From Dehalococcoidia bacterium (GTDB taxonomy: Bacteria; Chloroflexota; Dehalococcoidia; UBA6926), in assembly GCA_045562535.1 (NCBI GenBank), contig JBJKVP010000004.1, positions 2,318 through 66,317 of the forward strand: a DNA stretch of 64,000 bases, in the 5' to 3' direction. Shown piece by piece: positions 1 through 64,000 of the stretch. Made by a program: the position numbers and the translations under genes. Each line of letters begins with the position of its first letter. Within the stretch, counting starts at the first letter, position 1. Under the pieces are notes generated by a model. It was not told the origin of the DNA and made no database searches. It saw only the letters and a list, made by a program, of their open reading frames with translations.

Positions 1-662
1 GTAAGCAACCCAGCTGTCAAACCATAAAATCCGATGCACCAAATATGATCGATCATTTATGCACCGAATGTAACGAACACTTCACCTCTGTACGACAACT
101 ACTTGAGATGTGGCATATACCATACGACATAGATACAAATCTTGTTAGAGGTCTTGATTATTACACAAAAACCGTATTTGAAATCCATCCGGAACGCTCA
201 GGTTCTCAAACGGCTTTAGGTGCGGGTGGTCGATACGACGGGCTTATAGAACAGATTGGGGGTGCTAATACCCCGGGAGTTGGGTTTGGGTCAGGAATTG
301 AGCGCATCATAATGAATCTAAAAGAACAAAATACTGACCTTAAAAATGATATTCCTCAGAAAATAAGTCTCTATATTGCTCATATTGGAGACGAGTCAAA
401 GGAAATTAGTTTGAGATTATTAGGAACACTACGCAATCTAGGAATTCAAGTTAATGCTTCATCCAAATCACGGAGTTTAAAAGCTCAGCTACGGTCAGCA
501 AACACGATGGGTGTCACACATTCTCTAATATTGGGGCCCGACGAGATCGAACACAAGCAAATTAAAATCCTCGAAATGGGATCCGGCGAAGAGTCTAAAA
601 TCCAAATTGATCAAGTAGAAACATATTTTCAGCAAAAGAATCGACAAACATTTAATAACTGA
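1..662 (+). CDS. hisS: histidine--tRNA ligase, C-terminal part (5' end lies outside the window)
   Basis: The reading frame is open from the window edge. The motifs LVRGLDYYTKTVFE and GAGGRYDGL are typical of class II HisRS, and an anticodon-binding-like tail follows. Stop TGA at 660-662. Confidence 0.85.
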   Translation, partial: KQPSCQTIKSDAPNMIDHLCTECNEHFTSVRQLLEMWHIPYDIDTNLVRGLDYYTKTVFEIHPERSGSQTALGAGGRYDGLIEQIGGANTPGVGFGSGIERIIMNLKEQNTDLKNDIPQKISLYIAHIGDESKEISLRLLGTLRNLGIQVNASSKSRSLKAQLRSANTMGVTHSLILGPDEIEHKQIKILEMGSGEESKIQIDQVETYFQQKNRQTFNN

Positions 663-672
663 ACCTATTTAA

Positions 673-1959
673 TTAAGTTTTTGGTACCTCAGAAGCAAGT
701 GCATCTAACGCCTTCTGTACTATTTCTCTCCTGAGGGCTTTTTCATCCTCGTTAGAAATTTCAGCATCGCCCAACGGATAAACAATTCCTTTCCCTTGCA
801 CTACTCTGTTCGAGCCAACCATTCTTGCTACCGGAGTAACGGCGGTTACTTGTGCAACCGGTATGCCTGCTTTTTCAAGTTCTACTCCAATCGCAGCGCC
901 GCTGCGAGTACTAGTTCCTCAAGTAGACGTTAAAATAACTGCATCTACACCTGCGCTCTTTAATTTTTGAGCCATTTCTTGGCCCAAACGCCGACTATTT
1001 GCGATTGGATTCGCTAAGCCACTTGTCGAAAGAAATTCTTCATAAACTTTCCCTATCGCACCAGCGTCTTCTAATTCTCTTAAAATATCAACTGGCACCA
1101 GTCGATCAGGGTCATCTAGAACATGTCGGTTATCGTAACCTCTATGCTGTACGTCATAATCTCCGGCTTTTAGATCATCAAGTGACTCTATATCGTAAGA
1201 GCCCCATATTTCAGCGGCAATAGGAGGCATATTATCTGGATTACCCTTAGGGACAAGGCCGCCATCTGTAACCACAGCTATGGTAGCGTTGCTTAAATCA
1301 CTAACAGCTGCAGGTGCTGGAATTGGTTCAAAAGCTGTTTGAGTTAATTCACTTTTATAATTTTCACCACCTGTTTTAGCAATTATCATGTTTAAAATCC
1401 TGGTCGCCGCATTTTCTTCCAAGACTTCATCTCGCACAATACCTTGCGCAATGTAACCCTCTTCTTCGGGATGCCCAATCTCTTCATCATTGTTCAGTTT
1501 GTTTAATATTTCTGACATCTTACCAATGACTTCACTCATAGCACCAACATTGGTCCCCGAATCAATTATATAAATCTCTTGCCTGAAAAGATCCACTCCA
1601 GGATTTTCCTCAGCCATCCCAGTAACCACAGGTATACCTACTTGAGCACTCACTGCCGCACACATAGCACCTGCTGCAACCCCATATCTTCCCGCTTCGA
1701 AACAAGGTCCGGCAACAAAAAGATCAGCCTTTGCTTCCTTGACTGCATTAACAACATAGTCTGTAATTTCATCCAAATTTTCAGCAGCGTAATTGTCACC
1801 ACAAATAACAGTTGTGATTACTTCAGAGTCACCACCAATCAATTGTTGAAGAAGTCGCCCAGGCCCAACTGCTCCCTCTTGCGAAGAAACTCCGGTGCTA
1901 GCGAACTCTTCGCCTCCAACACCACCGAAAAACTGGTTTAGATAATGAACAACACGCAT
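673..1959 (-). CDS. grdB: selenoprotein B of a glycine/sarcosine/betaine reductase (GrdB/GrdF/GrdH family), read through the in-frame UGA at 919-921
   Basis: Track ORF 919..2070 stops at TGA (919-921). The same frame stays open for 81 more codons to TAA at 673-675, giving ...AVILTST-U-GTSTRSGAAIGVELEKAGIPVAQV...PLGD. The N-terminus MRVVHYLNQFFGGVGGEE starts at ATG 1957-1959 and is preceded by an AAGGAG RBS. The track's longer N-terminal extension overlaps grdE and is unlikely to be real. Confidence 0.8.
892..906 (-). promoter_or_regulatory. putative bacterial SECIS hairpin downstream of the grdB UGA
   Basis: On the minus strand, CGCAGC-GGC-GCTGCG forms a 6-7 bp GC-rich stem. It begins 12 nt after the UGA codon. 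Confidence 0.45.
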
Positions 1960-2005
1960 ATCAATTCTCCTTACTAAGCTTAACTTATACTTGAAGCGTT
2001 GGATT

Positions 2006-3274
2006 TCAATAGACCGTAGCCCTAATTTTAGATGCTCCTTGTTGATTGGTAATTCCACATAGAGCACCACCTTCTATATAGGTCATATTTTTTAACATAG
2101 CCTCTACCTCCGGTGTTCCAGCTATAATCCTTTTAGGAACACCAACATCCCATCCAGTATCTCCGCCTCCACCATACACAACAGCATCAACTTCAGGATA
2201 ATTAAATAGCATTGCCGACTCAGCTTTGCGGTCACCAGAGGAATCAGACACCTGCACTACTGTAGGCATCCCCATACTTTCACACAATCGAGCGGTTTCC
2301 CCCATATCTACATGAGGTGCTCCACCTCCATATTTTGTTAGAACAACACCATCAGCATTTAAAACAGATTTCGCCATGTTAGCAGCTAACATGCAATTAC
2401 GATTCCTATCTACTTCTTTCGAAGCTGCTACCATCACAATAACTCCTGCAAAAGTGATTTCCTTCGACCGATGCCTAGCTAGTAGTTCTTTAATCAAAGG
2501 ATGGTTCTGATAAAAATAAGTTTCTACTCTCATAACCCAGTAAGATGCAACTAGTGCTCCATCAAGGATTTCATTTGGATTCAATATAATTGGCATCATT
2601 CCTTCAGTATTACTTCCATATAGAATAGGCTCATCTTCTTCAACAGTCATTTGATGCCCGTGAATCTGAGCAATATAAGCAACACGAGGAATACCGGATC
2701 TCGAATCATCTTCAGTCTCGTTGAGGTCATATATTTCCAAATCGTCCGACCGCAAGCCTTGAGCGACATTAGCGAGATAAACGGATGCTTTGACAGACAA
2801 CATTCGTAATACATTTTGTGTGACATGCCTCGGAGAATCGTCCAAGAGTTTTGGAGATAAAACTATGTGATGTAAATTACCATAAGGGCTTGCATCTGCA
2901 GCTTCCCCTTCCATCTCTAATAGTTTTGATGTTATCCCAGGAAACGCGCTTGGGTCGATAATTGTTACAGCTGACCCCCTAAGAACATGGGTGGATCCTT
3001 GGCCAGCCAACGCAAATGGGCCCAATAATCCTGGAAAATCGCTGCCCGACCCGGTCTCTTTTGCTCTTGGCTCAACAATATCAAAAACAACGCCTATTCG
3101 ACAGGATTCGCCAGGGTTCGCAATTTGTATATCAATATCTTGGATTCTCCTGTCTTCCATTAGATGTTCTTTCAATTCATCGTGGTTTATAGTCAACAAT
3201 TTCCCTGAAAGAACCGTAGAGTCTCCAAATACCATGTCTTCTATATCGTGATTGATTATTTCTAATTCCATCAT
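2006..3274 (-). CDS. grdE: GrdE-type proprotein (component B alpha/beta subunits) of the reductase complex
   Basis: About 420 aa, sitting immediately upstream of grdB on the same strand. The text MELEIINHDIEDMVFGD...NADGVVLTKYGGGAPHVDMGETARLCESMGMPTVV resembles GrdE/GrdG/PrdA-family proteins. A GGGAGG RBS lies before the ATG pair at 3269-3274. Confidence 0.7.
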   Translation of the reverse strand: MMELEIINHDIEDMVFGDSTVLSGKLLTINHDELKEHLMEDRRIQDIDIQIANPGESCRIGVVFDIVEPRAKETGSGSDFPGLLGPFALAGQGSTHVLRGSAVTIIDPSAFPGITSKLLEMEGEAADASPYGNLHHIVLSPKLLDDSPRHVTQNVLRMLSVKASVYLANVAQGLRSDDLEIYDLNETEDDSRSGIPRVAYIAQIHGHQMTVEEDEPILYGSNTEGMMPIILNPNEILDGALVASYWVMRVETYFYQNHPLIKELLARHRSKEITFAGVIVMVAASKEVDRNRNCMLAANMAKSVLNADGVVLTKYGGGAPHVDMGETARLCESMGMPTVVQVSDSSGDRKAESAMLFNYPEVDAVVYGGGGDTGWDVGVPKRIIAGTPEVEAMLKNMTYIEGGALCGITNQQGASKIRATVY

Positions 3275-3398
3275 CGCCTCCCATCGGCATGAGCCTACCC
3301 TCATTGACACACGTTATGTCGACTTGGTAGTCTCTGTCAACAGATAGATCGTTTTCAAATAGCTACATAAGACGATTAATGAAAGGTTTGAGTGCAAA

Positions 3399-4841
3399 GT
3401 GCTAAACCCTGTTATAAAAGACGTAAAATTTTTTATGGCTCACACACCTGGATTAGTGCGTCATGGATCTAAGCCATCAAGAGAAATCAAAAAAAACCCT
3501 GAAACCTTAGATTTGATACAAGCAAGCCTCAGATCCTTTACTGATGCGGTATCCTATGCGCCTCACCAAGTTATGCTAGGTAATATTTATCCTGATGACC
3601 TCTCAGAGCTACAATCCCCGTGGTACGAAAATCTGACAGATAACTCTCCTAATAAGGGGCCGCATGGTGAACTGGTGGGGGAAGAGGTTTTTTATGGTCT
3701 AATGAAAAGTGTAGATGATTTTGGTCTTGTATCTATCGAAGAGAATTTTGCACAAAGAACACGCAGCAGCATCGATAAAATGAACTACCTCTCAAAAGAA
3801 GCATTACAAAAAATAGAGGGGGCCCCACTATCTGAAATAGAAAAACGACTAGCGGAAGACGAGAATGTCTTGCCATTAGCTCTCGGAACCGGAGAGATCA
3901 TCGGATTTGTTTCTACTGATTATGCAGAAGATCCTTCCTTGTCACCCGATATATTGTTGGAAAACCTCACTGTGAAAGCAACAGCTACTATGGCACTCAA
4001 ATCGGTTCTTGAATCAAATGCTGTGGATCCTGAAAGTATTGACTACGTTATAGGATCCGGGGAAGAAGCCATCGGAGATCGATATAATCGAGGAGGGGGT
4101 AACCTTGCAAAAGCAGTAGCCGAAGCAGCCGGGTGTATGCAATCAACTGGAGCTGATATAAAAGCGTTCTGTTGTGCTCCAGTACATGCAACTGTAGTTG
4201 GTGGCAGTTTAATAACATCTGGTGTTTTCCCAAATATAGCAGTAATAGGGGGATGCTCTCTAGCAAAACTTGGCATGAAATACCAAGGCCATTTAAAAAA
4301 AGGGATTCCTGTTATGGAAGACGTTTTAGTGGGGTTTGCGATATTGTTGGGACCCGATGACCAAACGAGCCCGATTTTGAGGTTGGATAGCGTAGGACGC
4401 CATACAGTAGCAGCTGGATCGATTCAGCAAAAAATTGTTGAAGCCCTCGTCCAAGATCCTCTATCTAGAGTAGGTTTAAAATTCCAGGACATCGGAAAGT
4501 ACGCGACTGAAATGCACAACCCTGAGATAACGGATACTGCTGGTAGTGGTAACGTACCACAAACTAATTATAGATTAATCGCAGCTTTGGCTGCATTAAA
4601 TGGTGAAATTGAAACAGGATCGAAATCCAGGGATGCATTTGTGAAAACTCACGGGATGCCAGGGTTCTCTCCTACCCAAGGTCACGTAGCCTCGGCAATA
4701 CCATTTCTAGGACATGCACTCGATGATCTAAAAAACGGGAAATATCAATACTCCATGTTCCTCGCAAAAGGAAGCCTATTTTTAGGTAGGATGACTCATA
4801 TGTCTGATGGGGAATCATTTATTCTTGAGAAAAATCATTGA
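3399..4841 (+). CDS. grdC: reductase complex component C, GrdC-like thiolase-fold protein
   Basis: GTG start. The N-terminus MLNPVIKDVKFFMAHTPGLVRHG...SYAPHQVMLGNIYPDDL...PWYEN resembles the GrdC N-terminus as I recall it. The central segment IGSGEEAIGDRYNRGGGNLAKAVAEAAGC...AFCCAP...IGGCS looks thiolase-like. Confidence 0.6.
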   Translation: MLNPVIKDVKFFMAHTPGLVRHGSKPSREIKKNPETLDLIQASLRSFTDAVSYAPHQVMLGNIYPDDLSELQSPWYENLTDNSPNKGPHGELVGEEVFYGLMKSVDDFGLVSIEENFAQRTRSSIDKMNYLSKEALQKIEGAPLSEIEKRLAEDENVLPLALGTGEIIGFVSTDYAEDPSLSPDILLENLTVKATATMALKSVLESNAVDPESIDYVIGSGEEAIGDRYNRGGGNLAKAVAEAAGCMQSTGADIKAFCCAPVHATVVGGSLITSGVFPNIAVIGGCSLAKLGMKYQGHLKKGIPVMEDVLVGFAILLGPDDQTSPILRLDSVGRHTVAAGSIQQKIVEALVQDPLSRVGLKFQDIGKYATEMHNPEITDTAGSGNVPQTNYRLIAALAALNGEIETGSKSRDAFVKTHGMPGFSPTQGHVASAIPFLGHALDDLKNGKYQYSMFLAKGSLFLGRMTHMSDGESFILEKNH

Positions 4842-4881
4842 ACGCTATAAAGTATTAAATGTAAGTAGATTGGAGGCTAAC

Positions 4882-5343
4882 GTGGATTTAAAAGGAAAGA
4901 ACGTAATCATAGTAGGTGAACGTGATGGTGTTCCAGGTCCGGCTATTGAAACTTTAGTGAAAAGTGTAGGAGGAACCCCTGCCTTAGTCCAAACTCAATG
5001 CTTTGTTTGAACGTCAGCAGGAGCGCTTGACCTGGAAGGTCAAGATGAAATTAAAGCAACTGTTGATGCAAAAGGCACCGAAAATATGGTGGTAATCCTT
5101 GGATCTCCGACTCCGGAAAGCGCAGAAGTATATGCGAAAACTGTTACAGAGGGAGATCCTTCATGGGTTGGACCATTAGCAGGCGTTGCGCTTAAACTTC
5201 CTGTTTATCATGTATTAGAGCCTGAGGTTAAGTCACAATTTGATCAACAAATGTATGCGGATCAAGTAGGAATCATGGAATCAGTTCTTGATACAGATGA
5301 TTTAATCGATGTAGTCAGCAAAGTCAGAAATGAACAACAGTAG
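4882..5343 (+). CDS. grdA: selenoprotein A (GrdA), UGA-Sec at 5008-5010
   Basis: GGAGG at 4872-4876 is followed 5 nt later by GTG at 4882. Track ORFs 4807..5010 and 5086..5343 share one frame and are joined across the TGA. The result is VDLKGKNVIIVGERDGVPGPAIE...QCFV-U-TSAGALDLEGQ, the canonical C-x-x-U GrdA motif, with Sec at residue 43. Confidence 0.85.
5026..5044 (+). promoter_or_regulatory. putative SECIS hairpin for grdA
   Basis: CTTGACC-TGGAA-GGTCAAG forms a perfect 7-bp stem with a 5-nt loop. It starts 18 nt after the U of the UGA. Confidence 0.5.
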
Positions 5344-5384
5344 CATAGCGAATCTTTAGCTAATACTGAATTAGGAGGTCAACA

Positions 5385-5633
5385 GTGGTGAATGAAGAAG
5401 GCATTGTCCTTTATACAAAAGTCGATGAGTGACCGAGTTGTGTTGAAGCGAAAGATTTTCTTATCGCCAATGAAATAGACTACACCGTAAAGGATGTTGT
5501 TGAGAATCGCGAATTCATGATGGAATTAGTAAATAATTATCGTCTTATGTCTGTTCCAGTACTTATAGTAAACGGAGGAGACCCTATAGTAGGATTTGAT
5601 AGAGCCGCATATTCCAAAGCTCTCGGTATCTAA
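5385..5633 (+). CDS. glutaredoxin/NrdH-like redoxin with a predicted selenocysteine in a U-P-S-C active site (absent from the ORF track)
   Basis: AGGAGG at 5373-5378 is followed 6 nt later by GTG at 5385. The translation is MVNEEGIVLYTKVDE-U(5430-5432)-PSCVEAKDFLIANEIDYTVKDVVENREFMMELVNNYRLMSVPVLIVNGGDPIVGFDRAAYSKALGI, ending at TAA 5631-5633. It shows the glutaredoxin fold signature: beta-strand, CxxC position, cis-Pro VP, and GF(D). Confidence 0.7.
5448..5467 (+). promoter_or_regulatory. possible SECIS-like hairpin for the redoxin UGA
   Basis: GCGAAAG-ATTTT-CTT(A)TCGC forms 7 bp with one bulged A. It starts 18 nt after the U of the UGA, the same spacing as in grdA. Confidence 0.3.
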
Positions 5634-5798
5634 TAATTCTAAGTTAAGGATGTAAGTCCAACATATAGTATTAATTAACTTGTTACGTTATAGTGTCGAA
5701 ATGATTAGAGAGATCACACAACTATCCTATTGTTGTCCGGTTGATATTTCAGCCGGGGGTATCTGGTAAACAAATAATTCTCTACAAAGAAAATATTA

Positions 5799-5824
5799 AG
5801 CCCCGAAAACATCGGGGCTTTTTT
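5799..5824 (+). terminator. rho-independent terminator closing the grdC-grdA-redoxin transcription unit
   Basis: AGCCCCGA-AAACA-TCGGGGCT forms an 8-bp GC-rich stem and is followed by a T-run. Confidence 0.7.
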
Positions 5825-5848
5825 AGTGGATAAAAAGGAGATCGAAAA

Positions 5849-6502
5849 ATGACCATACGAATAGGTGACGAAGCACCAAATTTCAAAGCAGAAACCACTC
5901 ATGGGGAAATAGATTTCCATAATTGGTTAGGAGATAGTTGGGGAATATTCATGTCACATCCTGCAGATTTTACTCCAGTATGCACGACTGAAATCGGAAG
6001 GGTCGCAAATTTACAGCAAGAGTTCACAGCGAGAAACGCAAAATTGTTAGTAGTCAGCGTTGGAACTAAACAAGGATTGACCCCAATAGAATCTCATAAC
6101 GAATGGATTCTCGATGTAAATGAAACACAAAACGCAGATGTTCAATTCCCTATGGTCCAAGATACTACCAAAGAAATAGCTAATAGCTATGGAATGATCC
6201 ATCCCAATGCCAGTGACACTCTAACCGTTCGCTCGGTGTTCATTATTGGACCAGATAAAAAAGTAAAACTGATAATTTCATACCCTGCATCGACAGGAAG
6301 AAATTTCTTAGAGGTCATCCGAGTTTTGGATTCGCTACAGTTAACTGCAAACTACCAAGTTGCCACACCTGCTGATTGGCAAAATGGAGAAGATTGCATC
6401 ATAGTACCAGCAGTGAGTAACGACGAAATACCTGAAAAGTTCCCTAAAGGACATACAGTTATAAAAGATTACTTAAGAACAACACCTCAACCAAACATAT
6501 AA
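5849..6502 (+). CDS. 1-Cys peroxiredoxin (Prx6-type)
   Basis: The motifs DFTPVCTTE, the downstream VRSVFIIGPDKK and a C-terminal extension are typical of 1-Cys Prx. A AAGGAG RBS lies upstream. Confidence 0.85.
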   Translation: MTIRIGDEAPNFKAETTHGEIDFHNWLGDSWGIFMSHPADFTPVCTTEIGRVANLQQEFTARNAKLLVVSVGTKQGLTPIESHNEWILDVNETQNADVQFPMVQDTTKEIANSYGMIHPNASDTLTVRSVFIIGPDKKVKLIISYPASTGRNFLEVIRVLDSLQLTANYQVATPADWQNGEDCIIVPAVSNDEIPEKFPKGHTVIKDYLRTTPQPNI

Positions 6503-6626
6503 GGATGCTTTAATTTATGAAAAATATATAACTCTTTTACTGATTCTGCAGGATTAGTTCCACAAGATGTATTTGATCGGTGTGTCGGTTACTAATATTA
6601 GAGTATAAGTTTCATTATTCTACCTA

Positions 6627-9600
6627 TCATCTCCAATCAACAGCTCTATTCCTATAATTATCGATATGAGTAGACTGAACTTCTTTAACAACTAAATTAA
6701 ATGTGCCTTCTTGACGTGAAATTTCGCCAGAAACTAAAAGCAAATTATTCTGTAGAACAGTTTTATTAGACTCCCATACATTTTCCCATATGACTAAAGG
6801 AATATGACCATACTCATCTTCTAAAGTAAAAAAATAGGATTTTGCTGACCTAGGATGTTGTCGCCTAACAACAAACCCAGCAGTAGTAATTATTTCACCA
6901 TGTTTCATTTTTTTTAAATCTTTACTCGTTTTGATTTCAGTTGAAATTGTTTTACGAATCTCTTTCATCATATGACCACGGGGTGAAAATTTTAAGGATT
7001 TTAATTCATTCATCATAATTTGACCGTCATTTTCATTAGGCATACTAGCCATTTCGTGATCAATAGGGAAAATCAAGCTATTTTGGTTATTACTTATTTT
7101 CTTATATAAGCCGATTTCCCATTTAGTATGCCTACGGCTAGAGTTAAAGGCATCAAAAGCTCCTGACTCAGCCAAAGACAATAATGCCTCTTCAGAAATA
7201 CTGTTCCGGTTAATAAAATCTTTTAGAGATTCAAAATTGCCTCCTTGGTTTTTACTTGAAATGATTTTCTGAGAACTGATTACCCCTAAATTTTTCACGT
7301 AACTTAATCCAGTCCTTATATTTAAACCCTCTATGGTTGATTTTAATAAACTGAGATTTATATCAGGAGACATTATTTTTATATTATGACGTTTTGCATC
7401 CTCTTTAATAGTTTCTAAAGACCAAAATCCCATTGGCTGCTGGTTCATTAATGAAACATAAAATTCCAAAGGGTAATAGAACTTAAGCCATGCCATTTGA
7501 TAAGCAGTAATACCAAAAGCATAAGCATGTGCCTCAGGAAACATATATTCACCATTCAATTTATTAAATATCAATTTCGCAGTTTTTTTAGAGACATTTT
7601 TACTAAGCGCACCTTGAATAAAACGATCTTGCCAATCCACATATAAGTGTTTTTTATGCTTCTGACTAAATGCTCGCCGCATTTGGTCAGCTTCTTTTGC
7701 AGAAAAACCTGCCACAGCCATACCTAGCTCATTAACTTGGTCTTGATATAAAATAATTCCCAATGTGCGGCCAAGAGGAACTTCCTCTAAAACATGATCA
7801 AATTTCCATGGTTTTCCGTTACGCCTTCTTATAAAATTCGCAACTCCATTACTAACACCTACTCCTGGCCTAACTGCTGCGACTTGATAAGCCATATCAT
7901 TTAAGTTAGTAGGTTTTAACCTAGGTGATGTCTGCATTTGCGCAGCTGATTCAATTTGAAAAACTCCAACCGTATCAGCCTCTTTAATTGAGTTATATAC
8001 TTTTTTATCTTCAAAATTTATACGTGAAATATCAATGGGTTTTTTACCACTTAGAGTTATATTTTTTAAAATATCATGCATCTGAGACAAAGTACCTAAA
8101 GCTAAAAAATCAATTTTTACCATACCTATCTGATCAATAGAATCCTTATCCCATTGCATTATATATCTATCTTTAACAGCTCCAGGTACAACAGGAACCA
8201 TATCAATAATAGGCGTTGAAGAAATAACCATTCCTCCAGAATGCTGTTGCAAAAATTTAGGGAATCCTATCAAATCGACAGCTAATTCAAATAAGTCTAA
8301 CCAAGGTTTTTGAGTATAAGGCTTATCAAGATCAATCTCGATTAGAGAATCAGTATCACCTACTTTATTCATGATTTTCTTTACTTCTAAAGAATTGATA
8401 TTTAGTACTTTACCAATATCACCAAACGAGGATTTAGTTTTATATGTACTTATTGCACCTGTTAGAGCAGCATATTCCCACCCATATTTTGAATGGACTC
8501 TCTTAATCAACTCTTCTCTAATATCTCTAGGAAAATCTAAATCTATATCTGGAACATTGTTCGAATCTTCCGGCAAAAATCGATCTAAACCTAAATCATA
8601 ATTTAAAGGGTCAATATGGCTTAATCCAATCAAATACCCAACAAGCATTGCAACTGACGAACCTCTACCACGCCCTGGTGAATTGTTTATGCTCGATAAA
8701 TTAGGGCTATTGCTATTCAATTCGACTATAATCTCAAGCGCTATTTGTATGATGTCATAATAAATTAGAAAAAAACCGGATAATTTATGTTTCCTAATAC
8801 GCCGTAACTCTTCATCTAATCTACCTCTTACCCTAGTTGATATAGAGCCGTATTTATCTTTAGCTGCTTTCTCACATATATGCCTAAGATACTGATTTAC
8901 ACTAGATCCGTCCGGTGTCCTATATTCAGGGAATTCATATATCACCTCTTTCTCAAGGTTAAAATCACACCTTTCAGCAATTTTTAACGTATTTTCTAAA
9001 GATTCTGGAGAGGAAGAAAATAAAGCTTCCATTTTTTCTGCAGACTTTAGAAAAAATTGGTCATTAGATCTATGGTATTTATGACTATTATCGAGTGTTA
9101 AATTATTTTTTATTGAAACCAAAGTATCATTCAATTTATATCTACTCTGTATATGATAGTGAACATTATTTGTAGCTACTGTGGGAATATTATTTCTCTT
9201 ACTGATATCAAGTAATAAATTGTTACGCGCTGTATCGCCATGGATAAAATTCTGTTGCATTTCTAAATATAAATTCTCGGTTCCAAAAATATCAGAGTAT
9301 TCTTTAAGTGTTTTCTCTGCTTTATCAAAAGAGCCAATATTTAATAATTGAGGTATATATCCCTTCGAACAACCCGTCAAAGCTATTAAACCTTCAGCGT
9401 ATTTTTTTAATAATTCCATGTCTACTTGAGGTTTTGTACGTTGCTCGTTTATATGGGCATAGGAAATCATTCTTGAAAGATTAGAGTATCCTTTCTTATT
9501 TTTCGCAAGTAGTGTGAGATGATATCCACCCTCCAATGTAATCTCAGACCCTATTATGGGTTGTATACCTATATCGTTTGCAGCTTTAGTAAATTCCATA

Positions 9601-9740
9601 GAAGCAACCAAATTATCATGGTCTGTTAAAGCAAGTGAGGTGTAACCTAATTCTTTTGCTTGTAACAAAAGTTCATGTGGAAATGAAGCGCCTTCTTGAA
9701 AAGAATAGTTAGAGTGGCAATGGAGTTCTACATAACTCAT
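6627..9740 (-). CDS. dnaE2: error-prone DNA polymerase III alpha paralog (DnaE2/ImuC)
   Basis: 1037 aa. The N-terminal PHP domain MSYVELHCHSNYSFQEGAS and the size and order of the polymerase core and OB tail are typical of DnaE2. It sits downstream of a Y-family-like gene. Confidence 0.85.
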   Translation of the reverse strand: MSYVELHCHSNYSFQEGASFPHELLLQAKELGYTSLALTDHDNLVASMEFTKAANDIGIQPIIGSEITLEGGYHLTLLAKNKKGYSNLSRMISYAHINEQRTKPQVDMELLKKYAEGLIALTGCSKGYIPQLLNIGSFDKAEKTLKEYSDIFGTENLYLEMQQNFIHGDTARNNLLLDISKRNNIPTVATNNVHYHIQSRYKLNDTLVSIKNNLTLDNSHKYHRSNDQFFLKSAEKMEALFSSSPESLENTLKIAERCDFNLEKEVIYEFPEYRTPDGSSVNQYLRHICEKAAKDKYGSISTRVRGRLDEELRRIRKHKLSGFFLIYYDIIQIALEIIVELNSNSPNLSSINNSPGRGRGSSVAMLVGYLIGLSHIDPLNYDLGLDRFLPEDSNNVPDIDLDFPRDIREELIKRVHSKYGWEYAALTGAISTYKTKSSFGDIGKVLNINSLEVKKIMNKVGDTDSLIEIDLDKPYTQKPWLDLFELAVDLIGFPKFLQQHSGGMVISSTPIIDMVPVVPGAVKDRYIMQWDKDSIDQIGMVKIDFLALGTLSQMHDILKNITLSGKKPIDISRINFEDKKVYNSIKEADTVGVFQIESAAQMQTSPRLKPTNLNDMAYQVAAVRPGVGVSNGVANFIRRRNGKPWKFDHVLEEVPLGRTLGIILYQDQVNELGMAVAGFSAKEADQMRRAFSQKHKKHLYVDWQDRFIQGALSKNVSKKTAKLIFNKLNGEYMFPEAHAYAFGITAYQMAWLKFYYPLEFYVSLMNQQPMGFWSLETIKEDAKRHNIKIMSPDINLSLLKSTIEGLNIRTGLSYVKNLGVISSQKIISSKNQGGNFESLKDFINRNSISEEALLSLAESGAFDAFNSSRRHTKWEIGLYKKISNNQNSLIFPIDHEMASMPNENDGQIMMNELKSLKFSPRGHMMKEIRKTISTEIKTSKDLKKMKHGEIITTAGFVVRRQHPRSAKSYFFTLEDEYGHIPLVIWENVWESNKTVLQNNLLLVSGEISRQEGTFNLVVKEVQSTHIDNYRNRAVDWR

Positions 9741-9743
9741 AGT

Positions 9744-10034
9744 TTAATACCAATTAACCTTATACCAAATATTTGTTACCAAATCTTTATATATAACAAA
9801 AATATTTTGGTTTACAGTAGTCACTCTATAATAAGATCTATATATAGGATTATCAGTCCACCACCGATCTTTTACTAACCAATAGTCTTCTATATGGGAA
9901 ATTTCGTACTTGATTCCCCCATACTCTAGGAGCAAAGGTGCTTTATGCTCTCCTTCCATTACTAAAATGGAACGAGGTGTATTTATTTGTCGTACTCGAC
10001 TAGAAGATATCTCTCTTCCGGATGTTTCGAGCAT
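9744..10034 (-). CDS. small Trp/Tyr-rich hypothetical protein between the imuB-like gene and dnaE2
   Basis: 96 aa. A strong RBS (AAAGGAGG, 7 nt before ATG 10034). It overlaps the imuB-like 3' end by 52 nt in another frame and ends 4 nt before the dnaE2 start. Confidence 0.5.
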   Translation of the reverse strand: MLETSGREISSSRVRQINTPRSILVMEGEHKAPLLLEYGGIKYEISHIEDYWLVKDRWWTDNPIYRSYYRVTTVNQNIFVIYKDLVTNIWYKVNWY

Positions 10035-11137
10035 TTATCTACCTCCTTTATCTTATATATGGGAACCTTATTACCTGAAATAACGGCCAATTGACTTATA
10101 GATTCATTTAAATTGGCTCTGTTTTTTAAATTTTCAAACAAACTATTTTGTATACCAAATTCCCCTGTAATGCCTCTAAACTCAACACTTAACGATTCAA
10201 CAGGGCCCGTAAAATCCATGCGGTCCAAAACCATTTTGGTAATAAAAAATATTTTTTCATAATTACCTAGAGCACGACGAAATGGCACATCAACTACATG
10301 AATAGAGTCTTCATATACATGGGCTTTTAGTCTCGCTGACCTAACAAATCTACCTTTTAATCTATTATCCAAATAAGCAAGTTTAATCACTTGATATAAA
10401 GCTAATTGCAGCATACTAAAATCATTGTTTGGATAATCAAAATTAATAGTTTTTTCAATCACTAGAGGGTGTGCTACAGGTGTAAGTACATTAGTATCTA
10501 TCCCTCTTGATAAAGACCATATCAGTCGCCCAGTACTACCAAACTGTGCCTCCATTGGTGCAAGATTTTGCGTTGCTATATCGCCTAAAAGAGACATCCC
10601 AAAAGATAATAATTTGTTTTTAGTATCTAAACCAATAGGTAAAACATCTATGGATATCGAGGATAAAAAATCTGGTAAATTTGATGTAGTTTTACAAAAA
10701 TTATTATCTGAAGCATATAAAGCAGCTACAAAAGCAGGGAATTTCCCATTTGATACACCCCAGTTAATATTCAATTGTTTAAAAAAAATTGAATCCAGAT
10801 ATTCTTTATATTTCTCAATATTTAATTTCATATATGCACATCCAAACCCTCCATCTTCTACAACCAATGCATACTCAGTTAAAACACCTATAGTTTTATT
10901 CCATTGTTCTTCATAGTATTCATATTCAGGTTTAATCAGAGTTGCATTAGGTGACAAAGCTAATGCATCATTCAGGGAAAGTCCGTACGAAATTCCGAGA
11001 GATGCTGCCTCTGGTGAAAAACCCATCACTCCAGAAAAACGATCACCTATAATCACAGATTTACCATTTATCTGAGGATCACGAGTTTCATGTAGTTGAA
11101 AAAAATAATTTGGTATCAACATGCAAGTTATTTCCAT
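9983..11137 (-). CDS. imuB: ImuB-like Y-family polymerase homolog (probably catalytically inactive)
   Basis: 384 aa. The N-terminus CMLIPNYFFQLHE occupies the place where active Y-family enzymes carry D-x-D-x-F-F/Y...E. Its position directly upstream of dnaE2 matches the imuB-dnaE2 cassette. Confidence 0.65.
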   Translation of the reverse strand: MEITCMLIPNYFFQLHETRDPQINGKSVIIGDRFSGVMGFSPEAASLGISYGLSLNDALALSPNATLIKPEYEYYEEQWNKTIGVLTEYALVVEDGGFGCAYMKLNIEKYKEYLDSIFFKQLNINWGVSNGKFPAFVAALYASDNNFCKTTSNLPDFLSSISIDVLPIGLDTKNKLLSFGMSLLGDIATQNLAPMEAQFGSTGRLIWSLSRGIDTNVLTPVAHPLVIEKTINFDYPNNDFSMLQLALYQVIKLAYLDNRLKGRFVRSARLKAHVYEDSIHVVDVPFRRALGNYEKIFFITKMVLDRMDFTGPVESLSVEFRGITGEFGIQNSLFENLKNRANLNESISQLAVISGNKVPIYKIKEVDKCSKHPEERYLLVEYDK

Positions 11138-11164
11138 TTTTAATCTCCAGGAATCAAGGTTAAT

Positions 11165-11178
11165 AGAACATTAGTTCT
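11165..11178 (-). promoter_or_regulatory. candidate LexA (SOS) operator of the GAAC-N4-GTTC type
   Basis: A perfect palindrome AGAAC-ATTA-GTTCT lies 28-41 nt upstream of the imuB-like start codon. Confidence 0.5.
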
Positions 11179-11245
11179 TTCTCAAGCGGCAATGGCACAA
11201 ATCTATCGCGATAATGTATAAAACAGCAAATAGGCAGAGGATTTT

Positions 11246-11274
11246 TTATTGTGTTGAAAATATTTACCTATAAT
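11246..11274 (+). promoter_or_regulatory. possible sigma70-type promoter for tRNA-Gly
   Basis: TTATTG, then 17 nt, then TATAAT (11269-11274), about 44 nt upstream of the tRNA 5' end. Confidence 0.3.
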
Positions 11275-11317
11275 TCTTGGCTACACGATAAAAAAGGGGT
11301 AAAATAGCGTCTGCTGA

Positions 11318-11392
<75 letters not shown>

Positions 11393-11416
11393 ACTATATT
11401 GAGTAAACGAAAAAAT

Positions 11417-13867
11417 ATGTTATTTATGAAAAAATCAAAATCTTGGTTAACCTCTTGTTTATTTTTATTAATATTATCGTTATCGTGTTCTACTAATTCT
11501 CAAGAAGCCATATCGCCAACTGATCAGACGAGAATGAATCCATCTCCAACAGGTATGCAACAGGAGCATCCTCCAACTAACCAACCAGGTATGCGACAAG
11601 AACACCCGCCGACTAATCAACCAGGCATGCGGCAGGAACACCCGCCGACTAATCAACCAGGCATGCGGCAGGAACACCCGCCGACTAACCAACCAGGCAT
11701 GCGACAAGAACACTCGCCGACTAACCAACCAGGCATGCGGCAGGAACACCCGCCGACTAATCAACCAGGCATGCGACAAGAACACCCGCCGACTAATCAA
11801 CCAGGCATGCGGCAGGAACACCCGCCGACTAACCAACCAGGCATGCGGCAGGAACACCCGCCGACTAATCAACCAGGCATGCGGCAGGAACACCCGCCGA
11901 CTAATCAACCAGGCATGCGACAAGAACACTCGCCGACTAACCAACCATCGAACAATGGCCCACCACCAGGGGCAGGGTTTTATAGTTTAACTGTGAAACA
12001 GCAGTCTTCGTCATATATTGAGGCAGAACCATCATCAAAAACATCTTTTACCTCCGGGCAAGACGCTTCACTATGGTTATCTGGGTATGGTTTTAATAAA
12101 TCTGGTGGACCATCTCTGTTTAATCGGCCAGTTTCAATAGCGTCTGATGGTAAGCGCTTAGCAGTAACGGACAGAAATAATAACCGAGTTTTAATATGGA
12201 CTTCTATTCCATCGAGTAACGTGGCCCCAGACTTAGTTTTGGGCCAGGACAATTTTGAAACTCATCTTGAGGGTAAAGGAATGGATGGCTTAGACTTCCC
12301 CGGACAAGTCACTATGGCCCCTGACGGTAAAGTTTTAGTAGCAGATTCCAATAATAATCGAATCCTTGTCTGGACTAGTTTTCCGTCGGTATCAGGACAA
12401 GCAGCAAACTTCGCCATTAATGTCGATTCGCTCATAGGCTCACAAGGGGCATGGCCTTGGGGGGTTTGGACCAATGGAGAAAAAGTCGTGATAGCTGTCA
12501 CCTCAGGCGGGGATAATGGCAGCAAGCTTATTATTTGGAATTCATTCCCTTCATCAGGTTCTGTTCAGCCTGATCTTCATATTAAAGTAGCTGTTATGGG
12601 AACACCAAGAATGATTGTTTCCAATGGTGAATATATTTTAACTGGTGACGAAAACGGAAAAACTGAATGTAAAGATGGCTCCAATAGCCATATATGGGCG
12701 AGTTGGCCAACTAAAAATAATCAAGCACCGGATGCCTGTCATAGTGGATGGATTGGTGGAACAATTATTGGTGAAAAGTTAATTGCAATACAGCAAGGAG
12801 GCGAAACCTTAGCTTGGTGGGATGAGCTTCCGAGGACGACCGAAGAGGTTTCAATCAATAAACGTGAAGCTTTGCCAGGAGTAGGCCACAGGTGGAATGG
12901 CGGTGATGGTAACGACGCAGTTTATGTTGATGGGAAATTGTTCATAGTTGAATATAATGGAGGAAGAGTATCTGTTTTTAATGAACTCCCTACAGGCCCG
13001 GATATAAAACCTGACTGGGCACTAGGAACAACTGATCCATCAGTTAATCCTTATTATGAGAATTGGCTTATACAAAATGGTCAACCTGCATCAAATGGCG
13101 AAAGGTTATTTATAGCCTCTGATTTTGATCGATCCCTGTCAGTATGGAACAAAATACCAGGAGAATCAGGAGCAATACCAGACTTATTTTACCGCAGATT
13201 TGAAAATGCTCCATGGGATATAGCATTGTATGAAAATACAGTGCTTTTAGCAGGGCAAAAAGGAATATATGGCTGGAAAAACTTTGATGGGACTGGGGAA
13301 TTACCAGAGATAGAGATTGATGGTGCTATCGGTTCTGTTGCCCTTCAAGATTTACGAGGCGTTGCTTACAACGGAAAATATTTCGCACTAGCAAGTGAAA
13401 GTGCTAAAAAAGTTTGGGTATGGGAAGGAATTCCAACTGAGAATGATGATCCAGTTTATACGTTAGATGTACCTCAAGGCCCAGGACGTTTAGACGCGAA
13501 TAATGAGTGGCTAGTAATCTCTGGTTACCCTGCAGACAGGTTTAATGTGAAGGCCATAAAATTCACCGATCTTGCTACAGGGCAATTACAAAATATACTT
13601 GGACACAATTCTTTCCCCCAAAGCGCTGTCTTTACAGATATTGGCTTTTTCATAAGCCAACAGGCGGACAATCAAGTATTAGGATGGGATTCTATAGAAT
13701 CAGCATTGGCAGGCATGAACCCTAAAATTATTCTGGGTAATGGAAAAGGAACAAAGGCAGCTGATTCTATAAAAATGGCTAATGCGATAGGATGGGATGG
13801 AACCCATTTATGGGTAGGAGAGTTCAAATTTTCCACGCGTATCCTTGGATTTAAACCTACAAAATAA
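11417..13867 (+). CDS. secreted (possibly lipid-anchored) NHL-repeat beta-propeller protein with an N-terminal 12-aa tandem repeat linker
   Basis: The track ORF starts inside the tRNA, so the realistic start is ATG 11417 or 11426 (MKKSKSWLTSCLFLLILSLSC signal). It contains 11 copies of GMRQEHPPTNQP, followed by recurring NNNRVLIWTS / NNNRILVWTS NHL-like blades. Confidence 0.7.
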   Translation: MLFMKKSKSWLTSCLFLLILSLSCSTNSQEAISPTDQTRMNPSPTGMQQEHPPTNQPGMRQEHPPTNQPGMRQEHPPTNQPGMRQEHPPTNQPGMRQEHSPTNQPGMRQEHPPTNQPGMRQEHPPTNQPGMRQEHPPTNQPGMRQEHPPTNQPGMRQEHPPTNQPGMRQEHSPTNQPSNNGPPPGAGFYSLTVKQQSSSYIEAEPSSKTSFTSGQDASLWLSGYGFNKSGGPSLFNRPVSIASDGKRLAVTDRNNNRVLIWTSIPSSNVAPDLVLGQDNFETHLEGKGMDGLDFPGQVTMAPDGKVLVADSNNNRILVWTSFPSVSGQAANFAINVDSLIGSQGAWPWGVWTNGEKVVIAVTSGGDNGSKLIIWNSFPSSGSVQPDLHIKVAVMGTPRMIVSNGEYILTGDENGKTECKDGSNSHIWASWPTKNNQAPDACHSGWIGGTIIGEKLIAIQQGGETLAWWDELPRTTEEVSINKREALPGVGHRWNGGDGNDAVYVDGKLFIVEYNGGRVSVFNELPTGPDIKPDWALGTTDPSVNPYYENWLIQNGQPASNGERLFIASDFDRSLSVWNKIPGESGAIPDLFYRRFENAPWDIALYENTVLLAGQKGIYGWKNFDGTGELPEIEIDGAIGSVALQDLRGVAYNGKYFALASESAKKVWVWEGIPTENDDPVYTLDVPQGPGRLDANNEWLVISGYPADRFNVKAIKFTDLATGQLQNILGHNSFPQSAVFTDIGFFISQQADNQVLGWDSIESALAGMNPKIILGNGKGTKAADSIKMANAIGWDGTHLWVGEFKFSTRILGFKPTK
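11552..11947 (+). repeat. 36-bp tandem repeat, 11 head-to-tail in-frame copies
   Basis: The unit is ggcatgcg(a/g)ca(a/g)gaacac(c/t)cgccgactaa(t/c)caacca, with only a few variable positions. The array is 396 bp, exactly 11 x 36. Confidence 0.95.
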
Positions 13868-13896
13868 AAAATAGTATGCTTAAAGTTCCCAAACAT

Positions 13897-14553
13897 TTAT
13901 GTGTTTGAGACACCCGCATTTTTTACTTTAACTCCGTATACATGCCATAAAAGTAGTGCCGCTGCACCTCTATAAGGTCGCCAATTTTCACCTATTGATT
14001 CCATTTCATCGCGATTAGGTCGATCATCCAACGATTTTATAATTTTCATACCTCCTTGTAAGGCAACATCATTTGCAGGCCATGCATCCATATCACCTAG
14101 CGCAAATAATCTATAATTATCGGCGGTCCATGCTCCAACACCACGTATAGAAATTAAACGTTCTTTCACTTGTTCTCCATGGAGATTATTTAAAGATTTA
14201 AGATCCAGGCTCCCAGAAACAATTTCGTTAGCAATCCCAATAATATATTCAGCCTTACGGCGTGATAGCCCAGCTAACATCATATCTTCTGGTTGCAATT
14301 CTGATATAACCTTGCTGTCGTTAATATCTATATCCACAAGCCGATTCCATATGCTGGTAGCAGCAGAGGTTGAAATTTGCTGCCCGACAATAATATGAGC
14401 CAGTGTGCCAAAATCGGCCGGTCGTGAACGGTCGGGTGGATAACCATAGTTTTCTATTGCGGTTTTTATATCATTATCCAAATCGCCTAATAGTTTTAAA
14501 GCGATTTTGGGGTCAAATATTTTTTCATTCATTGTTTCGCCATCACCAATCAT
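13897..14553 (-). CDS. DNA-3-methyladenine glycosylase II-like (HhH-GPD, AlkA family)
   Basis: The motifs IIVGQQIS...A, SRRKAEYI, and IRGVGAWTADNYRLFALGDMDAWPANDVAL form a helix-hairpin-helix/GPD signature with a catalytic Asp. The start overlaps the upstream permease stop (ATGA). Confidence 0.75.
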   Translation of the reverse strand: MIGDGETMNEKIFDPKIALKLLGDLDNDIKTAIENYGYPPDRSRPADFGTLAHIIVGQQISTSAATSIWNRLVDIDINDSKVISELQPEDMMLAGLSRRKAEYIIGIANEIVSGSLDLKSLNNLHGEQVKERLISIRGVGAWTADNYRLFALGDMDAWPANDVALQGGMKIIKSLDDRPNRDEMESIGENWRPYRGAAALLLWHVYGVKVKNAGVSNT

Positions 14554-15383
14554 GCATGTGGTTCGCTCTTGAATAATAGTCTCTCTTTAATGGCAGAATA
14601 GATTAAAGATAATATAAATAAGAAAGATGAAAAAAGGACTACCGCAGGGCCAGATGAAATATCTAAATAAAAACTTATATACAAGCCGACTAATCCACAA
14701 AAGGCACCAGTTGATACTGATATCACCATCATTTTATTAAAATCATTTGTAAGCATACGTGCAATAACTGGGGGAATTACAATCGTAGCAGCAATCATAG
14801 TAACTCCTAGAATCTGCAAAGAAACAACCACTGTAGCAGCTAAAATTAGCGAGAATATCCCATCTAATAAACCAGTATGAACTCCGTAATATTCAGAGCT
14901 CTCTGGATCAAATGTAGTGAACAATAAATATTTATAAGCGCCTACAACTATGATCGAAACCAAAATTACAACAAAAACAACCGAGTATAATTCCAGTTCG
15001 TTTATACCTAATATATTTCCAAAGAGAGCCGCATCAAAGCTTCTTGTAAATCCTTGAAACCGACTTATTAATGCTACACCTAAAGCAAAACTTGCAGTTG
15101 TAATTATACCAATTGATGAGTCAGTGCTTATATTTTTTTTTCTTGAAGTAAAAGTGATAAGCATAGCTGATAGAAATCCCCAAATACTTGCACCTATAAA
15201 AAAATTAATGGATATTATATAACTTACTACAGCTCCTCCGAAGATAGAGTGGGCAAGCCCATGGCCTATGTAAGCCATCCTCCTTAAAACAACATAGACA
15301 CCGATAAGACCACACAAACCTCCTACAAGAGTACCCGCTATAATCGCTCGAACAAAAAAATCATACTCAAAAGGTAAAAACAT
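14550..15383 (-). CDS. metal (Zn/Mn-type) ABC transporter permease
   Basis: 277 aa, about 8 TM segments, ZnuB/MntB/TroD-like text, in an operon with an ATPase and a cluster-9 binding protein. Confidence 0.8.
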   Translation of the reverse strand: MFLPFEYDFFVRAIIAGTLVGGLCGLIGVYVVLRRMAYIGHGLAHSIFGGAVVSYIISINFFIGASIWGFLSAMLITFTSRKKNISTDSSIGIITTASFALGVALISRFQGFTRSFDAALFGNILGINELELYSVVFVVILVSIIVVGAYKYLLFTTFDPESSEYYGVHTGLLDGIFSLILAATVVVSLQILGVTMIAATIVIPPVIARMLTNDFNKMMVISVSTGAFCGLVGLYISFYLDISSGPAVVLFSSFLFILSLIYSAIKERLLFKSEPHA

Positions 15384-15400
15384 ACTTTATAATTACCGAT

Positions 15401-16216
15401 CTATTTTATGTTGTTATTAAAAACATGTGGCGACTCAGCAACTATTGGCAATCCTTTATAACGAGTCACATGAATAGGTGCTCCATACGTTTCTGTCAGT
15501 ATATCGACCGTAAATATATCTTTTGGTGCTCCGTCAGCAATAATATTTCTGTTAAGGCAAATAACTCTAGGCAAGTGGGCTGCGACAGCATTAATTTCAT
15601 GGGTTGCCATAATAATAGTTACATCTTGATGATTAAGTTCGTGCAGAATGTGCATAACTTCATCTCTAGTTCTTATATCAATTCCAGTTGTTGGTTCATC
15701 AAGTAACAAAAGATGTGGATTATTTATCAACGATCGTGATAATAAAACTCTCTGTTTTTGACCACCAGAAAGTTCATTCACGTGCCTAGAACGAACATCT
15801 ACAATACCCATTTTTTCCATAATTTCAAAAGCGGCAGCTTTAGCTTTTTTTGAAAACCAGGGATACAGTTTGTTCTTTGAAATAGTTCCCATTAATACGA
15901 CTTGTTCAACAGATATAGGGAAATTCCAATTTATACTAGACATCTGAGGCATGTAGCCTACATTTGGCCTCTGAACATCTGCAGCTTCACCATTCATAAC
16001 GACTTCACCGTTAGAAACATTAGTTAATCCCATTATTGTTCTTAAAAGAGTAGTTTTACCAGAACCACTGGGTCCTAATAGTGCTACAAAATCACCACGG
16101 TTTATAATTAAATCAATATTTTCTAGCACAATATTACCGCTAATTGTGCTAGAAACATCAATGAATTTCAGTATAGGTTCATTCTTGGAATATTTATGGG
16201 GTGTTTCGTGTAGCAT
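15401..16216 (-). CDS. metal ABC transporter ATP-binding protein
   Basis: Walker A GPSGSGKTT, signature LSGGQKQR, Walker B LLLLDEP. Confidence 0.85.
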   Translation of the reverse strand: MLHETPHKYSKNEPILKFIDVSSTISGNIVLENIDLIINRGDFVALLGPSGSGKTTLLRTIMGLTNVSNGEVVMNGEAADVQRPNVGYMPQMSSINWNFPISVEQVVLMGTISKNKLYPWFSKKAKAAAFEIMEKMGIVDVRSRHVNELSGGQKQRVLLSRSLINNPHLLLLDEPTTGIDIRTRDEVMHILHELNHQDVTIIMATHEINAVAAHLPRVICLNRNIIADGAPKDIFTVDILTETYGAPIHVTRYKGLPIVAESPHVFNNNIK

Positions 16217-17253
16217 TAGGGATATATCACCTGACTTTTACCTTCAAAAGTTTGACTCACATCCACATATTGTAAACCTTCAGCGGTACCACCTAAAGCT
16301 ACAACAATAGTGCGAACATTTTCCACCATTAAACCCATATATGAGTGTGTTAAGTCACCATGATTACCAGGTAAGTCGTCATCTCTTAAGTTATCGACAA
16401 AAGAAATACCAGCTTCATCAGCTATTTGCTCCATAATTGGACTTGGAAAAACATTAGACCCGAATATAGCAGGTACCTTTTCCAAACGAATCTGGTCTAT
16501 CAAACGAGCGACCTCTCTAGCCGAAGGTTCATTAAAATCCGAAGGCTGAACGGCCGCTATGACTTTAAAATCATACCGTTTTGCAAAATACGGAAATGAA
16601 TCATGGTAAGTAAGCAGCTTCCTGTTAGCTTCAGGGATACTTGTTACAGCAACTTTAATACGAGAATCTAAATCAATAATACGTTTTTCAAATGTATCGT
16701 AATTCGTTCTATAGTACGCTTCGCCAGAAGGATCTATTTTGGAAAGTTCAAGAAATATTATGGCCGCATATTCTAAGGCAAGGATAGGATCTGTCCAGAG
16801 ATGAGGGTTAGGGACACCTTGTTCTGCAGGAAACGAAAAGTCATATATCCATTTCGATTTTTCAAGCGTTCTATTACCTAATAAAACAATCTCAGATTCT
16901 TCTCTTTTATTCTTTAAAGCCATATCTAGAGCAGGTTCTTCAAGATAAAGGCCATTCAAAAAGATAATATCTGCATTGGAAAAGGCGATAGCCGTAGACG
17001 GCGGAGGATCAAACGTATGCGAATTAACCCCTTCTGGGACAATCCCTTTCAAAGTTATTCGTTCCCCTCCAACTGCTTCTACAATACTAGTAATTGGAGA
17101 AACGGTCGTTATAACCCTTGGTTTTATTGATCCGTCTTCCAAAAACAACTGGTCTTCCGCTTGCTCTTGCTGGCACCCAGCAAACGAAGCAATTAAAAGA
17201 ATAACTAATATAAGACCTACTACATTAGTATATTTAAATATTGATTTGAGCAA
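16216..17253 (-). CDS. metal ABC transporter substrate-binding lipoprotein (ZnuA/TroA family)
   Basis: Lipobox FAGC. Conserved SHTFDP and NPHLWTDP metal-ligand motifs. Confidence 0.8.
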   Translation of the reverse strand: MLKSIFKYTNVVGLILVILLIASFAGCQQEQAEDQLFLEDGSIKPRVITTVSPITSIVEAVGGERITLKGIVPEGVNSHTFDPPPSTAIAFSNADIIFLNGLYLEEPALDMALKNKREESEIVLLGNRTLEKSKWIYDFSFPAEQGVPNPHLWTDPILALEYAAIIFLELSKIDPSGEAYYRTNYDTFEKRIIDLDSRIKVAVTSIPEANRKLLTYHDSFPYFAKRYDFKVIAAVQPSDFNEPSAREVARLIDQIRLEKVPAIFGSNVFPSPIMEQIADEAGISFVDNLRDDDLPGNHGDLTHSYMGLMVENVRTIVVALGGTAEGLQYVDVSQTFEGKSQVIYP

Positions 17254-17267
17254 AGGAATTCGCGATT

Positions 17268-18152
17268 TTATTCCTCACGTACTTTGGATCTTGGGCCAAA
17301 TGGCTCTGGCTGAAACGGGCCATCACGCGTTTGCAGAAACCCTCGCATGCCACCTGTTTCCTGAGCATCATCTAAGTATTTTCTAAAATCTTCACGCTGA
17401 GATGTCTGTGCTAAAGCTCCTAGTTCTGTATTCAAAGTTAATGCGTTTCTTAAACCCATCATCTCTAACCCCATAGTAGCTACCTGAAGATTAATTTTCA
17501 CAGTCTCAGGTGAAACCAAAGCTATCCTCTCCACAATACCAAAACAATGGTCAATCAATTCTTCATCAGGGATTACATTATTAACAAGACCAATTCTTAA
17601 CGCTTCCTCAGCATCTATGTGGTCTCCTGTTAACCCATATCTTAAAGCATGTTTATACCCAGCATTGAGAGTCCAAAAGAAACTAGTATTAGAAATCATT
17701 CGAATTTCTGGTTGAGAAAATACAGCTTTATCCGATGCGTAGGTCATGTGGCAAGTTAATGCATACCATGAGCCACCTCCCATGCACCAACCATTAACGG
17801 CGGCAATAACGGGTTTGGTTAATTCCCAAATTTGTAAAAGCCTTTTATTCTCGTCCGAGCCTCTTGTACGCCAATCATCTAAAAACGCAGCAACGCTCAT
17901 ACCCTCAGGCAACCCATAAGGCCATACTGTTGGGGGAGAATCGCCACCAATATCATATCCAGAAGAAAACGCGCGACCTGCCCCAGTTAGTACAATAGCC
18001 CTTATTTCAGGATCAGCTTCAGCCTCGGCAAGAGCACTGGCCAAATCACTTTCAAGTCCGTGACTTATAGCATTCAGAGTTTCTGGCCGGTTTAAAGTTA
18101 TCAAAACTCCACCACGTTGCTTTTCATAAAGAACATTCTCAAATTCGGGCAT
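17268..18152 (-). CDS. enoyl-CoA hydratase/isomerase (crotonase) family protein, paralog 1
   Basis: LITLNRPETLNA...VLTGAGRAFSSGYD...AAVNGWCMGGG. The C-terminal tail is RDGPFQPEPFGPRS. Confidence 0.8.
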   Translation of the reverse strand: MPEFENVLYEKQRGGVLITLNRPETLNAISHGLESDLASALAEAEADPEIRAIVLTGAGRAFSSGYDIGGDSPPTVWPYGLPEGMSVAAFLDDWRTRGSDENKRLLQIWELTKPVIAAVNGWCMGGGSWYALTCHMTYASDKAVFSQPEIRMISNTSFFWTLNAGYKHALRYGLTGDHIDAEEALRIGLVNNVIPDEELIDHCFGIVERIALVSPETVKINLQVATMGLEMMGLRNALTLNTELGALAQTSQREDFRKYLDDAQETGGMRGFLQTRDGPFQPEPFGPRSKVREE

Positions 18153-18156
18153 CTTA

Positions 18157-18825
18157 TTAACCTTTCTTATTTTTACTGTTTTTTATCGCCTTTATGATAT
18201 CTTCTGTAGATTGTGTTTTCCCAATTATCAAATCTACAATCCTCATCGCAGGCTCTTGTAATCCGATATCCCATGATAATGTCGAATCAGAAGCCACTAT
18301 AACATCAAAATCTCTTACATTCGCATCAAACGCGGTATGCAAGACACAAGCGTATGTAATCGTCCCTACCAAAATAACGGTTGTTATACCTCGTCTCCTA
18401 AGAGCGACCTCCAAATCAGTACCATAAAACGCAGAGAAGCTTCTCTTTTGAACAATATATTCTCCGGTCAATGGTTTCAATTCATCATGAATCTCTGAGC
18501 CCCAACTTCCAGGCTCTAAAGAGGGTGCTCCTTGAGCCGCAGATACCGCTTCAAAAGTAGCAGGAACTATGTCGTGAATCGTACTTACAGCATCCGGTAC
18601 TGAATCTCTTATTATTTGTGTGTGCACAATAAAAAAACCAGATTCCCGTGCTGCTTCTAGTACGGGTTTTATTTTGGGTATTCCGTCAGTAACAAGTTGG
18701 GGATTTAGCCCAAGTGGTGCTATAAGGTCTGAATTACGGCCATAAAAACCTTCTTGATGGCAAAAATCGTTTTGCATATCAATAATGATCAACGCAGCGT
18801 TATCAGAGCTTAAGTTATAAACCAT
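18157..18825 (-). CDS. isochorismatase-family cysteine hydrolase
   Basis: ALIIIDMQNDFC near the N-terminus and VGTITYACV with the catalytic Cys context. Confidence 0.8.
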   Translation of the reverse strand: MVYNLSSDNAALIIIDMQNDFCHQEGFYGRNSDLIAPLGLNPQLVTDGIPKIKPVLEAARESGFFIVHTQIIRDSVPDAVSTIHDIVPATFEAVSAAQGAPSLEPGSWGSEIHDELKPLTGEYIVQKRSFSAFYGTDLEVALRRRGITTVILVGTITYACVLHTAFDANVRDFDVIVASDSTLSWDIGLQEPAMRIVDLIIGKTQSTEDIIKAIKNSKNKKG

Positions 18826-18887
18826 AATTGCCTACCAACTTATACAATCCCTAAAAGGAAGATCTCTTTTAACATCCCCAACAGGTA

Positions 18888-19763
18888 TTATTCCTTCTTT
18901 TCTGAGCGCGGGCCAAAAGGTTCTGGCTGAAAAGGACCATCACGTTGTTGTAAAAATCCTCTCATTCCACCTTGTTCTCGAGCCTCTTCTAACGGTCTAA
19001 GAACATCTTCTCGTCTTGAAGAATGAACCAACGCAGAAAGCTCGCCATTTAATACCATTGCATTTCTAAAACCCATCATCTCCAAACCCATAGTTGCAAC
19101 ATGTAGGTTAATTTTTACTGTTTCCGGAGATACTAAAGCTATTCTTTCAACAATACTAAAACAATGATCAATCAATTCATCCTGAGGAACAACTTGATTA
19201 ATAATTCCTATTCTCAAAGCTTCCTCAGCATCTATATGGTCGCCAGTTAAGCTATATCGTAATGCATTCTTATAGCCTGCATTCAACGTCCAAATGAAAC
19301 TTGTGTTTGATATCATTCGAACCTCGGGTTGAGAAAATACCGCGTTCTCAGATGCATATGTCATATGAGAGAACAATGCATACCACGATCCACCACCCAT
19401 GCACCAACCGTTTACAGCGGCAATAACTGGCTTATTCAGTTCCCAAAGATGCATCCATTTATCTGGACGATCTTGTGTGCGCCATCTATCTAATAACTCA
19501 GCGACACTACTCCCTTCGGGAATTCCATAAGGCCAAACATTAGGAGCTCGATCACCCGCTATATCAAACCCTGCTGAAAATGCCCTACCAGCTCCAGTCA
19601 GTACGATCGCTCGAATTTCTGGATCGTTCTCTGCTTCAGTAAAAGCGGAATGTAATTCCGCAACAAGATCGGGGCTCAATGCATTTAGAGCTTCAGGTCT
19701 GTTAAGCGTAATTAACACACCTCCCCGCTGTTTTTCATATAATATATTTTCGTAATCCGACAT
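18888..19763 (-). CDS. crotonase family protein, paralog 2
   Basis: Collinear with paralog 1 and shares the RDGPFQPEPFGPRS tail. Confidence 0.8.
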   Translation of the reverse strand: MSDYENILYEKQRGGVLITLNRPEALNALSPDLVAELHSAFTEAENDPEIRAIVLTGAGRAFSAGFDIAGDRAPNVWPYGIPEGSSVAELLDRWRTQDRPDKWMHLWELNKPVIAAVNGWCMGGGSWYALFSHMTYASENAVFSQPEVRMISNTSFIWTLNAGYKNALRYSLTGDHIDAEEALRIGIINQVVPQDELIDHCFSIVERIALVSPETVKINLHVATMGLEMMGFRNAMVLNGELSALVHSSRREDVLRPLEEAREQGGMRGFLQQRDGPFQPEPFGPRSEKKE

Positions 19764-19792
19764 ATTATTCCTCCTCCATAATCCTACAAATT

Positions 19793-20683
19793 TTATCTTT
19801 TCTTAGATCTTGGGCCAAAAGGTTCTGGTTGAAAGGGACCATCACGAACTGTTAAAAACCCTTTCATTCCTTGTTCTGTAAGCGCATCAAACATTTCTTT
19901 TCTATATGGTTCGCTTGACGAAGAATGTGCTGCCGCAGATAATTCTCCATTCAGTTTAAGAGCATTAGCAAGCCCCATCATTTCAAGTCCCATAGTAGCA
20001 ACATGTAAATTAATTTTCACAGTTTCGGGTGATACTAGTGCAATCCTTTCAACCAATTGAAAGCACTCCTCCAACAAATCATCATGAGGAACAATTTTAT
20101 TTATTATGCCGATTCGAAGTGCTTCATCCGCATCAATATGGTCACCTGTTAGGCTATATCTTAATGCGTTCTTATATCCTGCATTTAATACCCAGAAGAA
20201 ACTAGTGTTTGATATGTGTCTAACTTCAGGTTGCCCGAATACTGCTTGATCAGATGCGTACGTCATATGCGTTGCAACTGCATACCAAGATGCTCCTCCC
20301 ATCGCCCATCCATTTATAGCACCAATAACGGGTTTGGTTAGTTCCCACATATGTAAAAGCTTATTTATCCCTGCATTATCATTGGTACGCCACAAATCAA
20401 GTATTTCAGCCACGCTTTGGCCAGGAGCTACACCATATGGCCATACAAAATCACGCATCGGGGCATCAGGAACACCCATATCATATCCTGCAGAAAACGC
20501 TCGGCCAGCTCCAGTCAAAACAATAGCTCGAACCTCTGGATCGGCTTCTGCTTCATCTAAAGCCAAATGAAGCTCATCTTCTAATTGAGGGGTGATAGCG
20601 TTCAATGCCTCTGGTCTATTAAGAGTAATCAATACTCCTTTACGTTGTTTCTCGTATAAAATATTTTCATAGTTCCCCATCAA
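19793..20683 (-). CDS. crotonase family protein, paralog 3
   Basis: Collinear with paralogs 1 and 2 and shares the RDGPFQPEPFGPRS tail. Confidence 0.8.
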   Translation of the reverse strand: MMGNYENILYEKQRKGVLITLNRPEALNAITPQLEDELHLALDEAEADPEVRAIVLTGAGRAFSAGYDMGVPDAPMRDFVWPYGVAPGQSVAEILDLWRTNDNAGINKLLHMWELTKPVIGAINGWAMGGASWYAVATHMTYASDQAVFGQPEVRHISNTSFFWVLNAGYKNALRYSLTGDHIDADEALRIGIINKIVPHDDLLEECFQLVERIALVSPETVKINLHVATMGLEMMGLANALKLNGELSAAAHSSSSEPYRKEMFDALTEQGMKGFLTVRDGPFQPEPFGPRSKKR

Positions 20684-20741
20684 TAAACTCCTCTATTATT
20701 ATTAATGCGCTGCGCGCAGACAATTATACTACTCCGTAAAT

Positions 20742-21215
20742 TTAGTCAGATAAAGCCTCAACTGCACTTAACACTTCTTCTGCATGTGTCGCCGTTTTAA
20801 CGCGTCGCCATATTTTTTCAATCGTCCCATTTTTATTAATCAAAAAGGTTTGTCGTAAAACTCCTTCAAAAACTCGACCATACATCTTTTTTTCACCGTA
20901 AGCTCCAAATTGTTTAGCTACCTCAGCTTCTGGATCAGTTAGAAGAGGAAATGGCAAAGAGTATTTATTAGTGAATTTATTATGTGACTCAATACTATCT
21001 CGACTCACGCCTAAAACTACGACTCCCTTTTCAGTTAGTGCATCGTAATTATCTCTAAATCCACATGCTTCTTTAGTACACCCTGGTGTATCATCTTTAG
21101 GGTAAAAATATAAAACTACTGTTGAGCCTCTGAGGTCCGAGCTTATAATATTGGAGCCATCAGTTGAGGGTAAAGAAAAATTAGGAGAATCATCACCTAT
21201 GTTTATATCAGTCAT
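20742..21215 (-). CDS. bcp: thiol peroxidase / peroxiredoxin Bcp
   Basis: 157 aa with the YFYPKDDTPGCTKEAC motif. Confidence 0.85.
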   Translation of the reverse strand: MTDINIGDDSPNFSLPSTDGSNIISSDLRGSTVVLYFYPKDDTPGCTKEACGFRDNYDALTEKGVVVLGVSRDSIESHNKFTNKYSLPFPLLTDPEAEVAKQFGAYGEKKMYGRVFEGVLRQTFLINKNGTIEKIWRRVKTATHAEEVLSAVEALSD

Positions 21216-21290
21216 TTATTAACCCCCTCGTCAATAACTGCACCAATGTGATACTCAAAAATATGAGACACCCAATAATAACCTACTTTT

Positions 21291-22307
21291 ATGAAAAAGG
21301 TTACTGAAATGTTACTAATTACAGGTGGATCAGGCTTTATAGGTAAATACTTATCCGCCCACATACTTCTTACTACGGATGAAAAAATCCGAATCTTCTC
21401 CAACAATCCCAACAAGTTCTTTTTCGGCCTGGAAGATATATTACTATCATCTTTAGATCATATTAAAACTCTGGGTTCCTCAGGATTCTATTCTAAAAAA
21501 CAGATAGATTTTGCGAAAAACCGATACGAGAACCGAGAGTTATTAATTACAGAAACCATTGAAATTTGTAAAGGCGACATAACTAATAAACAAGATGTGA
21601 CCGCAGCGTTAGCCGAAGTAGATAAGGTAATACACGCAGCAGGAATACTAAATGCAAGAAAGACCCAAACGGTGGAACGTGTAAATTACTCTGGCACCAA
21701 AAACTTGGTAGAACTCATGGTCAAAAATCAAATAGCCCCCCTAATCAATATAGGTATACTAGGAACATCAGAAAATTCTAAATTCTCCTTCCACCATTCT
21801 AAATGGAAGGCAGAGCAAGAAATCATACAAAGTGGAATCGAATTTAAACTATTTAAAACTTCATTAGTTCTAGGTAAGGATGATAATTTTACAAAAAGAA
21901 TGAGACGAGCAATTTCTTTCCCATTCCCAATTCTCCCACTACCTGAAAAAAAGAACATTTATTTACAACCAATATTAGTTAATGACTTTGCCACAGCGGT
22001 ATTATCTTGTTTAAACGGTGGCTCTAGCAAGCATAATGTATATGAAATAGGAGGCCCCGAATATTTTTCACTCAAACAAATCTTGAGCATTTACCTAGGT
22101 CTAATGGGAAAACAAAGGCTTATAATTCCTATACCACCAAGTATCTTAACCGTTCCTGCAAAAGTTCTAGAACTTATTATGCCTGATCCATTTATTACAA
22201 GTACCGAACTCCAAGGTTTATCTCAAAATAACACCGGAGAACTGAATTCAATCTACGAGTATTTTGGATTCAATCCACTGCCTATTAAAGATAATTTAGT
22301 TCTTTAA
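21291..22307 (+). CDS. NAD(P)-binding Rossmann protein (SDR/NmrA/NDUFA9-like epimerase-dehydratase family)
   Basis: ITGGSGFIGKYL glycine-rich loop. The start could be the internal ATG at 21309. Confidence 0.7.
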   Translation: MKKVTEMLLITGGSGFIGKYLSAHILLTTDEKIRIFSNNPNKFFFGLEDILLSSLDHIKTLGSSGFYSKKQIDFAKNRYENRELLITETIEICKGDITNKQDVTAALAEVDKVIHAAGILNARKTQTVERVNYSGTKNLVELMVKNQIAPLINIGILGTSENSKFSFHHSKWKAEQEIIQSGIEFKLFKTSLVLGKDDNFTKRMRRAISFPFPILPLPEKKNIYLQPILVNDFATAVLSCLNGGSSKHNVYEIGGPEYFSLKQILSIYLGLMGKQRLIIPIPPSILTVPAKVLELIMPDPFITSTELQGLSQNNTGELNSIYEYFGFNPLPIKDNLVL

Positions 22308-22606
22308 GGAACATCCCTCGCGCTCGCGAGTCCCTCTATGAATTCTTCTACGGGGAACGCTGGCATTGTTGTTATCTGAATAGTGCCTCTTGATCCTAAT
22401 TCTAAAGAAACTCTTGATATAGTCTCATTATCTGGAGCCTCCACAATATTTACAAAATCATATGCCCCAAGCACAGCATATTGAGCAATAACTTTTGCTC
22501 CCCAAGTTTCGATCTCTCGGCTAACTTCTTGAATTCTTTCAGGTCTATTTTTTACGGTCTTTCGACCCTCATCAGTTAAAGTGCTAAGTAACACATAGGT
22601 TGCCAT
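22304..22606 (-). CDS. GYD-domain protein
   Basis: MATYVLLSTLTDEG...GAYDFVNIVEAPDNET, about 100 aa. An AGGAGG RBS lies before ATG 22606. Confidence 0.7.
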   Translation of the reverse strand: MATYVLLSTLTDEGRKTVKNRPERIQEVSREIETWGAKVIAQYAVLGAYDFVNIVEAPDNETISRVSLELGSRGTIQITTMPAFPVEEFIEGLASARDVP

Positions 22607-22802
22607 CAAATTTCCTCCTAAAATAATTACCCTAATCAATCAATCAATATGTTAAGTTCATAAACTTGAGTTACTAATATACCAAATTTACCTCGCAATT
22701 TATTCGAGAATAGAAATATGATTATTAAAATTCATTAATTAACGATGGTACAATACGTTTGTTGGGGTAATTGGTACTTCCATAGGAATTACAGAGAGAT
22801 TT

Positions 22803-23597
22803 ATGCCTGAAAGTAAATATATTGATGTACAAGATATAAAAATCCATTACTTAGAATGGGGTAACCCAAAATCCCCTGATTTGATAATGGTACATGGGTG
22901 GACCAACCTTTCTCAATCTTGGGCTGAAATCGCTACTGCTCTCGAAAACGACTACCACATAATCGCACCAGATAATCGTGGACACGGCGATTCAGAAAAA
23001 CCTGGTACGGGCTATTATTTACAAGATTTTGTACAAGACACTAAAGAAATTATTGAAAATTTAGATTTGGAAAAACCAACATATATCGGGCATTCCTGGG
23101 GTGCTAATATTGGGACTATGCTCGCCGCAAACCACCCAAATCTTATCTCTAAAGCTTTCCTCGAAGACCCTGTTTATTGGAAATTTATCCACTCTTTTGT
23201 CACAAGCTTACCAGTCGGATTAGCTCGATTAGAAAAAACAGAATCAGAAATTCGTACAGAAGCAGAATCGAAAGGCCTTACGGAAGCAGAGACTACAAGA
23301 GAAATATTCCGACACCACCATTTTTCAGGTAATGCATTAACTCATCTTTTACAGGACAATAGAAATTGGGCTTTAGATTGTGAAAATTATTTAAGAAGAA
23401 TCTCAATCCCCACAATGGTTTTGATCGGCAACAGCGAACTAGGTGGTGCCATAATTCCTGAAGAAATGAATTATTTTTCAGATATTACATCTGATTCAGT
23501 CAACTTTAAGGTATGGGACGATACGGGTCACGGGATGCATGCTGCACAACCTAAAAGATATATAGATGAGTTGCGTGCTTTTATTACTCAACTATGA
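22803..23597 (+). CDS. alpha/beta-fold hydrolase
   Basis: HGW oxyanion region, nucleophile elbow GHSWGA, and C-terminal GH. Confidence 0.8.
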   Translation: MPESKYIDVQDIKIHYLEWGNPKSPDLIMVHGWTNLSQSWAEIATALENDYHIIAPDNRGHGDSEKPGTGYYLQDFVQDTKEIIENLDLEKPTYIGHSWGANIGTMLAANHPNLISKAFLEDPVYWKFIHSFVTSLPVGLARLEKTESEIRTEAESKGLTEAETTREIFRHHHFSGNALTHLLQDNRNWALDCENYLRRISIPTMVLIGNSELGGAIIPEEMNYFSDITSDSVNFKVWDDTGHGMHAAQPKRYIDELRAFITQL

Positions 23598-23743
23598 TGA
23601 TATTAACAATAACAAATATATAGATTAGAGTTAGTAAGATAAATAAGACACCAGGATCTAACGAAAAGAAACCTCCTAAAATATTAGCGTCTATCTACGA
23701 TACTTCCTATCGCAGGCTATGGTTTGCCGGAATTTTTTGGTAC

Positions 23744-24892
23744 ATGAATCGCATGATGGAAGTGACTATTCTATCTTGGCTGGTCCTAGAGCTTACCGAT
23801 TCGCCTTTCCAAGTAGCAATGGTCGGAATATCTAGGATGTCTCCGATGTTTATTCTCGGTCTCGTAGCTGGCAGTATTGCTGATAAATTTCCTAAAAAGC
23901 GAACGATGGTTCAACTACAGTTATTCAATATACTAGTGACTTCTATTACTTTCTTCATGATAACTTTTGGTGATATCCAGCCAATTCACATCTTTATCTC
24001 TACATTTTGTCTTGGGTCATCGTGGTCTCTTGATTTCGCAACCAGGAGGTCGTTTTTTGCTGGACTATTCGAAGAAGACAAACTATCAAATGCAGTATCA
24101 TTGGATGTAGCTCTTCTTTTTGGTAGTTTACTACTAGGCCCAATGTTTTCCGGAGCACTAATAAGGCTATCTGGATTTCCATTGGCTTACGGAATGATCT
24201 TACTATTCTACTTATTGGCTCTATTGATTTTATCCAGAGTTCCCAAATCCATAAATGACACAAAGAATAACTCAGATATACCAATTGCAAAGCAGCTTTT
24301 TGAAGCAATACATATGATAACCTCTAATCGATCTCTATGGTCGGCCCTTACTGTTACAGTTGCCTTAAATTTCTTCGGTTTCCCATATCTACAAATGGTG
24401 CCAGTTATTGCCAGAGACGTGCTAAACGCAAATGCATTTTGGTATGGAGTCCTCGTTTCGAGTGCTGGACTTGGCTCACTCATAGCCTCTCTATTAATAG
24501 CCGCTAAAGAAATTGAGAAAAAACATGTCGTATATTCATTAGGTGCAACACTAATGTTATTTGCAGTTTTAATATTTTCATTATCCAATACGTACATTCT
24601 ATCTTTAGGAGCGCTTATCTTAGCTGGGGTTGGAATGTCTGGATTTGCAACTATGCAACCTACTATTGCACTTCAATCGGTCAACAAGGATATGCAAGGC
24701 AGATCAATGGGGGCCATTGCGCTAGGGATTGGAGCTGCACCACCTGGAATGTGGGTTCTCGGGCAAGCATCTGAGTACGTCGGTCCTCAATCTGCTCTCA
24801 CCATTTTTGCTATTTCAGGAATTATTTTAATTACGATACTCAGATTCACTCTCCCTGAATTAAGAAACAAAGAGCGACTAAAGAAAAGCTAG
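23744..24892 (+). CDS. MFS transporter (the N-terminus probably begins upstream of the first canonical start)
   Basis: About 11-12 TM segments. The family-typical YRRLWFAG segment lies in frame upstream of ATG 23744. Confidence 0.7.
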   Translation: MNRMMEVTILSWLVLELTDSPFQVAMVGISRMSPMFILGLVAGSIADKFPKKRTMVQLQLFNILVTSITFFMITFGDIQPIHIFISTFCLGSSWSLDFATRRSFFAGLFEEDKLSNAVSLDVALLFGSLLLGPMFSGALIRLSGFPLAYGMILLFYLLALLILSRVPKSINDTKNNSDIPIAKQLFEAIHMITSNRSLWSALTVTVALNFFGFPYLQMVPVIARDVLNANAFWYGVLVSSAGLGSLIASLLIAAKEIEKKHVVYSLGATLMLFAVLIFSLSNTYILSLGALILAGVGMSGFATMQPTIALQSVNKDMQGRSMGAIALGIGAAPPGMWVLGQASEYVGPQSALTIFAISGIILITILRFTLPELRNKERLKKS

Positions 24893-26067
24893 AGGTTATC
24901 AGGATCGCCTGAATCAGGCCCTTGTTCTACGGGTTCTTTGACAATATGTACTGATCTCTGTGGAAAAGGTATCGATATACCTAATTCATCAAACTTCCTT
25001 TTAACTCTCAGTCGATATTCACCTGCAACATTCCATTGCTGCATTGGCACTGTTTCTCCCAAAACACGAATATCTATGGATGAGTCTCCAAAATTATCAA
25101 CTCTAATAGCTTTAATTGGGTCAATAATTAAAGGACCCCATTCAGCATCAGAATGCATGTTTGATCCAACCTCATTTAGTGTCTCAATAACTGAATCAAG
25201 ATCTTCTTCATAAGCAACTCCAATATTGAAATTAACTCGTGATTTATCTTTAGTATAGTTTGATGCAGTTCTAATCTCTCCATTAGGAATAAAATGTTGG
25301 CGGTAATCTAAATCTCTTAATATTGTTCGCCTTAAATTTATATCTTCTACAAGACCTCCTATATCAGCAATTCTTACAATATCTCCTACACGATATTGAT
25401 TCTCTAAGATTATAAATATCCCTGCAAATATATCTCTAACTAGATTCTGAGCTCCAAACCCAACTGCAATTCCGACCACCCCAGCAGCTAATAGAAGGGG
25501 TGCTAGATCTATCCCTAATTCACCTAATATTATAAAAATAGCTGTTGATAAAACTAAGAGATTAGCTGCTTTAGACAACACTTGTACCAGTGTCGTTACG
25601 TTTTTCTCACGTTCTGATTCTAAAAGAGAGTCAGATTTAGCACTTATATGAAATCTTATTACCATAGGAATGGTGTAAGCAATCACCTTATTCGCGATCA
25701 CAACCAATAGCAATATGAGCAGTATTTTAGGTACAAAGGTAAAAGCAAAATGGATCACAGAATCCAGTATTTCAGTATAGGAAATAAATCTAGTCATAAG
25801 TTCTGTTCTTATAATGTTCTCGACGACAAGAATATATAAAATTAAGAAAAATATTGATCCAGATACCCGAATTATTCGAATTAGCAAGAAACGCAAAGAT
25901 TCTTGAGTACCACCAAATGTATTATTAACCAAATTTAAAAATGACCTTGTAATAAGTGGAGCTAAACCTATAACTAACAGTTCAAAAATCAAAAATAACC
26001 CGGATATAAATATGAGTTGCGATTGATTTTGAAGTATATTTTCATACACAATATTAATGTCAAACAT
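24889..26067 (-). CDS. mechanosensitive ion channel (MscS family)
   Basis: TM bundle followed by GFGAQNLVRDIFAGIFIILENQYRVGDIV, the beta-domain signature. Confidence 0.85.
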   Translation of the reverse strand: MFDINIVYENILQNQSQLIFISGLFLIFELLVIGLAPLITRSFLNLVNNTFGGTQESLRFLLIRIIRVSGSIFFLILYILVVENIIRTELMTRFISYTEILDSVIHFAFTFVPKILLILLLVVIANKVIAYTIPMVIRFHISAKSDSLLESEREKNVTTLVQVLSKAANLLVLSTAIFIILGELGIDLAPLLLAAGVVGIAVGFGAQNLVRDIFAGIFIILENQYRVGDIVRIADIGGLVEDINLRRTILRDLDYRQHFIPNGEIRTASNYTKDKSRVNFNIGVAYEEDLDSVIETLNEVGSNMHSDAEWGPLIIDPIKAIRVDNFGDSSIDIRVLGETVPMQQWNVAGEYRLRVKRKFDELGISIPFPQRSVHIVKEPVEQGPDSGDPDNL

Positions 26068-26122
26068 TCAAATCCTCTTCAATTTAAGCACACTATACTA
26101 TATGAATCGCATAAACTCGCTA

Positions 26123-26151
26123 TTGACAATACTATCGCACTTTGAATAATT
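26123..26151 (+). promoter_or_regulatory. candidate sigma70 promoter
   Basis: TTGACA (26123-26128), 17-nt spacer, ATAATT preceded by TG (extended -10). It lies 40 nt upstream of the LLM gene start. Confidence 0.4.
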
Positions 26152-26190
26152 GAGTTAGTTGTTAACAATTTACTCCAAAGGGAGGTAGTT

Positions 26191-27069
26191 ATGCGTATAG
26201 GTGTTGAACTTGCAATCAAGACACCTATTGGTGAGTTAATTGATCAGTTAAAGGCCTATGATTCTTACCCATTTACAAGAATCTGGGTTCCCGACTCATC
26301 TATATCTGAGTGGGAAATATTTAGCACTGCAGGTATAGTTGCTCATATTGTAAAAAACGCCAGAATCGGCATAGGAGTTACGTCTCCTTATCATCGGAAC
26401 CCAGCCACCTTAGCTCATGCTATTGCAACTTTAGATAATATATCTTCAGGACGAATTGATTTCACTATTGGGCGTGGTTCAAGGCCATATTTATCTAGTA
26501 TAGATGCAGAAGGGGATGATGACGCAGTAGTTGAAGCAATCGCAATAATCAAACAGTTGATCTACGGTGAAAAAGTTGATTTTCCGGGTAGTTCCTTTAA
26601 ATTTAGTAACGTATCCCAGAGAGTCATTACCCCCCAGAAAAATTTTCAATTTTTTATTGCATCAATGAGCGAATATTGGAACGACCTAGGTCTAGAACAC
26701 GCAGATGGGCTTCATGTTTATAGTACAAACTCGAACCTTTTAACAAAAGTAAAATCTTACAAAGAGCGATCAACTGACCCGTCGTTTAGAATTATCACCA
26801 CTCTGGGCTATGTTGAACCACCTGAAGTAAAAGAGTGGTGGGTATCAAATTTCGGCAATCATTACAATTTACAAAAACTTTCCGGGCGTAATCCTGGTGA
26901 GGCAAGCGTAACTGAGTTGGAATCGGAACTCACGTTTTCTGATGCCGAAGGCTTACAAAAGCAAATCGATAAAATGCAGGAATATTCCGTGGATGAGCTG
27001 ATGATAGCTTATAGAAGACCAGAAGACTTAGAAACAATAGCGAACATCGTAGACAAGATAAATATCTAA
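26191..27069 (+). CDS. LLM-class (luciferase-like) flavin/F420-dependent oxidoreductase
   Basis: 292 aa TIM-barrel-type text: MRIGVEL...RIWVPDS...GRIDFTIGRG. Confidence 0.7.
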   Translation: MRIGVELAIKTPIGELIDQLKAYDSYPFTRIWVPDSSISEWEIFSTAGIVAHIVKNARIGIGVTSPYHRNPATLAHAIATLDNISSGRIDFTIGRGSRPYLSSIDAEGDDDAVVEAIAIIKQLIYGEKVDFPGSSFKFSNVSQRVITPQKNFQFFIASMSEYWNDLGLEHADGLHVYSTNSNLLTKVKSYKERSTDPSFRIITTLGYVEPPEVKEWWVSNFGNHYNLQKLSGRNPGEASVTELESELTFSDAEGLQKQIDKMQEYSVDELMIAYRRPEDLETIANIVDKINI

Positions 27070-27075
27070 ACTTAT

Positions 27076-27765
27076 TTAAGCAATCTCGCCATCTTTTAGT
27101 TCAACGACTTTATCAACTACATCTATAAGAGCCCTATCATGTGTGGCTGCAATAATAGATATATCTCTCTCATTGACCAAGTCTCTAAATAACGCGAAAA
27201 TCCTTCTTGCAGTGATGGAATCAAGTTCTCCAGTAGGTTCATCAGCTAATATTACATCTGGAGAGGTAATTATCGCTCTCGCTATAGCGATTCTTTGCTG
27301 CTCACCTCCAGACAGCTCATATGGCCTATGATCCGCTCTATGAATCATCCCTACTAAATCTAAATTCTCTTTCACTCTACGATCCCGTTCTGATCTAGAA
27401 ATTTTTTGAATTCTTAATGGTAACTCAACATTTTCGTATGCTGTCAATAGAGGCATTAATGCAGAAGACTGAAAAACAATACCTACATGGTCACGCCTTA
27501 ATATAGCGAGTCCTTCATCAGAGATAGAACCTAAATCTTGATCTTTAAAATAAGTGGTTCCTTCTGAAGGTCGATCTAATCCTGCTACGATGTTTAGCAG
27601 TGTTGTTTTCCCCGATCCGGACCGCCCGACTAAAGATAGAAATTCTCCATAAGCAAGTTGGAAATCAACACCTTTCAAAGCATGTACTGATTGACCCGCC
27701 AACTCGTATCGCCTATGGACTCCCGATACATTAATTATATTGTCTGTTTTATTCATTTCATCCAT
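27076..27765 (-). CDS. ABC transporter ATP-binding protein (MacB/LolD/FtsE-type), ATPase 2
   Basis: GRSGSGKTT, LSGGEQQR, ILADEPTGELD. Confidence 0.85.
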   Translation of the reverse strand: MDEMNKTDNIINVSGVHRRYELAGQSVHALKGVDFQLAYGEFLSLVGRSGSGKTTLLNIVAGLDRPSEGTTYFKDQDLGSISDEGLAILRRDHVGIVFQSSALMPLLTAYENVELPLRIQKISRSERDRRVKENLDLVGMIHRADHRPYELSGGEQQRIAIARAIITSPDVILADEPTGELDSITARRIFALFRDLVNERDISIIAATHDRALIDVVDKVVELKDGEIA

Positions 27766-27768
27766 AAA

Positions 27769-28653
27769 TTATCTTTCGCTTTCAGGGTATACAACTACGT
27801 GATTTTCTTCCATTACAAGCCGCGCTCGCCCTTTTATTCTAAGGTTGTCCACATATTCTCTAGGCAGCTGCAGTCGCCCGCTACTATCAACAAGAATGAA
27901 CTCACTTATATTAGCTGATCCATCTCCCGGGCGCCTGAAATCAGGTAATGAAACTATCTCTGCACTTGCTCTTCCATCTCTTACAACCACAACTCTATCA
28001 ACACGAGTCGATACAGCCTCATCATGAGTGACAATAATTATAGTAGTTTGATAGATATCTCTAAGGTTCTTGAATATGTCCAGTATCTCGTTAGCGGTTT
28101 CTGAATCCAACTCTCCGGTTGGTTCATCAGCAAGGAGTAATTCAGGTTCATTAGACAAAGCGATCGCTATAGCAACTCTCTGTTGCTCACCTCCGGATAA
28201 TTGATTCGGTTTATGATTCAACCGATGTGACAAGCCAACTGCTTCCAATAATTCTTTCGCCCTTTCGATTCTATAGTTGGTCTTAAATCCAGCTAATATC
28301 ATAGGTAATTCCACATTTTCCAAAGCTGTCAAATAAGGAACTAGATTTCGAGCTGTTTGCTGCCACACAAATCCTACATTATGCAATCTGTAATCTTCAG
28401 CTTCTTTAGCACTAATATGCAATAGATTTCTTTCACCAACTCTAATTTCACCAGCAGAAGGCTTATCATATCCAGCAAGTATGTTCAAAAAAGTAGACTT
28501 ACCACTACCACTAGCTCCTACAATACCAATCATCTCTCCAGCCATAACGTCTAAATCTAAACCCCTCAAGGCTACTACTTCTAAATCTTGAGCTTTATAT
28601 ATTTTGAATAGATCTAAACAACTTATATAAGGAACATTATTTTGATTAGTCAT
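27769..28653 (-). CDS. ABC transporter ATP-binding protein with a ~58-aa C-terminal extension, ATPase 1
   Basis: GASGSGKST, LSGGEQQR, LLADEPTGELD, followed by the extra tail ...SEFILVDSSGRLQLPREYVDNLRIKGRARLVMEENHVVVYP. Confidence 0.85.
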   Translation of the reverse strand: MTNQNNVPYISCLDLFKIYKAQDLEVVALRGLDLDVMAGEMIGIVGASGSGKSTFLNILAGYDKPSAGEIRVGERNLLHISAKEAEDYRLHNVGFVWQQTARNLVPYLTALENVELPMILAGFKTNYRIERAKELLEAVGLSHRLNHKPNQLSGGEQQRVAIAIALSNEPELLLADEPTGELDSETANEILDIFKNLRDIYQTTIIIVTHDEAVSTRVDRVVVVRDGRASAEIVSLPDFRRPGDGSANISEFILVDSSGRLQLPREYVDNLRIKGRARLVMEENHVVVYPESER

Positions 28654-28659
28654 AATTAC

Positions 28660-31600
28660 TTAATCTTCTCCTATCCTTAATGCCTGACCAATAGCCAGTT
28701 TGTTATAGATCTTAACCACTGCCAGAGTGCAAATTACAAAAACTATTACCATTAATGAATACACTAATCCTAGTGCTTCCCAGTTGATCTCCAGAACAAA
28801 AGGTGGTTGCACTGAAATACCAGTTTCTGTTCGGTCCAAAAAAGGCATAAGAAGTGAACCTGTTCTTTGCCCAATAAAAAATCCAGCTAAAATACCGATA
28901 AGCATCACTACTATGTGTTCAAACCATACCACTAATCTTATCTGTGCCCCAGTTAAACCCATGGTCCTAAGTAAAGCAAATTGATTACGCCTTTCCCCAA
29001 CAATCAATATCGCGTGGGAAATATAACCAACAATCCCCAGAAATAATACACTCAAATATGACACCATTAGAATAGTTTTCCAACCAGCTGCAACAAGCGG
29101 ATCTGCCTTAGATTGTGAAAGTAAATTTTCCCTACTAATATACCTATTAGTTCCAGCAATTTCAGTCAATTGAATAAACGAACCTTCACTAAGAGGTTCA
29201 TCGCCAACAACGGTCCATATTTCGTTCGCTTGTACCTCATCAGATTGCCCAACAAGATTTTGCTGGCGAACAATATCATCTAAATTTACTACTATGAATC
29301 CACCCTGACCCACTGGATCCAGGGTTGGAAAATGGTCAACTGTCCCAACTATCTTTCCTGTCGCACGAGCAGTTCCAAGAGCAAGTATTATTGTATCGCC
29401 GACATCCTGATTTAAAGATCTAAGTAAGGGTGGGCTTACCAACATAGGTATCTTGTATTCAATAGGTCCATAATAAATTCCTCTTTGAACAAAACCGCTA
29501 CTTGCACCCCAGGTAAAAAGTGCCCTCTGAGATTGACTGTTTGAATCGTAGGTAACAAATTTTAGAGAATCACTCCTAGTCATAATCCCTAAGTCTAAAA
29601 TATTCCAATCAGTATTTTCATTAAATTGGTATACTTCAAACCATTCAGGGGATTGCGGTGACTTAGTATTGATTGAATTAATATAAAATGCACCTTTTTC
29701 CATACCGCTAGAGCGAGATCTTTGGATAATTTGAATCGACAATAACGTAAATGGTGCCTGTGGCTGTAATACTTGAGTGGTCCGCCCACCCCATCCTCTT
29801 CTAGAAATTGGCTTGATTTCCGTTTCCAAAAAATGCAGCCCTTCTTGCTCAAGGTTCCCAAAATATATGGAGAAGTACCTCCCATTACCATCCATCATGA
29901 CTCCCACCAAAGAAGATCTTGGGCTCGTTTGCACAGGTTCTATCCAAACGCCGATCTTGTCGGAATTCTCTGGTAAAGTTAGTCCATAAGATTGATTTAA
30001 ATCTGGTTCAATCGAACTCATTAATTCTTCAAGACTATTGTTAGCAAAATCATCTCTCCACCAAGAAATCTTTGAAAATTGGCTGGGGTCAACTCCAAGC
30101 AGTTCATAGCGCAGATTAGGAGATCCACCACCAGAAAAAGAACCTTCTTGACGCAATACAGGTGATGCTGCTTTAACACCTTCGACTTGCTCTATAGCAT
30201 TTTTAAAATCAATGCTTGGGCCTGTTCCAGCTAAATTAGCCCCTATGAATCGCGTCTGTGTACCAGCCGAATATAAAGCTCTTTCCTCATAACTCCGATC
30301 CAAAGTACCTCCAAAATTCGCAGAAAAAGCTCCTAGACCTGAAGCAAGAACCAAAAGCAAAATTAAACGCGTTATGTTTTGAGGGTTTCTACTAATCTGC
30401 CATAGCCCGAGCGCTAACCAAACTGTAGAAACGGGTATTATAATCTTTGCAACTATTGCTGTAACATACGGAATTAATCTAAGTAGAAGTAAAGATGCTG
30501 ACACCAAAAACAGAACCGGAACGAACAAAAGAACCAAATTTACAGAGTTCCCTTCTGCAAAAACATCTGATACTAGCGAGCCTTGTTGATTCAGTTGCGC
30601 TATAAAGAAAAACGTCATTACAGCTAATACAACATCAATATACCATCTCTGGATAAATGATTTAGTAGCAGGCCTGACATCGTTAACCCTTTGTTCCAAA
30701 GGATTAGTATCTTCAGATGCCAATGCGGGAAGCATAAGAACTACAAATGAAACAAATGCGCCAATACCTCCATAAATAAATGACTCCGCAGATATATTAG
30801 TAGGAAGTGCCCCACTTCTACCCAATCCCGAGAAAAAAGGCAAGTACCCTGTGCTGCTTATAGCCACATTTGCAACAAAAGGACCTGCAAAAAAGGATAT
30901 TCCTCCGATTAAAAATGCCTGCGTGGAATTAATTAGTAATAGATGCCGTTTAGTAGCACCTCTGCTCATCAACAGAGCTCCATCAGATCTTTGTCTTCTG
31001 TTTATTAGCATGGCTAAAAATAAAACAGCATACAAAACCATACCGGTTACTAAAAGTAAAACAACTGTTAACGGTATCTGTAAAAACCGAAGTTTAGAAT
31101 CATATGTGGAGAGGAGTTCAACTAAACGTGTATCCTGTCTGTACGAAGACAAGGAAGTTCTAAGTCCACTATTTAAAGATTTAATAGACTCGATAGTACT
31201 TAAAGACGAATCTGCAGTTATATCATTCACTTCTAAACGGTAATCGGCAAAATGGAAACCTTGCATGTCTCGGAAAATAGCACCTAGAACATCGACCATA
31301 ATTACTTCATCCACTAAAACTGGAAGCGTGTTAAGTAATGTTGGCTGTCCCACCAAACGGTTAAGTGAAGGGTGTTCCCAGTTGGTATTCCCACTTCGAA
31401 CTTCGCTTACAATGCCCGTAACCTTTACATGCACTCTATCGGCTCGGTCTTCCCAAAATGGCCGAAAGACCATAATGTCACCTTCACGTATATTCAAAAA
31501 ATCTGCATTACTCTGCAATATCACTCCTTCTACGAGTAAACTTCCATCTGACGCAATCAAAGCTCGAGGCTCAGGAATATGCCCCTTTAGCAACTCAAAT

Positions 31601-32013
31601 CGGCTATCAAATTCATCAATAAAATGAAATGACCCCCTGTACGCAAGTTCCATATTTTGGGTTAATTCACCTTCTCGATCGACAAGAAAAGTGGATGTCC
31701 TTACGTGCCTAACTCGTTGTTCAGAGATCTCACCAATTTTTTGTGAAACCGAACTATTTAAACGGTTGATATCGCTATCATAAGTTCGAGCGTCCATACC
31801 AACAGACTCAAAATTAACTGTAAGATTTAGCGATTCCCTGTCAGCTTTATCTATTGCGAATTCGAGACCCAAATTCCTAAGTGTCTCAGAATATATCGAG
31901 ATGCTTGCAGTTGTAGAAGAAGCTAAGATCGTACCAATCAAAACTGGAATAAATAACGGCGCATAAGCTGCTAATCTACGAATAATCAAATGGAACAATT
32001 GGTTTGTGAACAT
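28660..32013 (-). CDS. giant FtsX-family ABC permease B (1117 aa, two FtsX modules, two large extracytoplasmic domains)
   Basis: An N-terminal TM segment, a ~280-aa loop, a TM cluster (LLMSRGATKRHL... FtsX-like), a second ~400-aa loop, and a C-terminal FtsX module (LLRTMGLTGAQIR...). Confidence 0.75.
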   Translation of the reverse strand: MFTNQLFHLIIRRLAAYAPLFIPVLIGTILASSTTASISIYSETLRNLGLEFAIDKADRESLNLTVNFESVGMDARTYDSDINRLNSSVSQKIGEISEQRVRHVRTSTFLVDREGELTQNMELAYRGSFHFIDEFDSRFELLKGHIPEPRALIASDGSLLVEGVILQSNADFLNIREGDIMVFRPFWEDRADRVHVKVTGIVSEVRSGNTNWEHPSLNRLVGQPTLLNTLPVLVDEVIMVDVLGAIFRDMQGFHFADYRLEVNDITADSSLSTIESIKSLNSGLRTSLSSYRQDTRLVELLSTYDSKLRFLQIPLTVVLLLVTGMVLYAVLFLAMLINRRQRSDGALLMSRGATKRHLLLINSTQAFLIGGISFFAGPFVANVAISSTGYLPFFSGLGRSGALPTNISAESFIYGGIGAFVSFVVLMLPALASEDTNPLEQRVNDVRPATKSFIQRWYIDVVLAVMTFFFIAQLNQQGSLVSDVFAEGNSVNLVLLFVPVLFLVSASLLLLRLIPYVTAIVAKIIIPVSTVWLALGLWQISRNPQNITRLILLLVLASGLGAFSANFGGTLDRSYEERALYSAGTQTRFIGANLAGTGPSIDFKNAIEQVEGVKAASPVLRQEGSFSGGGSPNLRYELLGVDPSQFSKISWWRDDFANNSLEELMSSIEPDLNQSYGLTLPENSDKIGVWIEPVQTSPRSSLVGVMMDGNGRYFSIYFGNLEQEGLHFLETEIKPISRRGWGGRTTQVLQPQAPFTLLSIQIIQRSRSSGMEKGAFYINSINTKSPQSPEWFEVYQFNENTDWNILDLGIMTRSDSLKFVTYDSNSQSQRALFTWGASSGFVQRGIYYGPIEYKIPMLVSPPLLRSLNQDVGDTIILALGTARATGKIVGTVDHFPTLDPVGQGGFIVVNLDDIVRQQNLVGQSDEVQANEIWTVVGDEPLSEGSFIQLTEIAGTNRYISRENLLSQSKADPLVAAGWKTILMVSYLSVLFLGIVGYISHAILIVGERRNQFALLRTMGLTGAQIRLVVWFEHIVVMLIGILAGFFIGQRTGSLLMPFLDRTETGISVQPPFVLEINWEALGLVYSLMVIVFVICTLAVVKIYNKLAIGQALRIGED

Positions 32014-35000
32014 TTAAACCTCGTTATCCGATCTAATTATAGTTGCGACAGAAAGTCGATTTTGAGCTACCAAGACCGAAACCACAAAAACTATTACGGA
32101 AGCGATAATAGCGCAACAAAAAATAAGTAAAAGAGGGAGATCAACACTCAAAGAATAATACGGAGATGCTCCTTTTATAGAAAGATTATTAAACCTAGGT
32201 ACCAGAATTTGACTCAAAAATAAACCTGTACCAAGTCCTAAAGGTAAAGACACTATAATTGTTGAAAAGTATCCTAACGACAAGCTTATATTGCTTGCAA
32301 CAACTCCCAATCCTAAGGCTTTCAAAATTGCTATTTCTCTTGTGCTCTTCTTAATGATATACAGTAAATACGAACCAATCCCAAGGCCAAGTAATAAGAG
32401 CGTATAGCTAGCTGCTAGAAGTGCTGCTCCCTTCCATCCAGCGGCTTCTAAGGGGTTCTTATCGCTGCTCTCCATTATTGTAGATTTATCGATTATAGTT
32501 CCAGCCAATTTAGGTTTATCAGATAAATAATTTACCAAGTCCATTGTTTCAGCTTGCTCAGAGAAACGAAGCATTACCTCATTAGGCCATACATATGGGC
32601 CAATATTAGTAACGTTTAGGTGTTCTAGTAAATTCTCTCCATCCATCACCAGAAATCCCACTGGGTTCGGATTCAGTGTAGGAAATTTATCTATATTCCC
32701 AACTATTCTTATTGGAACTAGTCGACCAGAAATATATATACTTGTTATATCCCCAACTTCTATGCCTTTAAGAGAGAGAAATTGCTCATCAGCTAACGTA
32801 GGTACACGGTCAAATTTAGGGGTTACATAAATACCTCGCAATCCTTGGGCAGTTTCTCTGCCCCATTCGAAACGAAGTACTTCTCCTCTATTACTATCAA
32901 CTACTCCATTTACAGAATCAGATCTTGTACCGGTAACCAACACTGGTAACCAATCTCCAGCTATGTCAAAATTATCAATCTCCAGAGTCTCTAATTCTGT
33001 TGTAGTTCCAGTTAAATCATCTATTAGAATTGAACCTGGAGAACCACTCGATCCAAATGCATTCTCGTAAATAAGAATAGATTTTACTCTATATGGGCCC
33101 GGAGGAGCTGGCTGATTACCTCTAGCAAGATCAACGGTTAATTGTTTCCAATCAAAAAAGTTAAGTGAACCCATACTATATATATAACTAGCCCCTTCAG
33201 AATCCATTATGTGAAGCCATAAAAAACGATTCCCCTTACCATATTCTGGTTTAACCCATAATGATATCGAAGAGCTGTCTTTTGAAATAATTCGTGGTGC
33301 TACCGAACTTGAAGAAGCAAAAGCTAATTTATTTATACCTTCGTTTAAATCACCAATTTCAACGGAATTAGTGACCAAAGTATCTCCTATAGTCGCCACA
33401 TCCACCCCAAGTAATGGTACGAGAGTTCCAGTCTGTATCGAACCAATACCTCCTACCGATCGATAGGCTGCTGTCGCCCTATTTATACTTTTTTCGGTTG
33501 TAAAAACACTCTCTAATTCAGAAAACGACATAGAATCAAAACCACCAGGCCTTGCAATTTTCGCATCAGCTCCAGTGCTAAAATAAGCAGCTTCTTCCTG
33601 GCTTTGTTCGAGAGTGCCCCCAAAACTAGCAAGAAAAGCGCCCACTGATGAGACCAGTAACACTAGACCTCCTAAGAGCAACGCGTCAGCTGGAAATCTT
33701 GCTATTCGGTCAATTGCTAACTTAGTCGATAACAAATTGGTTTTTGAAATACCATACGCAACTAATGAAGCTAATATAGGAAACAGTCTGTAAAAACCAA
33801 AAACTATCACAACGACTACAATGATAGGCATAAGTAGAACGATATTTTCAAAATCGGAAAGGTTTTGGGCGTTATCAATCGAGCGTTGTCCTACATCTGA
33901 TTTATTATCCAAAAATTGAAAAAGCACAATACCAGCAAGAATCAAAAACCAAGCATCGATAAAATATTTTTGCCACCAGAATGGCTTTGGGCGATATTGA
34001 TCTGCAGAGTCTACTATTATTTCTTTAGATCTCATTGCCATGAGAGTAGGAAACACGATAAATAATAGGGAAAGAATTAACCCTCCAACAACCCAAGGGT
34101 AAATCGATAGAATCTTTAATTCCGTTATATTATCAAGCCCTGGGCTATTGGCCCATACAGGAGTAACACTAAGAATCTTAATAATGCTGTAAGAAATTAT
34201 AGGTGCAAGGATTAAACCTAAAATGACAATTATGAAAATTGAAGCAAAAACATTCGTTGTAATATTACGTAAGTTAGCACCTCTGCTTCGTAGCAGAATA
34301 ATCTGATTCAAGTAGACATCTTTGAGTACTAACCCGAGCATAAAGAAAATATATAACGATATTATTGAGGATAAGCTAAAAACAATGGTCAATGGAATAG
34401 ATGATCGTGTTAATTGTTGCTGGAACTTTTCTACGTTGCCTTGAATACCCAAAAATAGATCCCCACTAGGAAAAGATTCATTTAGATTAGTTGAGAAATC
34501 TGCAACAATTTTTTGCGTTTCATCCGCTCCTAATTCAATTAATTTATAATTATCTAAATAGATAATATCTTTAGTAGTCCCCAATAAAGAATGGTCTGCA
34601 CTTAATCTGAAAAACGTGTCTTGACTCACAAATAATCTTAAAAGCCACCTATCTCCCTGCAACTGAGTATCAAAATATTCTGTTCCTTGACCTGCCCAAT
34701 ACTGCTCTTCAATATCCGTGGGTTCAATTATTGCTGTAATGTTCGCAGTAATTATCGAAGGGGCATTTCCAGAAAATGCTGCTATTTCTATGATATCGCC
34801 TGCCGCAATATCCAATTTATCTGCTGCGAGTCCACCAATCGCTACTTGGATTTGATCTGCCACACCAGGAGGGTCATTTGTATCGGCATCCTTATATTGA
34901 GGAAGTTTACCACTAACAATTGTTATATATTCATCGTAACCAGACTGGAATTGAAAAAATGCCACTGAGTCCACGCCTGGCCTTTTTAACATTTTTGCTG

Positions 35001-35316
35001 AGGATCTTGGCGTTATGGCATAAACTTCGTTACTGATAAATGATTCTTTGAAGGCATTTCTAGCGGTCGCACTGATAATGCCTCGATCTTCCTCGTACGC
35101 ATCTTCGGAAAGTGGAGCAAAGGAAGTCACAACTTGAGGGTGTAAATTGTTCCCCAGCGCACTAAGGGAATTCGCAAAAGCAGCCTTTTCAACAGTATTT
35201 AAATATAGCGGGGCAACACAAAAATATATTGCACCTAAGATGATCGCTAAAGAAGTTATAATAAAAAACGAAAGGCTAGCTCTAACTTGCTTCCAAGGCA
35301 TGAAAGTAGAAATCAA
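32014..35316 (-). CDS. giant FtsX-family ABC permease A (1100 aa, same architecture as permease B)
   Basis: Contains LLRSRGANLRNI and ILKALGLGVVAS FtsX-type segments. Its stop abuts the permease B start. A GAGGGG RBS lies before TTG 35316. Confidence 0.75.
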   Translation of the reverse strand: MISTFMPWKQVRASLSFFIITSLAIILGAIYFCVAPLYLNTVEKAAFANSLSALGNNLHPQVVTSFAPLSEDAYEEDRGIISATARNAFKESFISNEVYAITPRSSAKMLKRPGVDSVAFFQFQSGYDEYITIVSGKLPQYKDADTNDPPGVADQIQVAIGGLAADKLDIAAGDIIEIAAFSGNAPSIITANITAIIEPTDIEEQYWAGQGTEYFDTQLQGDRWLLRLFVSQDTFFRLSADHSLLGTTKDIIYLDNYKLIELGADETQKIVADFSTNLNESFPSGDLFLGIQGNVEKFQQQLTRSSIPLTIVFSLSSIISLYIFFMLGLVLKDVYLNQIILLRSRGANLRNITTNVFASIFIIVILGLILAPIISYSIIKILSVTPVWANSPGLDNITELKILSIYPWVVGGLILSLLFIVFPTLMAMRSKEIIVDSADQYRPKPFWWQKYFIDAWFLILAGIVLFQFLDNKSDVGQRSIDNAQNLSDFENIVLLMPIIVVVVIVFGFYRLFPILASLVAYGISKTNLLSTKLAIDRIARFPADALLLGGLVLLVSSVGAFLASFGGTLEQSQEEAAYFSTGADAKIARPGGFDSMSFSELESVFTTEKSINRATAAYRSVGGIGSIQTGTLVPLLGVDVATIGDTLVTNSVEIGDLNEGINKLAFASSSSVAPRIISKDSSSISLWVKPEYGKGNRFLWLHIMDSEGASYIYSMGSLNFFDWKQLTVDLARGNQPAPPGPYRVKSILIYENAFGSSGSPGSILIDDLTGTTTELETLEIDNFDIAGDWLPVLVTGTRSDSVNGVVDSNRGEVLRFEWGRETAQGLRGIYVTPKFDRVPTLADEQFLSLKGIEVGDITSIYISGRLVPIRIVGNIDKFPTLNPNPVGFLVMDGENLLEHLNVTNIGPYVWPNEVMLRFSEQAETMDLVNYLSDKPKLAGTIIDKSTIMESSDKNPLEAAGWKGAALLAASYTLLLLGLGIGSYLLYIIKKSTREIAILKALGLGVVASNISLSLGYFSTIIVSLPLGLGTGLFLSQILVPRFNNLSIKGASPYYSLSVDLPLLLIFCCAIIASVIVFVVSVLVAQNRLSVATIIRSDNEV

Positions 35317-35369
35317 TAAAGGGCCCCTCTATTCTCAATATTCACAATTTTTACTATACTACCATTAGG

Positions 35370-36167
35370 GTGAACAGTATGCTTAAACACGAACAACCAC
35401 ACCTGGTTGACTGTCATACTCACTTAGATCAATATTCACCTGAGGATATTGAGGCAATAATTGAGCGAAGCAAGAAACAAGGTGTTTCGGCAATTATTTC
35501 TGCCGGAGTCAATTTAGCATCTTCCAAAGAAAATAGAAAGTTGGCCATAAAATACCCAAATTATATTTGGGCAGGGGTCGGTATCCACCCAATGGAAATA
35601 GACGGTACGGTGGATACTCCATTGCTGGATGAGCTACTCGGTTTGGCAAAACAAAAAGAGGTTTTGTGTATTAGTGAGATTGGCTTAGATTATGAAGCCG
35701 CATCAGCACAGAAAACATTACAAAAAGAGGTTTTCTCTCAGCAAATCCAAATAGCGCTAGAAGTAAATAAGCCCATTGTTTTCCACAACAGAGGTGCTTC
35801 AAACGACCCCATTGAGATCTTACATAGTCAAACTACAGAAGCAATTGAAATTGTTGCTCACTACTTTCAGGGAACAGCAGAATATACATACGCATGTTTA
35901 GATAACGGAATGTACCTTTCAATAGCCAAGACTTTACTAAGAATGCCAGATTTACAAGCACTAGTTAAAAACGATATTCCATTAGAACAAATCGTGCTTG
36001 AGACTGACTCTTATCCTCAACCGTTCAAAAAAAAGCGGTCTTCCTGGACCGAACCTTGGGAGATAGGAAAAATTGCGGCAAAAATCGCAGATTTAAAAGA
36101 CATAGACGTAAAAGAAGTTGAGTATATAACAAATAGAAATGCTAATAAAATATTTGGCTTGAATTGA
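35370..36167 (+). CDS. TatD-family metal-dependent hydrolase
   Basis: VDCHTHL, GVGIHP, ISEIGLDY, VFHNR, ETDSYP metal-ligand motifs. Confidence 0.85.
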   Translation: MNSMLKHEQPHLVDCHTHLDQYSPEDIEAIIERSKKQGVSAIISAGVNLASSKENRKLAIKYPNYIWAGVGIHPMEIDGTVDTPLLDELLGLAKQKEVLCISEIGLDYEAASAQKTLQKEVFSQQIQIALEVNKPIVFHNRGASNDPIEILHSQTTEAIEIVAHYFQGTAEYTYACLDNGMYLSIAKTLLRMPDLQALVKNDIPLEQIVLETDSYPQPFKKKRSSWTEPWEIGKIAAKIADLKDIDVKEVEYITNRNANKIFGLN

Positions 36168-36212
36168 ATAGAGGTGTACATTTAGTGTACATGAGGTAGA
36201 AGGAGAGGGAAT

Positions 36213-37274
36213 ATGGAACCGCGACCAAATGCAACAGCACTACCAATCAAATGGGATCAAAAGAATCGGGCCAAGCTAGATTTTATTCAAGCATTCATAT
36301 CAAGACCTGGAATGATGTTAAGGCCGATCACCGACGCGCACTATGAAGGAAAAGCTCCTGAAGAAAATGGGAATAACACGGCAACACCCGAATCCATATC
36401 TGAGATTATGGACGGAGAACCTCTCGTACAATATTTACGATTCCTAAGACGAAAAAGCCAAGATATGAAATGGGTTGCTTTAACTAAATTTATGCAGCAA
36501 CACGAATCTGATATCTCAAAATGGTTGGGCGACCAGGACGACAAATATGGGAAATTAGTTCTTGATTCTTCAATGGAAATGCCCGACTACTACTCAACCG
36601 GATTTCACCATCAACCTGGTGGTTTCGCTGATAATGAATTTTCCGGCTTAATGTATGATGTCGGACTAGATATTTCATTCGCAACAATAAGCCCGGGTGG
36701 AGTTGCAGATTTAGTTCCGGATAATAAATATGAGCGTATCCTAGATCTAGGATGCGGAAGCGGCCGTAGTACAGAACCTTTCAAAGCAAGGTTTACAGAA
36801 TCAGAGGTGATGGGTATTGATCCGTCTGAACCTCTATTGAGAACCGCTGTAAAACGAGCAAAACAAAAGAACCTAGTCATCGACTATTATCAAGGTATAG
36901 CGGAATCGACTCCTTTTCCAGATAACCATTTTGACCTATTAACAGCTACCATATTATTTCATGAGGTATCTGACAACGGAGCACTAGAAATACTAAAAGA
37001 ATCACGCAGGATTTTGAAGCCAGGAGGGATTTTGGTAATTGGCGACTTGCTCCCATATTCTGAATCGACAGCTTACGACAGATGGTACGATGAGTGGCAG
37101 GTAGTGCACAATAACGAGCCGTTTTTTGCGGATGCAAAAACTAGGGATATGAATAGCCTTGGTAAATCCGCTGGTTTCGGAAAAGTAGAAGAAGATTTCA
37201 GAGGTAAACCATCATTTTTTGGAGATCGAAAACGGGTACCAGGAATGCCCTATATAGTAACAGCAACAAAATAG
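36213..37274 (+). CDS. class I SAM-dependent methyltransferase with a ~170-aa N-terminal extension
   Basis: ILDLGCGSGRST motif I and ILKPGGILVIGD post-II/III motifs. Confidence 0.7.
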   Translation: MEPRPNATALPIKWDQKNRAKLDFIQAFISRPGMMLRPITDAHYEGKAPEENGNNTATPESISEIMDGEPLVQYLRFLRRKSQDMKWVALTKFMQQHESDISKWLGDQDDKYGKLVLDSSMEMPDYYSTGFHHQPGGFADNEFSGLMYDVGLDISFATISPGGVADLVPDNKYERILDLGCGSGRSTEPFKARFTESEVMGIDPSEPLLRTAVKRAKQKNLVIDYYQGIAESTPFPDNHFDLLTATILFHEVSDNGALEILKESRRILKPGGILVIGDLLPYSESTAYDRWYDEWQVVHNNEPFFADAKTRDMNSLGKSAGFGKVEEDFRGKPSFFGDRKRVPGMPYIVTATK

Positions 37275-37325
37275 TAAATTTAATGATTTTGATAACTTAA
37301 TATCGGGTTTATAAAGGAGAAGTCA

Positions 37326-37634
37326 TTGTCTGAATTAAGAGAAAATAGACCAGAAGGTTGGGGAATTGTTGGTAATTGGCAACAATATTTTGATGACCCT
37401 GCTTTAGACAGGCTTGCTGAAATAACAATGGACCTAGCAGCGACTACTTGGACTTTACTTGACCGACAAAAAATTACGGAATGGATCCTTGAGGAAAAAG
37501 GCTACCTCAAAAATGCAGAAATCGACACATTCCAACCTAGCGAAGAACAAGAAAAGGAACTTACTGAAGCAAGGAATCAGTTTATTTCAGATATTCTTAA
37601 CGGTTTAACCAGGTCAGCAAATTCAGAACAATAA
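37326..37634 (+). CDS. hypothetical protein
   Basis: 102-aa ORF with a TTG start after an AAGGAGA RBS. I recognise no family. Confidence 0.4.
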   Translation: MSELRENRPEGWGIVGNWQQYFDDPALDRLAEITMDLAATTWTLLDRQKITEWILEEKGYLKNAEIDTFQPSEEQEKELTEARNQFISDILNGLTRSANSEQ

Positions 37635-37679
37635 TTGCCCTCCGGAAAACAGTGACTCTCTTCTTCTAAAGAACTGAAC

Positions 37680-39413
37680 TCATGCGCGGCCAAATTTTTT
37701 ATCAAGATCTAACGTGCTTAAATACATGCTTGTCGGTCGTCCATGAGGACAAACTTTTGGATAGTTAGCACGTTCGAATTGATCTAACAATGCATCCATC
37801 TCAGATATTAATAATTTCTGCCCTGCCCTGATACTACCGTGACAGGCAAGAGATGCGACGATTTGTCTTTCTTGATGGTCAACAAATAATTCAGTCTGTG
37901 ATTCAGTTGTGGGATTTGATAGTTCTTCTCCAGAAAGAAAACCCAAAATTTCCATAAATGCGTTAGTTACCTCAGATTCAACTAAATCAGAAGGTATACC
38001 TCGTAAGACTATTGTTGATCCACCAAAATTGTCCCAGTTAAATCCATAATTAACCAGTAATTCATGATGTTTAGTCAAAGTCTCGAATTGTATTGAATCC
38101 AAGGTAACGTTAAGAGGATTAAGCAAACCTTGTACCAAGAGCTCTCCTTTATCTCTAGATGCGAGAATATTCTCAAAAACAATGCGCTCATGAGTGGCGT
38201 GCTGATCAAAAAGGTAGATCCCATCATCACTTTTTGCCACAATATATTTTGTATCTAGTTGACCAATAGATTCGAAACGGCTGGTTGAAACAACAATTGG
38301 ATCTTGAGCGGAGTTAGAAGAAGGAGCGAAATAACGGTTTTCTAATAAGCGTGGCTGTTCAGGGATCAACTCGCCAGATAAGGGCTGGTAATCTTGTTTT
38401 AAAGGTCTCTCATAGGTAGAGTCAACATCCGACGCCAACATACCATTTATGCTTTTCTGAACAATAGAAAATATTTCCTGTTCTTTTCTAAACCGAACTT
38501 GGGCCTTCGTAGGGTGGACGTTAACATCAATTTGATTTGGTTTAACGCTGAGAAAAAGAAACACAAATGGGTAGCGGCCTTTTAGCATATATTCTCTGTA
38601 ACAATCAGCGATTGCATAAGAAATTGCCTGGCTTTCAATCAATCTATTATTAACAAATAAGACCTGTCCGTCCTTTCGTCCTCTATTCAAGTTAGGCGGG
38701 GACGCAAACCCATGCAGAGTAACATCACCCAAGGTTACAAAATCTATTTCTAGCATCTGTTTTGCAATATCTATGCCCCAAACAGTTGCTATTACGTCTT
38801 GAAATCTTCCATCTCCAGGAGTAGATAAAATCATATTACCGTCCCGAAATAGCTTAAATGACACTTCTGGATGCGCGATTGCATATTGTCCAACAAGTGT
38901 TGTACAACGACGAGCTTCGGATGCTGCAGACTTCATAAACGACAACCTAGCTGGAACATTCTGAAACAAATTTTCGACGGATATGGATGTACCAATTTTC
39001 GAACCTTGATATCCAGATTCAATGAGTTTTCCACTATGCGCAACAATGTAACTTGCTCTAGTTACATCCGGTTCCCTTGAAACCAAAATAATATTGGAAA
39101 TAGAACTAATTGAAGCTAAAGCTTCGCCACGAAACCCAAAGCTATTAATATCTTCTAAGTCTTCTACTGACATTATCTTTGACGTTGCATGTCTCGTTAA
39201 TGCTAGGTCTAACTCACCGTTTGGTATACCATTCCCATCATCTGTAACCCTTATGAGTTCAAACCCACCTTTCTCTATTTCAATTTCTAAGGTGGTTGCA
39301 TTAGCATCTAACGCATTTTCAATAAGCTCTTTTACAACAGACACAGGTCGTTCAATAACTTCTCCTGCAGCTATTTTGGTTGAGACCAATTCATCCAATA
39401 CCTTTATAGACAC
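37680..39413 (-). CDS. mutL: DNA mismatch repair protein MutL
   Basis: N-terminal GHKL ATPase motifs IAAGEVIERP, ELIENALDA, DDGNGI and GFRGEAL. The C-terminal dimerisation domain carries the endonuclease-type DQHA(T)HER motif. Confidence 0.9.
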   Translation of the reverse strand: MSIKVLDELVSTKIAAGEVIERPVSVVKELIENALDANATTLEIEIEKGGFELIRVTDDGNGIPNGELDLALTRHATSKIMSVEDLEDINSFGFRGEALASISSISNIILVSREPDVTRASYIVAHSGKLIESGYQGSKIGTSISVENLFQNVPARLSFMKSAASEARRCTTLVGQYAIAHPEVSFKLFRDGNMILSTPGDGRFQDVIATVWGIDIAKQMLEIDFVTLGDVTLHGFASPPNLNRGRKDGQVLFVNNRLIESQAISYAIADCYREYMLKGRYPFVFLFLSVKPNQIDVNVHPTKAQVRFRKEQEIFSIVQKSINGMLASDVDSTYERPLKQDYQPLSGELIPEQPRLLENRYFAPSSNSAQDPIVVSTSRFESIGQLDTKYIVAKSDDGIYLFDQHATHERIVFENILASRDKGELLVQGLLNPLNVTLDSIQFETLTKHHELLVNYGFNWDNFGGSTIVLRGIPSDLVESEVTNAFMEILGFLSGEELSNPTTESQTELFVDHQERQIVASLACHGSIRAGQKLLISEMDALLDQFERANYPKVCPHGRPTSMYLSTLDLDKKFGRA

Positions 39414-39472
39414 TCTATCGGTTCCTTCTATTGTTTGATGATCTTTTGTTTGCCGGTCTTACATAGTTCATT

Positions 39473-42133
39473 TCAATCGATGCTATCAATAGCTAATTTA
39501 ATTTCATTTAGAAAATTTAGAGCTTGCAGAGGAGTCATCTCTTCAGTAACAACCTTAGAGATTAAATCTAGCGCTTTACGCTCTCCTGTTGATAAATCTT
39601 TATCTACTTTAAATAACGAAGGCTGGTAAGAAGAAGATCCTAGGTCTTCTACAACTGAACGCCCTTCTAATATTTTTAACAACTCTTGCCCTCTTTCAAC
39701 AACCGTCTTTGGTATGCCTGCGATTTGAGCAACATGTAACCCGTACGATCTATTGATACCACCTTCTACTATGCTATGAAGAAATATTATTTTACCGTTT
39801 TCTTCAGATACAGAGACATGTGAATTGCTGGCTCCATCCATCAAATCAACGATAGGTATCAATTCATGATAGTGAGTAGCGAATAGAGTGCGTGACTTTA
39901 GTTCGTCCGCGTTATGTATATGCTCGATTACTGCCCAGGCAATCGATAATCCATCATAGGTACTAGTTCCTCTACCTATTTCATCAAGGATGATTAGTGA
40001 ATTAGGTGTTGCATGGTGCAGTATATATGCCGTTTCTATCATCTCCACCATAAACGTTGATCGTCCTTGAGATATATCGTCTTGAAGACCTGCCCTAGTA
40101 AACACTCGGTCAATAATCCCCATAGTTAACTTTTGTGCTGGGACCCAAGATCCGATCTGAGCCATAATCGCAATAATCGCCACCTGTCGCAGGTATGTAG
40201 ATTTTCCAGACATGTTAGGGCCTGTGACCACGCTTATGGGAATTTGTTCTGATAAAGAAGTATCATTGGGAACAAAACTAGACGAAGTAAATTGTTCCAC
40301 TACCGGATGTCTACCAAACTCCATTTTCAGTTCCTTTTTATCAACAAACGACGCCGGCTTATAGTTATTTAAAGAAGCACTTTCAGCAAAACTAGATATC
40401 ACATCCAATTTCCCAATCGCAGCACTAGTCTTAAGTATTTCATAAGACTCAGCGTTTATTGTTTCCAACAACTCTGAAAATAATTGGTACTCCATTCTTT
40501 CAATTTCTTCTCGAACTTGATTCAATTCCTCTTCAATTTCCTTTAACAAAGGAATAAAGTATCGCTCGCCATTAGCTATGGTCTGCTTCCTAATGTAATT
40601 ATCAGGTACTTTCGAAAGATTAGATTTTGTTACCTCTATGAAATACCCAAACACCCTTGAATGCCCTATTTTTAAACTATTTATTTGGGTTCTATCTCTT
40701 TCCTCTTTTTCGATTTTTAATATTGATTCAACATATTCTTCAGCTCGTTCACGCAAAATATCCAATTCATTAGAAAATCCCCAGTCAATAAGTTGGCCTT
40801 CTCCAATTTTCATCGGAGGATCTTCCACTATCGCATGTTCCAATGTCTGTATGAGATCGCTGTAATCAAGGACGGCATCTGAATTCCATTCATTAACAGT
40901 GCCCATGACGGTGTTTATATCAAGGTCTTCATCATCACCAAACGCCATTTCTTTGGATAGCCTTCTGATAGATATTAAACTCCTATGTATAGCTAATAAA
41001 TCTCTCGGTGTTGCGATCTTCGCCGCTACCCTATTTGTCAGTCTCTCTAAATCAGCAACATTACCAAGTTCTGATCTTATTGTCGCTCTATGCATAAACG
41101 AAGTATAAAACCATTGAACCATTCGACTTCTGCTGTCAATATCATCTTTTTTTAATAAAGGATGACCCAGCCAATTTCTCAATAAACGCGACCCCATAGG
41201 AGTTTTAGTGATATCTAGAAGTTCTAGGAGTGACCCTTTTTTATTGCCAGTACCAATGCCTTGAAATAACTCCAAAGTTTTTACAGTTTGAGAATCCAAT
41301 ATCATTGTATTTTCAAAAGAAATAGTACTTAATGAGCGAATTTGGTTCACAAAAATGCTTTGGGTTTCTTGTAAATATAAAACGATAGACCCAGCTGCTA
41401 TAGTCGCTAAATCCATACTTTCGCAGCCATAAGGTTGCAAATCACGCACGCTAAAATGCTCAATGAGTGCCGCTCTCGCTATTCGTAAGTCATACCAACG
41501 ATCTGATACAACACTCAGCTTATCATCAAAACCATCAATGCTAATTTGCAGAGGATCTGGATCTGCCACAATAATTTCAGCAGGATTCAAACGATTAAGC
41601 TCTCCAGGCAAATCAGTTATATCAAGTTCTAGAGTTTTGAATTCTGATGTGGATATATCTATATACGCCAAACCCACCCTGTTTGCTTGTACAGCAAGTG
41701 ACACTAAAAAATTATTTGACCTACCTGGTAAAAGATCTTCTTCCAAAATAGTGCCCGGGGTTACTATACGAACAATTTCCCGATTAATGAGTGTGCCGGG
41801 TTTTGTGTCTGATTCCATTTGCTCGCAAATAGCAACCTTATGGCCTTTATCCAAGAGTTTACTGATGCTGCTATTTAAAGTACTGACCGGAATACCAGCC
41901 AACGGAACTCTATCTGCTTTCCCTAACTCTTTTGAAGTGAGTGTTATATCTAAATCTCGTGACAACAAAACGGCATCGTCATCAAAAGTTTCGTAGAAAT
42001 CTCCAAGTCTAAACAGCAATATTCCGTCAGGAAATTTAGCTTTTATATTCTCATATTGTTGGCGAAGCGGAGAACGAGATTGTAAACCTTTAGTTCCATC
42101 TCTAAGATCTTCTTTATCTGTTTTACGTGCCAT
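39473..42133 (-). CDS. mutS: DNA mismatch repair protein MutS
   Basis: 886 aa with N-terminal GDFYETF mismatch-binding motif, Walker A GPNMSGKST, DEIGRGTSTYDG, and THYHEL. Confidence 0.9.
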   Translation of the reverse strand: MARKTDKEDLRDGTKGLQSRSPLRQQYENIKAKFPDGILLFRLGDFYETFDDDAVLLSRDLDITLTSKELGKADRVPLAGIPVSTLNSSISKLLDKGHKVAICEQMESDTKPGTLINREIVRIVTPGTILEEDLLPGRSNNFLVSLAVQANRVGLAYIDISTSEFKTLELDITDLPGELNRLNPAEIIVADPDPLQISIDGFDDKLSVVSDRWYDLRIARAALIEHFSVRDLQPYGCESMDLATIAAGSIVLYLQETQSIFVNQIRSLSTISFENTMILDSQTVKTLELFQGIGTGNKKGSLLELLDITKTPMGSRLLRNWLGHPLLKKDDIDSRSRMVQWFYTSFMHRATIRSELGNVADLERLTNRVAAKIATPRDLLAIHRSLISIRRLSKEMAFGDDEDLDINTVMGTVNEWNSDAVLDYSDLIQTLEHAIVEDPPMKIGEGQLIDWGFSNELDILRERAEEYVESILKIEKEERDRTQINSLKIGHSRVFGYFIEVTKSNLSKVPDNYIRKQTIANGERYFIPLLKEIEEELNQVREEIERMEYQLFSELLETINAESYEILKTSAAIGKLDVISSFAESASLNNYKPASFVDKKELKMEFGRHPVVEQFTSSSFVPNDTSLSEQIPISVVTGPNMSGKSTYLRQVAIIAIMAQIGSWVPAQKLTMGIIDRVFTRAGLQDDISQGRSTFMVEMIETAYILHHATPNSLIILDEIGRGTSTYDGLSIAWAVIEHIHNADELKSRTLFATHYHELIPIVDLMDGASNSHVSVSEENGKIIFLHSIVEGGINRSYGLHVAQIAGIPKTVVERGQELLKILEGRSVVEDLGSSSYQPSLFKVDKDLSTGERKALDLISKVVTEEMTPLQALNFLNEIKLAIDSID

Positions 42134-42213
42134 TTTTAATCAACCTAACCCAACTCATGCTCGGTTAGATTATACCCTTAAATGGTGTTAAAGCGCTTAA
42201 TTAATTACCAGAA

Positions 42214-44385
42214 CTAATTAAGAATGGGGCCGGTTTCCATCAATCGCAAAGAATCGTGTGAATATCCACTATACTCATCAATTTCACTAGATAGTTCCTC
42301 AAATACTTCTCCAGACGTGCCAAATTTCAACACATCGCTGTCCATTATTTTTGCCAATGTAGTAAGCGTTTCCCAAACAGGATCAGCTTCTACTAGAGGT
42401 TCGATAATCGGGCTCACCAGTTGCAGGCGTTTTTCAACATTGGTAAAAGTACCTACAGATTCAGTGGCTACTGGCTGAGGCAACACAATATTTGCTAAAT
42501 CCATTAACGATTCTGGAATTGCCGTACCTTGGACTAACAAAAATTCAACTTTCCCAAGAGCTCGATACAAATCCTCTGTTTTTTTGTCAGATATATCTGG
42601 TATTCCACCTATCCAATAAACAGCTTTTATCTTATTTGATTCAACATTCTCAATAAAATTATCTAAGTTAAAGGTATCATCGACTGCAGTGTCTTTAAAA
42701 GAATCGTTTATATCCAAAAGGCCTTGAGAGTTACTTTCACCAGACCTAAAAATGAAAGCATTAGAATCTAAATTCGACTTATTATTTATCAAAGATATCT
42801 TTTCAATAACCTCGGGAGAACTAGAAAGTTCGGCCGCATGAACGAAAGAAATTCTTTCCGAAGGGTTAAAGAAATCGGATGCTCTCTGGATCTCGTCAAA
42901 GTTTAACCCTGTAAGCTCAACGAAACTTTCTTCACTGGTTTCAAAGGGTGTCGCAGTTTCCGATAGGCAATGCGACATTTTTTCCAGTACCAAAGGCTCA
43001 GTTCCACTCTTACATTGCAACCACATTCGGGCTGCCCTGCCTAATTCCTTAAATCGCTCTGGTCCTATTCCAATTAGGTTAGCATCATTATAGTTAACGG
43101 CTTTATGTATCTGGTAAGCAGCAACAGGATGGGTTTCCTCAAGATCACTGCCCAAAAACACAATATTACGTGATTCAGATAAATCTTTTATCTCAGAAGA
43201 GAAAGGTACTTCAAAATTATCATCAATTACCTTCATCAAAGATTCCGAACTATTTGTTACCTGGTTTGAATTCATCACTTCCCGTGCAAATTTATTAATT
43301 ACATAGGAGTCTTCGTTGGAAATTGATGCTGAAGAAACTATGGCAAATTCATCACCGTTATATTTTTTGTATTGGGTCGCCGCAGCTTCTATCGCCTCTA
43401 CAAGGTTTTTCTTTTCTAACTTAGAGCCCTCTTGAATTCCAGCATGTTTGATCCTATCTTCGGATAAAGCTTCGTCAGTAATCTTAAATTTTCCCATCAC
43501 GCACGCTAGCCCTCCATTAGATCCACCATCTAAATCAGGCACAATCCGAAGAAGCTTACCGTCTTTCAATTCTGCAGTTAATTGGCATCCAATCTCACAT
43601 TCTGTACATACCGTTGAAACCGTCTGGTCAGGTAACCCCTCCCATTTATTTTCTTTTTCCGTTAATGCACCTACCGGACATGCATCTACACATGCACCAC
43701 AAAACGTACAGCCACTTAGTGGATCAGAAAGAGGCACATCATTAGGGGTCCCCGGCAAAATTCGATCGCCCTTCTGCAACATACTGATCGCTTCAACACC
43801 AATAACTTCATCACATATCCTCACACATCTAGCACACGCAATGCATAAATTATAGTCTCGATCTATATGGGGATCTTCTGTGCGAATAGGTAGTTCTCTA
43901 TAAGAATACGGCAATAATTGTTCATTAACTCCAACAATCTCGACCGTAGCCTGTAACTCACACCTATGGTTCTGGGGGCACACTACACATCTGTCTGTTA
44001 CAGATACATTGCGTAAACATATATCGTTAGGGCCACAATGAACTATCCGATCACATGTTAAGCAACCATGAGGATGTTCAGACATTAGCAAATTTAAGAC
44101 CGATTGCCGTAACTCGACCGTTTCATCTTTATTAGTAATATAACTTGCGTTCTCAGCCACTGGAGTAACACATGCAGCAGCATAGCCAGGACGATCCTCT
44201 TGCTCAACCACGCACATTCGGCAAGCGCCATAAGATTTGATTCTCTCGTCGTAGCACAATGTTGGTATATAAATTCCAGCTAATTGAGCAGCTTCTAAAA
44301 TTGTAGCGTCTTTAGGAGCAGAAATTTGACGACCATCAATTGCCAAATTAACAAGATCTTCTTGTTGCTTGATATCAGTCATCAA
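42214..44385 (-). CDS. NuoG / NAD-linked formate-dehydrogenase-alpha-like Fe-S protein with a short, probably degenerate molybdopterin-type domain
   Basis: An N-terminal 2Fe-2S (CYDERIKSYGACRMC), an HxxxC cluster (HPHGCLTCDR), two 4Fe-4S ferredoxin motifs (CIACARCVRIC, CTFCGACVDACP), and an MopB 4Fe-4S (CTECEIGC). Only about 400 aa follow. Confidence 0.7.
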   Translation of the reverse strand: MMTDIKQQEDLVNLAIDGRQISAPKDATILEAAQLAGIYIPTLCYDERIKSYGACRMCVVEQEDRPGYAAACVTPVAENASYITNKDETVELRQSVLNLLMSEHPHGCLTCDRIVHCGPNDICLRNVSVTDRCVVCPQNHRCELQATVEIVGVNEQLLPYSYRELPIRTEDPHIDRDYNLCIACARCVRICDEVIGVEAISMLQKGDRILPGTPNDVPLSDPLSGCTFCGACVDACPVGALTEKENKWEGLPDQTVSTVCTECEIGCQLTAELKDGKLLRIVPDLDGGSNGGLACVMGKFKITDEALSEDRIKHAGIQEGSKLEKKNLVEAIEAAATQYKKYNGDEFAIVSSASISNEDSYVINKFAREVMNSNQVTNSSESLMKVIDDNFEVPFSSEIKDLSESRNIVFLGSDLEETHPVAAYQIHKAVNYNDANLIGIGPERFKELGRAARMWLQCKSGTEPLVLEKMSHCLSETATPFETSEESFVELTGLNFDEIQRASDFFNPSERISFVHAAELSSSPEVIEKISLINNKSNLDSNAFIFRSGESNSQGLLDINDSFKDTAVDDTFNLDNFIENVESNKIKAVYWIGGIPDISDKKTEDLYRALGKVEFLLVQGTAIPESLMDLANIVLPQPVATESVGTFTNVEKRLQLVSPIIEPLVEADPVWETLTTLAKIMDSDVLKFGTSGEVFEELSSEIDEYSGYSHDSLRLMETGPILN

Positions 44386-44406
44386 ATACCTCTTCTCGTC
44401 GCTCCA

Positions 44407-44442
44407 GTAGTTTAATTGTGATTTCTATCACAATTAAACTAC
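44407..44442. repeat. perfect 16-bp inverted repeat with a 4-nt spacer
   Basis: GTAGTTTAATTGTGAT-ttct-ATCACAATTAAACTAC, located between the MFS gene stop (44478) and the NuoG-like start (44385). Confidence 0.9.
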
Positions 44443-44477
44443 ATACATTTTACACTGAATATGCTTGAAAAGAAAAT

Positions 44478-45764
44478 TTATTGCAGAATACTACTGTTTT
44501 GAGTCAGTATTGGTGGCTTTGCCGCGGCAAAAAAGAACGCACCCAGCAAAGTAAATCCGGCGAATACTCCAAAGGCAGGCGAATAAGTTCCAACGGCGTC
44601 CCCTATACCAGCTCCTATAAGGGGCCCAGTTGTAGTACCAATTTGGATAATCAAGGAAGACCAACCCATAATAGTTGCGAAGGATCCCCTACCAAAATAA
44701 TCTGCCCTAATCGAAGTCATTAAAGGCCCTCTAAACCCCCAAGACAAACCGTGTAGTACAGCAAACACAACTACCATGCCCGCAGACTTGGCAAACGTTA
44801 AGAAGAGTAGAGCAATAGTGTGCCCCACCATACAGATCACTATCAATACCCTTTTATTGAGTCGGTCGCCAAATACACCAATCGATGCCTGTGCAAAAAC
44901 CATTACCACCGTTAGAAGAGTGAAAATAGAAGCGCCAGTGACTGCAGTGATAGAAAGATTTTCCGTTAAATGAGGTATAAATAGAGCATTAACACCGGCA
45001 ACCGCCACTAAAGCAGATGCATGGCCCAAAGATAAAAACCAAAATGCCCCGCCTTTTAGTGCTTCTCTCGTAGACATATAGGGCTCATCGAGGAATGCGT
45101 CTTTATCCCCGGTATCATCATTATCGTCAATAATTTGTCCATCCGGTAAATACCCGTGAGGTTCAGGAGCATGCCTCATCATAAGGGATACCGGGATAGC
45201 AACGATTAGAACCAAAACACCCGACCAAAAGGCGGTTTCTCTCCAACCTATAAGATCCAAAATAATCACCAGTGGAGTAACCGCTAGGCCAGAAACGCCC
45301 CAGCCAGTTGCTGCAAAGCCCATAGCTTTTGCCCTTTTTTTGTTAAACCAGTTTGCTAGGGCTGAGTTAACCGTTATGAAGCCTCCCAAACTGGCACCCA
45401 ATGAAATTACTATATATGACAAATAAAATTGAATTAGAGTTTGAACACGGCTTAGGAGGAAAAAACCAACCGCATATATAATGGTACCAATAACTAATAT
45501 GACTCTAGTCCCGAACTTATCAACAGCCCAACCTTGGATAGGGCCAAGTAAACCACTTTCAGCTCTCGATAAAGAAAAAGCTAACGCTACCTGCGATCGC
45601 GACCAGCTGAACTCAGATCGGAGATGAACAAAATAGAGTTGAAAAGCGTTGAAAAACAGCCCTCCATTCAAAGATTGAATAATCCAAGCGCCTGCTACTA
45701 TATACCAACCATAAAAAATGCGATTTTTTCGAATGTTTTTATCATTTTTCCCGTTAACTATCAC
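44478..45764 (-). CDS. MFS transporter (oxalate/formate-antiporter-like)
   Basis: 428 aa with 12 predicted TM-like hydrophobic segments and a central loop. Confidence 0.75.
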   Translation of the reverse strand: MIVNGKNDKNIRKNRIFYGWYIVAGAWIIQSLNGGLFFNAFQLYFVHLRSEFSWSRSQVALAFSLSRAESGLLGPIQGWAVDKFGTRVILVIGTIIYAVGFFLLSRVQTLIQFYLSYIVISLGASLGGFITVNSALANWFNKKRAKAMGFAATGWGVSGLAVTPLVIILDLIGWRETAFWSGVLVLIVAIPVSLMMRHAPEPHGYLPDGQIIDDNDDTGDKDAFLDEPYMSTREALKGGAFWFLSLGHASALVAVAGVNALFIPHLTENLSITAVTGASIFTLLTVVMVFAQASIGVFGDRLNKRVLIVICMVGHTIALLFLTFAKSAGMVVVFAVLHGLSWGFRGPLMTSIRADYFGRGSFATIMGWSSLIIQIGTTTGPLIGAGIGDAVGTYSPAFGVFAGFTLLGAFFFAAAKPPILTQNSSILQ

Positions 45765-45807
45765 TTATCACCTTTTTAAATTTATTGTATATATGGGTAG
45801 GAGAAAA

Positions 45808-46581
45808 TCACCGATTATTCCAATCAGGTTTACGTTTTTCCCGGAAAGCTTCACGCCCTTCCTCGCGGTCTTCAGATAAATCAACTCTAGTTCCCATACG
45901 AGCAAAGTCACGCCATGCTTTAACTTCACGGAATTCTTTCTGACTGTCCCAAGCTTTTTTGATTGCCTGTATAACCAAAGGTGCTTTACCTGCTATCCGA
46001 TCTGCCAATTCCATAGTAGTAGTCATTAAGTCATCAGGCTCTGAAATCTCATTTACTATACCAGCTCTATATGCGTCTTCCGCATTTATGGGATCACCTG
46101 TGTACAACGCATAATTTGCTACAGCTGAAGGGCTAGCCATCCAAAAATCATGCAGTGCTCCTGGCATCATACCTATACCGACCAGAGGATATCCAATGCT
46201 ACCATTAGATGAAATAATCCTTAAATCACTCTGCATAGCGATCGCAGCACCCATGCCCAAGGCGTGCCCATTAATAGCAGCAATAACAGGCTTGTTTAAA
46301 TCATATTCTCGAGGGAACAAGCTAGCCTCCGCGTAGTCAGCAGGCTTACCAGTGTTTCTATCCGATAGCGATTTATCATCCTTTAAGTCTGCACCAACGC
46401 AAAAAGCTCTTTGGCCAGATCCAGTAATAACTCCTATAACCACTTTCGAATCATCCCTTAATTGTTTCCACGCAGCATCCAAGTCGTATTGATTATCAAG
46501 CGATAGAGCATTCATTTTTTCAGGTCGATCAATCGTGATAACGGCCACTTTACCTACAACTTCATATTTTATAGAACTCAA
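45808..46581 (-). CDS. enoyl-CoA hydratase/isomerase family protein
   Basis: 257 aa: ITIDRPEKMNAL...GSGQRAFCVGADL...AAINGHALGMG. Confidence 0.8.
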   Translation of the reverse strand: MSSIKYEVVGKVAVITIDRPEKMNALSLDNQYDLDAAWKQLRDDSKVVIGVITGSGQRAFCVGADLKDDKSLSDRNTGKPADYAEASLFPREYDLNKPVIAAINGHALGMGAAIAMQSDLRIISSNGSIGYPLVGIGMMPGALHDFWMASPSAVANYALYTGDPINAEDAYRAGIVNEISEPDDLMTTTMELADRIAGKAPLVIQAIKKAWDSQKEFREVKAWRDFARMGTRVDLSEDREEGREAFREKRKPDWNNR

Positions 46582-46626
46582 TTTCTCACCTCTTCAATAT
46601 ATAAATATCAACATAAACATTATTTC

Positions 46627-47430
46627 CTAGCTTGGAAGGCGGCCGTTCAAAAAAAATTCCTCTGCGTAATCAGCTATTAATTCTGGTGCTTCCATATATA
46701 TGGCATGGCCCAATCCATTTACAATGACATATGATGCATTCGGCAATTTCGAAGCTACGTTATTAAAATGCGATTCTATCAAAGGATTCTTATCGATAAC
46801 CATTAATAGCGTGGGCGAAGTGATACTCTCTGCCTCGTCAACAAGCTCGAAGTGATCTACTTTCATCTCGTCAATATTGTAAACACTAGGATCCCACTTA
46901 ACTCTAACTTTGCCGTCATCTAGAATTTCGGTCTCATATAATAAAACATCTTGTAATACTTCTTCTGTCCAATTACGTGTTTGTTTATTATTTTTTAGTC
47001 GCCCTCTCAGTTCATCCAAGCTGGGCCATCCATTTTTTCTTTTTTGGCCTGTTGGTGTACCATCCTCTTTAAAGGTTCCTACTCGAACCCAATGTTTGAA
47101 GCCCTCAGGTATGGGCTCAATCATAAAAAACCCCTTAACACGCTCGCTATATTTTGCAGCATATCTAGCACCCGGGAGTGTACCCAAAGAATGAACCATT
47201 AGGTAATGTTCGTGAATTCCGAGAAATTCTGTTATTTCTAACAAATCTTTCATTCGACCTATAGAGTTATTCCCAATATTAGAGGCTCCACTATCACCGT
47301 GGCCTCTAATATCAACAGATATAACACGGAATCGACTATGTAATCTTCTTGCAACAGCGTTCCAACTATTCGCTGTTCGCCTCCCACCGTGAATAGTTAT
47401 TAATGGTGGACCATCGCCTCCCCAATCCAA
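46627..47430 (-). CDS. alpha/beta-fold hydrolase (the N-terminus probably extends upstream)
   Basis: ITIHGG, VHSLG nucleophile elbow, and GLGHA near the C-terminus. The upstream in-frame text KYIPVDGVELHVL is a typical first beta-strand. Confidence 0.7.
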   Translation of the reverse strand: MDWGGDGPPLITIHGGRRTANSWNAVARRLHSRFRVISVDIRGHGDSGASNIGNNSIGRMKDLLEITEFLGIHEHYLMVHSLGTLPGARYAAKYSERVKGFFMIEPIPEGFKHWVRVGTFKEDGTPTGQKRKNGWPSLDELRGRLKNNKQTRNWTEEVLQDVLLYETEILDDGKVRVKWDPSVYNIDEMKVDHFELVDEAESITSPTLLMVIDKNPLIESHFNNVASKLPNASYVIVNGLGHAIYMEAPELIADYAEEFFLNGRLPS

Positions 47431-47513
47431 AACATGTAATTCAACACCATCAACAGGTATATACTTACTCGTTGGTTTAGGAGTATTATTCGTTACCTCT
47501 GCTATCTCCTCTA

Positions 47514-49868
47514 TTATGTTAAAACCCCTTTTTCAGCCAACTCGCCGATCTCTTTAACCGACATATCAAATAATTCGGTCAATATTTTTGGAGTATGTTG
47601 ATTAACTAGAGGAGCAGGTTTCTGTTGACCTGCAATCATTCCATTTACTCTCCATGGTATACCAGCTGACCTTCGTATTCCCACTTCAGGGTGGTCAACG
47701 GGACCTATAAATCCTCTATCTACGATATGTGGGTCGTTTACTAATTCTTGAGGATTTAATATGGGAGCTGCAGGAACTCCAAACCTAATTAGGGCAAGAG
47801 CTGCTTCACGTTTGGTCCGCATTTTCGACCAATTCTCAATTAATGTATCAAGTTCATCCTCATGAAGTTTCCTTCCTTCCTCAGTACTAAAAGGAGAATC
47901 CAAACGATGCTCGATACCTAGAGCTGAACATAATCCTTTCCACTCTCGATCGGTTCTAACGGATAAAGCGACCCATTGATCATCCCCTTGGCAAGGGTAA
48001 ACATTATGCGGGGCATGGTGAGGATGTCGATTACCTTGAGCTCGGGGAACATACGTATCGGTCGACATTGCAACAAATGGTTGAACCATCAAAGTCATTA
48101 ACGCTTCAGACATCGACAAATCTATATGCTGGCTATTCCCATGAATATCTCTTTCTTTTAATGCAGTAATAGTTGCAAAAATGGCATACAAACCGCTAAC
48201 AACATCAGGAAAATATGAACCTAAAAGGCGTGGATGATCTTCGCTATAACCAGTTACACCGGCAAGACCACTATGCGCATTTACAATACTATGCAAAGCC
48301 CTATAGTCTTTTAAGGGACCTGTTCTGCCAAAACCAGAAACTGATGTATATATTATTTTGGGGTTCTCTTTGGATAAATCCTCAAAGCCTAGGCCCAATC
48401 TTTCCATCAAGCCCGTAGAATAGTTTTCCATCACAACGTCAGCTTTTACCGCAATTCTTTTCGCTAATTTCCGGCCTTCCTCAGTCTGCAAATTGATTGA
48501 AATACTTCTCTTGCCAGAATTTAACACGTTATAGGGTGCAGCACGATTCAACCCTTTTACATCATCGGCCATAGGTGGTGAAGTCCTATTATCAAATGGA
48601 CTATGACGGCTCTCTACTTGAATAACATCGGCACCTAATGCTGCCAACCATTTAGCGGCGAAAGGAATCGCTATAAATTGGCCAAAGTCAACAATCTTAA
48701 TTCCTCTAAGTGGCAATAAAACACTTGGATCTTCTTTGGCATCTTCAGAGATCTCTACGGGGGTTTCATTCTTTTTTGTTTTGCCATTGGATATTTGGAA
48801 TGGAATGCCTGGAAACCTAATAGATTTTCCATCATCATCATTGGTTTCTCTTACAAATTTCCGGTACTCAATTTGCTCCGATTCATACGCATCTAAGGCA
48901 CTAGAGGACCAATATGCTGGTATACCACGCGACTGTAAATCTTGAGTTAGTTCTTTATAGTCCCGTTCGCGAGTCCATTCAATTAACAATATCTCCAAGG
49001 CATCCCAATTTGCAGCTCTTACTGAACTGTCCGAAAATTCTTCTGCAAGTGCCCATCCGGGCCGATCCATCGCAGACAACAATAAATCCCAATGTTTATC
49101 GCTCATCGCAACTAAGACGACCCAACCATCTTTACACGGTATGTAGCAATTTGGCTGGCGCGCTAAAATATTGGGTCCTCTTAACCACATATCCTTAAGG
49201 TATTCATATTGCGCAACAGGATGATAATTAAGAGCAACTAATGCCTCTAATTCAGATACTGAAATTCTTTGGCCAGGTAAATCAGGTCCAGATGCGATGA
49301 TAGATGTCGCTGCAACGACCCCTCCTATAACACTTGGTATAGATACTCCCGTAGGCATGAGTGGAGGCTCATTAGCAAGATCTTTAGGAGTATCGGGTAC
49401 TCCTGGGGTAGTCCATGCCATACCAGACCACGCCCAAAGGGATAAATCACTTGCGGCATAAGATTTATAAGGGCCGGATGATCCAAAAGGGCTAACAGAT
49501 AGGACAGTTAAATTCGGGTTAATAGCTTGAACATGTGTCCATTTGAGTGGGGATCCTTCATTATCCATTAAGCCAACATCTTCAATGACCACGTGAACAT
49601 CCAAAATTAGTTTACGAATCTCCTCCATACCCTCAGTTGTCGAAACATCTAGCGGCAGAGTGTTTTTTCCATCGTTGAGTGCATGGTGAACGCCTTTTTC
49701 CCAATCGGCAACATCCCTGGATGGATTCAAATCACGGTATAGAGTTCTAGATCCTGTTGGCCGATCCACCTGTGCACCCAAATCAGATAGTAAGCGAGAT
49801 GCATAAGCCCCACCAATACTTGCAGTAATATCTAGTATTTTAAGGTTATCTAGGGCGTCTCCAATCAT
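47514..49868 (-). CDS. fused double family-III CoA-transferase (two CaiB/BaiF-like modules)
   Basis: 784 aa. The start-of-domain signature occurs twice: LKILDITASIGGAYASRLLSDLGAQV, and again IKIVDFGQFIAIPFAAKWLAALGADVIQVE. Confidence 0.75.
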   Translation of the reverse strand: MIGDALDNLKILDITASIGGAYASRLLSDLGAQVDRPTGSRTLYRDLNPSRDVADWEKGVHHALNDGKNTLPLDVSTTEGMEEIRKLILDVHVVIEDVGLMDNEGSPLKWTHVQAINPNLTVLSVSPFGSSGPYKSYAASDLSLWAWSGMAWTTPGVPDTPKDLANEPPLMPTGVSIPSVIGGVVAATSIIASGPDLPGQRISVSELEALVALNYHPVAQYEYLKDMWLRGPNILARQPNCYIPCKDGWVVLVAMSDKHWDLLLSAMDRPGWALAEEFSDSSVRAANWDALEILLIEWTRERDYKELTQDLQSRGIPAYWSSSALDAYESEQIEYRKFVRETNDDDGKSIRFPGIPFQISNGKTKKNETPVEISEDAKEDPSVLLPLRGIKIVDFGQFIAIPFAAKWLAALGADVIQVESRHSPFDNRTSPPMADDVKGLNRAAPYNVLNSGKRSISINLQTEEGRKLAKRIAVKADVVMENYSTGLMERLGLGFEDLSKENPKIIYTSVSGFGRTGPLKDYRALHSIVNAHSGLAGVTGYSEDHPRLLGSYFPDVVSGLYAIFATITALKERDIHGNSQHIDLSMSEALMTLMVQPFVAMSTDTYVPRAQGNRHPHHAPHNVYPCQGDDQWVALSVRTDREWKGLCSALGIEHRLDSPFSTEEGRKLHEDELDTLIENWSKMRTKREAALALIRFGVPAAPILNPQELVNDPHIVDRGFIGPVDHPEVGIRRSAGIPWRVNGMIAGQQKPAPLVNQHTPKILTELFDMSVKEIGELAEKGVLT

Positions 49869-49870
49869 AT

Positions 49871-51241
49871 TTATTCCTCAAGTTTCCGATTTAAATATTG
49901 CCCATTCCCAGGCTCTGCAAGCAATTCACCATCTTTAGCCACTACTCTACCTCGAATCATCGTCATAACTGGCCACCCTGTAAATTCATAATTTTCATAA
50001 ATCGAATAATCTGCTCTACCCTGCAGAGATTCAGCAGTAACAATTTTTGTTAAATCTGGATCGACCACGATGAGATCAGCATCAGAGTCAATTCTAAGAG
50101 AGCCTTTTTGAGGCCACAGACCAAAAATTTTGCTAACATTTCCAGATGATATTTCAGCTATCCTCTGTAAAGGAATATCACGCTTATGATAACCTTCAGT
50201 CAACAAAACTGGTAATATAACTGGCATATTAGGTTGTCCCGGAGAAGCTTCCCAAACCGTGCCTTGTTTCTTTTCACCCAATCGAGGAGCATGATCAGAA
50301 CCTATTGTATCTATTGTTCCATCTCTTATTGCATCCCACATCGATTCAAGATCATCTGGACTTCTTAACGGGGGGTTTTGCTTACCGTAGGTACCCACTT
50401 TCGATTCGTAAGTGTGAGTTAGATAATGGGGACAAGTTTCAACAAATACCTTTCCTCCTCTAGACCTAAACGCACGGACTTCCTCCAACGTTTCTTGTGT
50501 TGAAGTATGGACAATATAAGCCGATGCTCCCGTCTCTTTGGCAAACATCATTGCTCGTGCTGCAGCTTCAGCTTCTACAAAAGCTGGCCGGGCTTCATGC
50601 CATGCCTTTAAATCATCTCTACCTTGGTTTTGTAATTTTTCTCGTATTGACCAAACGACTTCTATGTTCTCAGTATGAACACAAACAACGGTTCCAGGTC
50701 TTTGGGACAACTCATCAAAAAGTTCATACATCAACCCGTCATCTATCGGAGGGAGACCTATGTAAGATCCTTCTTCCCCTCGAAAACTCATAAAAAATTT
50801 AAAACTGGCAATTCCATAATCATTAATGTATTTGTCAATTTCTTTCATCTGCTCCCGAGTAGATATAACAGCATGTAATCCATAATCTACGTGGACTTGA
50901 GCATCTGCTTTGTTCCTGTTAGATCGATATTCCGATTCATAGGGTTCATTTGACATCAAAAAATTCATGAGCGTGGTAACTCCATGGAGGGCAGCCGCAC
51001 GAGTCTCTGTTAAATAGTCAGTTTCAGGGTCACCTAATCCCAAATGATTGTGAGGATCAATTACACCGGGTAGAACTAATTTTCCATCTACATCGATAAT
51101 CTCATCTGCTTCAGGTTGGGTTTCTCGATTTATATATGCAGCAATTTTCCCATTTTTTACACCCAAATCGATATTCTGAATGTCTTCGCTGTATGGAATA
51201 ACGACTCTACCATTTCTTATAATTTTATCGAACTTAACCAA
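49871..51241 (-). CDS. cyclic amidohydrolase (dihydropyrimidinase/hydantoinase/enamidase-like)
   Basis: N-terminal IRNGRVV...GKI, GVIDPHNH metal motif, and about 455 aa. The likely start is TTG 51241, which lies 8 nt after GGAGGAG. Confidence 0.75.
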   Translation of the reverse strand: MVKFDKIIRNGRVVIPYSEDIQNIDLGVKNGKIAAYINRETQPEADEIIDVDGKLVLPGVIDPHNHLGLGDPETDYLTETRAAALHGVTTLMNFLMSNEPYESEYRSNRNKADAQVHVDYGLHAVISTREQMKEIDKYINDYGIASFKFFMSFRGEEGSYIGLPPIDDGLMYELFDELSQRPGTVVCVHTENIEVVWSIREKLQNQGRDDLKAWHEARPAFVEAEAAARAMMFAKETGASAYIVHTSTQETLEEVRAFRSRGGKVFVETCPHYLTHTYESKVGTYGKQNPPLRSPDDLESMWDAIRDGTIDTIGSDHAPRLGEKKQGTVWEASPGQPNMPVILPVLLTEGYHKRDIPLQRIAEISSGNVSKIFGLWPQKGSLRIDSDADLIVVDPDLTKIVTAESLQGRADYSIYENYEFTGWPVMTMIRGRVVAKDGELLAEPGNGQYLNRKLEE

Positions 51242-51349
51242 TATTTTGACTCCTCCATAAAACAAACATTAAATCAAAAAAAGCTACTACAAACCTTACC
51301 ACATTTATACCAATCAAATACACAACTCCAAGTATTTAAATACTATTAG

Positions 51350-52237
51350 TTACTCGGAATCAGAAAGTAGATCACTTTCTAATGATTGGTATTTTTCCAA
51401 ATCCAATATTTGATTTCTTTCACCTAATGGCATAATTGGGTTAGATAATTTTTGATGGTATCCATCCTTTTTAAGTTCATTAAGATTAGACCAAACGGCT
51501 TGCCCTGCACTCCCGATCGCCAAACCAGAATATCCTACCAAGCGATAACCTAACTCTCCTAATTTATCAGGAGCAACCATTGGAGTTTTACCACCTTCCG
51601 TTAAAACCACCATTAGAGGTATACCATCTAACATCGTAGGTATTTTATTCAGTTGTTCGGATGAAGCGATACCGGACACAAATCCCATATCTGCTCCTTC
51701 GGCGACATAGGAAGAAATTCGATCTACAGCTGAATCCAAACCTTCTACTGATATAGAATCAGTCCGCGCGATTACAACAAAATCAGAGTCCTTTTTTGCG
51801 CCGACAGCAGACTTTATTTTTATAATCATTTCCTCTTTTGGGATCACTTGAACACCTTCCAGGTGACCACATAATTTGGGGTCTTTTTGATCTTCAATAA
51901 ATAGTGCAGCTACTCCAGCAGACTCAAAATGTTTGACGGTTCTTGATACTTGGAGTGGGCCACCATAGCCAGTATCAGCATCAGCTATAACAGGAATATT
52001 AACTGCTTCAACAATTCTCTTGGCTTGAATCACGACTTCGTCTCTCGATAACAACCCGACATCAGGTAACCCAAAGGCTGAAGCCGCAACTGCAGATCCA
52101 CTTATACCCACGCACTCGAAGCCAGCCTTCTCTATAAGCATTGCGGAAAATGCATCATACGCAAAAGGTACTACAAGGGGTTTATTACTAATCAATAATT
52201 CTCTTAGATTTCTATTCATTGATATGATCCCGACCAA
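51350..52237 (-). CDS. isocitrate lyase / PEP mutase superfamily enzyme (methylisocitrate-lyase / dimethylmalate-lyase-like)
   Basis: AYDAFSA, DADTGYGG, IEDQ, ARTD motifs. The start may be ATG 52219. Confidence 0.75.
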   Translation of the reverse strand: MVGIISMNRNLRELLISNKPLVVPFAYDAFSAMLIEKAGFECVGISGSAVAASAFGLPDVGLLSRDEVVIQAKRIVEAVNIPVIADADTGYGGPLQVSRTVKHFESAGVAALFIEDQKDPKLCGHLEGVQVIPKEEMIIKIKSAVGAKKDSDFVVIARTDSISVEGLDSAVDRISSYVAEGADMGFVSGIASSEQLNKIPTMLDGIPLMVVLTEGGKTPMVAPDKLGELGYRLVGYSGLAIGSAGQAVWSNLNELKKDGYHQKLSNPIMPLGERNQILDLEKYQSLESDLLSDSE

Positions 52238-52269
52238 TTAAACGCGGCTTTTTCATTTTATAGGATTTT

Positions 52270-53001
52270 TTACTTCACTGTTTTTGCAGGAATATCTGCC
52301 AATATCGGAGACAAGTTATTCAAAGGCATTACATCCGCATATTTTTGAGAAATATCGAAAAGATTAATTGCATGTGAAGCTTCTCCTCTATCCCAAACAC
52401 AATCCTCAGGAACAACACATCTGAAACCGTAGCTCATCCCATCCACGACCGTTCCTCTAACACAACCGCTTGTTGTGCAACCAACCACTATCAAAGTATC
52501 AGCACCTGCATTCACAAGTTGCGTCACTAAATTGGTACCAAAAAATATTGACGGAAATCTCTTGTAGATTATCACATCACCTTCTTTGGGCTTTAATGGT
52601 TCTACTATTTGCGCTCCGCGACTTCCAGGAAGATTATATTCTGCCCCTAAAGAAGGTATCTTATCGGTATATCGAGCCCCTTCTTGTAACCCGGTACGTT
52701 CCCCTTGGGCATACATTACTGACCAATTTTTTTCACGGAAAATGTCAACTAATTTTTCTATACGACCTACCGCATCCCAAGCTGCTTTTCCAACCGCTGT
52801 TGGATATTCTTTCATAGCCTCTTCAATCGGAACCGGAAGTTCTCCAGTAGTTCTGTATTGTGCATCAATAATCAGTAACGCTGGTCTCTCTCCTAAGCCA
52901 ACCGAGCCTCCAAAACCACTTTGCTTATAAACCTCGCGGTCTCTGTCAGTAATAAAGTTATCCCAAGGCCTAGAGGCGGGATTCCCATCATTTTGAACCA
53001 T
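52270..53001 (-). CDS. isochorismatase-family amidohydrolase (N-carbamoylsarcosine/maleamate-amidase-like)
   Basis: ALLIIDAQY and VVGCTTSGCVRGT, the catalytic Cys context. Confidence 0.75.
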   Translation of the reverse strand: MVQNDGNPASRPWDNFITDRDREVYKQSGFGGSVGLGERPALLIIDAQYRTTGELPVPIEEAMKEYPTAVGKAAWDAVGRIEKLVDIFREKNWSVMYAQGERTGLQEGARYTDKIPSLGAEYNLPGSRGAQIVEPLKPKEGDVIIYKRFPSIFFGTNLVTQLVNAGADTLIVVGCTTSGCVRGTVVDGMSYGFRCVVPEDCVWDRGEASHAINLFDISQKYADVMPLNNLSPILADIPAKTVK

Positions 53002-53025
53002 TAAATTATCTCCTATATTTCATTA

Positions 53026-54705
53026 CTAACTAAGTTTAGTGCATACCTTAGCAGCGCATTTTTTTTCGTTAATATGTTCATTAAATTCCTCACTAAAATA
53101 TTTTACGGCATTCTTTAAAACACCGGGGGCCAGTTGCCCCAACCCACACAGCGATCCGGCAACCATAGATTCTCCTATATGATTAAGTTTAGCTAGGTCG
53201 CTTTGGGTACCAAATCCTTCGACCATATTTTTTAAAATTTGAACGATGTGAGTAGTTCCTTTTCTACAAGGAAAACATTTACCGCAGGATTCATCTTCAT
53301 TGAATTCAGCTATGTTCTTAACAAGATCTACGATACACGATGAATTCGATACAACCATTATCCCACCAGATCCCAAAGGCGAACCTTTTTGAGTCATCTC
53401 TTGAAATTCTGTTGGCATATCGATTTCTTGGGAAGACATTATACCTCCCAAAGGACCACCACATTGAAGAGCTTTTATACCCGTACTATCACTTGGCCCA
53501 CCACCGATATCGTTAATGACAGTTGCTAAATTTAGGCCAACCGGTATCTCTGCAACTCCTCTTCTATTTATGTGGCCTGAAAGAGAAAGTAACGCGGTAC
53601 CTGAAGCACTTTGTGTACCAATGTTCTTGAATCGTTCATATCCAAATTTTATTACAGTAGGAACATAGGAAATAGTCTTCACATTATTTATATTCGTTGG
53701 TCGCCCAAATATTCCATAACCAGCAGGAAAAGGAGGCCGAGGTCTGGGTGCACCGCGCTTACCTTCTACAGATTCCATCAAGGCAGTTTCTTCTCCACAA
53801 ATATATGCGTGCCCTGTAGCTTCGATTTCAATCTCGTGAGAAAATTCAGAGCCAAGTATATTATCACCGGCAAGGCTATGCTTTTTCAAACTATTGACTG
53901 CTTCCGTTAACCGCTGAACAGCTAACTGATATTCAGCTCTAACGTGAATAAACGATTTGGTACAACCCATCGCATAAGAAGCAATAAGAATACCCTCAAG
54001 TAACTTATACGGATCACTTTCGATAATAGATACATCTGTGAATGCCCCAGGGTCTCCTTCTTCTGCGTTAATAGCTAAATATTTATCACCCTCAGGCGCA
54101 TTTTGCATAAAACTCCATTTAACTCCAGTTGGGAAAAGGGCTCCTCCTCGCCCTCTAAGATCAGACTTCTTTACTTCTTCGACAACATCTTCAGGAGTCA
54201 TCGAAGTCAACGCCTTATTAAAGGCTTCCATACCTCCATTTGCAATGTAATGATGCAAATCTTGAGGTATAGTGTTGCCGTAATTTTCCATTATTATGCG
54301 CTTTTGATGAATCATCCAAGGTTGGTTTTTTAATGGTGAAATACCTTGATAATCTTCATCACCTGAAACACCTAAAGATAAATCTTCTCTGAAATTCGAT
54401 TGGACCAAAACATCGTCTAGAAAATCTGGGACCAAATCATCGCTAATATTCCCATAAGTGATCTGGGGTTTCCCAGGTAAAGATATGTGGACTACGGGAT
54501 CAGCCCAAGAAAATCCAATGTCTCCTACTTCCTCAACCACCGTACCTTGATATTTCTGGTTAACTTCATCACGAATTCTCTGTAAGGTACGGGATGCTCC
54601 TACAGCATTAGACGATGCTGAAACACCAACCATTATTCTGGGATGCTCCGAATTAATACGAGCACTCCAGTTTGCATCCGCTTCAGACTTCAGTTTTTCA
54701 TACAT
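53026..54705 (-). CDS. NuoF-like NADH-binding FMN/4Fe-4S subunit with an N-terminal thioredoxin-like extension
   Basis: GRGGALFPTG, NAEEGDPGAF, ESCGKCFPCR and CGLGQ motifs. Confidence 0.8.
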   Translation of the reverse strand: MYEKLKSEADANWSARINSEHPRIMVGVSASSNAVGASRTLQRIRDEVNQKYQGTVVEEVGDIGFSWADPVVHISLPGKPQITYGNISDDLVPDFLDDVLVQSNFREDLSLGVSGDEDYQGISPLKNQPWMIHQKRIIMENYGNTIPQDLHHYIANGGMEAFNKALTSMTPEDVVEEVKKSDLRGRGGALFPTGVKWSFMQNAPEGDKYLAINAEEGDPGAFTDVSIIESDPYKLLEGILIASYAMGCTKSFIHVRAEYQLAVQRLTEAVNSLKKHSLAGDNILGSEFSHEIEIEATGHAYICGEETALMESVEGKRGAPRPRPPFPAGYGIFGRPTNINNVKTISYVPTVIKFGYERFKNIGTQSASGTALLSLSGHINRRGVAEIPVGLNLATVINDIGGGPSDSTGIKALQCGGPLGGIMSSQEIDMPTEFQEMTQKGSPLGSGGIMVVSNSSCIVDLVKNIAEFNEDESCGKCFPCRKGTTHIVQILKNMVEGFGTQSDLAKLNHIGESMVAGSLCGLGQLAPGVLKNAVKYFSEEFNEHINEKKCAAKVCTKLS

Positions 54706-54727
54706 TAGTTTATTGAAACCCTTTCAT

Positions 54728-55183
54728 TCAAGACTTCAGTGTTTCTATCAATAATTCTAGATTATCCTTTGTCATACGGCCATGCCATTCAGAATTTACT
54801 GCGATCACGGGAGCCTGAGAACACAGCCTAGGACAAGATGATCTTCTAATCTCAAAATCAGAAGGAATTCCACCTTCTAGTAATTTTTCTTCTAGAATTT
54901 TTAAGTTATTTTCAGCGCCATCAAGATGGCACGGGCCATCTAAACATACATCGATGAAATTATCTGCTTTTTTGCCAACTTTAAAATCAGAGTAGAACGT
55001 AAGAACGCCCCAAATTTCTGGCTTTGAGTAATTAAGTACCTCTCCAGCATCTTCCACCACAGACTCTGGTATGTACCCAAGACTATACTGAATATCCAAC
55101 AAAGCCATTAATAAGGCACCATCTTTACCACTATATTTCTGTAAAATATCTTTTGAAGCGTTACGCTCTTCTTCTTCCGTCAT
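54728..55183 (-). CDS. NuoE-like thioredoxin-fold 2Fe-2S subunit
   Basis: 151 aa with C...C(DGPC)...C(PRLC) spacing, immediately upstream of the NuoF-like gene. Confidence 0.7.
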   Translation of the reverse strand: MTEEEERNASKDILQKYSGKDGALLMALLDIQYSLGYIPESVVEDAGEVLNYSKPEIWGVLTFYSDFKVGKKADNFIDVCLDGPCHLDGAENNLKILEEKLLEGGIPSDFEIRRSSCPRLCSQAPVIAVNSEWHGRMTKDNLELLIETLKS

Positions 55184-55229
55184 ATCAATCCTTAATAAAA
55201 TAAGCCTTATTCAACATTCCAAAATCAAA

Positions 55230-55436
55230 TTAGGAACCCGAAATATTCGATTCAAAATTAATCGACCTATGAGTTCCGTCACAATACGGCTTGTTCTCGG
55301 ATTTTCCACATCTGCAAAGAAAAATCTTTCTCTTACCATCATCAGACCAAGATTTACCCTGAGTATCCACTATCTCTGCAGGCATCTCAATTACATAAGG
55401 TCCGTTGTCTCTTATCGTTATTTTTCCATCTGACAT
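55230..55436 (-). CDS. CDGSH-type iron-sulfur domain protein
   Basis: CRCGKSENKPYCDGTH motif. A GGAG RBS lies before ATG 55436. Confidence 0.8.
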   Translation of the reverse strand: MSDGKITIRDNGPYVIEMPAEIVDTQGKSWSDDGKRKIFLCRCGKSENKPYCDGTHRSINFESNISGS

Positions 55437-55522
55437 CTGTTTTCTCCACTTCAATCAAGTTTTTATCACACTTGAGATTTTATCATCAATAGGCTTCAAA
55501 TTGTCATTCCACAATAATAATA

Positions 55523-56758
55523 TTACTGTTTGGCATCTCTTGGATCTCGACCATACTTAGTTACCAGAAAAAAAGCGAACAAAATAAACGATAACAATAC
55601 CAAAACAGAAACTGGTCGACCCAATCCTAAGGTGTGTGACGTTAATCCCCACATAAATGGCCCCACTACACTAGCAAACCTGCCAATCATACTATACAAA
55701 CCGAAAAAACCTCCTAGTAACTCTGGGGGCGCTAAAATAATCAAATATGGCCGGTCTGCGGACCACGTCGCCCCCATGGCGACGCCGCCAAGATTTATTG
55801 CAATCCAAAAATACAGAATTGGTAAATCAAAAACGGGAATCGAATATATAAGAATAAATACAACAACCCATATTGATAAACAAATCTTTAATATCATCCG
55901 GGGGCCAAACCGATCCACCATATATCCCCAAAATAGAGCACTTACCATAGATGCTCCAATTGCCATCAATAAGGCCCATTGAACCTCATATTGAGTCAAT
56001 CCAATATCATTAGTAACGTAGACACCGGTAAATAGGCTAAGCGTGTTAATTGCGTCGACATAAAATAACCTTGCAATAAGAAAAGCTCTTAATTCACGGA
56101 TTTTACTCGCTTTTTTGATAGTAATCAGCGTCTGCCTCAAAGCGTCACGAACAATATCAAAAGAAACTTTGATTTTGTTCGGATCAGCGTCTCTAACAAA
56201 AATAAAACACGGGATAGCAAAAAGGAAATATAATACGGCGGTAAGTCTAAAAATACCTTCATAACCCACATCATCAAGAAAAAACACACCTAGGCCTATA
56301 CCTACAAAAGAACCTAAATATCCAATCCCAATACCAATACCTCCGACCTTACCTACGTTACCCTCACCTGCAATACTGGGCAAAAGAGCATCATAAAAAA
56401 TTAGACTTGATTGGAATAAAATATTCGCGATTCCAAAAATGATCAATGAAATGATGACTTCATCGTTGCCCAAAAATAAAGTCATAAAACCGCACGAAGC
56501 TGTAGTGAATATTAAAAATGGCATACGCCGGTTTAGTTTGTCGGACAAAGAACCCAATATGGGAGCAATCAGAAATACTACAAACATCGAAATGGAATGC
56601 ACGTTACCGTACATAGCATCATCAGCACCTTTTTCATTAATTGCCCAAAGAGCAAAATAGAGAGAAATGATATTGATAGCATAAAGCGTGTTAGCTAAGT
56701 CATAAACAGACCAAGCGAGTATCTTAACTTTATCCGTTTTCGATCTATTTACTAACAC
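55523..56758 (-). CDS. MFS transporter (UMF1/Atg22-like)
   Basis: 411 aa, about 12 TM segments, with a DKLNRRMPF loop motif. Confidence 0.75.
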   Translation of the reverse strand: MLVNRSKTDKVKILAWSVYDLANTLYAINIISLYFALWAINEKGADDAMYGNVHSISMFVVFLIAPILGSLSDKLNRRMPFLIFTTASCGFMTLFLGNDEVIISLIIFGIANILFQSSLIFYDALLPSIAGEGNVGKVGGIGIGIGYLGSFVGIGLGVFFLDDVGYEGIFRLTAVLYFLFAIPCFIFVRDADPNKIKVSFDIVRDALRQTLITIKKASKIRELRAFLIARLFYVDAINTLSLFTGVYVTNDIGLTQYEVQWALLMAIGASMVSALFWGYMVDRFGPRMILKICLSIWVVVFILIYSIPVFDLPILYFWIAINLGGVAMGATWSADRPYLIILAPPELLGGFFGLYSMIGRFASVVGPFMWGLTSHTLGLGRPVSVLVLLSFILFAFFLVTKYGRDPRDAKQ

Positions 56759-56806
56759 TAATCACATCCTAGAATAGACCATACATTATTCTCGTATATC
56801 GTTAGA

Positions 56807-56989
56807 TTATAAGAGTAAACGTGCCAAAATAACTAATAGAAGGAATAATATATTTGTTAACACAAAAAATAATTTTGACGTTATAGGAACACTTGCATCA
56901 GCTTTAGTTGAAAAACCTACGCGGAAAATAAATAGATTTAGCAAGAAAAAGAACAGGATTCCCAAAATGAAACCTAGCAAACCATCCAT
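56807..56989 (-). CDS. possible small two-TM membrane protein
   Basis: A 60-aa hydrophobic ORF supported by no other evidence. Confidence 0.25.
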   Translation of the reverse strand: MDGLLGFILGILFFFLLNLFIFRVGFSTKADASVPITSKLFFVLTNILFLLLVILARLLL

Positions 56990-57103
56990 TTATTGCTCCC
57001 ATCGAACCTAAATGGCAAATATAACATTATATTGAAATCTATACAGTCCCTATTAGGCTCACCAAGATATTTCTATCTGTGCCTATGGTAACGTATTCAA
57101 TTA

Positions 57104-60100
57104 TTATATTTTCAATCTACTCAAAGCTGCTAAAGCTTGAGGAGAAAGCGTATTATCCAGTAAGGTCTGCGCGGCAGTTTCTAGATCTTTAGCTTTAGAT
57201 TCAAAGTCTGGTTTCTCTACAATCTTCTCTGGATCTGGCCATTCAACCTCTGATGTTGTTGATTCAGTTGTATCGCTACCTTCAGCAGGCTTCAATTTAA
57301 GGAAACTAGCTCCCGTAGATTTCAAGATCTCAGACTTTTTCTCAGAATCAAGTTGGCCTATCTGATCGCCTTTCATAACATCCATCATGTTACCAAGTTT
57401 GGCCGTGCCCACCTCTTGAATTGTAGTTACATCAACTCCTTTGACCATGACTTCCACTCGATCTGACCCAAGCGTACCCATACCTTCACTTGGAAGTTCT
57501 TTAGTGATTGCCTCTAATGCCCCTTTTCCTACACCCTGCAAATCGGTTGGATTCATCGTGACTGCCATATCTTTAACTCTAGTTGAGCCAAGTTCACTAT
57601 ATTGTTCAGAGCCCATTGTTTTCGCCATATCAGCTACTTTGGAACCACCTAGGTCTGTAAATTCTTTCAATTCCATATTTTTAGTCATATCAGCGACTTT
57701 AGCACCACCTAAATTCTGCAAGTTAGCGGCATCCATAGTTTTGGTCATATCAACGAGTTTCGCACCACCAAGATTTTGGAAGTTGGACGCGTCCATGGTT
57801 TTCGTCATATCAACGAGTTTAGATCCACCGAGATCTTGGAATTGAGCAGCTCCCATATTCTTCGTCAAATCAGAAAGTTTTGCTCCTCCGAGATTCTGGA
57901 AGTTTGTTGCATCCATCGTCTTCGTCATGTCGAGAAGTTTCGCTCCACCAAGATTCTCAAAGTTCGAAGCATCCATCGTCTTTGTCATATCAACAAGCTT
58001 CGCTCCACCAAGGTCTTGGAATTGCGCAGCTCCCATATTCTTCGTCAAATCAGAAAGTTTTGCTCCTCCGAGATTCTGGAAGTTTGTTGCATCCATCGTC
58101 TTCGTCATGTCGAGAAGTTTCGCTCCACCGAGATTCTGGAAGTTCGAAGCATCCATTGTCTTTGTCATGTCGACTAGTTTCGCTCCACCGAGATCTTGGA
58201 ATTGAGCAGCTCCCATGTTCTTCGTCATATCGGAAAGTTTTGCTCCACCAAGATTTACAAAGTTCGTCGCATCCATCGTCTTTGTCATATCGAGCAGTTT
58301 CGCTCCACCGAGATCTTGGAATTGCGCAGCTCCCATGTTCTTCGTCAAATCAGAAAGTTTTGCTCCTCCGAGATTCTGGAAGTTTGTTGCATCCATCGTC
58401 TTCGTCATGTCGAGAAGTTTCGCTCCACCGAGATTCTCAAAGTTCGAAGCATCCATTGTCTTTGTCATATCAACAAGCTTCGCTCCACCGAGATCCGCAA
58501 ATTGGGCTGCTCCCATATTCTTTGTCATATCGGAAAGTTTTGCTCCACCAAGGTTCACAAAGTTCGCTGCATCCATTGTCTTTGTCATGTCGAGCAGTTT
58601 CGCTCCACCAAGATCTTGGAACTGAGCAGCTCCCATGTTCTTCGTCAAGTCAGAAAGTTTTGCTCCACCAAGATTCTGGAAGTTCGAAGCATCCATTGTC
58701 TTTGTCATGTCGAGCAGTTTCGCTCCACCGAGATTCTGGAAGTTCGAAGCATCCATTGTCTTTGTCATATCAACGAGTTTCGCTCCGCCGAGATCCAGGA
58801 ATTGAGCAGCTCCCATATTCATTGTCATATCGGCGAGTTTCGATCCACCAAGATTCGCGTATTCGGCTGGGCCCATATTTTTGTGCATCTCAGCCAGTTT
58901 CGCTCCACCGAGATTCTGGAAGTTCGAAGCATCCATTGTCTTTGTCATATCAACAAGCTTCGCTCCACCGAGATCTGCAAATTGAGCAGCTCCCATATTC
59001 CTTGTCATGTCGGCAAGCTTCGCCCCGCCAAGATTTACAAAGTTCGCTGCATCCATTGTCTTCGTCATATCAACGAGTTTTGCAGCTCCAAGATCTGCAA
59101 ACTGGGCAAAGCCCATGTTCTTCGTCATGTCGGCAAGTTTTGCTCCACCGAGAGTCTCAAATTGAGCAGCTCCCATGTTCTTCGTCATGTCAGCAAGCTT
59201 CGCTCCACCAAGATTCTCGAATTGGGCTGCTCCCATGTTTTTCGTCATATCAGCGAGTTTTGCTCCGCCAAGAGACTCAAATTGGGCAGCGCCCATACTC
59301 TTCGTCATATCAGCAAGTTTCGCTCCACCGAGATTCTGGAAGTTCGTTGCATCCATCGTCCTAGTCATATCCGCTAGTCTTGCGGCACCCAAAGATTCGA
59401 AATTAGTAGCGTCCATTGTCTTGGTCATATCAACGAGTTTCGCTCCGCCAAGATCTTGGAATTGCGCTAGGGCCATTGTTTTAGTCATGTCGGCAACTTT
59501 AGATCCGCCTAGATCGTTAAATTGAGTAAAAGCCATATTCTTGCTCATGTCAGCAAGCTTCGCTCCACCGAGATTCGCGTATTGGGCTGCGCCCATACTT
59601 TTGTGCATCTCAGCGAGTTTCGCTCCACCGAGATCCGCAAATTGAGCAGCTCCCATGTTCTTTGTCATATCGGCAAGCTTCGCTCCACCGAGATTCTCGA
59701 ATTGGGCAGCTCCCATATTTTTGGTCATATCAGCAAGCTTCGCTCCACCGAGATTCTCGAATTGGGCAGCTCCCATATTCCTCGTCATATCTGCAAGCTT
59801 CGCTCCACCGAGATCCGCAAATTGAGCAGCTCCCATGTTCTTTGTCATATCTGCAAGCTTCGCTCCACCGAGATTCTCGAATTGGGCTGCGCCCATATTC
59901 CTCGTCATATCTGCAAGCTTCGCTCCACCGAGACTCTGGAATTGGGCAGCTCCCATGTTCTTTGTCATATCGGCAAGCTTCGCTCCACCAAGAGACTCGA
60001 ACTGCGCAGCTCCCATATTTTTGGTCATGTCAGCAAGCTTCGCTCCACCGAGATTTTCGAATTGGGCTGCGCCCATATTCCTCGTCATATCTGCAAGCTT

Positions 60101-61855
60101 CGCTCCACCGAGACTCTCAAATTGGGCAGCTCCCATGTTCTTTGTCATATCGGCAAGCTTCGCTCCACCAAGATCTTGGAATTGAGCAGCACCCATATTC
60201 TTTGTCATATCAGCAAGTTTTGCCCCACCAAGATTCTGGAATTGCGCTGCACCCATATTCTTTGTCATATCGGCAAGCTTCGCTCCACCGAGATCCGCAA
60301 ATTGAGCAGCTCCCATGTTCTTCGTCATATCTGCAAGCTTCGCTCCACCCATATCTTTGAAGCCATCAGCGTTCATGTTCTTGGCCATGCCAGCTACTCC
60401 GGTAGCACCCATATCTTTGAAGCCATCAGCGTTCATATTCTTGGCCATACCGGCTACTCCGGCAGCTCCCATATCTTTGAAGCCATCAGCGTTCATATTC
60501 TTGGCCATGCCGGCTACTCTGGCAGCTCCCATATCTTTGAAGCCATCAGCGTTCATGTTTTTGGCCATGCCAGCTACTCCCGCAGCTCCCATGTCTTTGA
60601 AACCATCGGCATTCATGTTCTTGGCCATGCCGGCTACTCCCGCAGCTCCCATGTCTTTGAAACCATCGGCATTCATGTTCTTGGCCATGCCAGCTACTCC
60701 CGCAGCTCCCATGTCTTTGAAACCATCGGCATTCATATTCTTGGCCATGCCAGCTACTCCGGTAGCACCCATATCTTTGAAGCCATCAGCATTCATATTC
60801 TTGGCCATGCCGGCTACTCCGGTAGCACCCATATCTTTGAAACCATCGGCATTCATATTCTTGGCCATGCCGGCTACTCCCGCAGCTCCCATGTCTTTGA
60901 AACCATCGGCATTCATATTCTTGGCCATGCCAGCGACTCCCGCAGCTCCCATGTCTTTGAAACCATCGGCGTTCATATTCTTGGCCATATCTCTTACTTT
61001 ATCTGTACCCATATCTTTGAAACCAGCAGCATTCATGTTCTGAGCTAATTTTGCGGTTTCAGTACTTCCTAATTTATTGAAATCAGCTACTTTGGCTTGA
61101 TTAAGCGAATCGATTGCTTTTTGCGGATCTATTGGCCCTTTTGGGGCTCCCACTGGTGATGTACCTGTCTTTGCTCCTGGTGCAACTCCTGATGTAGCTC
61201 CTGTACCAGTTCCTCCTGGAGTCGCAGGCCCTTTGGGACCCGTAGCCCCTGTACCAGTTCCTCCTGGAGTCGCAGGCCCTTTGGGACCCGTAGCCCCTGT
61301 ACCAGTTCCTCCTGGAGTCGCAGGCCCTTTGGGACCCGTAGCTCCTGTACCAGTTCCTCCTGGAGTCGCAGGCCCTTTGGGACCCGTAGCTCCTGTACCA
61401 GTTCCTCCTGGAGTTGCAGGCCCTTTGGGACCCGTAGCCCCTGGACCAGTATGTCCTGTAGGTGAACTAGGCGAACTCGGGCTCGCTCCGGGTGATGCCG
61501 GAGAAGGAGAAGATGGCGCAGGTGATGGTGATGATGGCGCAGGTGATGGTGACGATGGCGCAGGTGATGGTGATGATGGCGCAGGTGATGGTGATGATGG
61601 CGCAGGTGTTGGCGCAGGTGTTGGCGCAGGTGTTGGCGCAGGTGTTGGCGCAGGTGCTGGTGATGGTGATGGTGATGGTGATGGTGATGGTGATGGCGAC
61701 GCCATTGGTCCTGGAGAACCATGTGGACCACCATGGGAAGCAAAAGCTGGGGTTATAGGTGCGAAAAGCATAATGAGAGTTATTAATATAGATACAACCA
61801 TATTAAGACGTCGACCATATTTATTGTTTACAAAACTATTATCTATTCCCCGCAT
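57104..61855 (-). CDS. giant secreted repeat protein (1583 aa): signal peptide, P/S/T linker, 5 x 16-aa Gly/Pro/Thr repeats, ~58 x 20-aa Met-rich repeats, ~200-aa unique tail
   Basis: ATG 61853-61855. Signal MVVSILITLIMLFAPITPAFA/SHG. Repeat classes are GAAGVAGMAKNMNADGFKDM (about 12 copies) and GGAKLADMTKNMGAAQFxxL (about 46 copies). One uninterrupted frame runs across 3.5 kb of 60-bp repeats, whereas the antisense ORFs are low-complexity. Confidence 0.8.
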   Translation of the reverse strand: MRGIDNSFVNNKYGRRLNMVVSILITLIMLFAPITPAFASHGGPHGSPGPMASPSPSPSPSPSPSPAPAPTPAPTPAPTPAPTPAPSSPSPAPSSPSPAPSSPSPAPSSPSPAPSSPSPASPGASPSSPSSPTGHTGPGATGPKGPATPGGTGTGATGPKGPATPGGTGTGATGPKGPATPGGTGTGATGPKGPATPGGTGTGATGPKGPATPGGTGTGATSGVAPGAKTGTSPVGAPKGPIDPQKAIDSLNQAKVADFNKLGSTETAKLAQNMNAAGFKDMGTDKVRDMAKNMNADGFKDMGAAGVAGMAKNMNADGFKDMGAAGVAGMAKNMNADGFKDMGATGVAGMAKNMNADGFKDMGATGVAGMAKNMNADGFKDMGAAGVAGMAKNMNADGFKDMGAAGVAGMAKNMNADGFKDMGAAGVAGMAKNMNADGFKDMGAARVAGMAKNMNADGFKDMGAAGVAGMAKNMNADGFKDMGATGVAGMAKNMNADGFKDMGGAKLADMTKNMGAAQFADLGGAKLADMTKNMGAAQFQNLGGAKLADMTKNMGAAQFQDLGGAKLADMTKNMGAAQFESLGGAKLADMTRNMGAAQFENLGGAKLADMTKNMGAAQFESLGGAKLADMTKNMGAAQFQSLGGAKLADMTRNMGAAQFENLGGAKLADMTKNMGAAQFADLGGAKLADMTRNMGAAQFENLGGAKLADMTKNMGAAQFENLGGAKLADMTKNMGAAQFADLGGAKLAEMHKSMGAAQYANLGGAKLADMSKNMAFTQFNDLGGSKVADMTKTMALAQFQDLGGAKLVDMTKTMDATNFESLGAARLADMTRTMDATNFQNLGGAKLADMTKSMGAAQFESLGGAKLADMTKNMGAAQFENLGGAKLADMTKNMGAAQFETLGGAKLADMTKNMGFAQFADLGAAKLVDMTKTMDAANFVNLGGAKLADMTRNMGAAQFADLGGAKLVDMTKTMDASNFQNLGGAKLAEMHKNMGPAEYANLGGSKLADMTMNMGAAQFLDLGGAKLVDMTKTMDASNFQNLGGAKLLDMTKTMDASNFQNLGGAKLSDLTKNMGAAQFQDLGGAKLLDMTKTMDAANFVNLGGAKLSDMTKNMGAAQFADLGGAKLVDMTKTMDASNFENLGGAKLLDMTKTMDATNFQNLGGAKLSDLTKNMGAAQFQDLGGAKLLDMTKTMDATNFVNLGGAKLSDMTKNMGAAQFQDLGGAKLVDMTKTMDASNFQNLGGAKLLDMTKTMDATNFQNLGGAKLSDLTKNMGAAQFQDLGGAKLVDMTKTMDASNFENLGGAKLLDMTKTMDATNFQNLGGAKLSDLTKNMGAAQFQDLGGSKLVDMTKTMDASNFQNLGGAKLVDMTKTMDAANLQNLGGAKVADMTKNMELKEFTDLGGSKVADMAKTMGSEQYSELGSTRVKDMAVTMNPTDLQGVGKGALEAITKELPSEGMGTLGSDRVEVMVKGVDVTTIQEVGTAKLGNMMDVMKGDQIGQLDSEKKSEILKSTGASFLKLKPAEGSDTTESTTSEVEWPDPEKIVEKPDFESKAKDLETAAQTLLDNTLSPQALAALSRLKI
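57590..61050 (-). repeat. 60-bp tandem repeat array (about 58 units; type B 57590-60348, type A 60349-61050)
   Basis: A 60-nt periodicity is directly visible. Blocks of over 100 nt recur nearly identically at offsets of 180 and 300 nt (for example 57841, 58021, 58321). Confidence 0.95.
61203..61442 (-). repeat. 48-bp tandem repeat, 5 copies (encodes GATGPKGPATPGGTGT)
   Basis: The unit gtaccagttcctcctggagtcgcaggccctttgggacccgtagcccct repeats head-to-tail with 1-2 substitutions. Confidence 0.95.
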
Positions 61856-62643
61856 TGGAACGCTCCTAACAATCTGTTAAATCTAAGCTGAGCTGTTGTA
61901 GCATCAGCACCTGTTGCTGTTAAAGTAAATCCTCTATCTAAAGAACCAGAAGTATCTGATGGAGCGCAAACCCAGACTCCCATCAAACCTCCAGTCAAAG
62001 TACCTTCAGCATCTTTAATCGAAAAAGAAGCATACTTTCCTTCAATTTTATTATCTTCTGAATCTGAATTAACTTCTATGGGGCCATCATTTATCGCGGA
62101 AAATTCCACTGTTGGTTGGCTAGCTGTTAATACAGAGTATGATGAGTTTAATAGTTCATCTGCATTATCTGTCCAAGGTCTCCAGTAAAGTTGAACAGAA
62201 ACACCGTTATAGTCGAAAATCACTATACCCGAATCATTCTCTGCGTCGTTTTTCAACCACCCATAAGTTTCAATATCCGTACTTTCGACCCCTTGAAGAA
62301 CTCCCTTTTTCAGAACGAAAAACCCTTCATAAAGTTCCGGTTCTTTAGGCTCAGGTGCAGGAGGTGCCTCTGGCTTAGGTTCTTCTTTCTTGGGTTCTGG
62401 TTTAGGTTCTTCTTTTTTAGGCTCCTCTGCCTTAGGTTCTGGTTTAGGTTCTTCTTTTTTAGGCTCCTCTGCCTTTTGGGCAGGTGCCTCTGTAGATGCC
62501 GTAGAGGTCGTTTCCGAAGATGTTTCCTGCTGGGCAGTTGGAGTCGATTCCCCTCCTCCACAAGCTACAAACAAAAAGGTAGCGGAAGCAACTAGAAAAC
62601 TAACTGCAAATAAGCGGAAGGAAAAGGCGTTTACAAATTTCAA
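61843..62643 (-). CDS. lipoprotein with an (E/K/P)-rich repeat linker and a ~170-aa C-terminal globular domain
   Basis: The likely start is TTG 62641-62643, 8 nt after AAGGAG. Signal plus lipobox MKFVNAFSFRLFAVSFLVASATFLFVAC. AEEPKKEEPKPEPK repeats. The stop overlaps the giant gene start by 13 nt. Confidence 0.7.
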   Translation of the reverse strand: MKFVNAFSFRLFAVSFLVASATFLFVACGGGESTPTAQQETSSETTSTASTEAPAQKAEEPKKEEPKPEPKAEEPKKEEPKPEPKKEEPKPEAPPAPEPKEPELYEGFFVLKKGVLQGVESTDIETYGWLKNDAENDSGIVIFDYNGVSVQLYWRPWTDNADELLNSSYSVLTASQPTVEFSAINDGPIEVNSDSEDNKIEGKYASFSIKDAEGTLTGGLMGVWVCAPSDTSGSLDRGFTLTATGADATTAQLRFNRLLGAFQCGE

Positions 62644-62818
62644 GCAAATGTCTCCTTTAAAATAAAAATTATCATATGGATTCCGTCCAAAAAAGAACCT
62701 CAAAACTGAAGTTTTTAATGGGTGGCAAACGACCCATCATCCTTAACATAAGCCACACTCACGTTATTATAATGAAGTTGAAAACCCTAAACAAGCATAT
62801 AACACTGATTTGTAAATT

Positions 62819-63307
62819 TTATTCCAATACTTGTATCGAATGAGCCCTCGGTTCACCTTCTTGAAGAAGCCCAGAAACAGAGATTCTCGTACCGACATTT
62901 AAATCCTCAATTCGAATTCGAACAGGTTTATTGATCTTAGTGTCTTGGTTGATATCTATTTCTAATTCTCCTCTTGCGGTCTCGAGTTTCAGCGAGGTGC
63001 GATCTATTTCCTTTATTGTTCCGATCACAGCTTGTCTGTTCATACTTTGCTCATTGCGAAACTCTGAATTTCTCAAATTTTGCAAATCTTCCCTTGTTAG
63101 TTCTCCGGATTGTATTTTTTCCCTAATTGAAGCCATATCGTTATTTGAAACCGGCATCCGACTCGCTTCAGATGAAACATCTGGAGTCATCTGGGTACTG
63201 ACGGGCTCAACTCCAACAGCACTTCTTCCTAGAGCAAAAGATCCTCCCACGGAGACCCCGTATATAGCAATTAGTACTAGCAAAAAAACAAATCTATTTC
63301 TCTCCAT
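62819..63307 (-). CDS. membrane-anchored/secreted protein with a C-terminal small beta-barrel-like domain
   Basis: N-terminal TM/signal FVFLLVLIAIYGVSVGG. The C-terminus GTIKEIDRTSLKLETARGELEIDINQDTKI...DLNVGTRISVSG resembles domains often found beside MacB-type exporters in monoderms. Confidence 0.5.
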   Translation of the reverse strand: MERNRFVFLLVLIAIYGVSVGGSFALGRSAVGVEPVSTQMTPDVSSEASRMPVSNNDMASIREKIQSGELTREDLQNLRNSEFRNEQSMNRQAVIGTIKEIDRTSLKLETARGELEIDINQDTKINKPVRIRIEDLNVGTRISVSGLLQEGEPRAHSIQVLE

Positions 63308-63330
63308 TGTTCACTCCTCTAGCAACTTAT

Positions 63331-64000
63331 CTATTCATATCTCAAAGCATCAATAGGATTAAGCTTTGCCGCTCGAGCAGCAGGATAAATGCCGAAAAAT
63401 AGTCCGATAACTCCTGCAACTGTTAATGCTAGTATGGCAATATCCGCGGTTATTACAGTTTCAAAATCTGGGCCAAAAAGACGTAACCTATTTATCGAAT
63501 AAGATATAAGAGCTCCCAAAGATGCTCCAATAACTCCGCCACTTACGCTAATTAGGACGGCCTCAGTAATAAATTGCCCCAAGATATCTCTTTTTTTTGC
63601 CCCCAATGCTTTCCTAATACCAATTTCTCTTGTGCGCTCCGTAACAGAAACTAACATTATATTCATTATCCCAATTCCGCCCACAAACAAGGATATACCA
63701 GCAATAGATCCCAACAAGACGACTAAAGCCGCTGTCGCTTCATTCAAGGTGTTAATAACATCTTGTAAATTAGTAACGGAAAAATCATCTTCAGTCGTAC
63801 GATGACTAAATCTAAGTATGTCTGAAATTTGCTCTTTTGGATCTTCAACGGTTTTATCTACCAAATCACCATTTGAAATAGATTGAACATTTATCGTCGA
63901 GATTGAAATTTCACCTTGGGTAGTCCTCTCTGAAGTTAATCTATAATAGGCTGTCGTCAGAGGCACAAAGATCTGGCCGTCTTCAGAGCCAAATCTTGCT
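63331..64000 (-). CDS. MacB-type ABC permease, C-terminal part (FtsX domain; 5' end outside the window)
   Basis: Motifs TERTREIGIRKALGAKKRDI, LISVSGGVIG, and a C-terminal PIDALRYE. The frame stays open to the window edge. Confidence 0.8.
   Translation of the reverse strand, partial: ARFGSEDGQIFVPLTTAYYRLTSERTTQGEISISTINVQSISNGDLVDKTVEDPKEQISDILRFSHRTTEDDFSVTNLQDVINTLNEATAALVVLLGSIAGISLFVGGIGIMNIMLVSVTERTREIGIRKALGAKKRDILGQFITEAVLISVSGGVIGASLGALISYSINRLRLFGPDFETVITADIAILALTVAGVIGLFFGIYPAARAAKLNPIDALRYE

What the first reader, a model, noticed from the sequence alone, without database searches (positions are those of the whole stretch)
57104..61855. Giant secreted protein built from ~58 tandem copies of a 20-residue repeat I cannot assign to any family
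The protein has five parts. A signal peptide comes first, followed by a (PS)n/(PAPT)n/(SSPSPAP)n linker. Next are five copies of GATGPKGPATPGGTGT. The core is about 12 copies of GAAGVAGMAKNMNADGFKDM and about 46 copies of GGAKLADMTKNMGAAQFxxL, then degenerating repeats and a ~200-aa unique acidic tail. Both repeat classes align in register to G-x-x-x-(L/V)-A-x-M-x-K-x-M-x-A-x-x-F-x-x-(L/M). Hydrophobic positions fall at 5, 8, 12, 17 and 20, with a Gly-Gly break. This suggests a helix-turn (alpha-solenoid or fibre) unit rather than LRR, pentapeptide, collagen, RTX or cadherin-type repeats. If extended, 58 units would form a very long surface filament. This is my best candidate for an undescribed surface, adhesion or S-layer-like component.
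Basis: partly seen in the sequence, partly recalled or inferred. Interest (0 to 1): 0.7.

Follow-up and report, generated by a model that had tools for sequence, protein, structure and literature searches.

The report
Giant helical-repeat surface protein, lipoprotein partner
A marine Dehalococcoidia (SAR202-type) bacterium encodes a 1583-residue secreted protein made of 62 tandem 20-residue helix-turn-helix units from an undescribed repeat family, always paired with a membrane lipoprotein, making the pair a candidate for the unidentified outer protein layer of these wall-less ocean bacteria.

Summary
ORF 57104-61855 (minus strand) encodes a signal peptide, a Pro/Ser/Thr/Gly stalk, 62 units of exactly 20 residues with no indel, and an 81-aa acidic tail.

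It is not an assembly artefact. 60 of 62 DNA units differ, pN/pS between units is 0.04-0.26, and independent assemblies reproduce both ends and the middle.

No Pfam, NCBIfam or PDB family matches. AlphaFold2 (pLDDT 94) predicts two short helices per unit, and Foldseek finds only generic alpha-solenoids.

Homologues with the same unit occur only in marine Chloroflexota MAGs, and a more distant acidic subfamily also exists.

New finding: the gene immediately upstream encodes a lipoprotein whose globular domain has a DUF1795/LpqN/PsbP-like binding fold. It sits directly upstream of the repeat gene in every one of seven loci where that side could be read.

Best reading (inferred): a rod-like surface protein held at the membrane by its lipoprotein partner, forming part of the coat of a monoderm bacterium that lacks peptidoglycan. 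Function and 3-D geometry are untested.

This is a new repeat family of a known kind (alpha-solenoid surface protein).

The parts
57104..61855 (-). Complete CDS of the giant repeat protein (1583 aa; mature about 156 kDa, pI 6.2, no Cys)
   Evidence: RBS AGGAG 7 nt upstream of the ATG; the same MRGI... start is conserved in orthologues L024, L028 and L033
61739..61855 (-). Sec-type signal peptide, residues 1-39 (n-region KYGRR, hydrophobic core, AFA|S cleavage motif)
   Evidence: read from the sequence; conserved in orthologues, including ...PITPAFA|GHGGPHG in L029. No signal-peptide predictor was available.
61442..61738 (-). SHGGPHG motif followed by the Pro/Ser/Thr/Ala low-complexity stalk, residues 40-138: (SP)7, (PAPT)4, (SSPSPAP)n
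   Evidence: TRF periods of 6/12/21 nt
61202..61441 (-). Five exact copies of the 16-residue GATGPKGPATPGGTGT repeat, residues 139-218
   Evidence: (48-nt period, 97% matches); not repetitive in orthologues L024, L028 and L033
61070..61201 (-). Gly/Pro-rich end of the stalk plus the N-terminal cap of the array, residues 219-262 (...DPQKAIDSLNQAKVADFNKL)
60950..61069 (-). Two lead units, residues 263-302. They carry the family-wide first-unit signature [LI]AQN[ML][ND]xxGF[KQ]D[LM]G
   Evidence: the same motif is read by eye at the start of the arrays of the acidic relatives
60350..60949 (-). Class A block: 10 units of GA(A/T)GVAGMAKNMNADGFKDM, residues 303-502
   Evidence: pN/pS 0.04; identical peptides differ by 1-8 synonymous nt; absent from the start of orthologue L033's array
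57590..60349 (-). Class B block: 46 units, GGAKLADMTKNMGAAQFxxL and the GGAKL(V/L)DMTKTMDA(S/T/A)NFxNL subtype, residues 503-1422
   Evidence: independently assembled in L001 (100% identical over 941 aa) and L033
57350..57589 (-). Four degenerate terminal units (C-cap region), residues 1423-1502
   Evidence: conserved in L007, L008 and P0004
57107..57349 (-). Non-repetitive acidic tail, residues 1503-1583 (...EVEWPDPEKIVEKPDFE...ALAALSRLKI)
   Evidence: orthologous fragments P0001, P0003 and P0004 at 97/75/56% identity
61843..62643 (-). Conserved partner gene: a 266-aa lipoprotein with TTG start, AAGGAG RBS, lipobox LFVAC, a PEPK-rich linker and a C-terminal 2-Cys alpha/beta domain. Its stop overlaps the giant gene's ATG by 13 nt.
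   Evidence: homologous ORF immediately upstream of 20-aa-repeat genes in L019, L020/L021, L022, L029, L030 and L031/L032
61852..62244 (-). Globular domain of the partner (residues about 154-284 of the 286-aa ORF). Predicted DUF1795/LpqN/PsbP-like fold.
   Evidence: AF2 pLDDT 86.5, pTM 0.84. Foldseek: SciW E 1e-5 with TM 0.6-0.7, Apa, LpqN, PsbP
62819..63307 (-). 162-aa secreted or membrane-anchored protein lying between the MacB permease and the partner. Conserved in this position in the giant subfamily (159 aa and 176 aa in orthologues).
63331..64000 (-). 3' part of a MacB/FtsX-type ABC permease (it runs off the window). It is the last gene of a YknX-like MFP - ABC ATPase - MacB operon upstream of the cassette.

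Best explanation
The gene encodes a Sec-exported surface protein of about 156 kDa. The host is a marine Dehalococcoidia bacterium of SAR202 type, monoderm and lacking peptidoglycan.

Behind a cleavable signal peptide comes an extended stalk of about 220 residues rich in Pro, Ser, Thr and Gly. Then 62 tandem 20-residue units follow, each folding into two short helices joined by Gly-containing turns. The units stack through a core made of L5, M8, M12, F17 and L20, giving an elongated alpha-solenoid rod tens of nanometres long.

The protein has no membrane or wall anchor of its own. It is encoded directly after, and overlapping, a lipoprotein gene. That lipoprotein carries a long flexible linker and a DUF1795/LpqN/PsbP-like binding domain. 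The most likely mechanism is that the lipid-anchored partner binds the rod, probably at a capping or terminal unit, and so tethers or chaperones it at the cell surface. There the rod would contribute to the proteinaceous coat or spacer layer that replaces a cell wall.

Shown: the sequence architecture, purifying selection on the units, family distribution, conserved gene pairing, and the predicted folds.

Inferred: export, rod geometry and length, partner binding, and the envelope role.
For: Architecture and periodicity.

Real, selected coding repeats:
- 60/62 DNA units are distinct and identical peptides differ synonymously.
- pN/pS is 0.04 (class A) and 0.26 (class B).
- The longest exact DNA repeat is 104 nt.

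Independent assemblies:
- L001 covers the C-terminal 941 aa at 100% identity, and L002 328 aa at 99.4%.
- L014 covers the N-terminus.
- L033, from a population about 88% identical, covers 1046 aa from the start, in the same register and with the same ordered distinctive units.

Helical hairpin unit:
- AF2 pLDDT 94.3, pTM 0.87.
- Hydrophobic spacing is i, i+3, i+7 and i, i+3.
- The same 20-aa pattern is kept in the diverged acidic relatives.

No known family.

Family: homologues with the same unit occur in Dehalococcoidia/Chloroflexota MAGs. The unit profile separates true relatives (E 1e-6 to 1e-238) from LRR and other periodic hits (E >= 0.28).

Partner:
- BLASTP E 2e-21, and 35-36% identity to ORFs directly upstream of repeat genes in divergent loci.
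- All copies are lipoproteins with long linkers.
- The family has 63 members and no Pfam domain.
- Fold.

Host envelope: SAR202 isolates are monoderm, encode no peptidoglycan synthesis, and show an S-layer-like outer layer in TEM (PMC10444878; PMC10284905).
Against: - There are no expression, localisation or binding data.
- AF2 is documented to be over-confident on near-perfect repeats (PMC11795689). One of the five models had pLDDT 37. The alignment supplied was made of the protein's own segments.
- No coordinates could be analysed, so rise, curvature and length are estimates.
- No full-length gene was found in a second assembly; every short-read contig breaks inside it. The exact unit count therefore rests on this window.
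- The partner's nearest structural relatives include chaperones and lipid- or ligand-binding proteins, so tethering is only one possible role.
- The MacB operon is conserved only within the giant subfamily.
Confidence: 0.5

Rival explanations
1. Adhesin stalk. The array is only a passive spacer that projects the C-terminal acidic tail, or the rod's surface, towards particles, polymers or other cells, as in giant Gram-positive and RTX adhesins.
For: The general plan is signal peptide, stalk, long repeat rod and a distinct terminal segment. The relative P0069/P0151 carries extracellular Ig-like domains (Flg_new_2, He_PIG) after its repeat region. Unit number varies between populations, as is common in adhesins.
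Against: The tail is only 81 aa and matches no recognisable binding domain. It is not conserved between the window lineage and L009/L010. Surface positions of the units are under very strong purifying selection (pN/pS 0.04-0.26), which a passive spacer would not need.
Confidence: 0.15
2. Metal or oxidant sink. The Met-rich array (10.6% Met, with an M-x3-M motif in every unit), together with the conserved His motif right after the signal peptide, would bind Cu(I)/Cu(II) or scavenge reactive oxygen at the cell surface.
For: Met content and MTKNM motifs. Conserved SHGGPHG / GHGGPHG / DGHDGG / DDHGDDGG directly after the predicted cleavage site in both subfamilies. Extremely Met/Asp/His-rich relatives such as P0065. 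One acidic cassette lies about 4 kb downstream of a cytochrome c oxidase/cupredoxin operon.
Against: Positions 8 and 12 exchange freely with L/I/V/F in the acidic subfamily and follow helical core spacing, so they behave as core residues and not ligands. The array has no His or Cys. The proximity to the oxidase operon was seen in one lineage only.
Confidence: 0.08
3. Not a stable solenoid. It would be an intrinsically disordered or amphipathic (LEA- or apolipoprotein-like) polymer that becomes helical only on binding membranes or hydrophobic material.
For: Ala+Gly make up 30% of the array. There are weak LEA_5 matches. AF2 over-confidence on repeats is documented, and one AF2 model collapsed to pLDDT 37.
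Against: Four of five AF2 models agree at pLDDT 93-94 on the most diverged stretch. Hydrophobic positions and the Gly boundary are strictly conserved across subfamilies with otherwise different composition. The strong purifying selection also covers polar positions.
Confidence: 0.07
4. A degenerate leucine-rich repeat (beta/alpha solenoid) of the short bacterial 20-22-residue type.
For: Many LRR proteins appear among the weak HMMER hits (P0006, P0009, P0025 and others). A profile of the array hits an internalin at a whole-sequence E of 5.8e-4. There is local similarity of the form L-x-x-x-x-(L/I)-x-D-(M/I)-(T/S).
Against: No Pfam LRR model matches at E <= 10. The individual internalin stretches have E 1.8-4.7 and need a 2-residue gap in every unit. 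The LxL...N hallmark is missing, with Gly-Gly in its place. AF2 predicts no strand at all. In the unit-profile test the LRR proteins score E >= 0.28 or are not reported at E <= 10.
Confidence: 0.03
5. Assembly artefact or non-coding tandem repeat.
For: Every short-read assembly examined breaks inside the gene, and no second full-length copy was found.
Against: 60/62 units are distinct at DNA level and differ mostly at synonymous sites, and the longest exact repeat is 104 nt. Both ends and the middle are reproduced in other assemblies, with overlapping distinctive units. Orthologues in other lineages keep the frame for at least 960 aa.
Confidence: 0.02

Closest known systems
Alpha-solenoid repeat proteins (ARM/HEAT type, e.g. 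importin-alpha, PP2A A subunit; designed helical repeat proteins)
   Same: Tandem helix-turn-helix units are predicted to stack into an elongated solenoid. These are the only kinds of structure Foldseek returns.
   Different: The unit is 20 residues (helices of about 9 and 7), against about 37-47 for HEAT/ARM (my own knowledge). TM-scores are only 0.13-0.40 and no hit has E <= 1e-3. There is no sequence-profile match. This protein is extracellular with 62 units, whereas those are cytosolic scaffolds.
Leucine-rich repeat variant (LRV, 24-residue alpha/3-10 helical repeat of Azotobacter; recalled from memory, not tested against its structure)
   Same: A very short, all-helical repeat unit with a Leu/Met-rich core forming a superhelix.
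   Different: 24 against 20 residues. No Pfam LRV hit. Not among the top 50 Foldseek matches shown. The LRV protein is a small intracellular protein.
Pfam PF20080 'ALTTAQ repeat'
   Same: Degenerate units of distant relatives give weak, sub-threshold matches: P0010 23.7 bits, P0096 16.1 bits, the terminal units of L010 15.2 bits.
   Different: The gathering score is 26.4 and is never reached. The window's own units give no match even at E <= 10. No literature on that family was found.
Giant helical-bundle rod proteins of Gram-positive surfaces (Ebh/Embp of staphylococci)
   Same: Very large secreted surface proteins built from many tandem alpha-helical modules that form an elongated rod (PMC7587433 abstract).
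   Different: Embp uses large F and FG repeat modules, each characterised by two alpha-helical bundles, and is a cell-surface-localised protein of a walled bacterium. Here the unit is a 20-aa hairpin, there is no wall-anchoring motif, and a separate lipoprotein partner is encoded alongside.
Two-component or stalked archaeal surface layers (Sulfolobus SlaA/SlaB; Staphylothermus tetrabrachion; my own knowledge)
   Same: In wall-less cells these have a membrane-anchored stalk protein plus a large secreted protein, or a long alpha-helical stalk, forming the outer protein layer. The host here also lacks peptidoglycan and shows an S-layer-like layer.
   Different: There is no sequence or fold relationship. 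Lattice formation is untested here. The anchor is a lipoprotein with a DUF1795/LpqN-like domain, not a coiled-coil transmembrane stalk.
For the partner: Eag/DUF1795 chaperones (SciW) and mycobacterial LpqN/Apa/PsbP-like proteins
   Same: Same predicted alpha/beta fold (Foldseek E 1e-5 to 2e-3, TM up to 0.71). Eag proteins clamp helical segments of a cognate protein encoded next to them (PMC7773334 abstract). LpqN is an envelope lipoprotein.
   Different: Sequence identity is 8-13% and no Pfam match exists. The partner is extracytoplasmic and lipid-anchored with a long linker, there is no T6SS, and a conserved Cys pair is present.

Membership tests
Pfam PF20080 ALTTAQ repeat | hmmscan score at or above the curated gathering score (26.4 bits) | tested here: not met
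   No match for the whole protein or for core-unit segments at E <= 10. The best scores among relatives are 23.7 bits (P0010), with 0 passing stretches, and 15.2 bits (L010 end).
Leucine-rich repeat (LRR) | LxxLxLxxN(x)L core motif forming a beta-strand, and a match to an LRR profile | tested here: not met
   The motif is absent; G-G occupies the place of LxL. No Pfam LRR hit. AF2 predicts no strands. The internalin stretches have E 1.8-4.7 and need gaps in every unit.
HEAT / ARM alpha-solenoids | Repeat of about 37-47 residues matching HEAT/ARM profiles; specific structural superposition | tested here: not met
   The period is exactly 20. No profile hit. Foldseek TMq is at most 0.40 and E at least 5e-3. 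Only the general solenoid class is shared.
   Autocorrelation is 0.007 at lag 10 and 0.72 at lag 20. No Pfam hits. The prediction is all-helical.
Canonical bacterial S-layer proteins | SLH or another known S-layer anchoring or lattice domain | tested here: not met
   No such Pfam or NCBIfam domain.
Canonical bacterial S-layer proteins | Self-assembly into a 2-D lattice that covers the cell | not testable with these tools
   This needs cryo-ET or in-vitro assembly. There is only contextual support: the host type shows an S-layer-like layer (PMC10444878).
Sortase-anchored (LPXTG) surface proteins | C-terminal LPXTG motif, hydrophobic segment and basic tail | tested here: not met
   The C-terminus reads ...LSPQALAALSRLKI, with no LPXTG and no hydrophobic segment.
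Sec-secreted proteins | N-terminal basic n-region, hydrophobic h-region and an AxA cleavage motif | tested here: met
   KYGRR-LNMVVSILITLIMLFAPITP-AFA|S, read from the sequence. Conserved in orthologues. No dedicated predictor was available.
Bacterial lipoproteins (the partner) | Signal peptide ending in a lipobox [LVI][ASTVI][GAS]C | tested here: met
   LFVAC (window, P0161, P0159), LALAAC (L030, L031) and LALTAC (L029). Read from the sequence.
DUF1795 / Eag - LpqN - PsbP-like fold (the partner domain) | Structural superposition on family members | tested here: met
   Foldseek: SciW E 1.3e-5, TMt 0.68-0.71, rmsd about 3 A; Apa 5.5e-4; LpqN 1.6e-3; PsbP 9e-3. The query model has pLDDT 86.5.
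DUF1795 / Eag - LpqN - PsbP-like fold (the partner domain) | Sequence-profile membership (Pfam) | tested here: not met
   No relevant Pfam family for the window protein; only a sub-threshold PARP match on the linker. No precomputed Pfam domain in the domain region for any of the 63 family members. The PDB profile search gives E >= 0.6.

The most novel reading that the evidence does not exclude
The lipoprotein and the 20-residue-repeat rod together form a previously unrecognised two-component envelope system. It would build the S-layer-like outer layer of peptidoglycan-less marine Dehalococcoidia (SAR202). The lipid-anchored partner acts as the stalk and the alpha-solenoid rod as the canopy or fibre. 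The rod uses one of the shortest helical-hairpin solenoid units seen in nature.
Probability: 0.2. Interest if true: 0.8.

Novelty: new variant of a known kind. Interest (0 to 1): 0.6.

Why it matters
SAR202 and related Dehalococcoidia are among the most abundant bacteria of the dark ocean. The cultured SAR202 strains are monoderm, encode no peptidoglycan synthesis, and show an outer layer in TEM (PMC10444878). I found no description of what that layer is made of.

This work provides:
- A conserved, lineage-specific cassette (lipoprotein plus secreted repeat rod) as a concrete, testable candidate for part of that envelope.
- An uncurated repeat family whose 20-residue two-helix unit is unusually short and regular, which may interest structural biologists and repeat-protein designers.
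- A natural example of a 62-unit array kept nearly identical at protein level but scrambled at synonymous sites.

Every short-read assembly examined breaks inside this gene. Such proteins are therefore systematically under-represented in MAG-based catalogues.

Tried and rejected
1. A word-indexed homologue search with residues 243-1583 returned nothing. The exhaustive HMMER search replaced it.
2. Most of the 161 exhaustive-search hits are unrelated proteins with periods of about 20-23 residues (LRR-Roc-COR, phage-fibre-like, eukaryotic low complexity). By inspection and by the unit-profile test they are periodicity or composition matches.
3. The Pfam Tn916-Xis hit (E 1.5e-13) is a summed score with no passing stretch. 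LEA_5, DNA_pol3_finger, 3-methyladenine glycosylase, SAM_3 and Cdd1 are all far below their cut-offs. I considered a helix-hairpin-helix reading because several of these are HhH-type. I dropped it because the Gly hairpin is about 3 residues shorter than the hxxhxGhGxxxAxxh consensus.
4. ALTTAQ repeat membership: not met. No literature was found.
5. Exact look-ups of the giant protein, with both possible starts, found no record. This is explained by contigs breaking inside the gene.
6. A first self-alignment of overlapping segments (A1) was unusable because MAFFT slid them onto each other. It was replaced by non-overlapping segments (A2, A3).
7. A Tat signal was considered because of the RR pair. 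It is not conserved in L029, so Sec is preferred.
8. Foreign origin was considered because GC is 48-51% against about 39% for the window. It was rejected because the locus is syntenic across populations and lineages. The excess comes from Ala/Gly codons plus even use of synonymous codons.
9. The promoter and terminator scans gave fewer sites than shuffled controls and were not used.
Full report
**1. Observation.**
The window contains an open reading frame at 57104-61855 on the minus strand that encodes 1583 residues. An AGGAG Shine-Dalgarno sequence lies 7 nt upstream of the ATG. Tandem Repeats Finder reports periods of 60, 120, 180 and 300 nt across 57673-61041 and a 48-nt period at 61194-61450.

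Cutting the protein into 20-residue rows shows one uninterrupted register from residue 263 to 1502, which is 62 units with no insertion or deletion. Residue identity autocorrelation is 0.72 at lag 20 and 0.07-0.08 at lags 19 and 21.

The layout by residue is:
- Signal peptide, 1-39 (AFA|S).
- SHGGPHG and a (SP)n/(PAPT)n/(SSPSPAP)n stalk, 40-138.
- Five exact GATGPKGPATPGGTGT copies, 139-218.
- A Gly/Pro stretch and N-cap, 219-262.
- Two lead units, ten class-A units, 46 class-B units and four degenerate units, 263-1502.
- An 81-residue acidic tail, 1503-1583.

The only correction is that the unique tail is about 80 residues, not about 200.

The consensus unit is G-G-A-K-L-A-D-M-T-K-N-M-G-A-A-Q-F-x-(D/N)-L. 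G1 is invariant and M12, M8, F17, K10 and A14 are nearly so. The array is 16.7% Ala, 13.9% Gly and 10.6% Met, with no Cys or Trp.

**2. Is it real?**
At DNA level 60 of the 62 units are distinct. Units that encode the same peptide differ by 1-11 synonymous substitutions; the one exception is a set of three identical 60-mers. The longest exactly repeated stretch is 104 nt. Between units, pS is 0.40-0.61 while pN is 0.014-0.16, giving pN/pS of 0.04 for class A and 0.26 for class B. That is the signature of an old array under strong purifying selection on the peptide, not of a collapsed or inflated assembly.

Independent assemblies carry the same locus:
- An NCBI MAG contig (L001) holds the C-terminal 941 residues at 100% identity. 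Another sample (L002) holds 328 residues with two substitutions.
- L014 holds the first 131 residues.
- A JGI contig from a population about 88% identical (L033) holds 1046 residues from the start codon. It has the same signal peptide, stalk, cap and at least 38 units in the same register. It also contains the same ordered run of distinctive units found at window residues 743-933.

In L033, 29 class-B units precede that run. The window has 2 lead, 10 class-A and 12 class-B units there. Unit number and type therefore vary between populations in whole-unit steps.

Every short-read contig examined ends inside the gene, including contigs of 144-364 kb. No second full-length copy exists in the collections searched, so the exact count of 62 rests on this window.

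**3. Known families.**
Pfam-A and NCBIfam give no match that passes a per-domain threshold, whether on the whole protein or on short segments of each repeat class, the caps, the tail or the stalk. The Tn916-Xis hit at E 1.5e-13 is a sum over many sub-threshold stretches.

PDB sequence searches give nothing with the protein itself. A profile of the array gives only an internalin LRR at a whole-sequence E of 5.8e-4, and its individual stretches have E 1.8-4.7 and need a gap in every unit.

The only recurrent lead is Pfam PF20080 (ALTTAQ repeat). It scores 15-24 bits on degenerate units of distant relatives, against a cut-off of 26.4, and it does not match the window's own units at all. No paper mentions that family.

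**4. Structure.**
I ran AlphaFold2 on residues 743-982, the most diverged part of the array, using an alignment of five non-overlapping segments of the protein. The result was pLDDT 94.3 and pTM 0.87, with four of five models at 93-94 and one at 37. Every unit forms a helix at about positions 2-10 and a second at about 14-20.

This agrees with what the sequence shows directly:
- Conserved hydrophobic residues at 5, 8 and 12 (i, i+3, i+7) and at 17 and 20 (i, i+3).
- Gly at the unit boundary.

Foldseek against the PDB finds no match with E <= 1e-3. The best matches are designed helical repeats, importin-alpha ARM and PP2A HEAT, at TM 0.13-0.40. The class (alpha-solenoid) is therefore known, but no specific relative is.

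There is a caveat. AF2 is documented to give confident but unrealistic models for near-perfect repeats, mainly beta-solenoids (PMC11795689). I treat helicity as well supported and the 3-D geometry as provisional. A length of roughly 60 nm for 62 units assumes about 1 nm per two-helix unit, which is my own estimate.

**5. Relatives and host.**
The exhaustive HMMER search of 1.84 billion representatives gave 161 hits at E <= 1e-3. Most are unrelated proteins with periods of about 20-23 residues. A local two-unit profile separates the true relatives cleanly:
- L010, L009 and L007: E 1e-89 to 1e-238.
- Short metagenomic fragments P0026 and P0027.
- An acidic subfamily (P0032, P0053, P0069, P0010 and the L031 gene): E 1e-6 to 1e-10.
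- LRR and other periodic hits: E >= 0.28, or not reported at E <= 10.

A scan of one genome per species found the tail and terminal units in four MAGs, all Dehalococcoidia or Chloroflexota: PW3.metabat2.168, UBA6926, NAT190 and a TARA bin. Their translations show the same 20-residue unit, for example GGAKLADMTKNMDANNFQAL, running for at least 960 residues up to the contig edge.

Named cluster members are all 'hypothetical protein' from Chloroflexota MAGs. One member of the partner family is from a 'SAR202 cluster bacterium'.

The rest of the window is ordinary chromosome: MutS and MutL, a DnaE2/Y-family polymerase pair, NuoE/F-like genes, and CoA-transferase and enoyl-CoA hydratase genes.

**6. 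A conserved partner.**
The gene immediately upstream is at 61843-62643, with a TTG start and an AAGGAG RBS. Its stop overlaps the giant gene's ATG by 13 nt. It encodes a 266-residue lipoprotein with lipobox LFVAC, a PEPK-rich linker of about 100 residues, and a globular domain of about 130 residues with two conserved cysteines.

A homologue of this domain (35-36% identity, BLASTP E 2e-21) lies directly upstream of the repeat gene in the acidic relatives P0010, P0032 and P0151. A profile search found 63 family members, none with a Pfam domain. In each of the three additional lineages sampled, the lipoprotein is again followed by a gene of this kind:
- 55% identity (L029): a gene with the same conserved signal peptide and HGGPHG motif, cut by the contig end 73 residues in, before any repeat.
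- 42% identity (L030): a secreted protein with a signal peptide, a low-complexity linker and units I read by eye as degenerate 20-residue units. This protein did not score in the unit-profile test.
- 31% identity (L031/L032): a secreted protein whose 20-residue units score E 2e-8 in that test.

AF2 with a 49-sequence alignment folds the domain at pLDDT 86.5. Foldseek matches:
- The T6SS Eag chaperone SciW (DUF1795): E 1e-5, TM up to 0.71.
- M. tuberculosis Apa and the lipoprotein LpqN.
- PsbP.

These are accessory modules that bind helical segments, proteins or lipids. Eag chaperones clamp the transmembrane helices of their cognate effectors (PMC7773334 abstract).

Upstream of the pair, a YknX-like MFP - ABC ATPase - MacB permease operon and a small secreted protein are conserved within the giant subfamily. 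They are absent from the acidic subfamily.

**7. Mechanism.**
Cultured SAR202 strains are monoderm, encode no peptidoglycan synthesis and show a layer outside the membrane that resembles an S-layer (PMC10444878). Peptidoglycan was lost before the marine radiation of Dehalococcoidia (PMC10284905).

A secreted 156-kDa protein with no anchor of its own would be lost from such a cell unless something holds it. It has no LPXTG, SLH or C-terminal transmembrane segment.

The conserved, translationally overlapping lipoprotein has a long linker and a binding-type domain, and it is the obvious candidate. I therefore propose that the lipoprotein tethers or chaperones the alpha-solenoid rod at the cell surface, where the rod forms part of the protein coat.

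The very low pN/pS extends to polar, presumably exposed positions (D7, T9, K10, N11). This suggests that the rod's surface makes repeated contacts, with itself, with the partner or with a periodic ligand, and argues against a role as an inert spacer (inference).

The rivals are an adhesin stalk, a metal or oxidant sink, a disordered amphipathic polymer, an LRR, and an artefact. They are weighed in the rival-explanations section of this report.

**8. Verdict.**
It is a new, lineage-restricted repeat family of a known structural kind, now with a conserved partner and a testable envelope hypothesis. Function is inferred, not shown.

Noticed in passing
window 57350-61069 (the array) compared with neighbouring genes: GC3 of the array is 0.46, against 0.24-0.34 in neighbouring genes. 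Synonymous codons are used almost evenly (Lys AAA/AAG 51/49 against 75/25 elsewhere). Together with pS of 0.4-0.6 between units, this looks like natural 'codon scrambling' of a repeat array, perhaps limiting recombinational loss. It remains unexplained.
   Followed up: partly
window about 56807-56989 (-), some 115 nt downstream of the giant gene's stop: A 60-aa, very hydrophobic ORF with two predicted membrane segments (MDGLLGFILGILFFFLLNLF...). It is called as a gene in the same position in independent contigs L001, L003 and L004.
   Followed up: partly
window residues 40-46 of the giant protein (61718-61738); L019, L029, L030, L031: A His-containing motif directly follows the predicted signal-peptide cleavage site in both subfamilies: SHGGPHG, GHGGPHG, DGHDGG and DDHGDDGG. 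Some would give an X-X-His (ATCUN-like) mature N-terminus, which hints at possible metal binding.
   Followed up: no
window 60950-61069 and 60350-60949; relatives P0010, P0032, P0053, P0069, P0027: By eye, the first unit of every array in both subfamilies carries the signature [LI]AQN[ML][ND]xxGF[KQ]D[LM]G. The window's class-A block looks like an amplification of this first-unit type. The close orthologue L033 lacks it, while L007 has a similar block near its C-terminus.
   Followed up: partly
window 62819-64000 (-) and loci L011, L012, L023-L029: A YknX-like membrane-fusion protein, an ABC ATPase, a MacB/FtsX permease and a 159-176-aa secreted protein precede the lipoprotein-giant pair. They are conserved down to 55% partner identity but are absent from the acidic subfamily. 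Any role in handling the lipoprotein or the rod is unknown.
   Followed up: partly
window 28660-35316 (-): Two tandem genes of 1117 and 1100 aa whose only recognisable domain is a C-terminal FtsX permease domain. They would be unusually large MacB/FtsX-type proteins with about 950 unassigned residues each.
   Followed up: no
window 6627-11137 (-): A DnaE2-like Pol III alpha (PHP, polymerase, finger, HhH and OB domains) sits next to a Y-family (IMS) polymerase-like gene. This is the arrangement of an ImuB-DnaE2 damage-inducible mutagenesis cassette. MutS (39473-42133) and MutL (37680-39413) lie further along.
   Followed up: no
L031/L032 positions 1-6108: In one acidic-subfamily lineage the lipoprotein-repeat cassette lies about 4 kb downstream of a complete cytochrome c oxidase operon (CtaA, CtaB, COX2, COX1, COX3 and a COX4-cupredoxin fusion). 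This may be coincidental.
   Followed up: no
L019 9195-10004 and 10001-12802; P0026: The gene for relative P0010 is split by a frameshift in a 3.7x-coverage long-read contig: the signal peptide and linker are in one ORF and the repeats in the next. Database fragment P0026 ends in ...IGRASCRERV, which I recognise from my own knowledge as a read-through of Illumina adapter sequence. Both are data-quality issues in public protein catalogues.
   Followed up: no
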